Shown here: positions 1-64,000 of the stretch, piece by piece
Position numbering within the stretch: position 1 is the stretch's first letter
Layout of the letters: every line of letters begins with the position of its first letter
Source: Bacteroidaceae bacterium
GTDB taxonomy: Bacteria; Bacteroidota; Bacteroidia; Bacteroidales; Barnesiellaceae_A
Direction of reading: 5' to 3'
DNA length: 64,000 nucleotides
Assembly (NCBI GenBank): GCA_017522135.1
Contig: JAFXAB010000013.1
Span: forward strand, 15,375-79,374
Notes under the pieces: generated by a model
The model's database searches: none
Seen by the model: only the letters and a program-made list of their open reading frames with translations
Told to the model about the DNA's origin: nothing
Program-made: the position numbers and the translations under genes

Positions 1-3000
1 CGGCAATGATACGTCGTAGCAAAGTATCGTACAATGTATTGTCCGAGCCACACTTGCCCGACGGTTGCTTTGACATCAACCACATATCTATCAACGACTT
101 GAGCACGACCATCAATATACGAGCGTTGAGCAAAGATACACTCAACGTACACATCAAGCGTTTTTCGTGCCAAGAACAATCGGGTATAAGTATCAAACGC
201 CTTACACTGCAAGCACAAGCCAACACACAGCATGCCTCCATATCCGATTGTGTAATACAACTACCCAACACATACATCGAGCCCCGGGTAGAGGCCGACA
301 TATCAAAGGTGGAAAATTACAAAAACCTACTCGACAGCACCTATTTTTATGTAAATATTGACAAGACCCAAGTGACACTATCGGATATAGCCTCGTTAGT
401 GCCCGAATTTTACAGATTCGACACACCTATCACCATTTCGTGCAACGCTGAAGGCTTATTAAAAGACTTTACAGCACACAACATAAGCATAGGTATGGCC
501 AACAAATCGATAGCCTTGGATATAGAAGCCGCCATACAGAACATACAGAATTATAAAGAACTCAATATCTCGAAGAGTCATATAAAGTTGCGTACAAAGA
601 GACGTGGTGCACAACTGATAAAACAGAATATCACTATAACAGACAGTATCTTACAGAATATACTGTCAAACATCGAAGAGATAGACTTCAATAGCAAGGT
701 ATCGGGCTCGCTCTCCAACATGAAGGCTCAAATATCATTGTTGAGTGGAATTGGAGACTTCTATACCAACCTCACATTGACAGGCGATAGCAGTCTGTCT
801 TACATGGCTTGCAACGGATACATCAAGAGCAACGGAATAGATTTTGTTAAGATTTTAGGCAATACCGGCACTATTGGCACAGTAGCATTCGATGCCGACA
901 TCAATGCAACAACACGCAACCGTAATGTTACACAAGCCGGATTTAACGGAATTATAAGCCGTCTTGACTTTAACCAATATAGTTACAAAGATATTGTTGT
1001 AGACGCACAACTAAACAAGAACAGATATAGTGGCAAGTTGGAATTGCTCGACCCAAATGGAAAAATCGACCTTGAAGGGTATGTACAACTATCCCCGACC
1101 GACACTCATGCCAATGTTGTAGCCACGTGCCAAAACATAGATCTGACAGCCTTAAATTTGGTACCACAAGCCAAAGGAAACAAACTCTCATTCAACCTCA
1201 ATGCCAACCTTGCCGGCTCGCAACTCGACAAGGCCAATGGATATGTACATATCGACAATATTTTCTATGGCAACAAGGAGGACAATTTTAAATGGAAAAA
1301 ACTAAACATCGACTCCGATAACACAACAGAGCAACAACAAATTTCTATTACATCGGACTATATAAATGGTATAATAGAGGGCAAATACACCTTTAAAGAG
1401 TTGATATACTCTTTAAAAAACATCGGGTCGCAATTTGTCCCCTCAATCATACCGCCTATAACAGAGACAAGCGAAGCCACCCAACACAACAACAATTTCA
1501 ATTGGCGACTTACAGTCAATCCACATATCAAAGCTGCCCAACTACTAAACCTACCGGTAATACTCACCGACACAGCACTTATTGAGGGATTTGTGGGCGA
1601 CAGCCTACAAGCCGTGCAAGTCAATGTATCGGTTCCATATATGTTGGCCGGACTTACTCATATAGAAGGGTTCAATGTCAATCTTGGCAACGAAAATAAA
1701 AATCTGCAATTGACCGCACAAGCCAACATACTCAATGCCGAGAATAAGGCGACACTGTTGAGTCTCAACGCAAGTGCCGAGAACGACAGTATTCAACTAT
1801 CATTAGATTGGGATGCACACTCACAGCCTGTATATAATGGCAGTATTCAACTTGGTTCGAAACTATCGAAGCAGGACAATGACAGTCTAAATGTTGCTAT
1901 AGACATACACCCTACACACTTTACCATAAACGATACAATATGGGATATAAAACCAGCCTCTATATCAATCAAAGAAAAACATATAGAAGTAAACGATATT
2001 GATATTTCACGACCCTCACAACACCTATATATCAGTGGTAAAATCTCTTCCAACGAGCAAGACACATTACACATAGACTTGCAAGAGATAAACCTCGACT
2101 ATATCTTTAAGACACTCAATATCGACTTTGTAACCTTTGGTGGTTATGCCACCGGTCGTGTAGATATTGCCAACATATATGGCAACTCGCCCTATATATG
2201 CACTCGTAAGCTTGACATCGAAAACTTCTCATACAACAATGCAGTCTTTGGCAATCTATCGGCATTCAGCCAGCTGGAGACAGAAGATATGGGTATTCTC
2301 ATCAAGGGAATCATAAGCAACCAAAACAAAGAGGAGAGCTATGTCGATGGATATATTTACCCCACACAAGACTCTATATCCATAGCATTTGATGTTGAAG
2401 AAGTACCCTTAAAGTTTATCCGACCGTTCCTCAACACAATCCTTATAGATGCTGACGGCACGGCCTCGGGACACGTCGTACTTGAAGGCAACTTTGAGCG
2501 CATATACATCTACGGAGATGCTTATGCACAAGATTTTTCATTCGGCATACCCTTTATCAACACCCGTTATCACCTATCGGACAGTATCCACTTTACCAAA
2601 GACCAGATATTCTTTGACAATGTTACGTTGTACGATGCCAACAATCACACTGCCAAAGGTCGTGGTTCAATAAAGCATAAATATTTTACCCAGACCGAAT
2701 ACGACATAGACATCTACGATGCCGACAGAATGCTGGTCTTTGACGTACAACGCACAGTAGGAGTTCCTTATTATGGCACAATATTCGGGTCGGGCAATGT
2801 CAAAGTATCGGGCAACGACTACAATACCAATGTTACGGTAAATATGACCCCCTATCGTAACTCTAATTTTACGTTTGTATTAACCAATACAACCAATGCC
2901 GCCGACTATCCCTTCCTCACATTCTCCAACAAGCGAGAGACGCAACCAAAGAAGGATATATACATAAGCGAAATAGATAGCTTCATCATGCACAGCAACA

Positions 3001-4148
3001 CGCTGTTAAAGAAAAAGAGCATCAACTCTATTCAAAATATCCTCAACGTGAGCATAACAGCCAACATCACACCCGAGTCTGAGATAAACATCATCATGAA
3101 CGAGATAACAGGCGATAAGATGCAAGCATACGGCGAAGGCACAATGCGACTCGAATTTAATACTGCCGACGGAGGAGATATATTGATGTATGGCAATATG
3201 AATATCGATAAAGGAACATATGACTTCAGCTTTGAGGATATTATCACACGCAACTTCAAGATACAACAAGGCAGCAGCGTTTCGTTCCAAGGCAATCCTC
3301 TTGAAGCCACACTCGATATAAGTGCCATATATTCATTACAGGCCAACCTTGCCGACTTAGATGCATCGTTTACCAACGACAGCGAAATAACCCGCACAAA
3401 TACACCTGTAAACACGATTCTACTCATCAATGGTCCGCTATTGCAACCCGAGATTGACTTTGACATCGAGTTGCCAACGCTCAGCTCGGATGTAGAAGAT
3501 CGCATGAACAGCATCATCAACACCGATGAAATGATGGCCGAACAAATTATCTACTTGTTGACCATGAACAGGTTCAGCACCCCAGAATTTAGCTCCAATC
3601 AAGTAACCTATAACGAATGGGGTGCAATGGCAGCATCGACGCTATCATCTTCTATTGGTGCATTAATGGGACAAATCAGCAAGGATTGGAACATTGCACC
3701 TAAGGTACGAAGCGAAAGAGGTGACTTTACCGACCTTGAAGTTGACCTCTTCCTATCGAGTCAACTACTCAATAACCGTCTCATATTCAACGGCAGTTTT
3801 GGCTACCGCGACAGCCGATACAATACCACCAATTTCATAGGTGATTTTGATATAGAATATCTATTGACCGAAAATGGCAATCTACGCTTGAAGGGATACA
3901 ATCACTTCAACGACCGCAACCACACCATGCGCACCGCCATTACTACTCAAGGCATAGGACTTATCTACAAACACGACTTCAATTCATGGAAGAATTTCTT
4001 TGAATTTTCCAACATAAAACTCTTTACCGAAGAAGAGTATGATGAATACGAAGAATATGAAGAGTACGAAGAGGAAGATATTGAAGAATACGACACTACA
4101 CTACCTATCGACAGTGTTATTACGATTACGCCCGATATTCTGGAATAG
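1..4148 (+). CDS. tamB: TamB-like translocation/assembly module protein (DUF490-type C-terminus), with the 5' end probably outside the window
   Basis: 1380-aa ORF. The frame is open to the window edge and there is no N-terminal membrane anchor. The C-terminal third carries TamB/DUF490-like strings (LINGPLLQPEIDFDIELP, LFLSSQLLNNRLIFNGSFGYRD, GDFDIEYLL..LRLKGYNH). It ends in an acidic EY-rich tail. Confidence 0.7.
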   Translation, partial: AMIRRSKVSYNVLSEPHLPDGCFDINHISINDLSTTINIRALSKDTLNVHIKRFSCQEQSGISIKRLTLQAQANTQHASISDCVIQLPNTYIEPRVEADISKVENYKNLLDSTYFYVNIDKTQVTLSDIASLVPEFYRFDTPITISCNAEGLLKDFTAHNISIGMANKSIALDIEAAIQNIQNYKELNISKSHIKLRTKRRGAQLIKQNITITDSILQNILSNIEEIDFNSKVSGSLSNMKAQISLLSGIGDFYTNLTLTGDSSLSYMACNGYIKSNGIDFVKILGNTGTIGTVAFDADINATTRNRNVTQAGFNGIISRLDFNQYSYKDIVVDAQLNKNRYSGKLELLDPNGKIDLEGYVQLSPTDTHANVVATCQNIDLTALNLVPQAKGNKLSFNLNANLAGSQLDKANGYVHIDNIFYGNKEDNFKWKKLNIDSDNTTEQQQISITSDYINGIIEGKYTFKELIYSLKNIGSQFVPSIIPPITETSEATQHNNNFNWRLTVNPHIKAAQLLNLPVILTDTALIEGFVGDSLQAVQVNVSVPYMLAGLTHIEGFNVNLGNENKNLQLTAQANILNAENKATLLSLNASAENDSIQLSLDWDAHSQPVYNGSIQLGSKLSKQDNDSLNVAIDIHPTHFTINDTIWDIKPASISIKEKHIEVNDIDISRPSQHLYISGKISSNEQDTLHIDLQEINLDYIFKTLNIDFVTFGGYATGRVDIANIYGNSPYICTRKLDIENFSYNNAVFGNLSAFSQLETEDMGILIKGIISNQNKEESYVDGYIYPTQDSISIAFDVEEVPLKFIRPFLNTILIDADGTASGHVVLEGNFERIYIYGDAYAQDFSFGIPFINTRYHLSDSIHFTKDQIFFDNVTLYDANNHTAKGRGSIKHKYFTQTEYDIDIYDADRMLVFDVQRTVGVPYYGTIFGSGNVKVSGNDYNTNVTVNMTPYRNSNFTFVLTNTTNAADYPFLTFSNKRETQPKKDIYISEIDSFIMHSNTLLKKKSINSIQNILNVSITANITPESEINIIMNEITGDKMQAYGEGTMRLEFNTADGGDILMYGNMNIDKGTYDFSFEDIITRNFKIQQGSSVSFQGNPLEATLDISAIYSLQANLADLDASFTNDSEITRTNTPVNTILLINGPLLQPEIDFDIELPTLSSDVEDRMNSIINTDEMMAEQIIYLLTMNRFSTPEFSSNQVTYNEWGAMAASTLSSSIGALMGQISKDWNIAPKVRSERGDFTDLEVDLFLSSQLLNNRLIFNGSFGYRDSRYNTTNFIGDFDIEYLLTENGNLRLKGYNHFNDRNHTMRTAITTQGIGLIYKHDFNSWKNFFEFSNIKLFTEEEYDEYEEYEEYEEEDIEEYDTTLPIDSVITITPDILE

Positions 4149-4264
4149 ACTCTCTATACAGCCTTCTTACTCACTGTGCGTTTAATTACCGTTTTTTACA
4201 CCCCATAATACACGCCCACACACCACCAATCAGACAGTCGCATCACCCTTACCATAACTACCAT

Positions 4265-4306
4265 ACAGCAACAGCGCAACCCCATTAAGGATTGCGCTGT
4301 TGCTGT
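4265..4306. terminator. Perfect 15-bp stem hairpin between the convergent tamB and rpmH genes
   Basis: acagcaacagcgcaa (4265-4279) is the exact reverse complement of ttgcgctgttgctgt (4292-4306), with a 12-nt loop. There is no clear U-tract on either strand. Confidence 0.5.
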
Positions 4307-4364
4307 ATCGAATACTTTGGAATCCAATCTTAAATCGGACTCATAATCGTGTCGTTTGACAAGA

Positions 4365-4520
4365 TTATTTCTTGTACATTTCGTCCGATACTGTGAGTAC
4401 TTTGCGACCTTTAGCGCGACGGCTTGCGAGAACACGACGACCGTTAGCGGTAGACATTCTCAAGCGGAAACCGTGCTTGTTTACTCTCTTTCTGTTTGAG
4501 GGTTGGAATGTTCTTTTCAT
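4365..4520 (-). CDS. rpmH: 50S ribosomal protein L34
   Basis: Hand translation of the minus strand gives [51 protein letters not shown] (51 aa), the classic L34 sequence. It is absent from the ORF track because it is shorter than 60 aa. Confidence 0.93.
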
Positions 4521-4564
4521 TGCCTGATATTTTTTGTGTTATTATTTTCCCAATTATCGGAGTG

Positions 4565-4572
4565 CAAAATTA
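4565..4572 (-). promoter_or_regulatory. Bacteroidota-type -7 promoter box (TAATTTTG) upstream of rpmH
   Basis: The minus strand reads TAATTTTG, matching the TAnnTTTG consensus, about 45 nt upstream of the rpmH ATG. Confidence 0.45.
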
Positions 4573-4637
4573 GTTACTTTTTTTGAATATACCAACTTTT
4601 ACACGACACTTTTTTTCAAATACACACAATTTACTGA

Positions 4638-5189
4638 CTACAAATGCTTTGCAATACCGTCAGGAGTGATTATATAGTGCATTACCTTGTCGTGAGCCTC
4701 GGCAGGGATAGAGGGTAAAAGCTGACATTTGTAGCACACACCTATGCAAGTGGCATGAGTGCGCGACAATAAGCGGTCGTAATACCCTTTTCCACGCCCC
4801 AATCTATTGCCGGCACTATCAAACGCTACACCTGGCACTATAATGAGTTGCAACACATCGGTGTCGGTGTCTGCTCCGGTAGGCTCCATGATGTTAAACT
4901 CGCCTTGTTGCATGGCTTCTCTGCTATAACGGCGCACTACAAGGTCATCGCCTATCACTACAGGCAGATATATAGTTTTACCCAATTCTACCCAACGGTC
5001 TATCACTTGATGGGTACTCAACTCATCGGGTAAGGAATGATATAGCAATATGTGCTGAGCTTCGGCAAATACCGGAGTTGCCTCTACATACTGCCATACT
5101 GCACTACTCTCGGCGTTCTTCTGCTCGGCGGTGAGTGCAGCCTTGCTTTGTCGCATTTGGCGACGTAAAGATGCTTTGTCTATAGTCAT
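4638..5189 (-). CDS. 5-formyltetrahydrofolate cyclo-ligase
   Basis: 183 aa. The family-typical layout is present: LLYHSLPDEL, YLPVV, FNIMEP and VPGVAFDSAGNRLGRGKGYYDRLL. Confidence 0.85.
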   Translation of the reverse strand: MTIDKASLRRQMRQSKAALTAEQKNAESSAVWQYVEATPVFAEAQHILLYHSLPDELSTHQVIDRWVELGKTIYLPVVIGDDLVVRRYSREAMQQGEFNIMEPTGADTDTDVLQLIIVPGVAFDSAGNRLGRGKGYYDRLLSRTHATCIGVCYKCQLLPSIPAEAHDKVMHYIITPDGIAKHL

Positions 5190-5235
5190 GATCGTTGTGT
5201 TGTTTCTTTTATAATTCTTCTTCTCCCTCCTCTGT

Positions 5236-6876
5236 TTACTCTGGCAATTCCGGGAAGGCTCTCTCTTCTTTGATTATGCGACAAGCCTCTTCTATCACAT
5301 CATCGTCGCTCATAAAAATAGGATAGAAACCCTCATCTCCTATCACGTCACGAGCTATATAGGCCTGCAAAAGACGTATAAGCACAGAGCGCGAAATATT
5401 AATATCGGGATAACGGGCAGGCACGCCATTGCGCTCGGCATAGACAATAAAATCGTTTAGCAACTTATTGCCATTGAGCATATTCAAGAGTTCCTTGTAA
5501 TTCTCGGCTTGAGCAAGATAGTCGCGATGAGCATCGACATACTCAAAGGCATACTTATATAACAGACTCTTGTTTATCACATCGCTATAATATGGCGTTA
5601 CATGTGTAGTGTCGCTGGGGATAAAGATGTCGGGCATGATACCGCCTCCTCCATACACTGTACGACCGCCTGCTGTGGTATACATCTCGTCGGTGTGCTG
5701 ATGAATACTATCGGCATTGAAAAATTCGCCCCTATTATAGCGGTTGATGATATCCATGTTGTACGACTCATCGTCACCCATGCTATATTCCTTTTGGATA
5801 CAACGTCCTGACGGAGTGTGATAACGGGCTACCGTAAGACGAACAGCCGAGCCATCAGACAACGGCAATTGACTCTGCACCAATCCCTTACCAAATGTGC
5901 GACGACCCACTATCATACCACGATCGTTGTCCTGTATTGCACCGGCAAATATCTCACTTGCCGAGGCCGACCACTCATCGGTAAGTACCACGATGGGATT
6001 TTCCTTGAATGAACCCATACCATTGGCCACAGCATCCTCGCGAGGGAAAGCGCGACCTTCGGTGTATACAATAAGCTCGCCTGCCAACATAAACTCATTG
6101 ACCATATTGATGGCTGCATCCATATAACCACCACCGTTGCCACGCAGGTCTATAATATAGCTTTCGGCTCCCTCGTTGCGCAATCGCGCCAACGCTACAA
6201 GAAACTCCTCAAAGGTTGTACGCCCAAACTTGCTCACAAGTATATATCCTATACCGGGCTCTATCATGTAAGCAGCATCTACGCTGTGCAGAGGTATGTC
6301 GCCACGTTCAACCTCAAAGGTAAGCAACTCGCTCTCACCTTTACGTTGTACGCCCAACTTCACAACTGTACCTTTGGCACCTCGCAAATTCTTCATTACC
6401 TTCTCGTTGGTAACAATCTTGCCTACATACAGCGAGTCATCTATCATAATGATGCGATCACCGGGAAGCAACCCACAACGCTCTGACGGACCGCCCGATA
6501 TTACATCTACTACATTGATGGTATCGTTGAGCAAATTAAACTGTATACCAATACCCGAGAACGAGCCTTCGAGTTCTTCATTCACACTTTCCAAGTCTTC
6601 GGCAGGAATATAAGCCGAGTGCGGGTCGAGTTCTTTGAGTATCGATGCCATTGCATTATCGGTAAGTTCCTTGCTATTGACACTGTCGACATACTGTTGC
6701 TCGATAATATGCAACAACATATTGAAGTTGTTGCGACGAGCATACTCGTAGTCATAGGTATCATACAACTGGTACTCCGACGAGTTATTGTTCCAGTTAC
6801 CTATAAACATACCTATAACCAACGTTACCGATGCCCAGAAGGGCAACCACGCATAATTAAATTGAGGTTCTTTCAT
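5236..6876 (-). CDS. S41 family C-terminal processing peptidase (PDZ-containing)
   Basis: 546 aa with an N-terminal TM segment, a PDZ-like segment (GGPSERCGLLPGDRII) and the catalytic region WSASASEIFAGAIQDNDRGMIVGRRTFGKG. Confidence 0.88.
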   Translation of the reverse strand: MKEPQFNYAWLPFWASVTLVIGMFIGNWNNNSSEYQLYDTYDYEYARRNNFNMLLHIIEQQYVDSVNSKELTDNAMASILKELDPHSAYIPAEDLESVNEELEGSFSGIGIQFNLLNDTINVVDVISGGPSERCGLLPGDRIIMIDDSLYVGKIVTNEKVMKNLRGAKGTVVKLGVQRKGESELLTFEVERGDIPLHSVDAAYMIEPGIGYILVSKFGRTTFEEFLVALARLRNEGAESYIIDLRGNGGGYMDAAINMVNEFMLAGELIVYTEGRAFPREDAVANGMGSFKENPIVVLTDEWSASASEIFAGAIQDNDRGMIVGRRTFGKGLVQSQLPLSDGSAVRLTVARYHTPSGRCIQKEYSMGDDESYNMDIINRYNRGEFFNADSIHQHTDEMYTTAGGRTVYGGGGIMPDIFIPSDTTHVTPYYSDVINKSLLYKYAFEYVDAHRDYLAQAENYKELLNMLNGNKLLNDFIVYAERNGVPARYPDINISRSVLIRLLQAYIARDVIGDEGFYPIFMSDDDVIEEACRIIKEERAFPELPE

Positions 6877-6881
6877 GATTA

Positions 6882-7319
6882 TTACTCTTTTACAAGGTCG
6901 GCAATGTACTCAACTTCTACACCGCTGCGTTGCAAGAGATCTACACCATCGGTGTTATGATACAACTCGGAGAACACAACCCGACGTATACCGGCTTGTA
7001 TTATCAACTTCGAGCACTCTATACAGGGCGAACACGTTACATACAAGGTGGCTCCCTCACTACTGTTGTTACTACGAGCCACCTTGGTTATAGCATTGGC
7101 CTCGGCATGCAACACATAAGGCTTGGTGCGACCACTCTCATCCTCGCATATATTTTCAAACCCGGATGGTGTACCATTAAAGCCATCCGAGATTATCATC
7201 TTTTCCTTAACAATGAGCGCACCCACTTGGCGACGCTTACAATAGGAGTTTTCGCCCCATATGCGAGCCATGCGTATATACCGCTCGTCGAGCAAGCGCT
7301 GTTTGTTCTTATCTTCCAT
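6882..7319 (-). CDS. Deoxycytidylate (dCMP) deaminase, ComEB-like
   Basis: 145 aa with the cytidine/deoxycytidylate deaminase zinc motifs HAEANAI and CSPCIECSKLIIQAGIRRVV. Confidence 0.88.
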   Translation of the reverse strand: MEDKNKQRLLDERYIRMARIWGENSYCKRRQVGALIVKEKMIISDGFNGTPSGFENICEDESGRTKPYVLHAEANAITKVARSNNSSEGATLYVTCSPCIECSKLIIQAGIRRVVFSELYHNTDGVDLLQRSGVEVEYIADLVKE

Positions 7320-7474
7320 TATTTTTGCAATTACTGCCTATCAAGGCATATTCGCACAAAAATACGACATTTTTATTACAACCACACCATATACAACATT
7401 TTTTATACAATTTGCCCCGATAGAGAGGGTTGCACCTGCCTATCGGGACATATATTTCAAGTTATAAAACTCTT

Positions 7475-8872
7475 TTACTTAATCATACCACCCAATATGT
7501 GGGGAATGGCTGTATTTTCCATCCAACCTTGATTTTCAAAACGTTCTGCACCGGCACCTATAGCAAAGAAAGGAACGGGATTTCCACTGTGACTGTAGGT
7601 AGTCCACCCCAATCCACACTTGTGCGAATAGAGTATATAAATAAGATTGGTAAGATAGTCGAAGTTGGCATACAGCGTCTTTACATCCTTACCACGACTG
7701 TCCACAACATCCTGCAGAGCTATCATAAGCGCACCCTCCTCACCGGGGGTAATAGTTATGGTCGAGCCAAGCCCGAGAGTATTTTCGATAAATTGGCGCA
7801 CAACACTCCACTCGACCTTCGAACCTTGACTCTTGAGAAGGTCACGCAAGGCATTGCTAAATTGTGCCTTAGATACGTGCGCACACTGCAAGTTGTTCAA
7901 TGCCGGCCCTTTGCTACCCTCAACACCGAGAGAGAGACCACCTGTTTCGTGATCGGCAGTGATAATGATAAGCGTCTCGCGGGGATGGCGTTTATAGAAC
8001 TCATAAGCCTCACGCACAGCAGCATCAAATTCGCACATCTCACCCATAAGCCCCGATGGATCGTTGGAGTGCCCCATGTGGTCTATTGCTCCACCCTCGG
8101 CCATCATAAAGAAACCTCGCGGATAGCGTTTATACAGGTACTCTATACCTGCACGCACCATACAAGGTAGTGACATATCGCCATTATCTCCATCTACAAC
8201 ATAACCTATAGTATTTTCTGTTGTTGAATCATTGTCGAGCCACAACACTCGCGAGGCATCTTGAGGCAATGTATAGCCATCACGCCCCCTTACAACGGTA
8301 TAGCCTGAGGCTTGATACTCGGCAAATACGTTACCTTGTGTATGTGCTCGTACTCCGTAAGGATCTCGGAAATAAGCACCGGCCAAAAGGTCAAATCCCG
8401 AGGCTGCTCCTTGAGAGGCTATTGAGTGGTATTGATGACGCGACGGGACTGTAGCGTAAAAGGATGCAGGAGTAGCATCATCGATACATACACTACTCAT
8501 GATAGCCACACCACGTCCTGAGGCTTTCATCTTCTTGGCTATCGATGTAAGAGCAACGGTATCGGCATCCATGCCTATCATTCCATTGCGGGTTTTGCTA
8601 CCGCAGGCAAGGGCTGTTCCTGCAGCCGCCGAATCGGTGATATCGCTGTCGGCCGAATATGTCGATACAATACCCGCTACCGGGAAGTCGTAGAAGTGCA
8701 TCGTGGGAGCAAGCGTGTCGCCGGTTGCTTTGAAATAGGTGCGGAGAGCTTGCACTTGTCCCAATCCCATACCATCACCTATAAAGTAAAATATATACTT
8801 GGGAGTAGCAGCCCATGCTACAGCACACAAGAGTATAAAGGTTGCTACAAAGGAGTATCTGATTGTTTTCAT
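7475..8872 (-). CDS. Alkaline phosphatase (PhoA-type), secreted
   Basis: 465 aa with a signal peptide and the motifs FIGDGMG, DSAAAGTA, ATPASFYA, ITADHETGGL and TYSHSG. Confidence 0.88.
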   Translation of the reverse strand: MKTIRYSFVATFILLCAVAWAATPKYIFYFIGDGMGLGQVQALRTYFKATGDTLAPTMHFYDFPVAGIVSTYSADSDITDSAAAGTALACGSKTRNGMIGMDADTVALTSIAKKMKASGRGVAIMSSVCIDDATPASFYATVPSRHQYHSIASQGAASGFDLLAGAYFRDPYGVRAHTQGNVFAEYQASGYTVVRGRDGYTLPQDASRVLWLDNDSTTENTIGYVVDGDNGDMSLPCMVRAGIEYLYKRYPRGFFMMAEGGAIDHMGHSNDPSGLMGEMCEFDAAVREAYEFYKRHPRETLIIITADHETGGLSLGVEGSKGPALNNLQCAHVSKAQFSNALRDLLKSQGSKVEWSVVRQFIENTLGLGSTITITPGEEGALMIALQDVVDSRGKDVKTLYANFDYLTNLIYILYSHKCGLGWTTYSHSGNPVPFFAIGAGAERFENQGWMENTAIPHILGGMIK

Positions 8873-8904
8873 ACTTATAAAATTAACATCATTGAACTTT
8901 TATA

Positions 8905-10587
8905 TTATTCTCGCGCTCTACGCATATAGTGTCGCAAGACAGTGGCATTTACTTCATTGGGGGTTGTTATTGCCAAAATGGCCGGTTGTTCACTTTCGGC
9001 AAAAAACTGAGGCAGAACATCCTTCAAGGTATCTTCGCTATCGGCATGAAAATACCTAAATCCATGCAGATGAGCATATCCCTCAATAGGTTGTCGATGT
9101 TTCACTTCAAAACACTCCTCCAATTCGGGCAAGTCGGATGGCCCCTTGATAAAGCGGAATATACCACCACCTCCGTTATCTATAACAACAATCTTGAAAC
9201 GAGGTGTTGCAAGGCCGGTAGCTAATGCTCCGGTATCGTATCCAAAACTCATATCGCCCGTGATAAGCAAATGCATAGCGTCATCGACCATCGAAGCACC
9301 AAGGGCTGTAGAGGTAGAGCCATCAATACCACTCACTCCTCTATTGCAGTATGAAGCTGCCACTTGTGGGGTGTCGAAAAGTTGTGCATAGCGTATAGAA
9401 GTGCCATTGGATAGATGCAAAACAGTATCGGACGGAATAGCTGCCGACAGAGAAGCAAAAGCCCGTAAATCGCACCAAGGTGCTGTATCGACTACACGAT
9501 TATGAAGTGCAGTTGCCACAATTTCCCTATCGGCCCACTGCATAGCATAGTGTGATGAGAGCGGGGTGCAAAGGGGGGCTACTTGAGAAAGTACCGAAGC
9601 TGCATCGAGTTGCAAGCGACAAGTTAATGACTGCATTGTGTCAATAACATGAGGTTCATTTCCTATACGCCAATGTTCGGCAGGGCTATACCTACGCAAA
9701 AACTCCTTGACCATGCGCGACACAGGCGACCCTCCCATCGTAATAAGCAATTGCGGAGCAAAATCACTCTTTTCACTATTGTCTATAACTGTAAGTACGC
9801 GGTCGATTGTGGGGATAAAAGCATCATCGTGCATATTGGCAATACTCTCGGTAAGCACTACCACCTGAGGCAACTTTGCCAATAGGCTCAACGCCTCTTG
9901 CAATACCGGCGAAGGAGCAGCCATAGTAGCAAGTATCATCACCTTGCGAGTGCCGGATATAGTCAATGCCAACCGAGCGGCATCGGCCGGTGAGAGTTGC
10001 TGTACGGGGCGCATATCTTCGATACACACAGGTTTTTCGGGAGCTACATCGGTAACCTCACACAGAGAACCTCCAAGCGGAACATTAATGTGCACAGGAG
10101 CACTACAAGGGGTTTGTGCCTGCAACAGGGCATCGTTTATAAGTCGGCGTGCATACCACAACGAGGTATCGTCGGCGTGAGCGGGCAGATGATATGATTG
10201 CTTGACAAAAGCTCCCAATACACCCTGTTGACGGATGGTTTGGCTGTCATCTTGATCTATCCACTCATCGGGTCGGTCGGCCGAAATAACAATAAGCGGT
10301 ACATGGCGATAATAAGCCTCAGCCACAGCCGGAGCATAATTGAGCAACGCAGTGCCCGAAGTACACACAAGTGCCACAGGCTCGCCACTGCGCGTAGCCA
10401 TGCCTAAGGCAATAAAACCAGCTACTCGCTCGTCTACAACCACGAGATGTTCAATAGCCTTTTCTCGGGCAAAGGCAACCAACAAAGGTGCATTGCGCGA
10501 ACCGGGAGACAACACCACGCGACGCACTCCATGCGACAAACATAAGGCAACCAACTGCCTGCAAATGGTATATGAGGTATTCTCCAT
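8905..10587 (-). CDS. menD: 2-succinyl-5-enolpyruvyl-6-hydroxy-3-cyclohexene-1-carboxylate synthase
   Basis: ThDP-enzyme layout (GSRNAPL, GDMSFGYD, IVVIDNGGGGIF). I place the start at the internal ATG (MENTSYTI, 10587), because the track ORF start at 10650 would overlap the menF stop (10602). Confidence 0.85.
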   Translation of the reverse strand: MENTSYTICRQLVALCLSHGVRRVVLSPGSRNAPLLVAFAREKAIEHLVVVDERVAGFIALGMATRSGEPVALVCTSGTALLNYAPAVAEAYYRHVPLIVISADRPDEWIDQDDSQTIRQQGVLGAFVKQSYHLPAHADDTSLWYARRLINDALLQAQTPCSAPVHINVPLGGSLCEVTDVAPEKPVCIEDMRPVQQLSPADAARLALTISGTRKVMILATMAAPSPVLQEALSLLAKLPQVVVLTESIANMHDDAFIPTIDRVLTVIDNSEKSDFAPQLLITMGGSPVSRMVKEFLRRYSPAEHWRIGNEPHVIDTMQSLTCRLQLDAASVLSQVAPLCTPLSSHYAMQWADREIVATALHNRVVDTAPWCDLRAFASLSAAIPSDTVLHLSNGTSIRYAQLFDTPQVAASYCNRGVSGIDGSTSTALGASMVDDAMHLLITGDMSFGYDTGALATGLATPRFKIVVIDNGGGGIFRFIKGPSDLPELEECFEVKHRQPIEGYAHLHGFRYFHADSEDTLKDVLPQFFAESEQPAILAITTPNEVNATVLRHYMRRARE

Positions 10588-10601
10588 AGCTATCCTTATG
10601 A

Positions 10602-11675
10602 TTAAAAAGCCGAGAGCAATGTTTGCGACTTGGCACAAGTTTCGTTCCATTCATCTTGTGCTACCGATTGGGCAGTCAATCCGCCTCCCACATAGAGTCG
10701 TACCGCATCGGAAGTAAACTCCATACTGCGCAGATTGACATACAACTTACAACTACCATCCGACCATGCTTCGCCCAGGTAACCTCCGTAATATCTTCGG
10801 GACAACGTCTCCACCGAATCTATCACACTCATCACGTAGGGCATTGGCACACCCGCCACCGCAGGTGTCGGATGCAAACTCGACAACAAACGGTCGCGTA
10901 GGAAGGCTTCGTGTTGTACTTTTATATCGAAATGGGTACAAAGATGTTCCACTTGTGCCGCCTGCTTGGTGCAGGTGTGCATGGTCACATCATTAAGTCC
11001 GCATTGTTGCAATTTTTCGGCTATATATTGTGTAACATATTGCTGTTCTTCAATCTCCTTACTTCCCCACTCCTCGGTGCTACCGGCTTTTCTTGTACCG
11101 GCCAATGCCATTGTAGCATAGCCTTGGGGTTGCGACACCAACAATACCTCGGGCGTAGCTCCTATCCAGCCACACACACCGGGATAATGCACAATAAATA
11201 CATACGCCGACCTATAGAGATTGCACAGACGTGCATAATATTGAGGCAAGAAAGTTTTGGTATCGCAAGGGCGAGTGATGGTACGCGAATAGACCAATTT
11301 TGAAAAATCCTTTCCGGTCTCCATCATATCTACGAGCCAATTCACACAGCCTATATAGCTATCATAGTCTATATCCTCACCCACCAATGCACGCTCCTCG
11401 ACATTTCGTGCCGGCAATGCCTGCAGGCGTTCTTTATCGGCAGGGAATGTATCGGGATAAATAGAGAAGGGCATATCGGAACTTCTCATATCAAACGGCA
11501 TAACACGAAAACCGTTATCCAAGCGATGAACCGGATAAGTGCGTACCTGTGCACCGAAACGACATTGCTCCTCCTCGGGATAACGACACACATAGAACGG
11601 TACATTCTTCGCCAAGCAGCAAGCAATGAGTTCGCTTGCTTCATCGACAGAGCAATATGGCGAAAAATCGTTCAT
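10602..11675 (-). CDS. menF: Isochorismate synthase
   Basis: 357 aa with a chorismate-binding C-terminal pattern (ALAGT, LHPTPAVAG, RRYYGGYLG, VGGGL). It lies next to menD. Confidence 0.8.
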   Translation of the reverse strand: MNDFSPYCSVDEASELIACCLAKNVPFYVCRYPEEEQCRFGAQVRTYPVHRLDNGFRVMPFDMRSSDMPFSIYPDTFPADKERLQALPARNVEERALVGEDIDYDSYIGCVNWLVDMMETGKDFSKLVYSRTITRPCDTKTFLPQYYARLCNLYRSAYVFIVHYPGVCGWIGATPEVLLVSQPQGYATMALAGTRKAGSTEEWGSKEIEEQQYVTQYIAEKLQQCGLNDVTMHTCTKQAAQVEHLCTHFDIKVQHEAFLRDRLLSSLHPTPAVAGVPMPYVMSVIDSVETLSRRYYGGYLGEAWSDGSCKLYVNLRSMEFTSDAVRLYVGGGLTAQSVAQDEWNETCAKSQTLLSAF

Positions 11676-11679
11676 TTTA

Positions 11680-12972
11680 TCAACAAGGGCGGGCTATAAG
11701 GTCAAATGGCATTGCTTCGACTATCTCAACATCACAGAAAGTACCGGGCTCTAACGGGCGAATTTTTTCGATAAGCACTTCATTATCGACCTCGGGCGAA
11801 TCATATTGTGTGCGACCCACATAGTAGTCGGGCTCTTCACGATCTATAAGGACACGCTGTATAGAGCCTTGCTTTGCAGCATTTATTTCGGCGGCTATAT
11901 CCTCTTGTAAAGCCATTAGCTTATCGAGTCGTTGCTGCTTGGTCTCTTCATCTACATCATCGGTATAGTGGCGGGCGGCATAAGTACCCTCTTCCTCACA
12001 GTAGGCAAAAGCCCCCATTCGCTCAAAGCGAGCATCACGCACAAACTGCAACAACTCATCAAAGTCTTGCTCAGTCTCACCGGGATGCCCCACCATAAGA
12101 GTCGTGCGCAAATGTATGCCGGGCACTTCGCGACGGATGCGTTCGATAAGGTCGTATGTCTCTTGCTTGGTGACGTGGCGCAACATCTTATCAAGCATAT
12201 TGTCACTGATGTGTTGCAACGCTATATCGAGATACTTACACACATTATCATGACGGGCCATTACCGGCAATAGTTCATAAGGGAAACCTGCCGGATAGGC
12301 ATAGTGCAGACGTATCCACTCGACACCCTCGATTTGCGCCATAAGGTCTATAAGTTGTGCCAAGCGATTCTCTCCATACAAGTCCTCACCATAATACGAG
12401 AGGTCTTGTGCTATAATCTGAAATTCCTTTACACCCTCAGCTACCAATGCACGCACCTCGTCGAGTATCTGCTCCATAGGGTACGACTGAAAACGACCGG
12501 TAATAAGCGGTATGGCACAATATGAACAGAATCGATTGCAACCCTCGGCTATCTTGATGTAGGCATAGTGCGAGGGAGTTGTGAGAATGCGAGCCGTCGA
12601 ACAATTTACCTCACTATGCCCCAAATCGGCCAAAAGGCTCTCCCAATCAAACTTACCATAAAAACGGTCAACCTCAGGAATTTCCTCGGTGAGTTCTTGA
12701 CGATAACGCTCCGAGAGGCAACCCATAACAAAGAGTTTTCCTATACGACGTCGTTTTTTGGCCTCGGCAAGTTGCAATATCATTTCGATACTCTCCTCCT
12801 TGGCATCGCCTATAAAGCCACAAGTATTCACCACGACAATCTCGCCCGATACGCGATCGGCATCGTGAAATACCTCATAACCTGCATCGGCAAAACGTCG
12901 CATAAGTCGCTCCGAATCCACAAGATTCTTTGAGCATCCCAATGAAACAATATCGACTCTGTTGCGTTTCAT
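11680..12972 (-). CDS. rimO: Ribosomal protein S12 methylthiotransferase RimO
   Basis: Radical-SAM MTTase with the N-terminus MKRNRVDIVSLGCSKNLVDSE, the CNRFCSYC cluster and a C-terminal TRAM-like domain. I place the start at ATG 12972, 1 nt from the ftsY stop, rather than the track start at 13041. Confidence 0.85.
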   Translation of the reverse strand: MKRNRVDIVSLGCSKNLVDSERLMRRFADAGYEVFHDADRVSGEIVVVNTCGFIGDAKEESIEMILQLAEAKKRRRIGKLFVMGCLSERYRQELTEEIPEVDRFYGKFDWESLLADLGHSEVNCSTARILTTPSHYAYIKIAEGCNRFCSYCAIPLITGRFQSYPMEQILDEVRALVAEGVKEFQIIAQDLSYYGEDLYGENRLAQLIDLMAQIEGVEWIRLHYAYPAGFPYELLPVMARHDNVCKYLDIALQHISDNMLDKMLRHVTKQETYDLIERIRREVPGIHLRTTLMVGHPGETEQDFDELLQFVRDARFERMGAFAYCEEEGTYAARHYTDDVDEETKQQRLDKLMALQEDIAAEINAAKQGSIQRVLIDREEPDYYVGRTQYDSPEVDNEVLIEKIRPLEPGTFCDVEIVEAMPFDLIARPC

Positions 12973-12973
12973 A

Positions 12974-13927
12974 TCAATCACCAAAGAGTGTATCGACAAA
13001 GGCTGCACGGCGGAACACTTGAAGGTCTTCCATACCCTCACCCAATCCTATATATTTTACCGGAATCTTAAATTGGTCCGATATACCTATCACCACGCCA
13101 CCCTTGGCTGTACCGTCAAGTTTGGTGATAGCCAACTCGTTAACCTCGGTAGCTGCCGTAAATTGCTTGGCTTGTTCAAAGGCATTTTGGCCGGTCGAGC
13201 CATCGAGTACCAAAAGCACCTCATGGGGAGCATCGGGCAACACCTTCGACATTACATTCTTTATCTTGGTAAGCTCATTCATCAAGCCTATCTTGTTGTG
13301 CAAGCGACCTGCGGTGTCTATAATTACCACATCGGCATTATTGGCCTTGGCCGAGCTGAGTGTATCGTAAGCCACCGAAGCAGGATCTGAGCCCATTTTT
13401 TGCTTAACAACAGGCACACCCACGCGATCGCCCCAAGCCACCAATTGCTCAACAGCCGCGGCACGGAATGTATCGGCAGCTCCCAAATAGACCGAGTAGC
13501 CTTTTTTCTTATATTGATATGCCAACTTACCAATGGTCGTAGTTTTACCCACACCATTCACACCTACCACCATAATAACATAGGGGCGTTTGTTGGCAGG
13601 AATGGCAAAGTCCTCTTCGTCATCATCACCGGTCTCGGTGAGCAATGCTGTAATCTCCTCACGCAAGATACGATTAAGTTCCTTAGTACCCAGATACTTA
13701 TCGCGCGACACGCGCTCTTCGATGCGTTCTATAATACGCAAGGTAGTATCGACACCCACATCCGAGGTGATAAGCACCTCTTCGAGATTGTCGAGTACTT
13801 CATCGTCTACGCGGTCTTTACCGGCAACAGCACGAGCCAACTTCGAGAAGACACCCTCTTTGGTTTTAGACAAGCCCTTGTCGAGCGTCTCTTTTTTCTC
13901 TTTACTGAAGAAATTAAACCAGGCCAT
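12974..13927 (-). CDS. ftsY: Signal recognition particle receptor FtsY
   Basis: 317 aa with SRP-GTPase motifs (VGVNGVGKTTTIGKLA, DTAGR, TKLDG). Confidence 0.93.
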   Translation of the reverse strand: MAWFNFFSKEKKETLDKGLSKTKEGVFSKLARAVAGKDRVDDEVLDNLEEVLITSDVGVDTTLRIIERIEERVSRDKYLGTKELNRILREEITALLTETGDDDEEDFAIPANKRPYVIMVVGVNGVGKTTTIGKLAYQYKKKGYSVYLGAADTFRAAAVEQLVAWGDRVGVPVVKQKMGSDPASVAYDTLSSAKANNADVVIIDTAGRLHNKIGLMNELTKIKNVMSKVLPDAPHEVLLVLDGSTGQNAFEQAKQFTAATEVNELAITKLDGTAKGGVVIGISDQFKIPVKYIGLGEGMEDLQVFRRAAFVDTLFGD

Positions 13928-13985
13928 ATATCAATATTATTTTAGTTATTCAATCCATAAAGTGCGCAGTGCGCCAAATATCATG

Positions 13986-13993
13986 CAAATTTA
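13986..13993 (-). promoter_or_regulatory. -7 promoter box (TAAATTTG) upstream of ftsY
   Basis: The minus strand reads TAAATTTG, about 59 nt upstream of the ftsY ATG and just downstream of the DUF4295 terminator. Confidence 0.5.
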
Positions 13994-14007
13994 CGAAAAA
14001 CAGTATA

Positions 14008-14047
14008 TAAAAAAAACTTCCTCGCACATTTTTTGTGCAAGGAAGTT
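14008..14047 (-). terminator. Rho-independent terminator after the rpmB-rpmG-DUF4295 unit
   Basis: The arms are aacttcctcgcaca (14015-14028) and tgtgcaaggaagtt (14034-14047). They form a 14-bp stem with one G:U pair and a 5-nt loop. On the minus strand the hairpin is followed by a run of 8 T. Confidence 0.7.
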
Positions 14048-14079
14048 CTATAACTTGTATTACAATCGTCTTATAAAGA

Positions 14080-14232
14080 TTATGCTTTCAAAGCAGCATC
14101 AACGTTCTCTTTGAGGATCATTTCCTCTTGGAACATATAGGCACCGGTCTTGGGCGATTTCACCACTTTGATTACTTTCGCATAAGCACGGCTATCGCCT
14201 TTTTGCAGTGTTGCAACGGTTTTCTTTGCCAT
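14080..14232 (-). CDS. DUF4295-like small protein downstream of L28/L33
   Basis: Hand translation gives MAKKTVATLQKGDSRAYAKVIKVVKSPKTGAYMFQEEMILKENVDAALKA (50 aa). The position directly after rpmB-rpmG is typical for this Bacteroidota family. It is not in the ORF track because it is shorter than 60 aa. Confidence 0.7.
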   Translation of the reverse strand: MAKKTVATLQKGDSRAYAKVIKVVKSPKTGAYMFQEEMILKENVDAALKA

Positions 14233-14248
14233 GAGTCAGACCTCCTTA

Positions 14249-14437
14249 TTATTTAATTTCTTTGTGAACTGTTACTTTTCTAAGAATGGGGTTGTATTTC
14301 TTCAACTCCAAACGCTCGGTGGTATTTTTACGATTTTTGGTTGTAATATAACGCGAAGTGCCGGGCATACCACTTGCCTTGTGCTCGGTGCATTCGAGTA
14401 TTACTTGCACTCTATTACCTTTAGCTTTCTTTGCCAT
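14249..14437 (-). CDS. rpmG: 50S ribosomal protein L33
   Basis: 62 aa, [20 protein letters not shown]...[18 protein letters not shown], a canonical L33. Confidence 0.93.
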
Positions 14438-14438
14438 A

Positions 14439-14693
14439 TTAGTTCATCATTTTTATTTCGGTTAAATACCCTTTCTCGACTGCATACTTGATGGCAGCGT
14501 CCAAGCCCATCTTGTTGATGAGACGAAGACCGGCGGCCGAAATATTGAGGCTGATCCAGCAGTCTTGCTCTACCCAATAGAATTTCTTGCTAAAGAGGTT
14601 AACATTGAAACGGCGTTTCGTGCGACGTTTCGAGTGCGAAACGTTATTGCCAACCATAGCTTTCTTACCAGTAATTTGACAAATCTTTGACAT
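14439..14693 (-). CDS. rpmB: 50S ribosomal protein L28
   Basis: 84 aa, [33 protein letters not shown], a canonical L28 N-terminus. Its stop lies 1 nt from the rpmG start. Confidence 0.93.
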
Positions 14694-14744
14694 CGCTATC
14701 TTTTCTTTTTTAGTTTACTTTTCCAACTTTCACAAAACAGTGTG

Positions 14745-14752
14745 CAAATTTA
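14745..14752 (-). promoter_or_regulatory. -7 promoter box (TAAATTTG) upstream of rpmB
   Basis: The minus strand reads TAAATTTG, about 52 nt upstream of the rpmB ATG. A second candidate box (TATCTTTG, 14914-14921) lies further upstream. Confidence 0.45.
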
Positions 14753-15095
14753 CAGCATTTTGCATTACCGTCCAAATTTTAGACCGATAAAATATTATTT
14801 TTTCTTCTTTCGGCCTATTATAGAGCATCACGACGGACTTATCAATTCGCGTAAATCTACCTTACTCCTTTGTTTTTCAGGGCGTTGCATATACACCCTG
14901 CCTTTCGGTGGTGCAAAGATAAACATTTTATTGCAATCAACCATATTTTACAGCATCATATTACAATATTTTTTTTTACACAATCCCCAAAAACCGACCG
15001 GACATATCCGACAAATGAATGGATGAATTATAATTCTATCGCAAAAGAAAGGTGATGCAACACACTACTTTCGCACAAAATAAATTATTTATCCG

Positions 15096-17663
15096 ATGAA
15101 AAACAGTCGCATCACTTTTATAGGTACATCAAACAATGTTGCCACTCGCGAATCGAAGCCCGGCGAGTGTTCGATCATGAGCAATCTTGAACGACACAAC
15201 TCTACCCTTCGACCAATATCCTCTTACAACTTTGCCGGTAGTGTATCGGACAACAAGCGCAAGATATGCTATATACACTCCTGCACCGGCGAACAGCATC
15301 TGATATCGGTCGACGAAAACACCATATACCACGAGGCCGACATCGTAGACGGAGCACTGGTGAGCGTAAACAAAATAATCACCATACTCATTGATACCCC
15401 CCGCGAGATGAATGCTTTTGGCAACACTCTCATTATCAACACCGACCAAAACATCGTATACATAGCCTATCGCAGTGATGGTTATAAGGTGTTGGACAAC
15501 AAGCCTCCTATGCCTATCATCCGATTTAGAGAGGTATGCATAGAGAACCAAGGATACATAACACCCGAAGTGACTTATGAGGGCTGTCTCGAAAAGCCAT
15601 CGGATGAGGACTATGATTTTTTCTTCAACCACATCATGGCTCCCATCTATAAGGTGCGAGACGAAATACACGAAAAGCATGCTTTTTTTGAGCCTTTCTT
15701 GATTCGCTATGCTTTGCGCCTATTCGATGGCAGTCATATCCTGCCATCGCCTCCTATCTTGATAAATCTGCACAATTACAAGAAAATGCTTGACGACCAA
15801 TATCTCACTTTCTTGCATTACAAAAACAACGATCATACCATATTACAATCAAACACTGTTACATGGGGTGCGATGGGTATAGAGTATATTATCGATAGCA
15901 TCAATATGAACGAATGGAGCGATATCGTAACAGGTATTGACATCTTCGTGTCGAAAGAAATTTCGTTGATAGAGGATCGCCCTATCGACGAGCACTCTTA
16001 CTATGATACAGACGGGGAGAAAATAAAATTTGCCTACAAATACAAAATTCCCATACAAAAACACTCTTTCATCGAGCAGAGTATCTTGAACGAAACCCTG
16101 TTTTATCACCTCACAACTATCAATATCAGCGACATAACGACACAGACACCCACACTTGTCACACACAGCATCAAGCCCGACGAAATTATGTATAGGCCCT
16201 TGATGAAGGTCGACACATCGAGTCTTTCTACCATTGGAGCGAGGCACACCTTTATCTACAACCACAGGCTACACATGGCCGATATCACGCAGCGTTTTTA
16301 TCCGGGATACCCTCCTACACTCTTTTGCAATATGGGCGATAACACTCACAACAACGCCATAATATATATGCGCACACAGATAACTCAAGTAAACGGAGGT
16401 GTTAAAGAGACAACTGCCATGACAATCCTATCCGACTTCGACTTACACCTATCACCACTTATTTCATACCCCGACTGCAATGCTTTTTCTATGGAAATTG
16501 GCATCAGATACAATGGCTATGAGTATAGGAAGCGTATAGCATTACAGGCTGTCGATAACGAAAACAGAGCCTCGTACATCGAGCCGAAAGCTCTATCCAT
16601 CAATATTGATGAGTGGTACAAGGTTGCCATTACTTCTGACAATATCGATGATTTTCCTTCTTCTACGTCCTCTTTTGCGATAAAACAACATAATAGAATG
16701 ATTGTATCGGAAATAAACAATCCTTTTTATTTCCCCGACGAACTATCTTATTACATATCCAATGGCACCATCAACGGCATGGCAGTTGCCACAACAGCTT
16801 TATCACAAGGACAGTTTGGAGAATTTCCACTATACATTTTCACCACCGAAGGTATATGGAGTATGCAGGTAGGCTCGGGCGATATATGTTATACACGATG
16901 CACGTCACTCAACAACGAGCGTACCAACAAACAAGGGTTTATATTACCTATCGAGCACGCGGTTGTATATCTCTCCGGCAACAACCTTTCGGTTATCAGT
17001 GGTTCAACAAGCAGGGTCATCTTGCCTCTGAGCGAAATACAACCTTCCAATTTCAATGCTATGCTTCCACGATTGCTCCCCGAGTTGACGGCTGCCGGCA
17101 TCGACGACACTCCTATCTATAAATATATAAGCGACAACACTGCCGCTATATACAACCACAAGAAGCATGAACTTATTATATATAACAGCAACTATTCATA
17201 CTGTTGGATATTGCATATTCCATCGGGACATCTTTATCGCTGGGAGGAACCTATTCGCAACATTGTATGCAATGGCGAAAACCTATTCATACAGAGCAAT
17301 AATGGCATCATTTACAATAGCAACAACGAAATTCAATCTTTCAGAAAAATCAATCTTATCACCAAGCCACTACAATTTTCTCACGATATGTACTCACGAC
17401 TACGACAAGTCGTATGGCGCATGCAGGCTTCACATGGAATTTTATCATTGAGCGTATTGGCTTCGCATGAACCCGATGGCACATACAAGGCCATTTATCG
17501 CTCTACATTCGATGGTGCTATCGACGGACACTTGCCTATGCGCATATTTTCTGCACCGTACAAATATTACCGCCTTGCACTATCGGGCACTTTAGCTCCC
17601 GACGCAACTATCGACGGGGTCGATATGGCATTTGATATTGTAGAAAACAACAAACTACGATAA
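15096..17663 (+). CDS. Hypothetical 855-aa protein of unknown function (orphan)
   Basis: A long uninterrupted ORF. I see no signal peptide, TM segment, P-loop or any catalytic motif I recognise. The C-terminal half is beta-rich and repetitive in character (LYIFTTEGIWSMQVGSGD, AVVYLSGNNLSVISG, LIIYNSNYSYCWILHIPSGHLYRWE, LFIQSNNGIIYNSNN). A weak TACTTTCG box lies at 15066-15073. Confidence 0.7.
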   Translation: MKNSRITFIGTSNNVATRESKPGECSIMSNLERHNSTLRPISSYNFAGSVSDNKRKICYIHSCTGEQHLISVDENTIYHEADIVDGALVSVNKIITILIDTPREMNAFGNTLIINTDQNIVYIAYRSDGYKVLDNKPPMPIIRFREVCIENQGYITPEVTYEGCLEKPSDEDYDFFFNHIMAPIYKVRDEIHEKHAFFEPFLIRYALRLFDGSHILPSPPILINLHNYKKMLDDQYLTFLHYKNNDHTILQSNTVTWGAMGIEYIIDSINMNEWSDIVTGIDIFVSKEISLIEDRPIDEHSYYDTDGEKIKFAYKYKIPIQKHSFIEQSILNETLFYHLTTINISDITTQTPTLVTHSIKPDEIMYRPLMKVDTSSLSTIGARHTFIYNHRLHMADITQRFYPGYPPTLFCNMGDNTHNNAIIYMRTQITQVNGGVKETTAMTILSDFDLHLSPLISYPDCNAFSMEIGIRYNGYEYRKRIALQAVDNENRASYIEPKALSINIDEWYKVAITSDNIDDFPSSTSSFAIKQHNRMIVSEINNPFYFPDELSYYISNGTINGMAVATTALSQGQFGEFPLYIFTTEGIWSMQVGSGDICYTRCTSLNNERTNKQGFILPIEHAVVYLSGNNLSVISGSTSRVILPLSEIQPSNFNAMLPRLLPELTAAGIDDTPIYKYISDNTAAIYNHKKHELIIYNSNYSYCWILHIPSGHLYRWEEPIRNIVCNGENLFIQSNNGIIYNSNNEIQSFRKINLITKPLQFSHDMYSRLRQVVWRMQASHGILSLSVLASHEPDGTYKAIYRSTFDGAIDGHLPMRIFSAPYKYYRLALSGTLAPDATIDGVDMAFDIVENNKLR

Positions 17664-17675
17664 TGGCAGAAACGA

Positions 17676-18710
17676 TTACTCTCGCAATCGTTTCACCTTG
17701 CCCGATGAGGTCTCCTCAAACTTCTCGACAAATCGTATCTCTCGAGGCATCTCATATCGGGCGAGGTGCTGCTTCATATCCTCACGAAGTTGTTGCACCG
17801 CATCTTCATCATAGGGCTGACTCTCAATTACCAACACGACATGTTGCCCCAGACGCTCATCGGGCGCAGCCACAATGTAATAGCGATAGGGTATAAGATG
17901 TGCTATCTTCTCTTCGAGTTGCTCGGCACAGAACTTCAACCCTCCACTCATTATTACATTATCATATCTACCCAGCCACTTGAAACGACGAGCGTCGATA
18001 AGTTCTACCACGTCATTGGTAACAAACCGTCGTCCGCTCAACTGTGGCGCATCTATCACAAGACAAGCTCGGGCATCGGTGGTAAAAGTAACATCGCCTA
18101 TGGCTGTATATGACAACTCTCCGACACGTCGCAGAGCTATGTGCGAAACGGTCTCGGTCATACCATAGGTTACATAAGTATTTGTTGGCAAAGAAATGAG
18201 TCGCTCTTCCAATTTCTCATCAACGGGAGCACCACCTACAAGCAGTTGCTTTATGTGCGACAACTGTTTTTCACCATCGGGTTGTCGCAACGTCTCGGCC
18301 ACCTGCATTGGCACCATAGCGGCCATGGTAACAGGTGTGTTTATTTCACATAGCGGTGTTGAAGCAGGAGCTACAACAAGAAGTTGTGCACGCGCCTCTA
18401 TGGCGCGTACTATCATCATTTTACCTGCTATATACGACGGCGACAGACAGAGAAGCAACGTAGAATTGCCATCAATACCCAGAAAGCTATTGGTGAGTCG
18501 TGCCGAAGCCCGCATATCGCTCTTGAGCAATGATATAGGTTTAGGGACACCGGTAGAGCCCGAGGTATGTCCCATTATAGTCGGTTGCTCGTCATACCAC
18601 TCGGCAAGAAAGTCTGCTACATCCTTCGGCACCCGATTGCACATTTCGGCCGGTGACGTATATAATACACCATTTATATTTATTTCCATGTCATACTGGG
18701 GTATTGCCAC
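17676..18710 (-). CDS. menE: O-succinylbenzoate-CoA ligase
   Basis: 344-aa AMP-binding enzyme (TSGSTGVPKPI, YGMTET, SGKVKR) adjacent to menC and menB. An alternative start at 18689 is possible. Confidence 0.82.
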   Translation of the reverse strand: MAIPQYDMEININGVLYTSPAEMCNRVPKDVADFLAEWYDEQPTIMGHTSGSTGVPKPISLLKSDMRASARLTNSFLGIDGNSTLLLCLSPSYIAGKMMIVRAIEARAQLLVVAPASTPLCEINTPVTMAAMVPMQVAETLRQPDGEKQLSHIKQLLVGGAPVDEKLEERLISLPTNTYVTYGMTETVSHIALRRVGELSYTAIGDVTFTTDARACLVIDAPQLSGRRFVTNDVVELIDARRFKWLGRYDNVIMSGGLKFCAEQLEEKIAHLIPYRYYIVAAPDERLGQHVVLVIESQPYDEDAVQQLREDMKQHLARYEMPREIRFVEKFEETSSGKVKRLRE

Positions 18711-19738
18711 TCACCTTGCGGGTTATAGGTGAGAACCTCTCCCTCCTGCACCAAAGGTGATGGTATATTATTGGTATAAAGCGCACCTGTACCCAATCCT
18801 TGCGGGCTGTGGGTACACAGCGATGCAGTATAACGTGCAATGGCGGCAAGTCCCACATTCGACTCCAAAGCCGATGTAATCCACCACCCCACCCCTCGCT
18901 CGGTAGCGGCTTTTATCCACTCGTTGCTTCCCGTAAAAGCTCCTGTCAGCGACGGCTTGAGTATGATATATTGAGGCTTGATAGCATCCAACAACTGCGC
19001 TGTCAGTTGCGGTGTCACTTGACGACATGCAACCAACTCTTCGTCGAGAGCAATAGGTATAGGAGTATGGGCACACAATCGCGCCATTTCCTCCCACTGC
19101 CCTGCCTTAATGGGCTGCTCGATAGAGTGCAAGTCATAACGCGACAAAGCCTCCAACTTGCCAAGTGCCTCGGCCGGTGAAAATGCACCGTTGGCATCGA
19201 CACGGAGTTCTATCTCGTTGCGCGAAAAACGACTGCGCACCATGCGCAACAGGTCGAGCTCGGCATCAAAGTCTATAGCACCTATCTTGAGCTTCACACA
19301 ACGAAATCCGGCCTCGAGTTTTTCTTCTATTCTACGCAACATGGTAGCTTTATCGCCCATCCACACAAGGCCATTGATGGTAATAGGATGCTCGCCATCT
19401 TCAAAACGAGACGGATAGTCACGCCACCCGTTCAACTCCTGCCATGCTGTTTCAAAGCCAAATCGTATAGAAGTCCATCCGGCAAGTTGTTGCAAAACCT
19501 CTTCAAAGGGTTTCACACTCACTTGTCGACATGCATCTACCAAGACCGCTTCATACTCGGGTAGGTCGTCAGACCCCAAACCTCTAAACAGAGCACACTC
19601 ACCCCACCCCACATGCTCGGGAAGGGCATCATCATATAATTGCAACATATAGCACTCCTTATAGGTCATCACCCCGCGAGAAGTGCCACTTGGCTCTTTA
19701 AACAGCAACCTATACGGAGCATACCGTGCCCGCAACAT
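18680..19738 (-). CDS. menC: O-succinylbenzoate synthase (enolase superfamily)
   Basis: 352 aa with a muconate-lactonizing/OSBS-like pattern (VKLKIG, LRVDANGAF, IEQP, IALDE, ILKPSL). It sits between menB and menE. Confidence 0.8.
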   Translation of the reverse strand: MLRARYAPYRLLFKEPSGTSRGVMTYKECYMLQLYDDALPEHVGWGECALFRGLGSDDLPEYEAVLVDACRQVSVKPFEEVLQQLAGWTSIRFGFETAWQELNGWRDYPSRFEDGEHPITINGLVWMGDKATMLRRIEEKLEAGFRCVKLKIGAIDFDAELDLLRMVRSRFSRNEIELRVDANGAFSPAEALGKLEALSRYDLHSIEQPIKAGQWEEMARLCAHTPIPIALDEELVACRQVTPQLTAQLLDAIKPQYIILKPSLTGAFTGSNEWIKAATERGVGWWITSALESNVGLAAIARYTASLCTHSPQGLGTGALYTNNIPSPLVQEGEVLTYNPQGEWQYPSMTWK

Positions 19739-19741
19739 ACA

Positions 19742-20563
19742 TCAAGGGAATTTGGGAAATTGTTGAAAATCGGGATCGCGTTTTTCCAAGAAAGCACGCT
19801 TACCCTCCTGCGCCTCTTCCATAAGATAGAACATCAACGTAGCATCGCCGGCAAACTCCATCAAGCCACGTTGTCCGTCAAGCTCGGCATTGAGAGCGCG
19901 TTTTATCATTCGCACAGCCATAGGACTACGCTTCAAGATGGTTTCGCACCACTCGACAGTCTCATCTTCAAGTTGCTCAAAAGGTACAACTTTATTTACC
20001 ATACCCATCTCCTCGGCCTCCTTGGCTGTATATTGACGGCACAGGAACCATATTTCGCGAGCCTTCTTTTGACCAACTATGCGAGCCAAATATGACGAAC
20101 CGAAACCGCCATCAAAACTACCCACTTTCGGGCCGGTTTGACCAAAACGAGCATTCTCCGATGCTATTGTCAAGTCGCACACCAAGTGCAACACGTGTCC
20201 GCCACCAATGGCATAACCATTCACCATGGCAATAACAGGCTTAGGCAACGAGCGTATAGCCTTATGCAAATCGAGTACGTTGAGGCGGGGTACACCATTA
20301 TCGTCGATGTAGCCACCCACACCTTTCACATTTTGGTCGCCCCCCGAGCAGAACGCCTTATCACCGATGCCGGTAAATATAACCACACCTATATCGGTGC
20401 GCTCTCGACATATTGCCATTGCATCGAGCATATCGAAGTTGGTCTGCGGACGAAAGGCATTATATACCTCAGGACGATTGATGGTTATCTTGGCTATACC
20501 GCCATATTGTTGAAAAAGGATATCACTATACTCCTTTATCGTTTTCCATTCTCTTGTTGCCAT
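19742..20563 (-). CDS. menB: 1,4-dihydroxy-2-naphthoyl-CoA synthase
   Basis: 273-aa crotonase fold with typical MenB strings ([48 protein letters not shown]). Confidence 0.92.
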
Positions 20564-20651
20564 ATTCTGTTTGTATAAGTTTATCGGTTAATAATACGAC
20601 TCCAAAGTTAATAAATTCCCATCTAAACAACAAATTCAAAAATTTAATTTC

Positions 20652-20659
20652 TATCTTTG
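20652..20659 (+). promoter_or_regulatory. -7 promoter box (TATCTTTG) upstream of the 20686 gene
   Basis: TATCTTTG lies on the plus strand, 27 nt before the ATG. Confidence 0.45.
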
Positions 20660-20685
20660 TATTCATTCACAACACATAGTATAAC

Positions 20686-21828
20686 ATGAAAAAAGGTGTT
20701 CTACAAGTTCTTAAGTTGATACTTGCATTGGCCGGAGGTGGAGCTATAGGACTTATCATTGCATTGCTTTTTACAGGTACTTCAGTAAACGAATTTCTGT
20801 CGAAACTTACCCACATTGATTGGGTAGAGACGGGTGGTGCAGGATTATTCTCTATTCTATGCGCTTTTGTCGCAATGGGTATCCACACGATAATTCATGA
20901 GGCCGGTCATCTCATAGCCGGATTGATGTCGGGATATAAGTTTTTACTATTTCGCATAGGCAGCCTTACCCTTATACACAGTGACGGAAAATACCAACTC
21001 AAAAGATTTCCCCTTGAAGGAACAGGCGGTCAGTGCCTGATGATTCCGCCCCAACTTCCCATTGAGAGTATTCCCACCAAGCTCTATAATCTGGGTGGCG
21101 TCCTTATCAACATACTCTGCTCGGCATTAGCCATTATCATTGCCTTGACAAGTAATAATGTATGGGTTACAATCGCATTTTTATTGTTTGCTCTTATAGG
21201 ATTCATTTTTGCCGCACTTAACGGTATCCCCATGAAGATAGGTGGCATAAGCAACGACGGAAAGAATGTACAACTTCTCGACAAAGATACCCTCAGCAAA
21301 AAGGCTTTTATCAACCAACTCATGATACATGCCATAACACAGCAAGGTACACGCCCACGCGATATACCCGATGAATATCTTACATTTTCTACCAACATCG
21401 ACTTCAAAGACGCACTGCAAGTCAATTGGTTGCTTATGTCGGCAGTAACACTGATGGATAGAAGAGAGTATGAGGCCTCGTATCAGATATTAGACACCAT
21501 TATACAACATGAGAGCGAAGTTCTCGGGCTGTTTGCCAAAGAAACAAAGTGCGAACTTGTATTCGCATCATTGATAACCGGGCGCATCGACCAAGCCAAC
21601 AAACTATACAGCGACGAGATAGCCTCATACGCCCAACAATATCACAAAACCATGAGCAACAAGTTGCGATTGCTCTGTGCCACTGCATTTTACATAGAGA
21701 GCAACACCGAGAAGGCGCATCTTCTGCAAGAACAAATCATAACCAATCGCAACAAATACCTGATGCAAGGCGAGGTACTTATGGACATTGACTTGATAGA
21801 AGAAATTTTATCCGATAAAAAACCATAA
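20686..21828 (+). CDS. Integral membrane putative zinc metalloprotease (HEXXH) with a helical C-terminal domain
   Basis: 380 aa with several TM helices and a HEAGH motif directly after TM2 (IHTIIHEAGHLIAG). The C-terminal ~170 aa are soluble and helical (TPR-like in feel). No precise family is assigned. Confidence 0.55.
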   Translation: MKKGVLQVLKLILALAGGGAIGLIIALLFTGTSVNEFLSKLTHIDWVETGGAGLFSILCAFVAMGIHTIIHEAGHLIAGLMSGYKFLLFRIGSLTLIHSDGKYQLKRFPLEGTGGQCLMIPPQLPIESIPTKLYNLGGVLINILCSALAIIIALTSNNVWVTIAFLLFALIGFIFAALNGIPMKIGGISNDGKNVQLLDKDTLSKKAFINQLMIHAITQQGTRPRDIPDEYLTFSTNIDFKDALQVNWLLMSAVTLMDRREYEASYQILDTIIQHESEVLGLFAKETKCELVFASLITGRIDQANKLYSDEIASYAQQYHKTMSNKLRLLCATAFYIESNTEKAHLLQEQIITNRNKYLMQGEVLMDIDLIEEILSDKKP

Positions 21829-21857
21829 TAAATATGCTATTTGTTAGGCATTTTTTG

Positions 21858-21865
21858 TAAGTTTG
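21858..21865 (+). promoter_or_regulatory. -7 promoter box (TAAGTTTG) upstream of the threonine dehydratase gene
   Basis: TAAGTTTG lies on the plus strand, 37 nt before the ATG at 21902. Confidence 0.5.
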
Positions 21866-21901
21866 CACCATAAATATAATTAATCATAATACTCCTAAAA
21901 C

Positions 21902-23083
21902 ATGCTTACAATTGATCGTATTCGTCACGCTGCCGAAGTGCTGAGTAGTGTTGTCAGACGTACCGACATGATACGTGCACCCCGCATCAACTGCGACAGT
22001 GAAATTTACCTCAAGACCGAGAACCTACAGGTAACAGGTTCTTTCAAAGTAAGAGGTGCTTATTACAAAATATCACAACTCACCGAGGAGGAGAAAAAAC
22101 GCGGTGTGATTGCATGCTCGGCCGGCAATCATGCTCAAGGTGTTGCCCTTGGTGCTACCAAAAACGGCATCAAATCTCTCATTTGCCTCCCTGCCGGTGC
22201 ACCCATCTCTAAGATTGAGGCTACCAAGCGTCTCGGTGCTGAAGTATGCCTCGTAAATGGTGTATACGATGACGCTTATGCCAAGGCATTGGAACTCAGA
22301 GACCAACACGGTTACACTTTTGTACACCCCTTCGACGACGAGTTGGTTATCGCCGGTCAAGGTACTATCGGTCTTGAAATTCTCGAACAACTTCCCGATG
22401 TTGAGGCTGTTATTGTTCCCATCGGCGGTGGTGGTCTTATCTCAGGTGTAGCACTTGCACTCAAGACTCTCAAACCCGACGTTAAAATATATGGTGTACA
22501 AGCCGCAGGCGCTCCCAGCATGGAGGTTTCGGTTAAAGAGAACAAAATCATCCGTCTCCCCTCGGTATCAACTATTGCCGATGGTATAGCCGTAAAAGAG
22601 CCTGGTGTAAACACCTTTAAATACTGCTGTGAGTATGTTGACGAAATAGCCTCTATCACAGACGAGGAGGTTGCAACTGCCATTCTTACTCTTATCGAAC
22701 AACATAAGATTATTGCCGAAGGTGCAGGTGCTATTGCCGTTGCAGCTGCTATGCTCAACAAGTTCCCCATCAAGGGCAAAAAGACTGTGTGCCTCGTATC
22801 GGGTGGTAACGTCGATGTACCCATCCTTTCGCGTGTCGTTAAGACAGGTTTGTCTCACGTAGGTCGCTCTGTAGCATTGAAAGTTGAATTGCCCAACAAG
22901 CCCGGCAAACTACGTGAAATTCTTGCTATTATTGCCGAACATGGTTCTAACATTCAACGCATCAAACTCAAAGACAGCTCTACATACGGTGGTTATGCCG
23001 AGATACGCCTCGAAACCCGCAATCACGAGCACATCTCTGAGATTAAAGCTGCCTTGAACGAGCAAGGATACAAAATCTTATAA
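21902..23083 (+). CDS. ilvA: Threonine ammonia-lyase (threonine dehydratase) with a C-terminal ACT-like domain
   Basis: 393 aa with the PLP lysine motif (TGSFKVRGA), SAGNHAQGVA and GGGGLISG, plus a short regulatory C-terminal domain. I cannot decide between a biosynthetic and a catabolic role. Confidence 0.85.
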   Translation: MLTIDRIRHAAEVLSSVVRRTDMIRAPRINCDSEIYLKTENLQVTGSFKVRGAYYKISQLTEEEKKRGVIACSAGNHAQGVALGATKNGIKSLICLPAGAPISKIEATKRLGAEVCLVNGVYDDAYAKALELRDQHGYTFVHPFDDELVIAGQGTIGLEILEQLPDVEAVIVPIGGGGLISGVALALKTLKPDVKIYGVQAAGAPSMEVSVKENKIIRLPSVSTIADGIAVKEPGVNTFKYCCEYVDEIASITDEEVATAILTLIEQHKIIAEGAGAIAVAAAMLNKFPIKGKKTVCLVSGGNVDVPILSRVVKTGLSHVGRSVALKVELPNKPGKLREILAIIAEHGSNIQRIKLKDSSTYGGYAEIRLETRNHEHISEIKAALNEQGYKIL

Positions 23084-23108
23084 TTGAGTAAAACTCTTAT
23101 ACTGTATA

Positions 23109-23142
23109 AAGAGGCTGTACCAAAATTTTGGTACAGCCTCTT
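23109..23142 (+). terminator. Hairpin downstream of the threonine dehydratase gene
   Basis: aagaggctgtacc (23109-23121) pairs with ggtacagcctctt (23130-23142), giving a 13-bp perfect stem and an 8-nt loop. The U-tract is weak. Confidence 0.55.
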
Positions 23143-23275
23143 AAGGTTTGCAACAATTGTAAAAAAAAGCACAAGGTGTTGATATTTAGGGCAAAGGAGT
23201 GTACGCAGGTAGATGAACGAGCCCTGATATTGAAAACAACACAGCAGTGTGTCAATTATGACACTCCACCCTTTT

Positions 23276-23866
23276 TCATACTCTCTCGCTCTTTCTCAAC
23301 AAGCCCAAGTATTCAAACAATATACGATACGATGCAGCCTTTTTATCGATACTCATAGGATAGGCTCTTGATGACGAAGGCATACGAAAGAGACGCACCT
23401 GACGCCCGGCACACACACCTTCGACACATGCGCCCACTGCCGGTCGCTCCACTTGCAATAACGCACACAACGTGTCGGTAGCCTTCTCTCCGGTCGTGAC
23501 AATAGTACTGCACTGCGGCAATTTTCGCAACAACTCGGGCACATTGGTAGGTGTTACCACCTCCAAAAACTTATCTGAGGCATTATCCTTAAGCCTGCGC
23601 ACCTCTGTAGCTGTATCATAGAGGGCTATACCCTTTTCATTACAGAAGGCAATAATAGCATCACGGTCAAACCGCCTTTCACCGACATACTCAAAATGAT
23701 GCTTATCGTCATAAAAGAGCAACCCCATTATTCGCCACATATCGTTTATCCAATTGGGATAGAAAAACTCCATCGACCAACGCTCACGCTTGGGTGGAAA
23801 GCTACCTAACATGAGCAGACGGGCATTGCATGGCAAGAATGGCTGTAGAGGATGCTTCTCGGTCAT
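23276..23866 (-). CDS. Uracil-DNA glycosylase superfamily protein (deoxyinosine/mismatch glycosylase-like)
   Basis: 196 aa. LLMLGSFPP near the N-terminus and a PSSSRA-type C-terminal motif fit the small UDG-family enzymes. Confidence 0.65.
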   Translation of the reverse strand: MTEKHPLQPFLPCNARLLMLGSFPPKRERWSMEFFYPNWINDMWRIMGLLFYDDKHHFEYVGERRFDRDAIIAFCNEKGIALYDTATEVRRLKDNASDKFLEVVTPTNVPELLRKLPQCSTIVTTGEKATDTLCALLQVERPAVGACVEGVCAGRQVRLFRMPSSSRAYPMSIDKKAASYRILFEYLGLLRKSERV

Positions 23867-23898
23867 ATTTATTTCTTTCTTGTTACTACTGCAAAGAT

Positions 23899-23932
23899 AA
23901 AAAAAAGAGTCGCTACAACGATGCAGCGACTC
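23899..23932 (-). terminator. Rho-independent terminator after dsbD
   Basis: gagtcgct (23907-23914) pairs with agcgactc (23925-23932). On the minus strand the hairpin is followed by a run of 8 T (A-run 23899-23906 on plus). Confidence 0.6.
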
Positions 23933-23954
23933 CCATATCTAATGTGCGATTAGA

Positions 23955-25898
23955 TTAATAGTTGTCCTTACCTGTGTTAAGGAACTCCAAGAAGTGTTCT
24001 ACGTTCTTGTCGAAGGCATAAGAACCTGAGAGAGGATTACCCTCGTTGTCGAGAATTACGTAGAAAGGTTGAGCATTTGCACCGAATTTGTAACGTTGCA
24101 AGAAGCTCCACTTGTCACCTACGGTCTTCAATGTACGTTTTTGACCATTCTCTACTACTTCCATGGGAACAGCAAGAGGTGTCTTGTCGTCAACATAGAG
24201 CGATACGAGGATAAAGTCTTCGCGCATGATGTCGCGTACTTTGTCGTCGGTCCATACAGAAGCCTCCATCTCACGGCAGTTTACACAACCGTAACCTGTG
24301 AAGTCAACCAATACGGGCTTACCGGCTTGCATAGCAGCTTGCATACCTTGCTCGTAGTCGTGGTACTCGGCCTCAACCTCGTCAACATAGAGGCTGAAGT
24401 CTTGTGTATACATGGGAGGAGCAAATGCGCTGACAGCCTTACAGGGAGCACCCCACAAACCGGGAACCATGTAGATGGCAAATGCGAATGAAATCATAGC
24501 CAAGAAGTAGCGGGGAACCGATACATAAGGAAGCTCGTCGTCGTGGGGGAATTTGAGTTTACCTACCAAGTAGAAGCCCATTGAAGCGAAGATTACAATC
24601 CACAAAGCGAGGAATGTAGGACGGTTGAGCAAGCCCCAACCATAAGCGAGGTCGGCTACCGAGAGGAACTTCAATGACAATGCGAGCTCGATGAAACCAA
24701 GCACAACCTTGATGCTGTTCATCCAACCACCCGAGCGAGGAGCAGACTTAAGCATTGAGGGGAAGAGTGCAAAGAGTGTGAAAGGCAATGCCAATGCAAC
24801 AGCAAAACCAAACATACCCATGGTAGGAGCAATGATTGAACCTGTAGTTGAAATCTCTACCAACAAGAAACCGATGATAGGACCTGTACAAGAGAACGAT
24901 ACGAGAGCCAAAGTAAAGGCCATGAAGAAGATACTCAACAAACCGGTAGTCTTCTCGGCCTTGCTATCGATGGCGTTGCTCCAAGAAGCGGGAAGTGTAA
25001 TCTCGAATGCACCAAAGAACGAAGCTGCAAAGATAACCAACATCAAGAAGAAGATGATGTTAAATACAGCATTGGTCGAGAGCGCATTCAAGGCACTTGC
25101 ACCAAAGATAAGTGTAACAAGGAGACCCAATGTTACGTAAATAACGATGATGAAGATACCGTAAGTGATAGCATCACGTATACCTTGCGAACGGTCTTTA
25201 GAGCGTTTCAAGAAGAAGCTCACTGTCATAGGGATGATAGGCCATACACAGGGAGTAAACAAGGCTACCAAACCGCCCACGAAACCGGCAATGAAAATAG
25301 CAAACAAAGATTGGCTTGCAGCAGCATCTTCTGTTGCTTGATCACCGGCTTGGCTCAATTGCTCAATAACAGGAGTCCACAAAGGATTGGCTACAGCAAT
25401 ATCCTCTACGGGAGTCTCTTCCGATACAGCAACAGCACCCTTTGAATAGTTGAAGGGCGACTCTACGGGCATACATGCACCGTCGGTACATGCTTGACCT
25501 TCCAAGAGACCTTCAAAGCGATAGTTTTCGGGGTCGGCAATTTTGAGGCGTTGTACGAAAGAACCCACGTTTGAAAAATAATTTACATTCATCTCAAACA
25601 TTGCATCGTACTCGGTGTGTACTTCACCTACACTTTGCAATTCACCGTCAAGTTCTACACCTTCCATTACATCTACACGCAATGCAGCAGGCATAGGACC
25701 ATCCTCGGGTACATCGGTAGTGTACAAGTGCCAGCCATCTTCAATAGCAGCATTGAACACCAATTCGGCCTCGGTATCCGAAACCATTTTCAACTCCTGA
25801 GTCCATTTTACAGGCTCAAGCATTTGCGCAAAAGCAACGTTGCAGCAAGCCAACAACGCAGCCAAGCATAGCATAGTTTTTCTGATTTGAGTTTTCAT
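23955..25898 (-). CDS. dsbD: Protein-disulfide reductase, DsbD family (three-domain form)
   Basis: 647 aa. It has a signal peptide plus an N-terminal domain with GQACTDGACMP. The central multi-TM core has Cys in TM segments (FTPCVWPIIP, SFSCTGPIIG). The C-terminal thioredoxin domain carries GYGCVNCREME. Confidence 0.88.
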   Translation of the reverse strand: MKTQIRKTMLCLAALLACCNVAFAQMLEPVKWTQELKMVSDTEAELVFNAAIEDGWHLYTTDVPEDGPMPAALRVDVMEGVELDGELQSVGEVHTEYDAMFEMNVNYFSNVGSFVQRLKIADPENYRFEGLLEGQACTDGACMPVESPFNYSKGAVAVSEETPVEDIAVANPLWTPVIEQLSQAGDQATEDAAASQSLFAIFIAGFVGGLVALFTPCVWPIIPMTVSFFLKRSKDRSQGIRDAITYGIFIIVIYVTLGLLVTLIFGASALNALSTNAVFNIIFFLMLVIFAASFFGAFEITLPASWSNAIDSKAEKTTGLLSIFFMAFTLALVSFSCTGPIIGFLLVEISTTGSIIAPTMGMFGFAVALALPFTLFALFPSMLKSAPRSGGWMNSIKVVLGFIELALSLKFLSVADLAYGWGLLNRPTFLALWIVIFASMGFYLVGKLKFPHDDELPYVSVPRYFLAMISFAFAIYMVPGLWGAPCKAVSAFAPPMYTQDFSLYVDEVEAEYHDYEQGMQAAMQAGKPVLVDFTGYGCVNCREMEASVWTDDKVRDIMREDFILVSLYVDDKTPLAVPMEVVENGQKRTLKTVGDKWSFLQRYKFGANAQPFYVILDNEGNPLSGSYAFDKNVEHFLEFLNTGKDNY

Positions 25899-25934
25899 AT
25901 TTCTATTTAGTTATGTGTCTCTTTTAACGCATGC

Positions 25935-25963
25935 AGAGACGCACTTACTGAATGTGCGTCTCT
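25935..25963 (-). other. Hairpin between the T9SS cargo gene and dsbD (no U-tract)
   Basis: agagacgcac (25935-25944) pairs with gtgcgtctct (25954-25963). The minus strand has no T-run after it, so it is a weak terminator at best and read-through into dsbD is plausible. Confidence 0.4.
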
Positions 25964-26000
25964 ACATACTATAGGAGTATGTCTGTCCTTTGACCTTATT

Positions 26001-27902
26001 TTACAATACAACCTTGTGTGTTGTTGCCACTCCATTGCAAACAACATTCACCAAGTAAACGCCACGACCTGCAACACGGCAGTCTACAACCGACTTACCT
26101 GTTACATAACGAGGTGAGGCAGCGTATACCAAACGGCCATCGGTGGCATAAACATTTACCTCAACATCGGCATCGGCATTAATCTCTACACGTATACCGC
26201 CGTTGGTTGCGTAGGCACGGGTAGCAGCATCTCTCTCAATGGCATCTACCGATGTAGGATCACTGATAGTGCTACACTTGGCCGCATTCAATACCATACC
26301 GGTCTCAAAGTCAAGAAGAAGTACGATAAATTCGCAGTTCTCTATATTAAATATATTGGCAGGTATTGTACTTACTTCGGCGTAGTGCTTGTATGTCACG
26401 TCCATATCTATTGCAGTAGGGACACTACCGGCAATACCCTCACCGATGTTGTCGGTAATGATGTAGCGCACTACATCGTCATAGAACATATCGGCGGCAG
26501 GAACGGGGTTAGCTTTATTCTCATAGTCAGCCATCTGACCATATTGACCACCGGCATAGTAGTTTGTTTGGTCATAGTTGTTGTTACCGGGTTGGTTTAC
26601 ATCATCCTCTACGATAACATACTCAAGACGAGTATCCAAGTTGCGAGCATTGAGTGCAAAAGTTGTGTTGGTAGTAAGCAAAATACCACTCTTTGTATCG
26701 TCAATCCACTCGGCAGAGATAGCTATATCGGCCAATGCGGGAGTATTGATATAGTCATTGTACAAAGTGGGGAAGTCAGAGGGGTCGCATTGGGCTGTAG
26801 CTTGATCGCGTTGTACACGACCCAAGGGAGCGCCTGCACCACCACCTGTTGATGTAGAGAAGTAGTTGCTATAGTCATAATATTGCATAATGTCGTTGAT
26901 GTGCGATGCAATACCAATGTAAGTATCGGGATACATTTCGTCCATCTTCTCCATGAACACATGACCACGAACACACCAGCCACACCAAGTACCTGTTTGC
27001 TCCTCACACACTACGCGCTTGGTAGGTTGGTAAGCTTGTGTGATGATTTCGCCTTGAGCTGTTACAGTCTCAGTACCATTAACGAGTACCGACACCTCAA
27101 AGAATTGACCCTCACCGGCTGTAGGCGCGGGAAGTGTCTCATCAAATTGGAATACATAAGCAGCACCGGCTTCGATAGTCAAGTTCTCCTCAGCATGACG
27201 TGTAGTGAAATCGCCACAAGTAAGTGTTGCATCGATAGATGTTACAGCGTCGCCATAACCGGCAGTAAGCTCAACAGCGATGCGTTGTCCTGTAGCAGCA
27301 TTCTCTTGCAAACGTGTATATTGGGCCTTTACAGTAGCAATAGGCAACACACCTACAAAGAGATTATCAACAACGAGCATATCTTTACCACGGCTCTTGT
27401 TAATGATGGCAATGTACACTGTTTGACCGGCATAAGCCGACAAGTCAACACCAAAATTACCCTCGGTAATAAGCTCATCGGCAAGCAATACAGTTGTAAA
27501 GTCTTCGATTGCCACACCGGTAGTTGAGAGTTTCACATCAACTGTAGCAACACGTTGTGTATTGCTATAAGCCACAGTATAAGCATCGAACGACAATGTA
27601 TTACCCTCGCCCAATGTGATAGCGGGAGTGACAAGCCAATCTTCGGCAGTAGCAGTAGCTTTCTTGTGCGAAGAGTTGCTCATTGCCACATATTCCTTTT
27701 CGATAGTACCGAAAATCCATGAAGCACCATCGGCCGAGAAACCATACTTTTGTGCTGTTACTGAAGGTACAGCACCGTCTTGGTCGTAGCAAGTAAATCC
27801 TTCACCACCGTTGGTAAAATCCCATGACCAGGGCGCATCAACCGCAAGGGTTGCACACACTGCACAAAGAGACAATACCGATGTCAAAAATAATTTCTTC
27901 AT
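26001..27902 (-). CDS. T9SS-sorted surface protein: choice-of-anchor-J-like N-domain, Ig-like domain, Omp28-like thioredoxin-fold CxxC domain and a T9SS CTD
   Basis: 633 aa with a signal peptide. The N-domain has DWLVTPAI...VYIAIINKS..VVDNLFV. The motif CEEQTGTWCGWCVRG is present. The C-terminus GVYLVNVVCNGVATTHKVVL is typical of T9SS sorting domains. Confidence 0.65.
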   Translation of the reverse strand: MKKLFLTSVLSLCAVCATLAVDAPWSWDFTNGGEGFTCYDQDGAVPSVTAQKYGFSADGASWIFGTIEKEYVAMSNSSHKKATATAEDWLVTPAITLGEGNTLSFDAYTVAYSNTQRVATVDVKLSTTGVAIEDFTTVLLADELITEGNFGVDLSAYAGQTVYIAIINKSRGKDMLVVDNLFVGVLPIATVKAQYTRLQENAATGQRIAVELTAGYGDAVTSIDATLTCGDFTTRHAEENLTIEAGAAYVFQFDETLPAPTAGEGQFFEVSVLVNGTETVTAQGEIITQAYQPTKRVVCEEQTGTWCGWCVRGHVFMEKMDEMYPDTYIGIASHINDIMQYYDYSNYFSTSTGGGAGAPLGRVQRDQATAQCDPSDFPTLYNDYINTPALADIAISAEWIDDTKSGILLTTNTTFALNARNLDTRLEYVIVEDDVNQPGNNNYDQTNYYAGGQYGQMADYENKANPVPAADMFYDDVVRYIITDNIGEGIAGSVPTAIDMDVTYKHYAEVSTIPANIFNIENCEFIVLLLDFETGMVLNAAKCSTISDPTSVDAIERDAATRAYATNGGIRVEINADADVEVNVYATDGRLVYAASPRYVTGKSVVDCRVAGRGVYLVNVVCNGVATTHKVVL

Positions 27903-27914
27903 ATAAGTACGTTA

Positions 27915-28670
27915 TTAGCGAACTACAATCTTTTGTGATTTCACGTTGCGGCCACCTTCAACCAAGGTATATACATAAACACCTTTGGGAAGACGATCGA
28001 GTGCAACCTCACCATTGTTACCATCGAGAGCAACAGTAGCTACACGAGCACCTACAATGTTGGTAACAACGAGGCTACGCTCGGCAACAGCGTCAAATGC
28101 ATAGTTGCATACGAGGTTATCACCACGTTGGAATACTTTAATGTTATTGGCCATGCTAGCACCGTGAAGTGCGGCAACACGTGAGTAGTCGAATACTACA
28201 GTTACATAAGTAAGGTCATCTTCATTGGCAGTGTTAACCATCACGAAGTCCGCCTTAACAAATGCATCTTTGTAACCCATCATAGCATCTGACATGATAC
28301 CGAAAGCGATGTGAACCTCGCAATCAGGCTCACCGGCAGCATTTACTATGAAGGGAGGAGCTGTTACACTTGCACCTGCAACACATTGTGTAGTACAGAT
28401 AGTCATTTGGTCACCAAAGCCCATACCTTCCAAGTTTTCGTATTTGTTCTCGTAGCTATCATATGAGATTTGTACTTCTACATCCTTACCGGTATTGTTC
28501 TTAAAACCAACATGCCAAGGCATCTCACCCATAGTGGGATCATATTCAAGAACATCAACAACAGCACCATCTTCAAGCACCTCACCGTTATATACAAATT
28601 GTACAGAGGGTTGTGCTTGTGCGCATATTGCAGCAACAGCAGCAACAGCAAAAAGTAAAATTTTCTTCAT
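27915..28670 (-). CDS. Small secreted protein with a T9SS C-terminal sorting domain
   Basis: 251 aa with the signal peptide MKKILLFAVAAVAAICAQA and the C-terminus LPKGVYVYTLVEGGRNVKSQKIVVR. Confidence 0.6.
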   Translation of the reverse strand: MKKILLFAVAAVAAICAQAQPSVQFVYNGEVLEDGAVVDVLEYDPTMGEMPWHVGFKNNTGKDVEVQISYDSYENKYENLEGMGFGDQMTICTTQCVAGASVTAPPFIVNAAGEPDCEVHIAFGIMSDAMMGYKDAFVKADFVMVNTANEDDLTYVTVVFDYSRVAALHGASMANNIKVFQRGDNLVCNYAFDAVAERSLVVTNIVGARVATVALDGNNGEVALDRLPKGVYVYTLVEGGRNVKSQKIVVR

Positions 28671-28709
28671 ACTATATCCTTTCTTTAATAATTTATATTC
28701 TTCCTATAA

Positions 28710-29552
28710 TTATTGTGCTACAACAGCAGCTTGGTTGCATTGCAACACACGCTTGCTTGAGTTTTCATACACAAACACTACAACCGCGCAGTTCTCAGGA
28801 ACCCATTCTTTGCTGAAATTGGCAGTGCATGTATATGTTTTCTTTTCACCTGCAGGAAGCGACTCGATGCTCTCGCCCCATGTACCATTGGCTGCGGCAC
28901 GGAACACATGGTAGTGCTCATACTCCTCGTCAATAACATCGCCGGGCTTCAACTGCATACCGATAACGTTCTCAACGATTTGCACTTGCAAGTTGAGGTC
29001 GGCGGGCATGTTTTCATAAGCTTCTATTTCGGTAGTTACCGAAAGTTCACGAGTCTCGTCATTGGCTTTATATGTTAATGTTACAGTAGGTATCACCTCG
29101 CATATAGGCTCTTTACCGAGCTCCGATATAGCGTAAGTCATCCATTTCTCTTTGGTGCGCACAGCCCAGTCTTCGCCCGAAAACTGCTCGCGATTGAGCA
29201 ATGCTGCAGGATTACCTTGTACACCAAAGGTGTTATAATAAGTATTACCGTCGGCAGTAATGAACTTTTGCTTGGCAAACTCACCGGTGGGCATAGCCAA
29301 CATACCTGCATGAATACCTACAACCATCACACGACCGGGATAGTACTCTTGTATTTCATGAACGATGGCGGCACCATCGGGACAGTTGACACATTTATGA
29401 CCGGTAAATTCCTCGATAAGCAAACGTTGTACACGCTCACCGGCTTGATCCTCTACCTCAATGTAACGATCGTTCTCGGGGATAACATCACACGACACGA
29501 AGGCTACCAATGCAAAAACAGATGCTATAATATTTAATAATGTGCGTTTCAT
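28710..29552 (-). CDS. Omp28-related lipoprotein with a thioredoxin-like CxxC motif
   Basis: 280 aa with a lipoprotein signal (ALVAFVSCDV), IEEFTGHKCVNCPDG (Cys54/Cys57) and no CTD. Confidence 0.65.
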   Translation of the reverse strand: MKRTLLNIIASVFALVAFVSCDVIPENDRYIEVEDQAGERVQRLLIEEFTGHKCVNCPDGAAIVHEIQEYYPGRVMVVGIHAGMLAMPTGEFAKQKFITADGNTYYNTFGVQGNPAALLNREQFSGEDWAVRTKEKWMTYAISELGKEPICEVIPTVTLTYKANDETRELSVTTEIEAYENMPADLNLQVQIVENVIGMQLKPGDVIDEEYEHYHVFRAAANGTWGESIESLPAGEKKTYTCTANFSKEWVPENCAVVVFVYENSSKRVLQCNQAAVVAQ

Positions 29553-29558
29553 ACTTTA

Positions 29559-31220
29559 TCAGAAGTTATAAGAGTAAGCAATTTGTACACCACGGGTAGC
29601 GGGAATGTAACGGCATACACCACCGGCGCAGTTGTAACCGGCGCGTGTGCGCACATAACCGGCTTGCAAACGGTGTGAACCGATAGTACCTGTTACGAGT
29701 GCTTGATAATAGTGTATGTTGGTTTCACCAACGTTCCACATATCGGCTACGGTAAACATCAAGTGAGGCAATACCGAAACCTCTACAAGACCATACAACC
29801 AGTCGCCTTGGTCTTGCTTGGTATTAAGGTATTGCAACTCCATACGAGCTGTCACCTTCTTGCTTATTTGGTATTTACCGTCAAGCACAATGATGTGTGA
29901 GTCGATCATACCACCCTCACCTTCGATAACCGATTTGTTGTACTTTTGGAACATATACATGGCTGTCAACTTGAAGTCTTTTGTAAACTTCTTGCTAAGT
30001 TCGATACCGGCCTCGGCATAGAACAAATCGCCCATACCGAAGAAATCGGATGTGTAACCATTCGAGCCCATTACACCATATTTACCCATGGGAGCATTCA
30101 ACGAACCACCATCGACAAAGTTGCGCTCGATATCATAGATAAGCGAACCACGCAACACGAGGTCGGTACCATACTTACCACCGAGGGGTGTCTTGCGGGG
30201 GAACTTATAACGGAACTCGCCTTGGAACGCCCACTCGCCCATCAATTGTGTTGCATAGGGGTAGAGGGCTGCCAACGCATAGGTGTGTTGGTATGAGAAT
30301 GCGGGCAAGTAGTTGATGTAACATGATGACGAAACGGGGTCGGCACTACGCTCGGTGCGGAATGCAAAGTTGTCGCTGCGCTTGGCTTGAACAAAGAAAC
30401 TCAAACCTCTTTGCGAATAAGAGGCCGACAACATGGCCACCTGACCGGGCTTGTAGATATAGCCGTTGCTGGCTGTGGGGTCATTGGCTTTGTAGGCATA
30501 CTCGGCCAAAAGGTCGAAACCTCCTGCACCAAATTTAAGGCGAGCATCAAACGCACCTACATTGGCGGGAAGATTGAGACGATATTGAGGTGTTGCATAG
30601 ATTACCTCATCGCCCTCATGACGCGACACATAAGATGCACCCAACATCAATCGGATATTATTCTCAGCGAGAGGCTTAAACCACTCATCAAAGCCCATCT
30701 CAACATCGGCTCCCCAAATAGCGGCATCGGTCCACTCCCAATAGTGGCGTTGAATACCACCGAGAGCTTTCAAGCGCACACCGGGTATGATAGATGTCTT
30801 AATACGACCACCCAAGATGGCATTATCGACACCCAACGAACGCTCCTCATAACCATAGAGGACAAAACCACTACCGAATTGCTCATAGAAAGTACCGGCA
30901 GTAATTTCGGTGTTTGCCACATTACCGGTCACAAAGAAATGAGGAATACCCCAACCCTTGAAATCGTTCTCAAAACCGGGGAGGGGGAACTCCAAGAACT
31001 CACCACGCAATCCGGCCGAGATGTACTGGCTGTGAACATTCAATGTAAGATAGGTATTGGTATTGAAATCACCGGTATACTCTGTACCGATAGCCTCATC
31101 TTGTTGAGGCACGAGCATATCGCTCTGTATACTACCGGTAACAGTAGCCGTGCCCAAGTCAACGGCATACATGCCGAGACTTGCGCACGCCATTAATGCG
31201 AGTGCTATGTGTTTTTTCAT
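29559..31220 (-). CDS. Outer-membrane beta-barrel protein (DUF6029-like)
   Basis: 553 aa with a signal peptide, an alternating beta-strand pattern throughout, a C-terminal YNCAGGVCRYIPATRGVQIAYSYNF and a terminal Phe typical of OMPs. The family name is from memory and unverified. Confidence 0.6.
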   Translation of the reverse strand: MKKHIALALMACASLGMYAVDLGTATVTGSIQSDMLVPQQDEAIGTEYTGDFNTNTYLTLNVHSQYISAGLRGEFLEFPLPGFENDFKGWGIPHFFVTGNVANTEITAGTFYEQFGSGFVLYGYEERSLGVDNAILGGRIKTSIIPGVRLKALGGIQRHYWEWTDAAIWGADVEMGFDEWFKPLAENNIRLMLGASYVSRHEGDEVIYATPQYRLNLPANVGAFDARLKFGAGGFDLLAEYAYKANDPTASNGYIYKPGQVAMLSASYSQRGLSFFVQAKRSDNFAFRTERSADPVSSSCYINYLPAFSYQHTYALAALYPYATQLMGEWAFQGEFRYKFPRKTPLGGKYGTDLVLRGSLIYDIERNFVDGGSLNAPMGKYGVMGSNGYTSDFFGMGDLFYAEAGIELSKKFTKDFKLTAMYMFQKYNKSVIEGEGGMIDSHIIVLDGKYQISKKVTARMELQYLNTKQDQGDWLYGLVEVSVLPHLMFTVADMWNVGETNIHYYQALVTGTIGSHRLQAGYVRTRAGYNCAGGVCRYIPATRGVQIAYSYNF

Positions 31221-31251
31221 AGACTATATATCTACTTCGTCGTTTTAAAGA

Positions 31252-31758
31252 TTATTTTTTAAGCAAAGCTCTTACAGCTTCAATGAGGTGTTCCTCCGAA
31301 CCATCGGTGTATTGAGTACGAGTCTCCACAATGTTGTTTTTACCATCAATGATAAATACAGTGGGAACCATGTTTACACCCATAGCACGCTTAAAGTCGC
31401 CATTGGGGTCAAGCAACACTTGATACTCATAACCTTTGCTGTTTACAAGGGGTTTCACCTTCGACTCATCTTGAGCCTTGTCGATAGACACTGCGATAAG
31501 TTTTACGCCGGTCTCCTCTTGCCAGTCGGCATATACCTCGTTTACGGCATCAAGCTCACGCAAACAGGGCTTGCACCAAGTAGCAAAGAAACTGATGATA
31601 TAAGGCTTACCATCATTGTTCAACTTGGCAGTATCGACGCGCTTGCCATCGATATCTTTCAATTGTACTGAAGGAAGCTCAGCAAAAGCTGATACACTCA
31701 AAAACAATGCCACTACGGCTAACAAAAACTTTTTCATAATAGTGTGTTTATTTTTCAT
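31252..31758 (-). CDS. TlpA/ResA-like periplasmic thiol:disulfide oxidoreductase
   Basis: 168 aa with a signal peptide and FFATWCKPCLRE (thioredoxin-fold WCxxC). An alternative start is MKKFLL at 31737. Confidence 0.85.
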   Translation of the reverse strand: MKNKHTIMKKFLLAVVALFLSVSAFAELPSVQLKDIDGKRVDTAKLNNDGKPYIISFFATWCKPCLRELDAVNEVYADWQEETGVKLIAVSIDKAQDESKVKPLVNSKGYEYQVLLDPNGDFKRAMGVNMVPTVFIIDGKNNIVETRTQYTDGSEEHLIEAVRALLKK

Positions 31759-31978
31759 TAATATTCTTACACAATTGTTTTCTTTAAGACTTTAAAAAAC
31801 CAGATAGGTTTAATATCCTCCACTTTTTTTTCAATCCATAAGCCCAAGAGGCTCTCCATCCATACGCAAAAACTATTAAGAGCCACTTTTACAGTGCAAA
31901 GATAATGTTTTTTGCAACAACTCTGCAAATATATAACAATTTTATTATTTGTTAAGCTAAAAAACATACCACACAAGT

Positions 31979-33193
31979 CTATCGACGTGCCTGTACATCT
32001 CTGTAAGTCTTGGCCAGTCCACCCTCAGAAGTCTCCTTATAGAGGTTGGGCAAATCGTGTCCCGTATCGCGCATGGCTCTCACAACATTATCAAAAGGCA
32101 CACGATGACGACCATCGGAGAACATCGCAAAAGCACCGGCATCATAGGCACGAGTAGCAGCAAAGGCATTACGCTCTATACAAGGTATCTGCACCAGTCC
32201 GCACACCGGGTCGCAGGTCAACCCCAAATGATGTTCCAACCCCATCTCGGCGGCATATTCGATTTGCGAAATAGAGCCACCCGACAACTGACACGATGCG
32301 GCGGCAGCCATGGCACATGCAACACCTATCTCGCCCTGGCAACCAACTTGCGCACCCGATATAGAGGCATTGTGCTTAACTACATTACCAAACAGTCCGG
32401 CCGTAGCCAAGGCTCGCAGGATACGCGAGTCGGGCAAGTGGAACTGCTCTTTCATATAATATAATACAGCAGGCAGCACACCACAAGAACCACAGGTAGG
32501 CGCGGTAACAATTGTACCACCGGCAGCGTTCTCCTCTATCACAGCAAGTGCAAACGAATACATCAACCCTCGATTGTAAAGTTGCTTTACAGAGTTGTGA
32601 GCATGTATATAGTAATCGCCCGCCTTGCGACGAACACCCAATCCTCCGGGCAATACACCTTCGGCATCGAGACCGCGCTTGATAGCATCTTGCATGACCT
32701 GCCACACATCGGCAAGATAACTCCATATATCGCTTCCCTCACAGTGCTCGACATACTCCCAGAAGCTATAACCTTCGCTCTGACACCACTCCAAGATATC
32801 GCGTATAGTAGTTTTGTCATAGAGAGCAACACCCTCATTGACATCATCACTGAGCGCACCACCACCTACACTGAAGGTTGTCCACGAGCGCATCACCGCG
32901 CCATCCTCATCCAATGCCTCAAACATCATACCATTGGGATGCCTTGACAACACCTCTTGCGGTCGCCACTCTATCGTGACAGGAGCCGACTTGGCAAGAA
33001 CATCCGTTATAGCCGCATCGGTCAAGTGACCTCGACCGGTTGCCGCCAAACTACCATACAGCGTAACCCTATAGGCCAAGGCCTCGGGCGTAAGTTTCAA
33101 AAACTCTTGTGCCGCACGTCGTGGAGCCATTGTATGGCTGCTCGACGGCCCGCATCCAATGCGATAAATATACTTTATAGAATCCATACTCAA
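31979..33193 (-). CDS. sdaA: L-serine ammonia-lyase (iron-sulfur dependent, single-chain)
   Basis: 404 aa with an N-terminal [13 protein letters not shown] and CxxC-containing alpha-domain motifs ([19 protein letters not shown]). Confidence 0.9.
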
Positions 33194-33578
33194 TTTGTTT
33201 GTGCAAAAATAGTGAAAGTGAGCAAAGAAACAGCAAGTTTACCCCAAGTTTTTATTCCGAACCACATTACTATTTTATCTCCAAAAGCAAAAGGCGAGAG
33301 AAGAAAGCAATGCTTGCATTAGCATTCTGCCGAGCCACAGTCCATTTTATCTAAAAAAGAGAAAAGTAACAATAATAACAGTGTTTCAATATATAGTTAA
33401 ACACAAATACACAACACACACATTGCAGATGTAGCACAAGGCGACAGATACAGCACCACTGCGTAGTACACAATTTCACCCTCGCGCGCATCATATCATA
33501 CCACGCCATATCATATAGTGGCAATTAAAAAATATGCAAAAAGTCCTATAAAAGGTTGTTTTATTAGAATACAATGCT

Positions 33579-33586
33579 TATTTTTG
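33579..33586 (+). promoter_or_regulatory. -7 promoter box (TATTTTTG) upstream of wza-wzc
   Basis: TATTTTTG lies on the plus strand, 33 nt before the ATG at 33619. Confidence 0.5.
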
Positions 33587-33618
33587 TGCCGTCAAAGCTA
33601 TTTTAAAACACAAGCATT

Positions 33619-34431
33619 ATGAAAAAATCTATATTTTTCGCAGGCGTTGTAGCGTTATTGTTTACCACTTCTTGCCAACTATCCAAGAAAGTACCCTACA
33701 TGCAACAAATAGACGAAGTACCTGCCGAAGTATTTACCGAAGCTCCTATTGTACCCGAACAGATTATCCGTCCCGGAGACCTTCTTGATATAACCGTTAT
33801 GGCAACCGACCGTACTGCAGTACAACCCTTCAACCGCCGTGTGGTAGACGTGATGACAGTGCGTTCTTCATCGTCACACGGACAAGAAGAATTGAACTAT
33901 TATCTTGTAGACAACAGCGGTTGTATCGATATGCCTGTATTGGGACGCATCAAGGTGCAGGGTATGACCAAGAGTGAACTTGAGGACCACATACGCTACC
34001 AGATATATCCCAAATATATCCACGAAGTACCCTCGGTAACTGTACGATTTGAGAATTTCCGTATATCGGTTATCGGTGATGTGGTAAAACCCGGCTCATA
34101 CACCATCCCCAACGAGCGCGTCAATCTTCTTGAAGCATTGGCCTTGGCAGGCGACCTCAATATCACCGGACGTCGCGACAACGTGCTACTTGTGCGCATC
34201 AACGCCGACGGCTCACGCACAACAGCTCGTCTCGACCTCAATGACAAAGAGCTCATTATGTCGCCCTACTTCTATCTGCAACAAAACGACGTTATATACG
34301 TTGAGCCCAACCACTCTAAGGCAGCCAACGCATACTCTGTACCTCCTACAGCGTCTATAGCCATCAGTGCTACCAGCGTTGCTATATCGGCCGCAACACT
34401 TATCATGACAATTTTGAACTATTCAAGATAA
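33619..34431 (+). CDS. wza: Polysaccharide export outer-membrane protein (Wza-like)
   Basis: 270 aa with a lipoprotein-like signal (FTTSCQ), Poly_export/SLBB-like strings (IRPGDLLDITV, GDVVKPGSY) and a C-terminal TM helix. Confidence 0.8.
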   Translation: MKKSIFFAGVVALLFTTSCQLSKKVPYMQQIDEVPAEVFTEAPIVPEQIIRPGDLLDITVMATDRTAVQPFNRRVVDVMTVRSSSSHGQEELNYYLVDNSGCIDMPVLGRIKVQGMTKSELEDHIRYQIYPKYIHEVPSVTVRFENFRISVIGDVVKPGSYTIPNERVNLLEALALAGDLNITGRRDNVLLVRINADGSRTTARLDLNDKELIMSPYFYLQQNDVIYVEPNHSKAANAYSVPPTASIAISATSVAISAATLIMTILNYSR

Positions 34432-34437
34432 CGAATA

Positions 34438-36879
34438 ATGGAAAACAATTATCAAAACAACCCAATCGAACAAAGCGAAGAGCAAGGATTCGACATCACA
34501 TTATTTCTCCTTGAGTGTCTTTCCAAGTGGAAATGGTTTGTATTAAGTCTTTTCATTGTAATAGGATTAGCCGGATTTTACATCCTCTGCCAAGTACCTT
34601 CATACAAAGTTGACTCGCTAATTCTCATTATTGACAAGTGGTCGAAGACCGAGGGTGACGTGTTGACTCAAAGCTTGGGTATTACGTCGGGAGCCGACAA
34701 CATCATTACCGAAATACAGGTAATGCGCTCACGCACAATCACAAAGAAGATTGTCAACGACCTTGAGTTGCATACAAAATATGAATACAAAGGCAACCTG
34801 CGCAACACTCCGTTGTACAACAATACACCTATAGTCGTGAAACCCGACTCTACGACAGACCTCGGCTTGTTGCAGACCGGCATAAACCTGTCAATAACAC
34901 GTCCCGGCGATAAAAACACATACGACATCAAGGGAAAATACACCATGAGAACAAGTGCGTATGTGGAGGGTGAAGAGAAAGAAATAGACCTCACCGATGT
35001 GCAACTCCCCTACACACTCTATCTGCCTACAGTTGGAACATTTGTTATAGAACAGGTGGCAGGATATGAACCTTTAAACAAGACGCTGTTGGTGAATGTA
35101 ACCAATCCCAACGAAGTAGCCATCAAGCTCTCAAAGGAGATAGCATTGGCTCAATTTGAGAAAACTGCACCGCTCATCTCGGCATCATATACCACTCCCA
35201 TACCTAAAATGGGTGTCGACATCATCAACCGCATGGTACACTACTATAACGAAGAGGGTGTTGCCGAGAAGAATCTTGCATCGACCAATACCGAGGCTTT
35301 TATTACCAACCGTCTTGTCTCTATACAGAAAGAACTGTCGGATGTAGAAGAAGATGTTGAGCAATATCGCACACAACGTGGTCTTACCGACCTCTCTTCC
35401 GAGGCCGAAATATACCTCAAGCAAACCAGCGAGTCGGACAAGGAACAAAGTCGTCTTGACGTACAATTGAACCTTATCGAATATGTAGAAAACTTCTTGG
35501 CCAACCCCGAGAACACATACTCTCCCATTCCTATCCTGGGTATCGATGAGGGTGGTATGAGCAACCTCATCACCGAGTATAACAAGGCTATTGCCGAGCG
35601 CGAAAGACTCTTGAACTCATCGAGCGAAAGCAACCCCGTCATCAAAGAGATATCGCAAAACATCATGGCTCTTAAGAGCACAGTATTGCAAGGTATTGCC
35701 GCTACTCGCAAGAGCATTGAGTTGAGCAAGAAAGATATAGCTCGCCAAGATGCCGAGAACGAGCGCAAGATACGCAACGTACCGCAATATGAGCGTGAAC
35801 TTACCGACATCATGCGTCAACAACGCATCAAAGAGAACTTGTATGTGTTCCTCTTGGAAAAACGCGAAGAGAACGCCTTGACACAAACCCTTGCAGTGGG
35901 TGATGCCCGTATCATCGACGAACCTACTACACTGCCCTATCCCGTAGCTCCCAAGAAGGCTCAAATTGCTCTCATTGCATTGGTATTGGGTATGATTATT
36001 CCTGCCGGTGTCATATATATCAAGAGCTTGATATTCCCCTCGTTCCACGACAAGGTCGAATTGGAGAAACTTACACAAATACCGGTATTGTCGGAGATAC
36101 CAAGTTGCAACAAAGACGAGTTCTTCGTTGTAAAGGAGAAGAGCAACAATACAGCCTCGGAGCTATTCCGTCTGCTGCGTAACAACTTGCAATTCACCCT
36201 CACATCGCCCGACAAGAAAGTTATCATGGTGACATCGTCGGTATCGGGCGAAGGTAAGACCTTTATATCTTCAAACCTTGCAATGGCATTTGCTCATGCA
36301 GGCAAGAAAGTATTGTTGGTAGGTCTTGACATACGTCGTCCCATGGCTGCATTGCACTTCGGATTTGACAACAAGAAGGGTATAACCAACTATCTGTCGG
36401 GACAAGAGACCGATATGGAAAGCATTATAATGCACACCAGCACCAAAGGTCTTGACATCATACCCGGTGGTCCTGTACCTCCCAACCCAAATGAGTTGCT
36501 TCTCACCGAAAAACTCGATACTTTGATGATCGAAATGCGCAAACGCTACGACATCATTATTATCGACTCGGCTCCTGTGGGTATGGTATCAGACTCTTTC
36601 TTGATAGACCGCATTATCGACACAACATTGTTCGTTACACGCTCTAAGTACACTTCAAGAAGCCATGTAAAGAACATCAATGCCTACTCGGCCAACGGTC
36701 GCTTGAGATCGCTATACCTCTGTATCAATGCTGTTGATATGACCACTCGTACCTATTCATACCGTCGCTACGGTTATGGCTACGGTTATGGTTACGGCAG
36801 CTACGGATATGGTGACGACAACAACAAGAGCAAGAAGAAATCAAAGAAAAGCAAATTTCCCTTCATGAAGGAGAAATAA
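34438..36879 (+). CDS. wzc: Polysaccharide co-polymerase / tyrosine autokinase (Wzc-like)
   Basis: 813 aa with a Wzz-like N-terminal half and two TM segments, a Walker A in the kinase domain (SSVSGEGKTF), and a Tyr-rich tail YSYRRYGYGYGYGYGSYGYG followed by a Lys-rich end. Confidence 0.85.
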   Translation: MENNYQNNPIEQSEEQGFDITLFLLECLSKWKWFVLSLFIVIGLAGFYILCQVPSYKVDSLILIIDKWSKTEGDVLTQSLGITSGADNIITEIQVMRSRTITKKIVNDLELHTKYEYKGNLRNTPLYNNTPIVVKPDSTTDLGLLQTGINLSITRPGDKNTYDIKGKYTMRTSAYVEGEEKEIDLTDVQLPYTLYLPTVGTFVIEQVAGYEPLNKTLLVNVTNPNEVAIKLSKEIALAQFEKTAPLISASYTTPIPKMGVDIINRMVHYYNEEGVAEKNLASTNTEAFITNRLVSIQKELSDVEEDVEQYRTQRGLTDLSSEAEIYLKQTSESDKEQSRLDVQLNLIEYVENFLANPENTYSPIPILGIDEGGMSNLITEYNKAIAERERLLNSSSESNPVIKEISQNIMALKSTVLQGIAATRKSIELSKKDIARQDAENERKIRNVPQYERELTDIMRQQRIKENLYVFLLEKREENALTQTLAVGDARIIDEPTTLPYPVAPKKAQIALIALVLGMIIPAGVIYIKSLIFPSFHDKVELEKLTQIPVLSEIPSCNKDEFFVVKEKSNNTASELFRLLRNNLQFTLTSPDKKVIMVTSSVSGEGKTFISSNLAMAFAHAGKKVLLVGLDIRRPMAALHFGFDNKKGITNYLSGQETDMESIIMHTSTKGLDIIPGGPVPPNPNELLLTEKLDTLMIEMRKRYDIIIIDSAPVGMVSDSFLIDRIIDTTLFVTRSKYTSRSHVKNINAYSANGRLRSLYLCINAVDMTTRTYSYRRYGYGYGYGYGSYGYGDDNNKSKKKSKKSKFPFMKEK

Positions 36880-36895
36880 TAATTGCATCACAATA

Positions 36896-36938
36896 TCCCC
36901 CTCGGCGCATACAAATATGCGTCGAGGGGATTATTTTT
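36896..36938 (+). terminator. Rho-independent terminator after wzc
   Basis: tccccctcggcgcata (36896-36911) pairs with tatgcgtcgagggga (36916-36930), with one bulge and one G:U pair. It is followed by ttattttt. Confidence 0.7.
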
Positions 36939-36968
36939 ATCGGCAAATAACAATTCGACAGATATTAA

Positions 36969-38594
<1,626 letters not shown>

Positions 38595-38616
38595 TCCTTA
38601 ATAATTATAACGCATT

Positions 38617-38910
38617 ATGGTAAAGCATATAGTACTATTCAAGCTCAATGCAGAGGAACCCGAGCGTACACAAGTTATCAACGACTTTTGCAATGCAGTA
38701 ATGGCATTGCCCGAGCACATAGATGTAATACGCCACATTGAGGTTTCGCGCAACATCAATCCCGCCGAGCAATACGACATAGCCCTTAACTCGATATTCG
38801 ACACCCTCGAAGATGTTGCAACCTACGCCACACACCCCGTACACGTTGCAGCAGCCGCATTGCTCAAAGGCAAGGTTGCATCACGCGCCTGCGTCGATTA
38901 CGAGATATAA
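38617..38910 (+). CDS. Dabb (stress-responsive alpha/beta barrel) family protein
   Basis: 97 aa with the typical MVKHIVLFKL start and a HP.H motif near the C-terminus. Confidence 0.7.
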   Translation: MVKHIVLFKLNAEEPERTQVINDFCNAVMALPEHIDVIRHIEVSRNINPAEQYDIALNSIFDTLEDVATYATHPVHVAAAALLKGKVASRACVDYEI

Positions 38911-38936
38911 TACAACATCTATTTCATCCTATCACA

Positions 38937-38972
38937 ACACCTTCATCGGCCCCGATAGAAGGTGTTTTTTTT
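38937..38972 (+). terminator. Rho-independent terminator after the ABC-F/Dabb genes
   Basis: acaccttc..atcg ccc cgat..gaaggtgt forms a hairpin (38937-38965), followed by a T8 run. Confidence 0.7.
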
Positions 38973-39098
38973 GCATAATCATACTATTTTTGTCACTCAT
39001 TGCAACCAACCGTCGTAATGCTCACGTCTAATGCATAGAAACCAACAAGCATCGATGCCGTTTTAAGAAAAATATAAACCTATTAAAACCCCAATAAA

Positions 39099-39752
39099 AT
39101 GAAACGTACAATCATAATGATGTGTAGTGCAATAATAGCACTCCTTTTTGCAACAAACATTTTTGCAGCCATCCATCCCTCAGCACCCGACCGCAGTGAG
39201 CAGTTTATCTTGGACAGCATGCGCATGGATGTAGAAAAAGCCGCTATAGAGGTTCAATATGATATGTATAACGACTCTCTTCAACACCAATTAGACGCAA
39301 AAAGCATTAGCAGCGACACTGTAGAGGATATTGCAGAGTTATCAATACCCTTCACATTTTTTGCATTCATCATACTTATAGTTTGGATAACAACATGGAT
39401 ATCATATCGCAAGCAACGCGACCGCTACCATATCATCGAAAAGGCCATCGACAACGGACAAGCCATACCCGAAGGATTGTTTGACGAGCCTAAAAAAGCC
39501 CAAAAACGATGGACCAATACCCTGCGTCAAGCTATTATATTCATAGCCATAGGTATAGGACTCGCAATATTTGGCGATACAATCGATGAAAATGCGATTA
39601 CAGCCATAGCCGTTATACCCGGCATCATTGGTGCGGGATACCTGCTGATAGCCTTTATCGAACGCCACGAAGAGCGCAAAGAGGATGCTAAAGAGCACAA
39701 CGAAGATTCAACAGCTCTGGCGGCATCACAAAATACCGAAACAGAGGCATAA
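39099..39752 (+). CDS. Membrane protein of unknown function, upstream of an ECF sigma factor
   Basis: 217 aa with a signal/anchor, three or more TM helices, a central KAIDNGQAIPEGLF loop and an acidic C-terminus. Confidence 0.55.
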   Translation: MKRTIIMMCSAIIALLFATNIFAAIHPSAPDRSEQFILDSMRMDVEKAAIEVQYDMYNDSLQHQLDAKSISSDTVEDIAELSIPFTFFAFIILIVWITTWISYRKQRDRYHIIEKAIDNGQAIPEGLFDEPKKAQKRWTNTLRQAIIFIAIGIGLAIFGDTIDENAITAIAVIPGIIGAGYLLIAFIERHEERKEDAKEHNEDSTALAASQNTETEA

Positions 39753-39784
39753 CATCGACATATCGCCACTCATAACAAAGCCTT

Positions 39785-40312
39785 ATGCGCCATACAAACG
39801 ATACATTGTTAATTTCTCGGGTCATGCTGTTCGACGATCGACGTGCTTTTGCCACGCTCGTCGAGCAGCATCAGCCCACCATTCGGCGCTTTTTCCTACA
39901 CCAAACCATGGGCGATGAGATGCTTAGTGACGACTTGGCACAAGAGACGTTTATCAAGCTCTACTACTCCATCAAGCAATTTAAGGGCTTGGCAAACCTC
40001 TCGACATACCTCTACCGCATAGCCTATAATGTTTTGCAAGACCATTTGCGTCGCAACAGGTTTACCCACACGACCGATATCATACCCGAATGTGTTATAT
40101 CAACCCACAACGACACACACATAGACATTACCCGCGCACTGCAACAACTCACACCCACCGAGCGTGCCGCCATTACACTCTATTACATTGACGATCGCAA
40201 GGTAGAAGATGTTGCCTCGATACTGCAATTGCCTGCAGGAACAGTCAAATCGCACCTATCACGCGCTCGCAACAAAATAGCCGATTTTCTTAAAAACAAT
40301 GGATATGAATAA
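39785..40312 (+). CDS. ECF-type RNA polymerase sigma-70 factor
   Basis: 175 aa with region 2 (DDLAQETFIKLY..YLYRIAYN) and region 4 (ERAAITLYYIDDRKVEDVASILQLPAGTVKSHLSRARNKI). Confidence 0.88.
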   Translation: MRHTNDTLLISRVMLFDDRRAFATLVEQHQPTIRRFFLHQTMGDEMLSDDLAQETFIKLYYSIKQFKGLANLSTYLYRIAYNVLQDHLRRNRFTHTTDIIPECVISTHNDTHIDITRALQQLTPTERAAITLYYIDDRKVEDVASILQLPAGTVKSHLSRARNKIADFLKNNGYE

Positions 40313-40640
40313 CAACGCCTTACACCACGACGAAGAAAAGTTGGTAAAAGAATTTCTCAAGGCTCACACCCACGAGCCTCGCCCCAATGTGTGGTTTACC
40401 AAGCGTACGATAAACAAGCTACCCGAGCACCGGTCAAGCACTTGCAAGATAATCATGTGCATCACCACGCTCCTATCGGTAGTAGCGTGTGGCGTATTGC
40501 TATACCTGTTACCCAACGATATTATAACGCTCGACGAGAACAATATCACGCGCTCTTTGTTATCTATATACACAGCAATGGCCGGTATGATTATACTCGT
40601 AGCCTTGCAAGTAATACGATTGATAAAGACATACTTCTGA
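40299..40640 (+). CDS. Putative anti-sigma factor or membrane protein
   Basis: 113 aa. It overlaps the sigma gene by 14 nt (translational coupling) and has two TM helices. The assignment rests only on context. Confidence 0.45.
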   Translation: MDMNNNALHHDEEKLVKEFLKAHTHEPRPNVWFTKRTINKLPEHRSSTCKIIMCITTLLSVVACGVLLYLLPNDIITLDENNITRSLLSIYTAMAGMIILVALQVIRLIKTYF

Positions 40641-40683
40641 TTTGATTCTCTCTCAAGCGTTTAAAATCTAACTAAGCGAAGAG

Positions 40684-40714
40684 TGCCGGCGATTGTGAAA
40701 CCGTCGGCATTTTT
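40684..40714 (+). terminator. Rho-independent terminator after the sigma/anti-sigma pair
   Basis: tgccggcg pairs with cgtcggca (8 bp including one G:U pair), followed by ttttt. Confidence 0.55.
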
Positions 40715-40717
40715 ATT

Positions 40718-41203
40718 TTACTTGACATATCCCAAGCTCACCAAGAGCCCTTCGCAGGCATCCTCCAGCAGATTGAGTACCAATTGGAAGCCCTCAGCTC
40801 CTTCGTAATATGGGTCGGGGACATGTGTTGCAGTGTAATGACGGCAATAGTCGGCCATACGCACTATCTTCTTTTCATCATCGAGCGAAGGTGCCATCGA
40901 CTGCAAGTCGTAGTAGTTGCTATCGTCCATGGCTACAATGAGGTCAAATTGAGCAAACATCGACTCCTTGAAACGTTGCGCTCGATGTTCGAGCAGATAG
41001 CCACGTGCAGCGGCGGCACTACGCATGCGACGGTCGGGCAATTCTCCGGCATGACCACCGTACGTACCTGCCGAGTCGAGATGAAAACAATGTTCGAGAT
41101 TGTACTTGCGCACGATGTGGCGCATAATGCCTTCGGCAGCCGGTGAGCGACATATATTGCCCAGACAGACAAAGAGTATTTTATAAGTTCCATTATCTTC
41201 CAT
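40718..41203 (-). CDS. Low-molecular-weight protein-tyrosine phosphatase
   Basis: 161 aa with the CX5R(S/T) P-loop VCLGNICRSP near the N-terminus and a DP loop (VPDPYY). Confidence 0.88.
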   Translation of the reverse strand: MEDNGTYKILFVCLGNICRSPAAEGIMRHIVRKYNLEHCFHLDSAGTYGGHAGELPDRRMRSAAAARGYLLEHRAQRFKESMFAQFDLIVAMDDSNYYDLQSMAPSLDDEKKIVRMADYCRHYTATHVPDPYYEGAEGFQLVLNLLEDACEGLLVSLGYVK

Positions 41204-41271
41204 AATGCGAAGTTATCACTTTTTACCGCACATTGCACCATATTACATAAAATATTTTCTACATTTGCTTT

Positions 41272-43344
41272 ATGAAAACGACTCAACATATCATAGCTCT
41301 ACAGCAAGGATGGGTATTGATACCCTCGGGAGGCGAATCAAACGGATTGGCAGCCACCATCCAGTATGAACTGATGCAGGCCGGTTATATGCTCGACAGC
41401 CACGCCTACCACGCTATTGAATATGCCCCCCGTGAAGAGGCAGTGCAATTTCACCTTGAAGTAATTGAGTATCTGCGCACGATGTTGGGCGACACAGGCA
41501 ACTTCAAGCCCTTCTACGAAGGGTTTCCACAAGAAGTAATGGAACTGAGTCATGCCGAACTGTTTATCAATCAACTCGTTTACTATTGGAGCAATGGGGC
41601 TTTTACACCCGAGGTATGGAAAGGCGAAAGGCCTCAAGCATTTGAGCACCCTCACTACACTATGTTGCGATGCGCCACACGAGAAGAGTTTGAGTCGTTA
41701 TTCACCACCCTATGTGCAAGCAATCAGGCCCACACACAGCAGAGTCGCGACACGTTGCTATGGTTTGTACGCAACTACCCCAACGTAAAGCAACTATTAC
41801 CCGAGCAAGTACCTTTCAAAGAGACCATGTGTATGCTTGCCGCTGAGGGTATGCCCATTCGTCTTGCTACAGCCACCGATGTGTTGCGATTGGCAGTATA
41901 TATGTCAGGTGGCGATATTTCATTGCCACCCGTTCCACCTACACACTACACTATCAACTGCGATGGAGTTGACCGCAAGTTTGAGAATAAAGCGGCACGT
42001 GCGTTTCGATTCAAGAAATTCAGTCGCAGCGAGCGTCGCATGCTTCTATCCCACTTAGAGCAATCGTCGTGCGATGCCTCCGAGATGGCATTGCGTGCCG
42101 AGCGTTGGAAACGATTGGGTGAGATACTGCACGCAGGCGAATATGCCCGTCGCTACCCTCGCAGTGCCGAGGCATTGTGCGCTGTGCGCAACTATGCCCG
42201 CAGCTGGTATGCACAAGTCGATGCAACCCATAGCCTCGACGAGCGATTGGCTATACTTTCGCAACGTCCCGGCGAGTTGTTGCGTCGCATCGACCACCTA
42301 TTGCGCGAAGCCGAGAGCGATGTTGAAGTAGACACCATTATACACGCCTACACACAAGCACTGCCACACGCATCGAGCAAGGTGCTCTACGAACTATACA
42401 ACCATTTCCTTCGTCGTAGAGAAGAGGATGTGGTGCGTCCCATCTTACTCAAGCACAAGCGCATACCGATATTCCTTGAAGGTAACGACGCCTTTGACGA
42501 GGCATTGAGCAACAAACTCATAACCCCCATTGCCGTAGAACTAAAGAGACGTTACAGCACTTTAGAACCATTGGGGAAGGTCTACCTCGACGAGCGACTG
42601 AAAGGCATCCCGGTGCCTATGCAGATGCGAGGACTCAATCCGGCACTCAAGACCCTTGTGCGTGGCACACGAGTACCTTTGGACAACCCACAAGCCCGCG
42701 TGGTACGTTTCTACCTCCATTGGATAGACAAAGACGGGCGCGAAGACCTCGACCTGTCGGCTACCTTTGTAGGCGATAATGGCATAGAAACAATATCGTG
42801 GGCAACCGGCCTCAAAAACGATTGCGCCATCCACTCGGGCGACGTGCGCCATCGCAAAGGCGACTGTGCCGAGTACATCGACGTAATACTCGATGAGGCA
42901 CGCAAAGAGTTTCGCTACGTTGTGGTAACAGCCAACAACTTCGAGCGTCGCCCCATGAACAGTGTCGATGCCGCATTCGGCTACATGGAACGCGAACACC
43001 CCGAGGCCAATACCACATGGATGCCCGAAACGACAGCCAACAGTTTCCGGTTTTCGTCAGAGGCACAAGGTGTGCACATGGTAATACTCGACCTGTCACT
43101 CATGGAGTATATAGTACTCGATATAGACAGCAACTCGCTACCTGTAGCCTACCTCGACACATCGCTCATGCTCGACCTCATCAGGCTATACACCGATACT
43201 CCGGCACTCGACATGTACACCTTGTTATCGTGGCACATCGAAGCACGAGGTACACTCGCTGCGACACCCACAGAGGCCGACACAGTAATGAATTATGAAA
43301 ATTTCACGACACAATATACCCAATGTTTGAAATATAAAGTGTAA
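41272..43344 (+). CDS. Hypothetical 690-aa protein with a TerD-like C-terminal domain
   Basis: The N-terminal ~470 aa are unrecognised. Residues ~480-600 align by eye to the TerD pattern (YLHWIDKDGREDLDLSATFVGDNG..., AIHSGDVRHRKGDCAEYIDVILDEA, FRYVVVTANNF). A TACATTTG box sits at 41260-41267, immediately before the ATG. Confidence 0.6.
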   Translation: MKTTQHIIALQQGWVLIPSGGESNGLAATIQYELMQAGYMLDSHAYHAIEYAPREEAVQFHLEVIEYLRTMLGDTGNFKPFYEGFPQEVMELSHAELFINQLVYYWSNGAFTPEVWKGERPQAFEHPHYTMLRCATREEFESLFTTLCASNQAHTQQSRDTLLWFVRNYPNVKQLLPEQVPFKETMCMLAAEGMPIRLATATDVLRLAVYMSGGDISLPPVPPTHYTINCDGVDRKFENKAARAFRFKKFSRSERRMLLSHLEQSSCDASEMALRAERWKRLGEILHAGEYARRYPRSAEALCAVRNYARSWYAQVDATHSLDERLAILSQRPGELLRRIDHLLREAESDVEVDTIIHAYTQALPHASSKVLYELYNHFLRRREEDVVRPILLKHKRIPIFLEGNDAFDEALSNKLITPIAVELKRRYSTLEPLGKVYLDERLKGIPVPMQMRGLNPALKTLVRGTRVPLDNPQARVVRFYLHWIDKDGREDLDLSATFVGDNGIETISWATGLKNDCAIHSGDVRHRKGDCAEYIDVILDEARKEFRYVVVTANNFERRPMNSVDAAFGYMEREHPEANTTWMPETTANSFRFSSEAQGVHMVILDLSLMEYIVLDIDSNSLPVAYLDTSLMLDLIRLYTDTPALDMYTLLSWHIEARGTLAATPTEADTVMNYENFTTQYTQCLKYKV

Positions 43345-43558
43345 ATTTGCAACACATACAGCAGACAGCACCCGACCATAGAGTCGCAACCCTATAAGCA
43401 GGCTATCGGCGAAGTTACTTCTACAAGATGCTCCCCGAGCAACGTTATTTCACTTCCCGGCTCACCTGCTTTTTTTATGCTCAACGACCGCGGTTGTTTG
43501 GTAATATATCAACTTTTTGCTATCTTCGCACTCGTATTAAAAAAACAGCATATAATTT

Positions 43559-44620
43559 ATGAAAGATATTGTAGTGAGCGGTATTCGCTCGACAGGCAAC
43601 CTACACTTGGGCAACTATTATGGTGCATTGTGCAACTTTGTTAAGATGCAAGAAGAGAGCAACTGCTACTTCTTCATAGCCGACCTGCACGCACTCACTA
43701 CCCACCCCGACCCCGCTATGCTCCACGAAAATGTCAAGAACATTCTTGCCGAGTATTTGGCCGCAGGTCTCGACCCCGAAAAGTCAACAATATTCATACA
43801 AAGTGATGTGCCCGAAATATCGCAACTATACCTCTTGATGAACATGCACGTAGGTATAGGCGAGTTGATGCGTACTGCATCATTCAAGGACAAAGCACGC
43901 AAGCAACTCCACCTCGACACCCATGCCAACGAGAGTGAAGATGCCATCGAAAAAGAGATTATAAGCGACACATCCAAGAATCGTGTCAACGCCGGATTGC
44001 TCACCTACCCCACACTCATGGCCGCCGACATCCTCATTCACAAGGCCACCAAAGTACCTGTAGGCAAAGACCAAGAGCAACACTTGGAGATGACACGCCG
44101 CTTTGCCCGTCGATTCAACTCGGTATACGGCGTAGAACTCTTCCCCGAGCCCGCCAGCTACAACTTTGGTCAAGCCAGCATCAAAGTTCCCGGCCTCGAC
44201 GGCAGTGGCAAGATGGGTAAGAGCGAAGGCAATTGTATATACCTATGCGACGAAGAGAAAGTATTGCGCAAGAAGGTAATGCGTGCCGTTACCGACGAAG
44301 GTCCTCAATCGCCCAACTCGCCCAAGAGCGAGCCTCTTGAAAACCTCTTCACCCTCCTCAAGATCGTCTCTACACCCGACGTGGTATGCTACTTTGAGGA
44401 GCAATACAACAATTGCTCCATCCGCTATGGCGACCTTAAGAAACAACTCGCCGAGGATATTCTCAAGACAACAACCCCCATACGTGAACGCATCCTTGAC
44501 ATACGCAGCAACGACGAGTATCTGCGTCGCGTGGTAGCACAAGGAGCCGAGCGTGCCCGTGAAAGTGCAGCCCGCACCCTTGCCGAGGTGCGCAAAGTAA
44601 TGGGTTTCAAGGCCTTTTAA
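43559..44620 (+). CDS. trpS: Tryptophan--tRNA ligase
   Basis: 353 aa with HIGH-type (TGNLHLGNYYGA) and KMSKS-type (KMGKS) motifs. A near-consensus TATCTTCG box lies at 43521-43528. Confidence 0.9.
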   Translation: MKDIVVSGIRSTGNLHLGNYYGALCNFVKMQEESNCYFFIADLHALTTHPDPAMLHENVKNILAEYLAAGLDPEKSTIFIQSDVPEISQLYLLMNMHVGIGELMRTASFKDKARKQLHLDTHANESEDAIEKEIISDTSKNRVNAGLLTYPTLMAADILIHKATKVPVGKDQEQHLEMTRRFARRFNSVYGVELFPEPASYNFGQASIKVPGLDGSGKMGKSEGNCIYLCDEEKVLRKKVMRAVTDEGPQSPNSPKSEPLENLFTLLKIVSTPDVVCYFEEQYNNCSIRYGDLKKQLAEDILKTTTPIRERILDIRSNDEYLRRVVAQGAERARESAARTLAEVRKVMGFKAF

Positions 44621-44643
44621 GAATATACCACACCTATATATTA

Positions 44644-44680
44644 CAACGGATTGCATTGAACGTGCAATCCGTTGCTGTTT
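44644..44680 (+). terminator. Hairpin terminator after trpS
   Basis: caacggattgca (44644-44655) pairs with tgcaatccgttg (44663-44674), giving a 12-bp perfect stem. It is followed by ctgttt. Confidence 0.6.
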
Positions 44681-44899
44681 CAATCCACCACGTATCAGGC
44701 ACTACTCTGCAATAAGCTATCATCCGCCAACACGCAGCAACATTCACCGACGATATAATAGCAAATTGACAACATAACATCGCATTACAAACCCATTCAA
44801 CAAACAACAAGTCCTATAAACATTATTCTACAATTGTTACACATTGCAAAAAGCCCGAAGTTTCTCAACAAAAGATAGTTGTAATAGCAAAACATTTCG

Positions 44900-44907
44900 T
44901 AATTTTG
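44900..44907 (+). promoter_or_regulatory. -7 promoter box (TAATTTTG) upstream of the 1251-aa T9SS cargo gene
   Basis: TAATTTTG lies on the plus strand, 69 nt before the ATG at 44976. Confidence 0.45.
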
Positions 44908-44975
44908 CACCGTAATTAATGTTATTGTGTATATAGTGATTCTAAAACAAATTTAATTTTTATATTCACATTTTT

Positions 44976-47900
44976 ATGAAGAAAACACTCTCCATTATCG
45001 TGTGTGCATTGTTGAGCATCTGCTCGGCATGGGCACAGGAAGGTCCTGTTATCAAAAAATTTATTTTTGACGACTCGGCCATTATTAACGGTATGTCGGA
45101 CAACGGCCAATATGCATGCGCCAATGCCTTCAATGCCGAAGATGCACTGATACAAACCGGTGCTCGTCTTATTGAGATTGACACAGAGACAGTAACAGAC
45201 CTGGCTGCAAACTATTCGGCAGGAAGTTACGCTTCAATGGGTACTGCCGACGTTACCAATGATGGTAGCATTGTTGTTGGCGAACTCAATCACAAGCCCG
45301 CCTACTGGTCAAAAGCAAGTGGCAAATGGACCAATCTGCCTTGTGAAGACAGCGAATGGTATGGTGAGGTAAATGCAATCACACCTGATGGTAAGTATGC
45401 CGTAGGTCGTCAATCAATCGACGAAGACGGCTTCTACTCACTACCCGCCTTGTGGGATATGACAACAGGCGAGTTGGTTGAGTGCCTCGGTATACCCGAG
45501 TATGACATGACCGGCCAAAACCAAGACCAAAACTGGTTTAACCAAATCTCGCCCGACGGTAAGCTCATCTTGGGTTGTATCTCTTACAGCTACATATCTG
45601 AGCAACTTTATTATATCTACGATGTTGATAAAAAAAGCTATACACCCATAGGCTTTACCGAAAGCAACAAGCGTTTTACTCCTGTTGTAGAAAATATTCT
45701 TTTTATCAACAGTGCCAACTTCAGCAACAATGCCGAGTGGATAACCGGTCGTGCCTACATCTATAAAGCCTTAGAGGGTAGCGAGTTCGGCAACCAATAC
45801 GAAACAACTTATGTATACAACATAAAGACCGGCGATTTCACGCTCTACGATGCAACATTCGACAGTGACATGGTAGCCAGCGTAATCGACAACAACGGTC
45901 ATGCCATGGCAGCTACACCCAGCGGCACTCCTATCCGCGAGTGGAGCATACGCAACGGTGCATACTGGTTCCCTTTCAACCAAATCCTGAAGCAACAATA
46001 TGGCTATGATTTCTACGCAAAGACCTCTTTTGAGAACACCGGTACACCCTTATTCCTCAGCGATGACAATAAACGCGCTGCTGTAATGGTTGACCCCTAC
46101 TCATCGTATGTAGTAACATTGCCCACCACCTTTAGCGATGCATGTAATGGTGTAGACTTGCTCGGCTCTTACATTATATACCCTCGTGAGGGTGCTACAA
46201 TCTCTCGCCTCAAAGAGATTACATTGACATTCGACCACGACATACAGATAATCGGAGCAAAGACCTGTGTAGAGATACGCAATGCAGCCGGTGACGTTGT
46301 ATACAACTCGATAGGACTTACTGCCAACGGCAAAAAAGCCACTATCACATACCGCAGCGGCTCGCTCAGTGCCGGTGAAAAGTACACCTTACACGTTCCT
46401 GCCGGCTCTATAGCTTTGGCTCAAGACAAATCCATGAGCAACAAAGATATAAACATATCATACAATGGTCGCGAAAATGCCCCTGTGAAGGTAACCACTA
46501 TCTATCCGGCCGAGGGTAGTGCCATTGCCAAGATAGACAACAACACCAATCCTATCGTGCTTACATTTGATGTTCCGGTATACTTGCCCGACTCGGCTAT
46601 CGCCTATCTCTACAAAGAAGATGAAATTGAGCCTATTGCATCTATGCTCATGGCCTACAACAACAATGTAGTGGCTGTATACCCCAACACAACTCAATAC
46701 CTCTTTAAAGACAACAACTATCGCGTAGAGGTAATGCCCGGCTCGGTAACAGACGTAGCCGGTAATGGTGCCAACGAAATAATCACTATCGAATATCAAG
46801 GCAGCTTCGAACGCGAGATTGTTTACGACGACAACTCGTTGCTTATAGAGAACTTCAACACCGTGGGTGTTGCCAACTGCTTGCCTTGGGATGCCGACCG
46901 CAACACTCCCAACAGCCTTGCTCAAGCCATCGGTTTCGACCGTCACGATTATGGCTGGGCTATCGCATGGGACGAAAACGACAACAATATTGCCGCATCG
47001 TCACACTCAATGTACGATCCCGCAGGTAAGAGCAACGACTGGCTCATCATTCCTCAACTATACATACCCGATGAGAAATGCGCCCTATCGTTCTTGTCAC
47101 AAAGTTTCATGAGCGGCTACCAAGACTACTTGAAGGTATACATCTGGGCCAACGACGAGGTTATCGATATGCCCAGCGACGAGTTGGTAAACCGCTTTGC
47201 TCAAGAGGCCGACTTGGTATACAACGAATTGCAATCGCCCGGCAACGATGACAACACCCTCGCCGGTGACTGGAAAGAGAATTACATAAACCTTGCCAAC
47301 TATGCCGGCAAGAACATTTACATTGCATTTGTAAACGACAATGAAAACCAAAGTGCCGTCTTTATCGACGATGTAATGGTATCGCACAACAAGCCATTCC
47401 GCATTGCCTTCACAAATGAAACATCGGTTGTAGCTCTCAACGAAATTCTCATCGAGGGAGCAATGTCTATCGACTCAGATACCGACGTATACGAGTCTAT
47501 CTCTCTCACGCTCACCGACATGTCGGGCAATGATATAGAGACTATCAACGAGACAGGACTATCACTCAAGAAAGGTGATGTATATAAATTTGCTTTCACC
47601 AAAGCATTGCCTTTGACTGTAGGTTTGGAAAATAAATTTACACTCAAGGTTGTATGCAACGACAACCAATATGATATAGACGGCAAGATTACCAATCTTG
47701 CATTTGAGCCTGTCAAACGCGTAGTTCTTGAAGAAATCTCGGGTATGGGATGTCAAAACTGTCCTCTCGGTTTCATCAGTATCGAGAAGATACATGACTT
47801 GTATGGCGACTTGTTCATTCCTATTTGTATCCGCACTTTCCAAGATCCTCTTGGTGCCGGCCTTACCAGCTATACCGACTTCCTTGGTCTATCGGCAGCA

Positions 47901-48731
47901 CCTTCGGGTGTCATCAACCGCAAGAGCATCAGTTTCCCCGCTGTTTCATACAACGGCGACTACTACTTCAGCAATGCTCAACTCCCCGCAGGAGGCGATA
48001 AAATGTGGCTCGATATCGTAGGTGAAGAGCTGGAAATACCTACCGAGGCCGATATCGCAATTGGCGAAATGGGAGTAGATGCAACAACCAACGAATTTGT
48101 CATCCCCTGTACTATCAGATACGCATTGGATGCCGAAAATAGCAACCTCAACCTCTTCACCGTTGTTATGGAGGACTATGTATCATCTATGCAAAAGAAC
48201 GGTTTCTCTTCAATAGAAGCAGAGAGTCTTGGCGAATGGGGCAAGGGTGGCTTGTATGGTCAAAGCCTTGTAATGGATTATAACCTGCTTGATGTATGTC
48301 GCTCATACGAGGGTATGACATTCAATGGCACAGGTGGCTACTTCCCCCAAGAAATTGTAGCCGGCCAAGAATATACTGCCGAGATTCGCACTAAGGTTCC
48401 TGCAACAATAGGCAACCTTGCCAACTGCAAGATTGTAGTAATGTTGATAGATGCCAACACCGGTGCATACATCAATGCAGCCCTCAGCAACAACTTTACA
48501 GGTGTACATAACATCAGCAATAATGCCAATGCTACCGTAACCACTGCCAACGGCAAGATTATCGTTACCACAACCGATGATGCTCGTGTAGAGGCTTATA
48601 GCACAAACGGTACTATGTTGGGCACTACCTATGGCAATGGCCATATCTCGCTTGATGCTCCTGCCGGTATTGCTATCGTCAAGGTGGTAACAGGCAATGA
48701 TGTTACAGTAACAAAAGTTCTTGTAAAATAA
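44976..48731 (+). CDS. Giant multidomain T9SS cargo protein: PD40-like beta-propeller, Ig-like repeats, choice-of-anchor-J-like domain, Omp28-like CxxC domain and a CTD
   Basis: 1251 aa with a signal peptide and recurring xDGxxxxG blade-like motifs (SDNGQYA, TNDGSIVVG, TPDGKYAVG, SPDGKLILG, DNNGHAMA). It has SbsA-type Ig-like segments (IYPREGATISRLKEITLTFD, IYPAEGSAIAKI), NDWLIIPQLYIP...IYIAFVNDN..FIDDVMV, the motif LEEISGMGCQNCPLG, and a C-terminal GIAIVKVVTGNDVTVTKVLVK. Confidence 0.65.
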   Translation: MKKTLSIIVCALLSICSAWAQEGPVIKKFIFDDSAIINGMSDNGQYACANAFNAEDALIQTGARLIEIDTETVTDLAANYSAGSYASMGTADVTNDGSIVVGELNHKPAYWSKASGKWTNLPCEDSEWYGEVNAITPDGKYAVGRQSIDEDGFYSLPALWDMTTGELVECLGIPEYDMTGQNQDQNWFNQISPDGKLILGCISYSYISEQLYYIYDVDKKSYTPIGFTESNKRFTPVVENILFINSANFSNNAEWITGRAYIYKALEGSEFGNQYETTYVYNIKTGDFTLYDATFDSDMVASVIDNNGHAMAATPSGTPIREWSIRNGAYWFPFNQILKQQYGYDFYAKTSFENTGTPLFLSDDNKRAAVMVDPYSSYVVTLPTTFSDACNGVDLLGSYIIYPREGATISRLKEITLTFDHDIQIIGAKTCVEIRNAAGDVVYNSIGLTANGKKATITYRSGSLSAGEKYTLHVPAGSIALAQDKSMSNKDINISYNGRENAPVKVTTIYPAEGSAIAKIDNNTNPIVLTFDVPVYLPDSAIAYLYKEDEIEPIASMLMAYNNNVVAVYPNTTQYLFKDNNYRVEVMPGSVTDVAGNGANEIITIEYQGSFEREIVYDDNSLLIENFNTVGVANCLPWDADRNTPNSLAQAIGFDRHDYGWAIAWDENDNNIAASSHSMYDPAGKSNDWLIIPQLYIPDEKCALSFLSQSFMSGYQDYLKVYIWANDEVIDMPSDELVNRFAQEADLVYNELQSPGNDDNTLAGDWKENYINLANYAGKNIYIAFVNDNENQSAVFIDDVMVSHNKPFRIAFTNETSVVALNEILIEGAMSIDSDTDVYESISLTLTDMSGNDIETINETGLSLKKGDVYKFAFTKALPLTVGLENKFTLKVVCNDNQYDIDGKITNLAFEPVKRVVLEEISGMGCQNCPLGFISIEKIHDLYGDLFIPICIRTFQDPLGAGLTSYTDFLGLSAAPSGVINRKSISFPAVSYNGDYYFSNAQLPAGGDKMWLDIVGEELEIPTEADIAIGEMGVDATTNEFVIPCTIRYALDAENSNLNLFTVVMEDYVSSMQKNGFSSIEAESLGEWGKGGLYGQSLVMDYNLLDVCRSYEGMTFNGTGGYFPQEIVAGQEYTAEIRTKVPATIGNLANCKIVVMLIDANTGAYINAALSNNFTGVHNISNNANATVTTANGKIIVTTTDDARVEAYSTNGTMLGTTYGNGHISLDAPAGIAIVKVVTGNDVTVTKVLVK

Positions 48732-48742
48732 TCTTCCCTGAC

Positions 48743-48774
48743 ATACGCAATGCACTATCCGGTGCATTGCGTAT
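48743..48774 (+). other. Intergenic hairpin between the two T9SS cargo genes
   Basis: atacgcaatgcac (48743-48755) pairs with gtgcattgcgtat (48762-48774), giving a 13-bp perfect stem. There is no U-tract, so it is possibly a processing or partial-termination site. Confidence 0.45.
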
Positions 48775-48804
48775 ATAAAACGAACAACTATTATACACAG
48801 CCTT

Positions 48805-50406
48805 ATGAAAAAATTTATCACACTGATACTCTCAGTTATAGCACTTGGCTCAATATCGTTCAGTGCCAACGCCAAATTGGTTGACTTGGGACAAATGCAA
48901 TTGGACACCGATTACCAAATACCTGCCGACTTCAACTCATATATAGGTACATTTGTAGCACCTGCTACCGGCACACTTATTGCCACCGGTTCTAATTCGA
49001 CAGTACTCGAGCCATACCACGCACAACTCGATGATATGGAAGCCGAAGGTAATCATATCCCCGTCAACTACGACAACTACTACGGTGACAAACAATATCA
49101 CTTTGACATTACAGAGGGTACTACCTATTATTTCTACCTCGACTTTTCAATGAATGAATGTACCTTCCGCCTATCGATGGATAGTGGAGAGGGCATCCAG
49201 ATAGCCAAATGCACACCCGAAGCCGGTAGCGTATTCAGTGTATCGGGCGGTGGCTTGGTATCGATACAATTCAACCGTGCAGTACGCATGGACGACCAAG
49301 CTAAGATTGTAGCCGGCGAGCGAGAAGCATCAGTTGCTGTCAACGGTCAGGCCAACATCTATTCGATGGAGATAAAAGAGATACTCATGGGTTGGCTCAA
49401 CGATGGTACATTGGTAGGTGGCGACAAATTTGTTGTTCGCTTGACCAACGTAGTAGCCGCCGATGATGCCACACAAATGTACGGTACAGATGGTACTGCC
49501 GAGATAGAATACACCATCGACTCAATGCCCATCAAACTTATCGGTACAGAAAATGCGTCAGGCACATTCAAGTCGTACTACATGGCAGACGATCCTACCG
49601 GCTTGTTAAAGCTGACTTTCGACGGAGATGTTGAGTCGGCCTTGGCCTCACTCTCTTTTGGCAGCACCGACGTCGAAGGAGACTATTATACCGAGACTCT
49701 GACTCCCATCATCGAGGGTAACACCATCACTATCGACCTCCGAGGCAAAACACGTACCCCCGAAATCATGGTAGCATCGGGCAATAACTACAACAACATT
49801 ACAATCTCTTTCAATCGCGTACTCGACACCACAGGCCAATATGCCTACTCCGACCAACAAGGTTCTATCGGTGGTTTCTCATTTACATTCGACGCCTTGG
49901 AGGTAGTTACAGCCGATGTCCTCTGCGAGTTTACACCTGCTCCCAACACAAGCCTCGACGGTGTAGCTCAAATAGAAATATGGATTACCGACGAAGCCAA
50001 GTTGAGCTACGATGGTGTAGTGTTTAAATATGGCAAAAAAGGAGATTTGAACCAAGAGGCTGTTATATACAACAACCTTATTACCAAAGAGGCCGACCCC
50101 GACTTTGAGGGTGCATCAATCCTCTATGTACCTGTTCCCAACGAGGTAATCGGCGATTATTACATCGAGGTTTCGCTCTACAACCTTACAAGTGCCGATG
50201 GTCTTGACCACAGCCAAGATGTCTTTGCAAGCTACTTCAGCGGAAACGCTGCCATCGACAGAGTATTTGGTGACGAAACAAAAGAGTTTGCCGTATACAA
50301 CACTCAAGGTATTCTCGTACTCCACACCACCAACCGCGATGAAGTAAAGAATCTTCCTCAAGGTATCTACATCATCAATGGCGAAAAATTCCTGTTGACT
50401 CGATAA
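48805..50406 (+). CDS. Secreted Ig-like-domain protein with a T9SS C-terminal sorting domain
   Basis: 533 aa with a signal peptide (ISFSANA), a beta-rich repeat architecture and the C-terminus LPQGIYIINGEKFLLTR. Confidence 0.6.
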   Translation: MKKFITLILSVIALGSISFSANAKLVDLGQMQLDTDYQIPADFNSYIGTFVAPATGTLIATGSNSTVLEPYHAQLDDMEAEGNHIPVNYDNYYGDKQYHFDITEGTTYYFYLDFSMNECTFRLSMDSGEGIQIAKCTPEAGSVFSVSGGGLVSIQFNRAVRMDDQAKIVAGEREASVAVNGQANIYSMEIKEILMGWLNDGTLVGGDKFVVRLTNVVAADDATQMYGTDGTAEIEYTIDSMPIKLIGTENASGTFKSYYMADDPTGLLKLTFDGDVESALASLSFGSTDVEGDYYTETLTPIIEGNTITIDLRGKTRTPEIMVASGNNYNNITISFNRVLDTTGQYAYSDQQGSIGGFSFTFDALEVVTADVLCEFTPAPNTSLDGVAQIEIWITDEAKLSYDGVVFKYGKKGDLNQEAVIYNNLITKEADPDFEGASILYVPVPNEVIGDYYIEVSLYNLTSADGLDHSQDVFASYFSGNAAIDRVFGDETKEFAVYNTQGILVLHTTNRDEVKNLPQGIYIINGEKFLLTR

Positions 50407-50427
50407 GAGAGAAATTCTTCATACGAC

Positions 50428-50467
50428 AAACCTCGCAGATCAGCCGGTCTGCGAGGTTTGTGTTTTA
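50428..50467 (+). terminator. Rho-independent terminator after the T9SS cargo pair
   Basis: aaacctcgcaga (50428-50439) pairs with tctgcgaggttt (50448-50459), followed by gtgtttt. Confidence 0.7.
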
Positions 50468-50472
50468 TTTGA

Positions 50473-50553
50473 GGGGTGTCTAAGAGGGTCTTTAGGGTCT
50501 CTAAGGTCTTTAAAAACTCAAAAGTCCTTAGAGACTTTAGAGTCTTTATTGCG
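50473..50553 (+). repeat. Array A of a degenerate 9-bp tandem repeat (consensus about TTTAGRGWC)
   Basis: Units in strict 9-bp register from 50491 are tttagggtc, tctaaggtc, tttaaaaac, tcaaaagtc, cttagagac, tttagagtc and tttattgcg, preceded by ggggtgtc and taagagggtc. The array overlaps the last 12 codons of the TonB-C gene. Confidence 0.8.
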
Positions 50554-50928
50554 TGATAGCTTGAAAACGACCGGCAGAACAAATGTTGTTCGCACAGGCT
50601 CACCATCCTTGTAGCCGGGAGTCCATTTAGGCATCAACCTTACAATGCGCAATACCTCGGCATCACATTCAGGCGATACGCTACGCAAAATCTTGGCATC
50701 AACAACCTCACCGGTTGTTTCAATTACCATCTCTACAATCACTCTACCTTGTACTTTATCTTTGATAGCTTGCTCAGGATAGACAAGGTTCTGAGCTACA
50801 AAGCTCATCAATTCGGTATCACCACCGGGAAATTGAGGTAATTGCTCGCGCTCTTGCGCTACTACATTCATAGCCATGCTTGCTACAAAACAAACGAGCA
50901 AGATTAAAACATTTCTTTTCATATTCAT
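50518..50928 (-). CDS. Periplasmic TonB C-terminal-domain protein (stand-alone)
   Basis: 136 aa with a signal peptide and a TonB_C-like domain (LPQFPGGDTELMSFVAQNLVYPEQA...GRVIVEMVIETTGEV). The C-terminal tail is encoded by repeat array A. Confidence 0.75.
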   Translation of the reverse strand: MNMKRNVLILLVCFVASMAMNVVAQEREQLPQFPGGDTELMSFVAQNLVYPEQAIKDKVQGRVIVEMVIETTGEVVDAKILRSVSPECDAEVLRIVRLMPKWTPGYKDGEPVRTTFVLPVVFKLSRNKDSKVSKDF

Positions 50929-51011
50929 TTCATTTTAAATTAGACAATAGAGATGCTTCCCGCGGCAAAAGCACCTCGGTATTTATAAGATATCTATATT
51001 TCTGAATTTAT

Positions 51012-52256
51012 TTATTGCATTACAAACGAAACGGGCAAAACAAAGTTGGCCTCAACATTCACACCGGCATCGCGTCCGGGTTGCCACTTGGGCATGATAC
51101 TCACAAGACGTAATACTTCTTTATCGCATTCGGGTGATAGACTCCTCATTATAGTAGGATTAACAATATATCCATCACTATTTATCACAAATTTTACCAT
51201 CACGACTCCTTGAATATTGTCGCGAATAGCCTCCTGAGGATATTTTATATTATTGGAAATAAAACGCATTAATGAAGCATCGCCTCCGGGAAATTGAGGC
51301 AAACTATTATCTACCAACATAGGATTGTCCTCCGGCACTTCATCATTAACAGGAACATTCTCTACAACAATATCATTTGCAGTCATATCTAAAGGTCGTT
51401 CAATCGATAAAGGCCATGCACTCGCCACAAAAACCATAAATATTGATGCAGGGAGCATTATAAAATAAATAATTCGTCTTACGAAATGGCTATCAGCTTG
51501 ATTAAGTTTCTTTACGCGTTGTTTCAGCATTTTATGGTTAAAATGCATACCTATAGAATTTATCGATACATTTTCACGAACAATATGCAGTAAATGATAT
51601 TGATAGCCTTTAACCGAAGGTGTATGTTTGACAGCTTCCTTGTCAGCAAGACACTCTACATTTATACGTATTTCATGCCGCAGAAGCCATGCAATAGGAT
51701 TGAACCAACCTACTATAGCCACAAATTCGCTTAATACCAAATCCAATGTATGTACACCTTCTACATGTGCCTTCTCATGCAATAATATATCGTATAATAG
51801 ATTATCATCATACTTATTTACATTAATAAATATGACAGACGCAAAAGAGAAAGGCTTAATATCGACATTAGGATTATAGACCTTCACGCCATTTATAACA
51901 ACAGTAGTACTACGCATGCTCATATATACTAATGAAGCTAACCTGAAGAGAAAAAATAATGCTCCGATTATAACACCTATCCAATATAGTGAGAAGATAT
52001 CGAATGTGTCAGTAGTCGACTCTACAGGTACAATAATCATAGGAAGTTCAAGACTATATTGGTCATACATACCGCTTATATGCGTATGTATCGGTTGATA
52101 ATAAGCCAAAGGATAGAGATATGCAAACACTACCCCACATAACAAAGTTATGCGATGGGCTTGCAAAAATGTATCACTTGAAAACAAGAACTTATACAAT
52201 AGATACAACACCGTTATACCCAATTGGCTAAGTAATATGTACGTTGCAAAGTCCAT
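51012..52256 (-). CDS. BlaR1-like M56 peptidase/sensor fused to a TonB C-terminal domain
   Basis: 414 aa with multi-TM segments, the M56 HEXXH motif (LLHEKAHVEGVH) and a C-terminal TonB_C domain (LPQFPGGDASLMRFISNNIKYPQEA...). Confidence 0.82.
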   Translation of the reverse strand: MDFATYILLSQLGITVLYLLYKFLFSSDTFLQAHRITLLCGVVFAYLYPLAYYQPIHTHISGMYDQYSLELPMIIVPVESTTDTFDIFSLYWIGVIIGALFFLFRLASLVYMSMRSTTVVINGVKVYNPNVDIKPFSFASVIFINVNKYDDNLLYDILLHEKAHVEGVHTLDLVLSEFVAIVGWFNPIAWLLRHEIRINVECLADKEAVKHTPSVKGYQYHLLHIVRENVSINSIGMHFNHKMLKQRVKKLNQADSHFVRRIIYFIMLPASIFMVFVASAWPLSIERPLDMTANDIVVENVPVNDEVPEDNPMLVDNSLPQFPGGDASLMRFISNNIKYPQEAIRDNIQGVVMVKFVINSDGYIVNPTIMRSLSPECDKEVLRLVSIMPKWQPGRDAGVNVEANFVLPVSFVMQ

Positions 52257-52266
52257 TATATCAATC

Positions 52267-52635
52267 TTATTTACTGGGTTTACCTTTCTCTATAATTTGT
52301 ATGATTTCGCTCAATTCCTCTTCGGTAAGGTGTTTTTCATTTACAAAAAACGCAACCATATCTCGATATGAATTGGCAAAATAGTTACGTACCACCCCCG
52401 ATAAGAAAGAACGTTTATAATCAGTCTTATCAATAGCAGGAGTATAAAAGTAAGTATTACCATAACGTTTGGCAACTACATAACCTTTACGTTCCAAGTT
52501 CTTTACAATCGAAGCTACAGTTGTATAGGGAGGTTGTGGTGCAGGCATATAATCAAGAAAATCTTTAATACACCCTCCATTTCGTTGCCATACTATCAAC
52601 ATTACATCTTCTTCTTGTGCGGTCAATTTTTCCAT
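52267..52635 (-). CDS. BlaI/MecI/CopY family transcriptional repressor
   Basis: 122-aa winged-helix N-terminus (LTAQEEDVMLIVW....TTVASIVKNLERKGYV). It lies immediately upstream of the M56 sensor gene with a 10-nt gap. Confidence 0.85.
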   Translation of the reverse strand: MEKLTAQEEDVMLIVWQRNGGCIKDFLDYMPAPQPPYTTVASIVKNLERKGYVVAKRYGNTYFYTPAIDKTDYKRSFLSGVVRNYFANSYRDMVAFFVNEKHLTEEELSEIIQIIEKGKPSK

Positions 52636-52694
52636 ACGAACATATTTACATAGTTAATTACGAACACTTCGCAAATCTACGAACTTTTCGTAGA
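52635..52694 (-). promoter_or_regulatory. Putative BlaI operator region: three TACGAAC half-sites, one within an 8-3-8 palindrome
   Basis: TACGAAC occurs at 52635-52641 (overlapping the blaI start codon), at 52659-52665 and at 52678-52684. The last lies within the inverted repeat TCTACGAA-ctt-TTCGTAGA (52676-52694). Confidence 0.5.
52672..52679 (-). promoter_or_regulatory. -7 promoter box (TAGATTTG) for the blaI-blaR1 unit
   Basis: The minus strand reads TAGATTTG, 37 nt upstream of the blaI ATG, and overlaps the palindrome. Confidence 0.45.
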
Positions 52695-52759
52695 CACACA
52701 AATAGAGATTGTGTTAAAAGATGTAAATACGGGTTGTAAAATGTATTTATTGGTTTGGT

Positions 52760-52849
52760 TTTAGGGTCTTTAGGGTCTTTAAAGACTTTTGTGTCCCATG
52801 GGTCTTTAAGGACTCTATAGACTTTAGAGACTTTAGAGACCTTATTGAT
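52760..52849 (+). repeat. Array B of the same 9-bp tandem repeat (10 units in strict register)
   Basis: The units are tttagggtc x2, tttaaagac, ttttgtgtc, ccatgggtc, tttaaggac, tctatagac, tttagagac x2 and cttattgat. The orientation is the same as array A. Confidence 0.8.
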
Positions 52850-52928
52850 TTTTTTCAAATAAATTCCCACTTAATGCTCTCTCTATCAACTATATTTTTT
52901 ACCTTTGATTATTCAAGCACAACACACA

Positions 52929-53477
52929 ATGGAACCACTTGTACCCAATAGAGGCAATTATAAAAAACTTATAAGCTACCAGAAAACCGATGTTATCTTT
53001 CAAATGACCTATTACTTCTGTCACAAGTACTTATCGAAGGGCGACAGGACAATAGACCAGATGATACAGGCTGCTCGAAGTGGCAAGCAAAACATAATAG
53101 AGGGGTGTTGTGCTTCGGCGACATCAACCAAAACCGAAATAAAACTATTAAACGTAGCCAAAGCAAGCCTCAAAGAATTGCTGGAGGACTATGAAGACTA
53201 CTTAAAAGTACATAACCACCGCCAATGGGAAGATGGCAGCCGCGAACTTGAGGCAATGCGCAATTTAGGAGCAAAATATTCCGATGCTGCGTATTTTATG
53301 AATCTGGCACAAACAAGACCTCCTGAAGTAATTGCCAACATGGTGATTGTATTGATTAAGCAAGCTGACTATCTTCTATTCCGACAACTACAAAAGATTT
53401 CAGACGACTTTATAAAAGGAGGCGGTTTCAGCGAAAAGATGTCAAAAGTTAGGCGTGAATATCGAGACGAAAAATAA
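52929..53477 (+). CDS. Four-helix-bundle protein (23S rRNA intervening-sequence protein / Avd-like family) with a C-terminal extension
   Basis: The family-typical N-terminus is NRGNYKKLISYQKTDVIFQMTYYFCHKYL and IQAARSGKQNIIEG. I place the start at ATG 52929 rather than the track TTG at 52905, because a TACCTTTG box at 52900-52907 would overlap that TTG. Confidence 0.65.
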   Translation: MEPLVPNRGNYKKLISYQKTDVIFQMTYYFCHKYLSKGDRTIDQMIQAARSGKQNIIEGCCASATSTKTEIKLLNVAKASLKELLEDYEDYLKVHNHRQWEDGSRELEAMRNLGAKYSDAAYFMNLAQTRPPEVIANMVIVLIKQADYLLFRQLQKISDDFIKGGGFSEKMSKVRREYRDEK

Positions 53478-53510
53478 TCGAACTTATTTTGTAGTCACTT
53501 TACTTATTAC

Positions 53511-53518
53511 TAATTTTG
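53511..53518 (+). promoter_or_regulatory. -7 promoter box (TAATTTTG) upstream of a small secreted-protein gene
   Basis: TAATTTTG lies on the plus strand, 10 nt before the ATG at 53528. The track start (TTG 53516) lies inside the box. Confidence 0.45.
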
Positions 53519-53527
53519 CCATACAAT

Positions 53528-53908
53528 ATGAAGTGTGTGTTAAAAAATATCATTGTTACGCTGTGCTTTCTCCTATTTGTGGGATTGGGAAGCATACGGC
53601 ACGAGTCGAGCTACCCTCGATGCGACGAGCCGGCTACATCGGAGGCTGTGGTGGATGCTACCGACTTCAACACTCCTGATGCCAAGTTGTGTCACCCGCG
53701 CACCTTTCATCTCGAAATACTGCAACGTGTACCATCTAACACTCGTAGAGACAATACTGCAAACAAACACAATGTAACATACCTCAAGGCCGGCAAGGTA
53801 ATACACAGTGGTATATCATATTACATTTACAACAACTTAAAACTACGTAATTCCGTTCTTTCCGAGCTTTCACATCGCCTCATTTGTCTCGGGAAGCTCA
53901 TTATTTAG
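53528..53908 (+). CDS. Hypothetical small secreted or anchored protein
   Basis: 126 aa from MKCVLKNIIVTLCFLLFVGLGS (a signal-like N-terminus). No motif is recognised and coding is supported only by ORF length and the promoter box. Confidence 0.4.
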   Translation: MKCVLKNIIVTLCFLLFVGLGSIRHESSYPRCDEPATSEAVVDATDFNTPDAKLCHPRTFHLEILQRVPSNTRRDNTANKHNVTYLKAGKVIHSGISYYIYNNLKLRNSVLSELSHRLICLGKLII

Positions 53909-54066
53909 CCTTCTGTTTTTTTCTATCACTCATCTCTCAAAATCCCAATTAGAGATGTTATAACTGCCATATAATCATATATGACACACTTGCTCTTATG
54001 TGCACACAACCGCATATAGAGCGATACTTATTGAAATAAAATAGAAATAGTTAAATAAGAAATAAC

Positions 54067-54513
54067 ATGGAAAAGAATTTTATCAAAGTACAATCAAACA
54101 AAGATATAATCATCGGTCTCACTCTCATCATAATAGGAGCAGCCTTAGCACTTTTACCCCTTGGTGGTGCAACCAATGTAACAGGCATTTTCATAGCAAT
54201 AACAGGCATTATACTCGTCTTTACACTCAAGAACGGCTATAAAGAAAGCATCTCGGGCGAGAGATATAGCAAAAAAGAATATTTCTATCACATCAACCTA
54301 AAGAACGAACTTATAAACCACATTATGACAAATCCCAAAGCAATAGAGGCGGGATCGGACGTAAGCAACAATTCACTAAGCATGGTGATATTTTACAGCA
54401 AACACTCAGGCAAAGCATACTTGCAATTGCAAGAGTACATCCCATATAAATATGAGGCTTGCACAGAAATGCAAGAATGCACTCTATCCGAAGTAGAGCA
54501 CTTGATTAAGTAA
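54067..54513 (+). CDS. Hypothetical membrane protein (2 TM plus a soluble C-terminal domain)
   Basis: 148 aa with two hydrophobic helices (IIIGLTLIIIGAALALLPL, VTGIFIAITGIILVFTL). No motif is recognised. Confidence 0.45.
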   Translation: MEKNFIKVQSNKDIIIGLTLIIIGAALALLPLGGATNVTGIFIAITGIILVFTLKNGYKESISGERYSKKEYFYHINLKNELINHIMTNPKAIEAGSDVSNNSLSMVIFYSKHSGKAYLQLQEYIPYKYEACTEMQECTLSEVEHLIK

Positions 54514-54537
54514 GATATTATCTGAAACTATGTACCT

Positions 54538-54575
54538 AAAAGAAAGGACTCATCGCTCGATGAGTCCTTTCTTTT
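54538..54575. terminator. Bidirectional terminator between the 54067 gene and trxA
   Basis: aaagaaaggactcatcg pairs with cgatgagtcctttcttt in a near-perfect long stem, flanked by an A-run on the left and a T-run on the right. Confidence 0.75.
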
Positions 54576-54592
54576 ATTCTATCTGGTGAGTA

Positions 54593-54907
54593 TTAAAGCA
54601 AAGCTTTTACTTTCTCCTCAAGTTGAGCTTTATTGGCCGAACCTACGTGTTTGTCAACCAATTTACCGTCTTTGAAGAACAACAGAGTGGGGATGTTACG
54701 AATACCGTATTCGCCACTGATCTCATCACCTTCATCCACATTGTATTTACCGATTGTTACTTGACCCTCATATTGAGCTGCAAGTTCGTCTACAAAAGGA
54801 CCTATTTGGCGGCAAGGACCGCACCACTCAGCCCAGAAGTCAATCACTACGGGTTTGCCCGATGCGATAAGTTCTTTTCCTAATTCGTCTGTAATTTTAA
54901 GTGCCAT
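54593..54907 (-). CDS. trxA: Thioredoxin
   Basis: 104 aa, with WAEWCGPCRQ and a canonical length. Confidence 0.93.
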   Translation of the reverse strand: MALKITDELGKELIASGKPVVIDFWAEWCGPCRQIGPFVDELAAQYEGQVTIGKYNVDEGDEISGEYGIRNIPTLLFFKDGKLVDKHVGSANKAQLEEKVKALL

Positions 54908-55043
54908 AGTATTTCAATTTAAGTGTTAATAATATCTTTTTAGGCTCTACAAAAATAAGAAATGAAATATTATAATACAAGTAATTTGCACACTAAATTT
55001 TATAATTAATGATAAAAGAATTGTCTTTATCACATCTCTTTTG

Positions 55044-55051
55044 TAACTTTG
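55044..55051 (+). promoter_or_regulatory. -7 promoter box (TAACTTTG) for the metal-efflux operon
   Basis: TAACTTTG lies on the plus strand, 18 nt before the ATG at 55069. No comparable box lies in front of the adaptor gene, which suggests one transcript. Confidence 0.5.
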
Positions 55052-55068
55052 CATCGGCTAAGTTGCTT

Positions 55069-55470
55069 ATGTATAACTTGAAACGGATATTGTCCATATC
55101 ATTAATGCTGTTTGCCACCTTTATGATTGTGGCATCGTCGGTTATGCCACACCATCACACCGAAGATGGTGGCATTTGCCTTATCCTCGACTTGTGCAAC
55201 GACAATAATGCCGAGCACAATCATGGATGCAGCGATTGCGACAGCGATTGTGCCATGAATATCGACCTCATGCAAGACGCATCGAAGATAGGTCTCGCAT
55301 CGAAGGCCGGTTTTATACCGCAACTTATAGCTATACTTTCGACCGGTAGTTCAATTCTCCCCGATCCTATTGAGCTATCTACAACATTTTCATTTATATA
55401 CATCACGCACGCATATCATGACTATGTAGGCTTGTCGTGCGGTATGCGTGCACCACCTGCGGTGGCTTGA
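55069..55470 (+). CDS. Small membrane-anchored His/Cys-rich protein (putative metal-binding accessory protein)
   Basis: 133 aa from MYNLKRIL, because the track ORF start at 55009 lies upstream of the promoter box. It has an N-terminal TM anchor followed by PHHHTEDGGICLILDLCNDNNAEHNHGCSDCDSDCAMN. Confidence 0.55.
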   Translation: MYNLKRILSISLMLFATFMIVASSVMPHHHTEDGGICLILDLCNDNNAEHNHGCSDCDSDCAMNIDLMQDASKIGLASKAGFIPQLIAILSTGSSILPDPIELSTTFSFIYITHAYHDYVGLSCGMRAPPAVA

Positions 55471-55594
55471 CTCTCCATACCCCTACTACAAGGGGAAACG
55501 ACTCATCATACGTATTTAACAAACCATTGTACGCACACCTCTGCATTGCAACGCAAGGAACGTACATCATTACACCTATAAATATATAATAGCA

Positions 55595-56824
55595 ATGAAA
55601 AAACAACTTATCATTATGCTCACTATGGGTGCATACATATTGGCCGGTTGTGCCAATCACTCACACCAACACGACGAGCACAACCATGACGGACACAACC
55701 ATGCAACCGAACAACACGATCATAGCAGTCACAATCATAGTGACCATAACCACGATCACTCGGCCCATAACCACGATCATTCGGCTCATGCCCATAACCA
55801 TGAAAATGGCATTTCTCTCAAGCCCGGTGAAGTAGAAGAAATAGGTCTTACAACCGAGACAGCCACCCTTGCGCCCTTCACATCGGTAATAAAATGTACC
55901 GGTCACGTAATAGGTGCTACTGGCGACGTGTTGACTATTGTAGCACCCCAGTCGGGCACCGTACACTACAATCGTGCTTGGGTCGACGGCTCGGCTGTAT
56001 CGGCAGGAACTGCCTTGTTTACTATATCTTCGCGCAATGTGGGCAGTGGCGATATTGCCCAACGTGCCCGTATCAGCTACGAAACTGCTCTCGCAGCCTA
56101 TGAACGCGCTCAGAAATTGGTACAAGACAACATTATCTCACAAAGGGAATTTGAGACTACTCGCGAAAGCTACGAACAAGCACGCCTTGCCTACGAAGCT
56201 GTAGGCAGTGGCAATAATAGCGGATCGGAAGCCCGTGCGTCAAAAGCCGGATACATAACCAAGCTGTGGGTAGGCGAAGGTGACTATGTAGAGGCCGGTG
56301 CACCCTTGGCCACTGTAGCGCAAAATAAACGTTTGCAACTTCGCGCCGATGTCCCTCAACGCTACTACAATGAGCTGCCCACCATCACTTCGGCCAACTT
56401 TGTCACATCTTACGACGACAATGTATATGAATTGGCACAGATGAATGGTAAGTTGCTCTCTTACGGTCGCAATGCCGGCGAAACCTCCTATTTTGTTCCC
56501 ATAACATTCGACTTTGATAACCGTGCAACAATCGTACCGGGATCGAGTGTCGATGTATACCTCTTGGGTAAGACACGCAACGATGTTATCAGTGTCCCCA
56601 TGCAGTCACTTACCGAGGAGCAAGGTTTGTTCTTTGTTTACCGTCGTTTGTGCGAGAATGACTTTGAGAAAGTTGAGGTAAAACTCGGTAGCAACAACGG
56701 CAGTCGCATAGAAATTCTCTCCGGCATAAAACCCGGCGATAAGATTGTTGTAAACGGTGTATACCGCGTGCGATTGGCCGGTGCCAGCAATGCACTCCCC
56801 CCTGCACACAACCATAACCACTAA
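55595..56824 (+). CDS. RND efflux periplasmic adaptor (CzcB/CusB-like) with a His-rich N-terminal extension
   Basis: 409 aa with a lipoprotein-like signal (LAGCANHSH), a ~50-aa His/Asp/Asn tract, HlyD/MFP-like core strings and a C-terminal PPAHNHNH. Confidence 0.85.
   Translation: MKKQLIIMLTMGAYILAGCANHSHQHDEHNHDGHNHATEQHDHSSHNHSDHNHDHSAHNHDHSAHAHNHENGISLKPGEVEEIGLTTETATLAPFTSVIKCTGHVIGATGDVLTIVAPQSGTVHYNRAWVDGSAVSAGTALFTISSRNVGSGDIAQRARISYETALAAYERAQKLVQDNIISQREFETTRESYEQARLAYEAVGSGNNSGSEARASKAGYITKLWVGEGDYVEAGAPLATVAQNKRLQLRADVPQRYYNELPTITSANFVTSYDDNVYELAQMNGKLLSYGRNAGETSYFVPITFDFDNRATIVPGSSVDVYLLGKTRNDVISVPMQSLTEEQGLFFVYRRLCENDFEKVEVKLGSNNGSRIEILSGIKPGDKIVVNGVYRVRLAGASNALPPAHNHNH
55745..55786 (+). 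repeat. 21-bp tandem duplication inside the His-rich coding region
   Basis: cataaccacgatcactcggcc (55745-55765) is followed by cataaccacgatcattcggct (55766-55786). They share 19/21 identity and encode HNHDHSA twice. Confidence 0.85.
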
Positions 56825-56839
56825 TAAACCCATTGCGAT

Positions 56840-59800
56840 ATGCTGAATAAGATTATAGAATTTTCACTACACAACCGTTTGTTGGTTGCTGTGATATCGG
56901 CACTTATACTCGTACTGGGTGTGTATAGTGTCTCTAAAATGGAGGTCGATGTATTTCCCGACCTCAACGCCCCCACTGTGGTAGTACTTACCGAGGCTCC
57001 CGGCATGGCACCCGAAGAGGTGGAGCGTCTGGTAACCTATCCTATTGAGACGAGTGTCAACGGTGCTACCGGTGTGCGTCGCGTGCGTTCTTCTTCGACC
57101 ACCGGTTTTTCGGTTGTATGGGTAGAGTTTGACTGGGGCACCGACCTCTATCTTGCTCGCCAGATTACATCGGAGCGTTTGATACAACTTGGCGAAATGT
57201 TGCCCGAAGGTGTAGGTACTCCTACCATGGCTCCGCAGTCGTCTATTCTCGGAGAAATGATGATTATAGGTCTTACAGCCGACTCAACATCCCTTCGTGA
57301 CATTCGCACCATTGCCGACTGGACAATACGCCCTCGTCTGCTCTCCATCAGCGGTGTGGCACAAGCTACTGTTATCGGTGGTGAAATCAAGGAATATCGC
57401 ATTGCGGTAGACCCCGCCCGTATGAAGCACTACGGTGTCACTCTCGACGAGGTATTGGCTGCGTCGCGCAATATGAACAACAACGCCAACGGAGGTATCA
57501 TATATGAGTATGGCAACGAATACATTGTTCGTGGCGATATTACTACCACCGACACCGAGGAGATTGGTATGGCAGTTGTGAAGCGCATAGATGGCAAGCC
57601 CATTGTATTGTCGGACGTTGCCGATGTTATTATCTCGGACAAAGCGCCCAAGTTGGGTATGGCTTCGGTAGAGGCACAACCCGCCGTGCTCATTACTGTG
57701 AAGAAACAACCCAAAACCGGCACAATCGAGCTCACTGAAAACATCGAAGATGCACTTGCCGAGTTGCAAAAGAACTTGCCCGCCGATGTTAAGGTGTCGA
57801 CCAATATTTTCAAGCAATCGCACTTTATCAACAACTCGATAAACAACGTTAAGAATGCGCTTGCAGAGGGTGCTATTTTTGTGGTCATTGTGCTCTTCTT
57901 CTTCTTGATGAACACCCGCACTACCATCATTTCGCTCACTGCCATACCCCTATCGGTCATTGTATCACTGCTCACACTCAATGCCTTGGGACTCACTATC
58001 AACACCATGAGCTTGGGTGGTCTTGCTATCGCCATAGGCTCGCTGGTAGACGATGCCATTGTCGATGTTGAAAACGTATACAAGCGTCTGCGAGCCAATC
58101 GCCTGCTACCCGTCGAGCAACAACGCAACACCATTGACATCATATTTGAGGCGTCGAAAGAGGTGCGTATGCCCATCCTTAACTCTACCCTCATCATTAT
58201 GGTGAGCTTCATGCCTTTGTTCTTCTTGTCGGGCATGGAGGGTCGCATGTTGCGTCCGTTGGGTATTGCCTTCCTCGTGGCACTTGTTGCATCAACCTTT
58301 GTAGCACTTACACTCACACCCGTATTGTGTAGCTACCTATTCAACGGCAAGAAGGCGCTGAAAGAGGACAAAGAGCCTTGGGTATCGCGCAAGTTGCAAG
58401 GTGTATACAACAAGGCGCTGTCGTGGGCTATCAACCACAAGCGTGGTGTATTGACCGGCTCGATTGCCGTGTTTGTCGTAGCACTTATCACCTTCGCCAC
58501 ATTGGGTCGCAGCTTCTTGCCCCCCTTCAACGAAGGCTCATTCACTATCAATGTGGCTACTTTGCCCGGTGTATCGTTGGAAGAGTCGGACCGCATAGGA
58601 CAACAAACAGAACGTCTTCTCTTGGAAGTTCCCGAGATACAGACCGTAGCCCGCAAGACCGGTCGTGCCGAGCTTGACGAGCACGCCTTAGGTGTGAATG
58701 CTTGCGAAATTGAAGCTCCCTTCAAACTCGACAAGCGTTCGGCCAGCGAGGTTAAGGCTGAAATTCGCGAAAAGTTGGGCACACTATCGGGCGTAAGCGT
58801 AGAGATTGGTCAACCCATTTCACACCGTATCGACGCCATGTTGTCGGGTACTAAATCGCAAATCGCTATCAAGCTCTTCGGTGAAGACCTCAAGCGCATG
58901 TATGACTACGGCTTGCAAATACAGAATCTTGCAGCGGGCGTTGAAGGTGTCGTAGACCTCAACGTAGAGCAACAGATAGAGCGTCCGCAATTGCATATAG
59001 TACCTCGTCGCGACCTGTTGGCTCGCTATGGTATCACCATGCCCGAGTTTGTCGAATTCATCAATGTAGCAATGGCCGGTGAGGTGGTATCGCAAATCTA
59101 CGAAGGCGACCGCACATTCGACCTCACTGTAAAGATGAAAGATGAGAACCGCGACACAGCCGAGCAACTCAAAGAGATTATGATAGATACCCCCGAGGGC
59201 AAAGTGCCCCTCATTCAAGTGGCCGAAATCCGCTCGGCTATGGGTCCCAACACCATCAACCGCGAGAACGTTAAGCGCAAAATAGTTGTCTCGGCCAACG
59301 TTGCCGACCGCGATATGCGCAGTGTGGTAGACGACATACGTGCTCTCGTCGATGAAAATATCAAGATGCCCGAAGGATATTACATCGAATACGGCGGACA
59401 GTTTGAGAGCGAAAAAGAGGCTTCTCGCACACTATTCCTCGCATCGATGGCATCAATCCTTATCATCTTCTTGCTGCTTGTACAACAATTCAAGAGTGCA
59501 GGTCAATCGGCTATAATCCTTATCAACCTCCCCTTGGCACTCATCGGTGGTATCTTTGTACTACGCTTCACATCGGGCGAGATAAGTATTCCTGCCATTA
59601 TCGGTTTCATCTCGCTCTTTGGTATTGCCACTCGCAATGGTATGCTACTCATTGAACGCTACAACCACCTGCGCGAAGAGGGCGCATCACTCAACGAAGC
59701 TGTACTGAAAGGCTCACTCGACCGCCTTAATCCTATTCTGATGACAGCCCTCACATCGGCACTTGCACTCATACCCCTTGCCATCAATGGCAGTGCACCG

Positions 59801-59926
59801 GGTAACGAAATACAAAGCCCCATGGCACAGGTCATCTTGGGAGGTCTGCTCAGTTCTACCCTGCTCAATGCATTTGTTATCCCTATTGTTTACATCTTAA
59901 TGAACCGCAAAAACGTAAAAGTATGA
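56840..59926 (+). CDS. CusA/CzcA family heavy-metal efflux RND transporter
   Basis: 1028 aa with 12-TM RND architecture and the N-terminus MLNKIIEFSLHNRLLV typical of the HME-RND family. Confidence 0.9.
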   Translation: MLNKIIEFSLHNRLLVAVISALILVLGVYSVSKMEVDVFPDLNAPTVVVLTEAPGMAPEEVERLVTYPIETSVNGATGVRRVRSSSTTGFSVVWVEFDWGTDLYLARQITSERLIQLGEMLPEGVGTPTMAPQSSILGEMMIIGLTADSTSLRDIRTIADWTIRPRLLSISGVAQATVIGGEIKEYRIAVDPARMKHYGVTLDEVLAASRNMNNNANGGIIYEYGNEYIVRGDITTTDTEEIGMAVVKRIDGKPIVLSDVADVIISDKAPKLGMASVEAQPAVLITVKKQPKTGTIELTENIEDALAELQKNLPADVKVSTNIFKQSHFINNSINNVKNALAEGAIFVVIVLFFFLMNTRTTIISLTAIPLSVIVSLLTLNALGLTINTMSLGGLAIAIGSLVDDAIVDVENVYKRLRANRLLPVEQQRNTIDIIFEASKEVRMPILNSTLIIMVSFMPLFFLSGMEGRMLRPLGIAFLVALVASTFVALTLTPVLCSYLFNGKKALKEDKEPWVSRKLQGVYNKALSWAINHKRGVLTGSIAVFVVALITFATLGRSFLPPFNEGSFTINVATLPGVSLEESDRIGQQTERLLLEVPEIQTVARKTGRAELDEHALGVNACEIEAPFKLDKRSASEVKAEIREKLGTLSGVSVEIGQPISHRIDAMLSGTKSQIAIKLFGEDLKRMYDYGLQIQNLAAGVEGVVDLNVEQQIERPQLHIVPRRDLLARYGITMPEFVEFINVAMAGEVVSQIYEGDRTFDLTVKMKDENRDTAEQLKEIMIDTPEGKVPLIQVAEIRSAMGPNTINRENVKRKIVVSANVADRDMRSVVDDIRALVDENIKMPEGYYIEYGGQFESEKEASRTLFLASMASILIIFLLLVQQFKSAGQSAIILINLPLALIGGIFVLRFTSGEISIPAIIGFISLFGIATRNGMLLIERYNHLREEGASLNEAVLKGSLDRLNPILMTALTSALALIPLAINGSAPGNEIQSPMAQVILGGLLSSTLLNAFVIPIVYILMNRKNVKV

Positions 59927-61107
59927 AACGATATATCATCCTTATAGCAAGCCTCGCGGCAATGAGCACTATGGCTCAATCACCCATCGAGAGTATCTTG
60001 CAGAGTGTTGCCGACAATAACAATAGTATCAAAGCTACGCAACAAGATGTATCGGCAGCCCAAACAGAACTTTCGGCCGAAAACTGCTTGGAAAACACCT
60101 CATTTGAATTTGAGTACCTATGGGCTGAAAAACAAGTCCCCGGTGGAAACAAATATGGCTTTTCAATCATGCAAGGTTTTGACTTTCCTACTGTTTACGG
60201 CCAACGTCGCAAACTTATCAATGCACAGAATGCATTGGGATCGTCGCAAATAAATTATGTGCGTCAGAGTGTACTGCTTGACGCTCGCAATCTTTACATT
60301 AAGATTGTATACCTCAACAAGCAAATAGAGCTTGTTGCCGAGCGTGAAGAGATAGCTCGCTCACTGGTCGATATGTACAAGACTCGCATGGAGAGTGGCG
60401 ATGCCAACCAACTGGAGGTAAACAAAGTAGAAATCAACCGTTTGAGCCAATCGAGTCAACTAAAGATGCTCATCAACGAGCGTAATGCCGCTATTGCCGA
60501 CCTTGTAGCATGCAATGGCGGTCATGCACTGCCCGTCGCTGCAAAAGAGATGGAGCAATATCCCATTATGGCCATGCCGGCATCACTTGATGAGGTAACT
60601 GCTCAATGGCAAGAGACCGATGCAAACATAAACATGATGCGCAAGCAACAACAGGTAGCCGAGTCGTTCAGCGCAGTATCGAAAGAGGGCTGGATACCGA
60701 AGTTTGAATTGGGTTACAAACAGGCCTACGAAGTGGGAGATATGTTCTACGGATTGGCTGTAGGAGTATCACTGCCCCTATTCAAGACCAGCAATGAGGT
60801 AAAGACAGCACAAGCCCGTGCACTATCGCTCTCACTGCAAAGCGATGTTGCCAATGCCGAGCTAACTGCCGAAGTATCGCAACTCTACAACGAGGCTGTT
60901 ACTTTGAGTGCCGCACTCGAAGATTACACGCTGCTTGCCGAACAAAACAATAGAGAACTCCTATTCAGGGCTCTCGAAGCAGGACAAATTTCACTCATAG
61001 AGTATATGAGCGACATTGCTCAACTCAATGAAGCCGAAGAAAATCAACTAATGCTTGAGTATCAATACTATCTTGCATTGTCAAATCTCGACCGTAATAA
61101 TTTGTAA
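59923..61107 (+). CDS. TolC-family outer-membrane efflux protein
   Basis: 394 aa with a signal peptide and two coiled-coil/OEP repeats. It overlaps the RND gene by 4 nt (ATGA). Confidence 0.8.
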   Translation: MKRYIILIASLAAMSTMAQSPIESILQSVADNNNSIKATQQDVSAAQTELSAENCLENTSFEFEYLWAEKQVPGGNKYGFSIMQGFDFPTVYGQRRKLINAQNALGSSQINYVRQSVLLDARNLYIKIVYLNKQIELVAEREEIARSLVDMYKTRMESGDANQLEVNKVEINRLSQSSQLKMLINERNAAIADLVACNGGHALPVAAKEMEQYPIMAMPASLDEVTAQWQETDANINMMRKQQQVAESFSAVSKEGWIPKFELGYKQAYEVGDMFYGLAVGVSLPLFKTSNEVKTAQARALSLSLQSDVANAELTAEVSQLYNEAVTLSAALEDYTLLAEQNNRELLFRALEAGQISLIEYMSDIAQLNEAEENQLMLEYQYYLALSNLDRNNL

Positions 61108-61129
61108 TAAATCGGTATCTTACATAGGA

Positions 61130-61162
61130 GGGCGACGCATCATGGATGCGTCGCCCTGTTTT
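61130..61162 (+). terminator. Rho-independent terminator after the efflux operon
   Basis: gggcgacgcat pairs with atgcgtcgccc (61130-61156), followed by tgtttt. Confidence 0.7.
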
Positions 61163-61238
61163 GTTAAATGAAAGCAAACTTTATGGATATTCGCCCTAAT
61201 TGTCGTACATTTGCGGTATCATTCACACGCTGCATTAT

Positions 61239-62594
61239 ATGAAAAAACTTCTTGTACTCATCACGTTAGTTACTATAAGCTTGTACAACACAGCCTTAGC
61301 ACAAACCACTACCGAGCAAGCACCTCAACCGATAGAATCATTGTCACTCGATACGGTATACATACCTGCCGGTGCTATAGAACAATTGGGCGACACCCCC
61401 ACAGTGTTTGTACTATCAAAAGGAGAGGAATTTTATCGCAACAAGTATGTGCAAATGACATACATAGGTGTTCCGCTTGTCATCACCGGTGTATTATCGC
61501 AACAATACGTGGCAGGCAAGTTCTACGATCTGCGTAATGCCTACGCCCCCAACTATCATTGCGATATCGACGATTACCTGCAATATGCACCGGGAGTGGC
61601 TACCCTCATCATGAAAGCATGTGGAGTGAAGAGCCGCAGCTCATGGGGGCGAATGATTGTTTCAGATGCTTTCTCGGTTGCTATCATGGCCGCAGCAGTC
61701 AACGGTATGAAGTATTCGGTAGGAACGCTACGCCCCGATGGATCGAGGCACAATTCATTCCCATCGGGTCACACAGCAACCGCCTTTACTGCTGCACACA
61801 TTCTCCACAAAGAGTATGGCGAGGTGAGTCCTTGGATAAGTGTAGGCGGATATACTGTAGCAACCTTTGTGGGCATATCACGCATACTCAACAACCGACA
61901 TTGGATTTCGGATGTACTCGCCGGAGCAGGTATAGGTATTCTCTCTACCGAATTGGGCTATTTTCTTGCCGACCTCATCTTCAAAGAGAAGGCGTTGTAC
62001 GACTTCGGCACGCCCGATTTCTCTATTCCCGAGCGACCCTCACAAATAGGCTTGACTATGGGATTACAATTCCCCCTATCGTCGATAGAGTTAGGCAATG
62101 GTCAACGACTTATCTCGGCAATAGGTAGTCGAATGGGAGTAGAAGGTACTTGGTATATCAACAGCAATTGGGGGATAGGAGGTTCGGCAGCAGTTTCCTC
62201 ACTGCCTACGACACTCGAGAGTCATCCTGAAGAGCTTCTGTCGATTGATGCAGCAACAGTAGCGGCAGGCGTATATGGTTCACTACCATTGGGCGAAAAT
62301 TCACGTTTTCGTGTCTCTATAAAAGCCCTTGCAGGATGCAATTTCATGGCCAACACCCACATTATACCACAAGCTATGATAAGCGACCCTGCCGGATTCT
62401 ACTATGAGACCGGTGTATCTATATCCTTCTTGGCACAACGCCACTTCGGAGCTAACATCTTCTGCGATTACGGAGGGTATACCTTCTCGGCCACACATAG
62501 CGCACAGCCCCAATATGGACTGTATCGCACCGGCCGACACAACTACATGATGCACAACCTTACAGCAGGTATAACAACTTCTATACTCTTCTAA
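61239..62594 (+). CDS. PAP2-family phosphatase with a beta-strand-rich C-terminal domain
   Basis: The start is placed at MKKLLVLITL (the track TTG start is at 61200). The PAP2 motifs are KYSVGTLRPDG, PSGHTATAF and SRILNNRHWISDVLAG. The C-terminal ~190 aa show an alternating pattern and end in ...TSILF. Confidence 0.75.
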   Translation: MKKLLVLITLVTISLYNTALAQTTTEQAPQPIESLSLDTVYIPAGAIEQLGDTPTVFVLSKGEEFYRNKYVQMTYIGVPLVITGVLSQQYVAGKFYDLRNAYAPNYHCDIDDYLQYAPGVATLIMKACGVKSRSSWGRMIVSDAFSVAIMAAAVNGMKYSVGTLRPDGSRHNSFPSGHTATAFTAAHILHKEYGEVSPWISVGGYTVATFVGISRILNNRHWISDVLAGAGIGILSTELGYFLADLIFKEKALYDFGTPDFSIPERPSQIGLTMGLQFPLSSIELGNGQRLISAIGSRMGVEGTWYINSNWGIGGSAAVSSLPTTLESHPEELLSIDAATVAAGVYGSLPLGENSRFRVSIKALAGCNFMANTHIIPQAMISDPAGFYYETGVSISFLAQRHFGANIFCDYGGYTFSATHSAQPQYGLYRTGRHNYMMHNLTAGITTSILF

Positions 62595-62623
62595 CCTCGA
62601 TACTGCTTAATACTACTTATAAG

Positions 62624-62655
62624 AAAGGGGATTGTGCCGTGGCACAATCCCCTTT
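62624..62655. terminator. Bidirectional hairpin between the convergent PAP2 and T9SS cargo genes
   Basis: aaaggggattgtgcc (62624-62638) pairs with ggcacaatccccttt (62641-62655), a 15-bp perfect inverted repeat. Confidence 0.65.
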
Positions 62656-62679
62656 GACTTATCGAATAAGTAATCCTTA

Positions 62680-64000
62680 TTACTTAATAATCACTTTATG
62701 GCTTACACCGTCAACAACTACGATATATACACCGGCGTTGTCCAATGTGATACAAGCCTTACCGTTAGCCACTTGTACCAAGCGACCGTCGATTGTATAT
62801 ACGGCAGCGTTGTTATATTTACCGGTGAAGTTAACTGTCTTATTGATAGACATCACGCGGCATTGGTCGTTGGTGAGCTTGCCTACTGCTGCACCATATT
62901 CGAGCTCTTTGAACTCGGTGTTGTGTACTGTACACTCATTGTAGTTCTTCTCGTTGTAGTCAGCTACAAAAGCTACAACACTCATGTTCTCGGGTTTCCA
63001 ACCTTCGTCGAGAGTGCAAGTATAAGTCACATCGAATTTTTTATCAGTAAATGTCAACTCGTCGCCCCATGTTGCAGTCATCACCTTGCGGATAGCATGA
63101 TTGTGCTTGTAGCTGTTGCCACCACCCGATTGATAGCCTACCAATCCGTTCTCGGTGAGGAAAATATTGATGTGGGGAGCTTTCTCGAGTTCGGCAGCAG
63201 TCTCACCTGTGACTCTTACTGTCAACTCGCGAGTATCCTCGTTATAAACATCTTCTATTTTGAGAGAAATAAATGCAGGTTGATCAAGACAATAGCTGAT
63301 ATAATCTTCTACATCACCCTCACTTGCGGGGAAGAATACAGGAGCTGTAACAGTACCTTGTGCACCTTCGGCACCAAGTTCTTTCAAGCAACGACGGTCC
63401 AACATCGCAGCGGGTGCATAAGTACCACCACCGCCGTAGAACCATAGATACTTGTTCGATGCATCGATGGTATAGGTATCTGTACCGAAACCTGAGTGAT
63501 GCACTACCCATGCCACATCGCTACGATCGGCCAATATTCTATTGAACATCTCATGAACGCGAGGACAGTTGCCACATTGTGCTGTCGAGAAGTTCTCGAG
63601 CAATACCTTGCGAGGTACCAAGTTAGAGAGTGCAGTTACAGCTTTGGTTACTGTATTGTCGGCTTCACTCTCATCTACCATTCCGTTGGGATTTGACACC
63701 GTAACTGTTATATCTTTTGTTCCATCCTCGTTAATCACGAGATTGTCGATACTGAATGTATAGGTTTGGGCATTGGCCAAGCCACCGTAAGCTGTAATGG
63801 TTTGTGTTTGAGCCTCAGCATCGCCTATTTGGTAGGTTACATCGAATGTGTTGATAGTTTGTGTAGCGGCATTCTTTACTTGGCCGGTGAGAGAAAATAC
63901 TTCTCCGGTCTTTACATATTGTTTCACACTTACATCTTCCAATACCAAGTCGTATTGAGGCAAGTTATCGCCGGTGAGCACAAGTTTGATACTGTTGTTA
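62680..64000 (-). CDS. T9SS cargo protein with an Ig/CARDB-like domain and an Omp28-like CxxC domain (5' end beyond the window)
   Basis: The frame stays open to position 64000, and the track start at 63981 is an internal GTG. The motif LLENFSTAQCGNCPRVHE is present, and the C-terminus AGVYIVVVDGVSHKVIIK is typical of a T9SS CTD. Confidence 0.65.
   Translation of the reverse strand, partial: NNSIKLVLTGDNLPQYDLVLEDVSVKQYVKTGEVFSLTGQVKNAATQTINTFDVTYQIGDAEAQTQTITAYGGLANAQTYTFSIDNLVINEDGTKDITVTVSNPNGMVDESEADNTVTKAVTALSNLVPRKVLLENFSTAQCGNCPRVHEMFNRILADRSDVAWVVHHSGFGTDTYTIDASNKYLWFYGGGGTYAPAAMLDRRCLKELGAEGAQGTVTAPVFFPASEGDVEDYISYCLDQPAFISLKIEDVYNEDTRELTVRVTGETAAELEKAPHINIFLTENGLVGYQSGGGNSYKHNHAIRKVMTATWGDELTFTDKKFDVTYTCTLDEGWKPENMSVVAFVADYNEKNYNECTVHNTEFKELEYGAAVGKLTNDQCRVMSINKTVNFTGKYNNAAVYTIDGRLVQVANGKACITLDNAGVYIVVVDGVSHKVIIK

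Follow-up and report, generated by a model that had tools for sequence, protein, structure and literature searches.

What brings a DsbD together with a periplasmic thiol reductase, an outer-membrane barrel, a lipoprotein, and two surface cargo proteins in one packed gene cluster? We addressed this question for six genes in the window, i.e., the whole 64,000-nucleotide stretch of DNA analyzed here. An ORF and gap check found all six on the minus strand (as are the boxes and hairpins given below) with gaps of 31, 6, 39, 12, and 102 nt, exactly matching the initial annotation, which had described five packed genes with dsbD 102 nt downstream. Two Bacteroidetes-type -7 boxes, at 31897-31904 (TATCTTTG) and 31926-31933 (TATATTTG), lie 140 to 175 nt upstream of the tlpA start and are a candidate operon promoter, recognized by consensus match only, such TAnnTTTG-type boxes being spaced on average some 1.9 kb apart on each strand of the window. 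A strong hairpin resembling an intrinsic terminator (13 pairs and a T-run; 23905-23934, read from 23934 to 23905) is located 3′ of dsbD. The region is a single co-oriented cluster between the promoter-like boxes 5′ of tlpA and this terminator.

The first gene (31252-31758) encodes a 168-aa protein with a signal peptide and the motif FFATWCKPC, which family searches assigned to AhpC-TSA/Redoxin as ResA-like, in agreement with its earlier description as a TlpA-like periplasmic reductase with WCKPC. It resembles TlpA/ResA-type thiol:disulfide reductases, but its score is far under the ResA/TlpA equivalog cut-offs, and therefore it may be a reductase or an oxidase/isomerase. The orthologue in P. 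gingivalis has NCKPC in place of WCKPC. The second gene (29559-31220) encodes a 553-aa protein with a signal peptide, YNCAGGVCRYIP, and a terminal Phe. It matched PF19494 (DUF6029) over its full length (span 1-553, E 5e-173), so that both the OMP-like barrel and the DUF6029 guess were borne out. The family comprises 1256 representative clusters, and a sequence search found no PDB relative of the barrel. Its C-x4-C motif (NCAGGVCR) stands immediately before the final strand and, judged from this position, is probably in the last extracellular loop. It could be a mere structural disulfide, which would count against a redox reading.

The third gene (28710-29552) encodes a 280-aa lipoprotein with the lipobox FVSC and EEFTGHKCVNCP. 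The suspected Omp28 likeness held, with the protein scoring 201.7 bits against the NF033782 Omp28-family lipoprotein model (cut-off 150). The AF2 model (pLDDT 90.9) consists of an N-terminal thioredoxin-like domain and an Ig-like sandwich, and its best PDB match by Foldseek was 5y1a (HBP35), followed by 2axo (DUF1223) and 2r2c (Omp28). The CxxC (C54/C57) is invariant among homologues down to 22% identity; thus, the fold and the cysteines both came out as the initial annotation had anticipated. A YxHxH..R motif in the sandwich is nearly invariant among Omp28 lipoproteins and is present in P. gingivalis Omp28. The lipoprotein also partly matched the NCBIfam "Omp28-related selenoprotein" model, the existence of which implies that the first Cys position of the family takes part in redox catalysis. 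It may face the periplasm or the surface.

The order TlpA-DUF6029-Omp28 was identical in all 80 Bacteroidales loci, counted as independent, with barrel identities of 49 to 94%, and such recurrence is more than chance. The order was also found in P. gingivalis and reaches more distant Bacteroidota. It is kept in L004 and L092 beside Omp28 homologues of 28 to 32% identity, and the redoxin gene in L093 is divergent rather than co-directional, indicating that the linkage outlasts rearrangement. Every module protein carries a conserved Cys pair: the lipoprotein CxxC in 80/80 loci, WC[KH]PC in 79 of the 80 TlpA orthologues upstream of DUF6029, the barrel C-x4-C in 80/80 loci and 126/127 full-length family representatives, C92/C96 in the PorA-like protein, and a pair in most of the large cargo proteins. 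The triad is a conserved Bacteroidota outer-membrane module of a secreted reductase, a DUF6029 barrel, and a CxxC Omp28 lipoprotein. In most Bacteroidales it is followed by a small PorA-family T9SS cargo gene and then at least one large T9SS cargo gene, the latter combining a variable binding domain with an HBP35-type CxxC thioredoxin-like/Ig module. The gene linkage, protein identities, fold, and motif conservation observed here define a module that is widely conserved in Bacteroidales and previously undescribed. As the initial annotation had stated, no characterized function is known for this gene combination, and our literature searches found no description of it; what that annotation overlooked was the closely related characterized protein HBP35.

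The fourth gene (27915-28670) encodes a 251-aa protein with a FimH-like Ig-fold N-domain, a conserved Cys92/Cys96 pair, and a type A CTD. The CTD call was upheld by the TIGR04183 T9SS sorting domain (26.5 bits; cut-off 23). Its profile matched PDB 6kjk (E 0.0024), and hhalign to P. gingivalis PorA gave a probability of 98.2%, or 96.8% (E 2.6e-10) with the N-domain only. The AF2 model (pLDDT 84) matched 6kjk by Foldseek with a TM of 0.72 and an rmsd of 3.5 Å. Synteny agrees, porA being the fourth gene of the corresponding P. gingivalis operon. By these profile, model, and synteny comparisons, the protein is a divergent homologue of PorA, the T9SS cargo by which P. gingivalis signals to PorY and which had been reported as Porphyromonas-only. 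N-domain-only clustering placed a PorA-family gene in the fourth slot in 53 of the 57 loci whose fourth gene is small, the window clade (L005, L006) joining the PorA-family cluster only via profile methods. The homology connects the module with the regulation of, and export by, the T9SS, a link missed earlier.

The fifth gene (26001-27902) encodes a large 633-aa cargo protein, in which the reported EEQTGTWCGWC was confirmed. Its assignment as a CTD protein is borderline, since the TIGR04183 domain scored 22.6 bits, marginally below the cut-off of 23. The protein has a choice-of-anchor J/cleaved-adhesin-like domain at residues 58-182 and an HBP35/Omp28-type thioredoxin-like plus sandwich module at about 290-560, with its CxxC at WCGWC. 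This module aligned with the Omp28 profile (hhalign probability 98%, E 2.9e-13), and it lacks the HxH seen in the lipoprotein. In 59/80 loci the triad is accompanied by a comparable large surface T9SS cargo that shares this CxxC fold.

The last gene, dsbD (23955-25898), encodes a 647-aa protein with DsbD_N, DsbD_TM, and Thioredoxin_7 domains, all Cys-bearing, and with all catalytic Cys pairs (QACTDGAC, TPCVWP, SFSCTGP, and GYGCVNC), as expected for the three-domain DsbD proposed. A stable stem-loop (25929-25969) occupies the gap before it. Its 10-bp core (25935-25963) can be lengthened to a 16-bp stem (dG -32.5 kcal/mol; z -6.3). The stem shows compensatory changes in L006, and L090 has a different strong hairpin in the corresponding position. 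Consistent with the initial annotation, no T-run follows the stem and no TAnnTTTG box was found in the 102-nt gap, so we infer that the cargo operon and dsbD are co-transcribed. The conserved hairpin is possibly a partial terminator or a transcript-stabilizing element. The claimed neighborhood conservation stood for the triad, far beyond close relatives, but not for DsbD, for which just 5/80 loci had a copy within 10 kb; it was absent from the other 75 and from the P. gingivalis locus, so its adjacency here may be incidental. dsbD adjoins the module only in the window clade (L005, L006, L090/91) and, independently, in L074; in L025 and L044 it is encoded on the opposite strand, no more than 10 kb away. 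The linkage is lineage-specific and arose independently at least three times (window clade, L074, and L025/L044), with the three-domain DsbD added downstream in the window lineage.

Proteins of the TlpA/ResA/CcmG type are reduced by DsbD and CcdA and pass the electrons on to specific clients in the envelope. The reading we favor, with about even confidence, is a dedicated DsbD-to-TlpA reductive branch for envelope proteins of the Omp28/HBP35 fold, together with a barrel-lipoprotein outer-membrane complex. DsbD would draw electrons from cytoplasmic thioredoxin to reduce the TlpA-like protein, and this dedicated reductase would keep the co-encoded Cys pairs reduced in, or facing, the periplasm, and therefore the proteins would reach the outer membrane or cell surface as active dithiols. 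The reductase would chiefly serve the CxxC pairs of the lipoprotein and the HBP35-like cargo, with the Cys pairs of PorA and the barrel as possible further clients, and the barrel and lipoprotein, whose genes are always adjacent, would form a complex. The clients, the complex, and the direction in which electrons would flow are all put forward conditionally. HBP35 itself, a surface T9SS cargo, reduces insulin in vitro and depends on C48/C51 to do so (PMC2907840); its complementation of an E. coli dsbA mutant counts against the assumed reductase direction. The conserved stable hairpin before dsbD also counts against the reductive branch, as do PorA Cys92/Cys96 mutants, in which PorXY-SigP signaling was unaffected (PMC12152298).

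The same linkage data would suit a thiol relay spanning the envelope, from DsbD through TlpA to Omp28, in or through the barrel, and on to the surface HBP35-like cargo, which we consider unlikely. If true, cytoplasmic reducing power would become available outside the outer membrane, e.g., for reducing disulfides in proteins from the host or the diet, or for protecting surface proteins. The barrel gene invariably stands between those of the periplasmic reductase and the CxxC lipoprotein, the T9SS CTDs would put the terminal acceptors on the surface, the barrel Cys pair is predicted to be extracellular from its place before the last strand, and HBP35 joins thioredoxin activity to a surface location. 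Gram-positive CcdA, which serves surface Etrx lipoproteins, is a functional analogue (PMC3914529). However, thiol exchange requires direct contact, and a lipoprotein spanning or plugging the barrel is an assumption, as would be any crossing of electrons or any part of the barrel in redox chemistry. We know of no Gram-negative bacterium in which thiol-disulfide exchange crosses the outer membrane. Moreover, reducing conditions already prevail in the anaerobic gut and rumen, the P. gingivalis operon has no thioredoxin-fold cargo and hbp35 is not linked to it, and Omp28 and HBP35-like genes also occur on their own, with neither barrel nor TlpA. An improbable alternative is a heme/metal module, in which Omp28/HBP35-fold proteins are binders, TlpA keeps their ligand Cys/His reduced, much as ResA/CcmG act on apocytochrome c and TlpA on Sco/CoxB, and the barrel is an uptake channel or anchor. 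TlpA/ResA relatives classically serve heme or copper site maturation, which counts for this alternative, and HBP35 binds hemin and is required for growth at low hemin. Hemin binding was mapped to its sandwich domain, where H204-H206 are the proposed ligands, equivalent to the YxHxH..R motif, and the cleaved-adhesin-like domain of the 633-aa cargo is of a type occurring in the hemoglobin-binding gingipain/HagA adhesins. On the other hand, hemin binding by HBP35 is independent of its CxxC, hbp35 is not hemin-regulated, the 633-aa cargo has no HxH motif, the module has no TonB-dependent receptor or heme-uptake gene, and selenocysteine variants favor catalysis over ligand binding.

The fourth-slot position of porA in P. 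gingivalis and of its relatives elsewhere, with a conserved barrel gene two genes upstream, could also mean that the barrel and lipoprotein are a surface route or dock for PorA independent of the T9SS translocon, with TlpA acting on PorA/Omp28 Cys and thereby linking the redox state of the envelope to the regulation of T9SS genes by PorY-SigP. This is quite improbable: the triad occurs without a PorA-like gene in L004, L074, L093, and L094, signaling requires only the PorA CTD and not its Cys, and PorA was recovered together with PorV, Sov, and PorY in an analysis of T9SS proteins only, which reported no partner from the module. Finally, DUF6029 was considered as a polysaccharide-export porin working with the divergent Wza/Wzc pair at 33619-36879, the redox linkage being incidental. 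Some OPX-linked Wzi-like barrels resemble DUF6029 by HHpred (PMC9603273), and the window has Wza/Wzc-like genes 1.9 kb upstream of tlpA, as do L005, L006, and L090 near their modules. A serine dehydratase gene stands between them and DUF6029 in the window, however, and an OPX gene is missing from the P. gingivalis locus. This very improbable role is disfavored by the linkage itself, with Wza or Wzc within 10 kb of DUF6029 in 3 to 4 of the 80 loci versus 80/80 for TlpA and Omp28.

The six minus-strand open reading frames (ORFs) of the cluster were exactly reproduced, running from a tlpA-like gene (31252-31758, 168 aa) through a DUF6029 barrel gene (29559-31220, 553 aa), an omp28 lipoprotein gene (28710-29552, 280 aa), a porA-like gene (27915-28670, 251 aa), and a large CxxC cargo gene (26001-27902, 633 aa) to dsbD (23955-25898, 647 aa), with gaps of 31, 6, 39, 12, and 102 nt. 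HMM searches bore out the protein identities given to all six in the initial annotation, including the DUF6029 and Omp28 assignments that it had asked to have checked, and every cysteine motif it quoted was found in the translations. The window belongs to an uncultured Bacteroidaceae-type MAG lineage, and its closest relative is a MAG from water-buffalo rectum.

Two TAnnTTTG boxes lie 140 to 175 nt upstream of tlpA, a scan confirmed that this box is absent from the 102-nt gap before dsbD, and a 13-bp T-tailed terminator was located after dsbD. With no promoter box before dsbD and a single terminator after it, cotranscription of dsbD with the rest of the cluster is plausible from these signals. 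Scanning for sigma-70 promoters gave 11 sites versus 16.4 expected and was thus uninformative. The hairpin previously noted in the gap (core 25935-25963) exists and has no T-run after its stem; it extends to 16 bp (25929-25969, minus strand), with a z score of -6.3 against shuffled sequences. Compensatory stem changes preserve it in one comparison locus (L006), and in another (L090) a different strong hairpin stands in its place at the same site before dsbD, suggesting that the structure, e.g., an attenuator or a stabilizer, rather than the sequence is under selection. This conserved hairpin may act in read-through attenuation.

The window DsbD has the three-domain form with every catalytic cysteine: an N-terminal alpha domain (PF11412 at residues 34-147, with its cysteine pair in QACTDGAC), a DsbD_TM core (PF02683, E = 2e-25) with one cysteine in each of two transmembrane helices (FTPCVWP and SFSCTGP), and a C-terminal thioredoxin-like domain (PF13899, E = 7e-14) with its CxxC in GYGCVNC. 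It scored 142.9 against NF001419, under the subfamily cutoff of 330. The TlpA-like protein has a signal peptide, a WCKPC motif, and matches to AhpC-TSA, Redoxin, and Thioredoxin_8; the ResA, StoA, DsbE, and TlpA models are the closest, and it falls below the curated cutoffs (ResA, 76.5 versus 170; DsbE, 46 versus 123; TlpA, 44.5 versus 230). By these scores it is a general family member only and not an orthologue of a characterized enzyme. A canonical cytoplasmic thioredoxin, presumably of the electron donor class for DsbD, is encoded at 54593-54913 on the minus strand of the window (TIGR01068, 115 bits).

The known DsbD/CcdA to TlpA/ResA/CcmG branches, which serve cytochrome c maturation or run through TlpA to ScoI/CoxB, share with the cluster a three-domain DsbD with all cysteine pairs, a secreted WCxxC protein that has a thioredoxin fold and is of the AhpC-TSA/Redoxin type, and a reductase gene adjoining genes for clients that bear cysteine pairs. 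The cluster differs in that its putative clients are neither cytochromes nor copper proteins but a barrel of the outer membrane, a thioredoxin-like lipoprotein, and surface cargo of the T9SS, in that its TlpA-like protein lies far under the ResA/TlpA/DsbE equivalog cutoffs, and in that dsbD mostly lies elsewhere. In Streptococcus pneumoniae, CcdA feeds the surface thioredoxin lipoproteins Etrx1 and Etrx2, which in turn serve MsrAB2 (PMC3914529); the arrangement proposed here would likewise have a membrane electron transporter feeding thioredoxin-family lipoproteins outside the cytoplasmic membrane. However, the Etrx system is Gram-positive and has no outer membrane to cross, and the cluster encodes no Msr partner and consists of protein families unrelated to those of the Etrx system.

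Outer-membrane pairs of a barrel and a lipoprotein, such as LptD/LptE and SusC/SusD, are encoded by adjacent, invariably linked genes, and LptD depends on periplasmic thiol-disulfide enzymes. The putative pair of DUF6029 and Omp28 resembles them in that a large-barrel gene and a lipoprotein gene are adjacent and always linked, although no sequence relationship was detected. The barrel is a full-length DUF6029 protein (PF19494, E = 5e-173, 577 bits versus a gathering threshold of 27; protein residues 1-553, model positions 1-538), and a DUF6029 profile search of the PDB found no relative. Its C-x4-C was found in 80/80 of the loci compared below and in 126 of 127 full-length representatives across the family, which comprises 1256 representative clusters.

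The lipoprotein, with an FVSC lipobox and an N-terminal CxxC thioredoxin-like region, scored 201.7 bits against NF033782 (cutoff 150) and 100.1 bits against PF11551 (34.9), and it also matches the NCBIfam "Omp28-related selenoprotein" model. The initial annotation had staked its proposal on conserved CxxC cysteines and a thioredoxin fold, and both held. Among 27 homologues reaching down to 22% identity, C54 and C57 are invariant together with T50, G51, P58, and P115, a Y-x-H-x-H..R motif is near-invariant, and the CxxC is present at 80/80 loci. In the AlphaFold model (pLDDT 90.9), an Ig-like sandwich comes after a thioredoxin-like domain of beta-alpha-beta-alpha-beta topology, in which helix 1 begins with the CxxC. 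Foldseek against the PDB placed HBP35 on top (5y1a; E = 2.6e-11, TM 0.65), followed by 2axo (DUF1223) and 2r2c, a partial structure of Omp28.

In Porphyromonas gingivalis, HBP35 (PG0616) is carried to the surface as T9SS cargo. It acts as a CxxC-dependent insulin reductase in vitro, an activity known in this group from HBP35 only, and complements an Escherichia coli dsbA mutant; its sandwich domain binds haemin, for which H204-H206 have been proposed. The modeled lipoprotein shares the pairing of a thioredoxin-like CxxC domain with an Ig-like sandwich, but it is anchored by lipid and has no T9SS C-terminal sorting domain (CTD), by which HBP35 is anchored, and hbp35 is monocistronic and unlinked to TlpA or DUF6029. 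P. gingivalis Omp28 (PG2173) matches the window lipoprotein in NCBIfam family, lipobox, CxxC, YEHNHVLR motif, and operon position. Its crystal structure, 2r2c, covers the C-terminal domain only, without the thioredoxin-like domain, and thus the redox nature of Omp28 has gone largely unnoticed.

Scanning a genome collection with a DUF6029 alignment returned at least 598 loci, the best 80 of which, from Prevotellaceae, Muribaculaceae, and "Bacteroidaceae" with barrel identities of 49 to 94%, were taken for ORF and HMM analysis. At all 80 of these best loci, the TlpA-like, DUF6029, and Omp28 lipoprotein genes follow one another in that order on one strand, and the WC[KH]PC motif of the TlpA-like protein is kept in 79/80. 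At two loci (L004 and L092) the triad stands beside Omp28 homologues of merely 28 to 32% identity; at another (L093) the redoxin gene is divergent, and at a fourth (L094) the contig stops before the redoxin gene position. Solitary Omp28 or HBP35-like paralogues exist as well. The barrel-lipoprotein gene pair is deeply conserved, a TlpA-type gene is nearly always alongside, each component of the module has a conserved cysteine pair, and the CxxC proteins have a thioredoxin fold. The suggestion that the neighborhood would be conserved with DsbD included stood only for the triad: DsbD lies within 10 kb at just 5/80 loci, namely, L005 and L006 of the window's clade, L074, where dsbD is directly 3′ of omp28, and L025 and L044, where it is upstream on the opposite strand. 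It is linked as well in two further members of the window's clade (L090 and L091, 81% barrel identity). Recruitment of dsbD to the module is sporadic and repeated.

The P. gingivalis locus, recovered from metagenomes, has the same order, with genes for a TlpA-like protein of 160 aa, a DUF6029 protein of 581 aa, Omp28 of 290 aa, and a 249-aa ORF that is PorA; unrelated genes follow porA, and all the cysteine motifs are present. In this species PG2172 is PorA and PG2173 is Omp28. A gene for a protein of 165 to 285 aa stands after omp28 at 57/80 loci, and in the window this slot is occupied by the 251-aa gene, the product of which has a type A CTD (TIGR04183, 26.5 versus a cutoff of 23). Pairwise phmmer searches of this protein against the PDB gave no match; profiles, structure, and synteny were needed to reveal its homology to PorA. 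A profile of the small fourth-gene proteins (A3) matched the PorA N-domain structure 6kjk over profile positions 27-158 (E = 0.0024) with the cysteine pair aligned, and hhalign against full-length PorA gave 98.2%. Our first clustering of these proteins was partly driven by the CTD and was repeated with N-domains only, which in pairwise searches placed P. gingivalis PorA inside a 53-member cluster, with the window's clade separate. An HMM of these 53 N-domains recovered the window N-domain (E = 1.3e-4) and, at E values as low as 2e-11, its relatives, and N-domain-only hhalign gave 96.8% (E = 2.6e-10). The AlphaFold model (pLDDT 84) matched 6kjk in Foldseek (E = 2.6e-6, TM [target] 0.72, rmsd 3.5 Å), the superposition of best quality listed, and C92 and C96, invariant in alignment A4, align to the CFGxxC of PorA.

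These sequence and model comparisons identify the 251-aa protein as a divergent PorA homologue on the strength of its N-domain sequence, FimH-like Ig fold, Cys92/Cys96 pair, type A CTD, and operon slot. It resembles PorA (PGN_0123/PG2172) in standing directly after omp28, in length (246 to 251 aa), in its Ig/FimH-like N-domain, and in combining the cysteine pair with a T9SS CTD, but identity is just ~17 to 22%, which pairwise searches missed. In P. gingivalis, the CTD of PorA, itself a T9SS cargo, binds the sensor kinase PorY and activates PorXY-SigP (PMC12152298); PorY binding and T9SS gene regulation are known for that species only. The Cys92/Cys96 pair of PorA, conserved here, was dispensable for signaling. 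PorA surface exposure has been reported not to depend on the T9SS machinery, and its homologues to be restricted to Porphyromonas. At two Muribaculaceae loci (L018, 3381-4064; L024, 12459-13148) a type I dockerin repeat stands in place of the CTD at the end of the PorA-like fourth gene (PF00404, E = 1e-10, scanned for L024 and read from the alignment for L018).

The 633-aa protein joins a choice-of-anchor J/cleaved-adhesin-like domain to an Omp28 module and to a CTD of borderline score (TIGR04183, 22.6 bits versus a cutoff of 23), and its C terminus matches a T9SS endonuclease model (E = 6e-6). Residues 290-602 align to the whole Omp28 profile by hhalign (98%), with the HxH motif replaced. Its CxxC region aligns to HBP35, which has a CTD; unlike HBP35, it has an additional N-terminal adhesin-like domain and no His motif of the kind proposed for haemin binding. 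Large Omp28-domain proteins (400 to 1330 aa) number 71 and occur at 59 of the 80 loci, and since 61 of the 71 have a strict [TS][GAS]xxCxxC and most of the other 10 a CxxC nearby, nearly all of this cargo keeps the motif. PorA-like and HBP35-like surface cargo are frequent additions to the module. HBP35-like T9SS thioredoxin proteins in Muribaculaceae were reported in a July 2026 preprint, in which the operon is not described.

A third CxxC Omp28-fold T9SS cargo of 1251 aa is encoded on the plus strand of the window at 44976-48731, with a large N-terminal region, a choice-of-anchor J domain at residues 664-802, the segment VVLEEISGMGCQNCP, and a CTD; proteins of this type (1265 to 1330 aa) adjoin the module at five loci (L046, L055, L059, L065, and L092). 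A fourth CxxC Omp28-fold protein, with a CTD, the segment VLLENFSTAQCGNCP, and the motif YKHNHAIRK, is cut by the window end (62680-63999, minus strand), which brings the number of such proteins encoded in these 64 kb to four or more. Paraprevotella clara 00502, a trypsin-recruiting T9SS cargo annotated as Omp28 related, has a large variable N-terminal region; the paper on it describes propeller and Ig-like domains and mentions no thioredoxin motif. Compared by description only, it belongs to the same class as the 600- to 1300-aa Omp28-domain cargo encoded next to the module and as the 1251-aa protein, the architecture of which resembles its published description. We also considered whether P. 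clara 00503-00508 might be this module. The primers for these genes in that paper's supplement match 0/96 loci at up to 3 mismatches, and P. muris was reported there to have no 00503-00508 although Palleniella muris (L013) carries the module, so the two are probably not the same.

The most economical explanation of the module, which we hold with moderate confidence, is a dedicated reductive branch, in which DsbD would make the first electron transfer to the TlpA-like protein, which would then reduce the cysteine pairs of those outer-membrane and surface proteins that are encoded with it, as long as they can be reached from the periplasm. The DUF6029 barrel and the Omp28 lipoprotein would form a complex in the outer membrane. 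The alternative readings may hold alongside one another. The initial annotation had gone further in proposing a relay that passes reducing power across the outer membrane; this is compatible with the data, but we consider it unlikely. We judge a role in haem or metal handling just as unlikely: HBP35 and the HxH motif point that way, but the motif is absent from the 633-aa cargo. That the barrel serves in PorA export or T9SS signaling seems slightly less probable again. A suggestion that DUF6029 is a polysaccharide porin goes back to PMC9603273, and a Wza/Wzc pair does lie divergently upstream of the module in the window, but the conserved synteny with Wza/Wzc-type export genes by which OPX-coupled porins are recognized was not found, such genes being near in just 3 to 4 of the 80 loci; we rejected this reading on synteny and regard it as very improbable.

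Beyond the reductive branch, there is a small chance that DUF6029 and Omp28 form an unrecognized outer-membrane conduit, either for thiol reducing equivalents passing from TlpA to surface CxxC proteins or as a T9SS-independent route for PorA that couples envelope redox to T9SS regulation, or for both. In the first case, if true, electrons would cross the outer membrane of a Gram-negative cell by a route that does not use haem. If the conduit exists, the widespread "Omp28-related" T9SS cargo would reduce disulfides of extracellular targets, possibly including the trypsin-inactivating Paraprevotella 00502.

The component families and the DsbD-TlpA logic are already known. The literature on PG2174, PG2175, and PGN_0124-0126 that we found consists of proteome or array list entries only, and what we found on Omp28 together with TlpA or DsbD contains no operon description; likewise, the literature searched describes neither the module and its conservation nor the redox nature of Omp28, the presence of porA in the module, or how widely PorA homologues are distributed. 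There is a minority chance of something categorically new, either a conduit for thiols or a second way of export through the outer membrane. Two uncharacterized Bacteroidota envelope families of very wide occurrence, DUF6029 (>1,200 representative clusters) and Omp28, gain genomic context and a testable role from the module, and porA, which encodes a key T9SS regulator ligand of the periodontal pathogen P. gingivalis, is placed as the last gene of a conserved tlpA-DUF6029-omp28 operon. The divergent PorA homologues in Prevotellaceae, Muribaculaceae, and allied Bacteroidales of gut and rumen contradict the published Porphyromonas-only view, and the barrel module is a candidate explanation of how PorA becomes surface exposed independently of the T9SS. 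The module also suggests a way in which Bacteroidales could keep HBP35-like surface thioredoxin-fold proteins active, with implications for how haem is acquired, oxidative stress is tolerated, and host proteins rich in disulfides are processed in gut and mouth. As P. gingivalis is genetically tractable, these ideas are testable there.

Several neighboring genes were also observed. A radical SAM enzyme gene adjoins a gene for a short Cxxx-repeat peptide (PF27846) in the two relatives at 81% barrel identity (L090, 1-700; L091, 699-2523), ~8 to 10 kb upstream of the module, and no such RiPP-like pair was observed at the corresponding position of the window. The window has, ~8 kb away from the module, an ECF sigma factor-like gene followed by one for a small membrane protein, a possible anti-sigma factor (39785-40640, plus strand). 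In a Muribaculaceae MAG (L002, 6758-8777; also L001), a solitary Omp28 paralogue adjoins phage-like portal and capsid genes at a site that looks like a prophage boundary.
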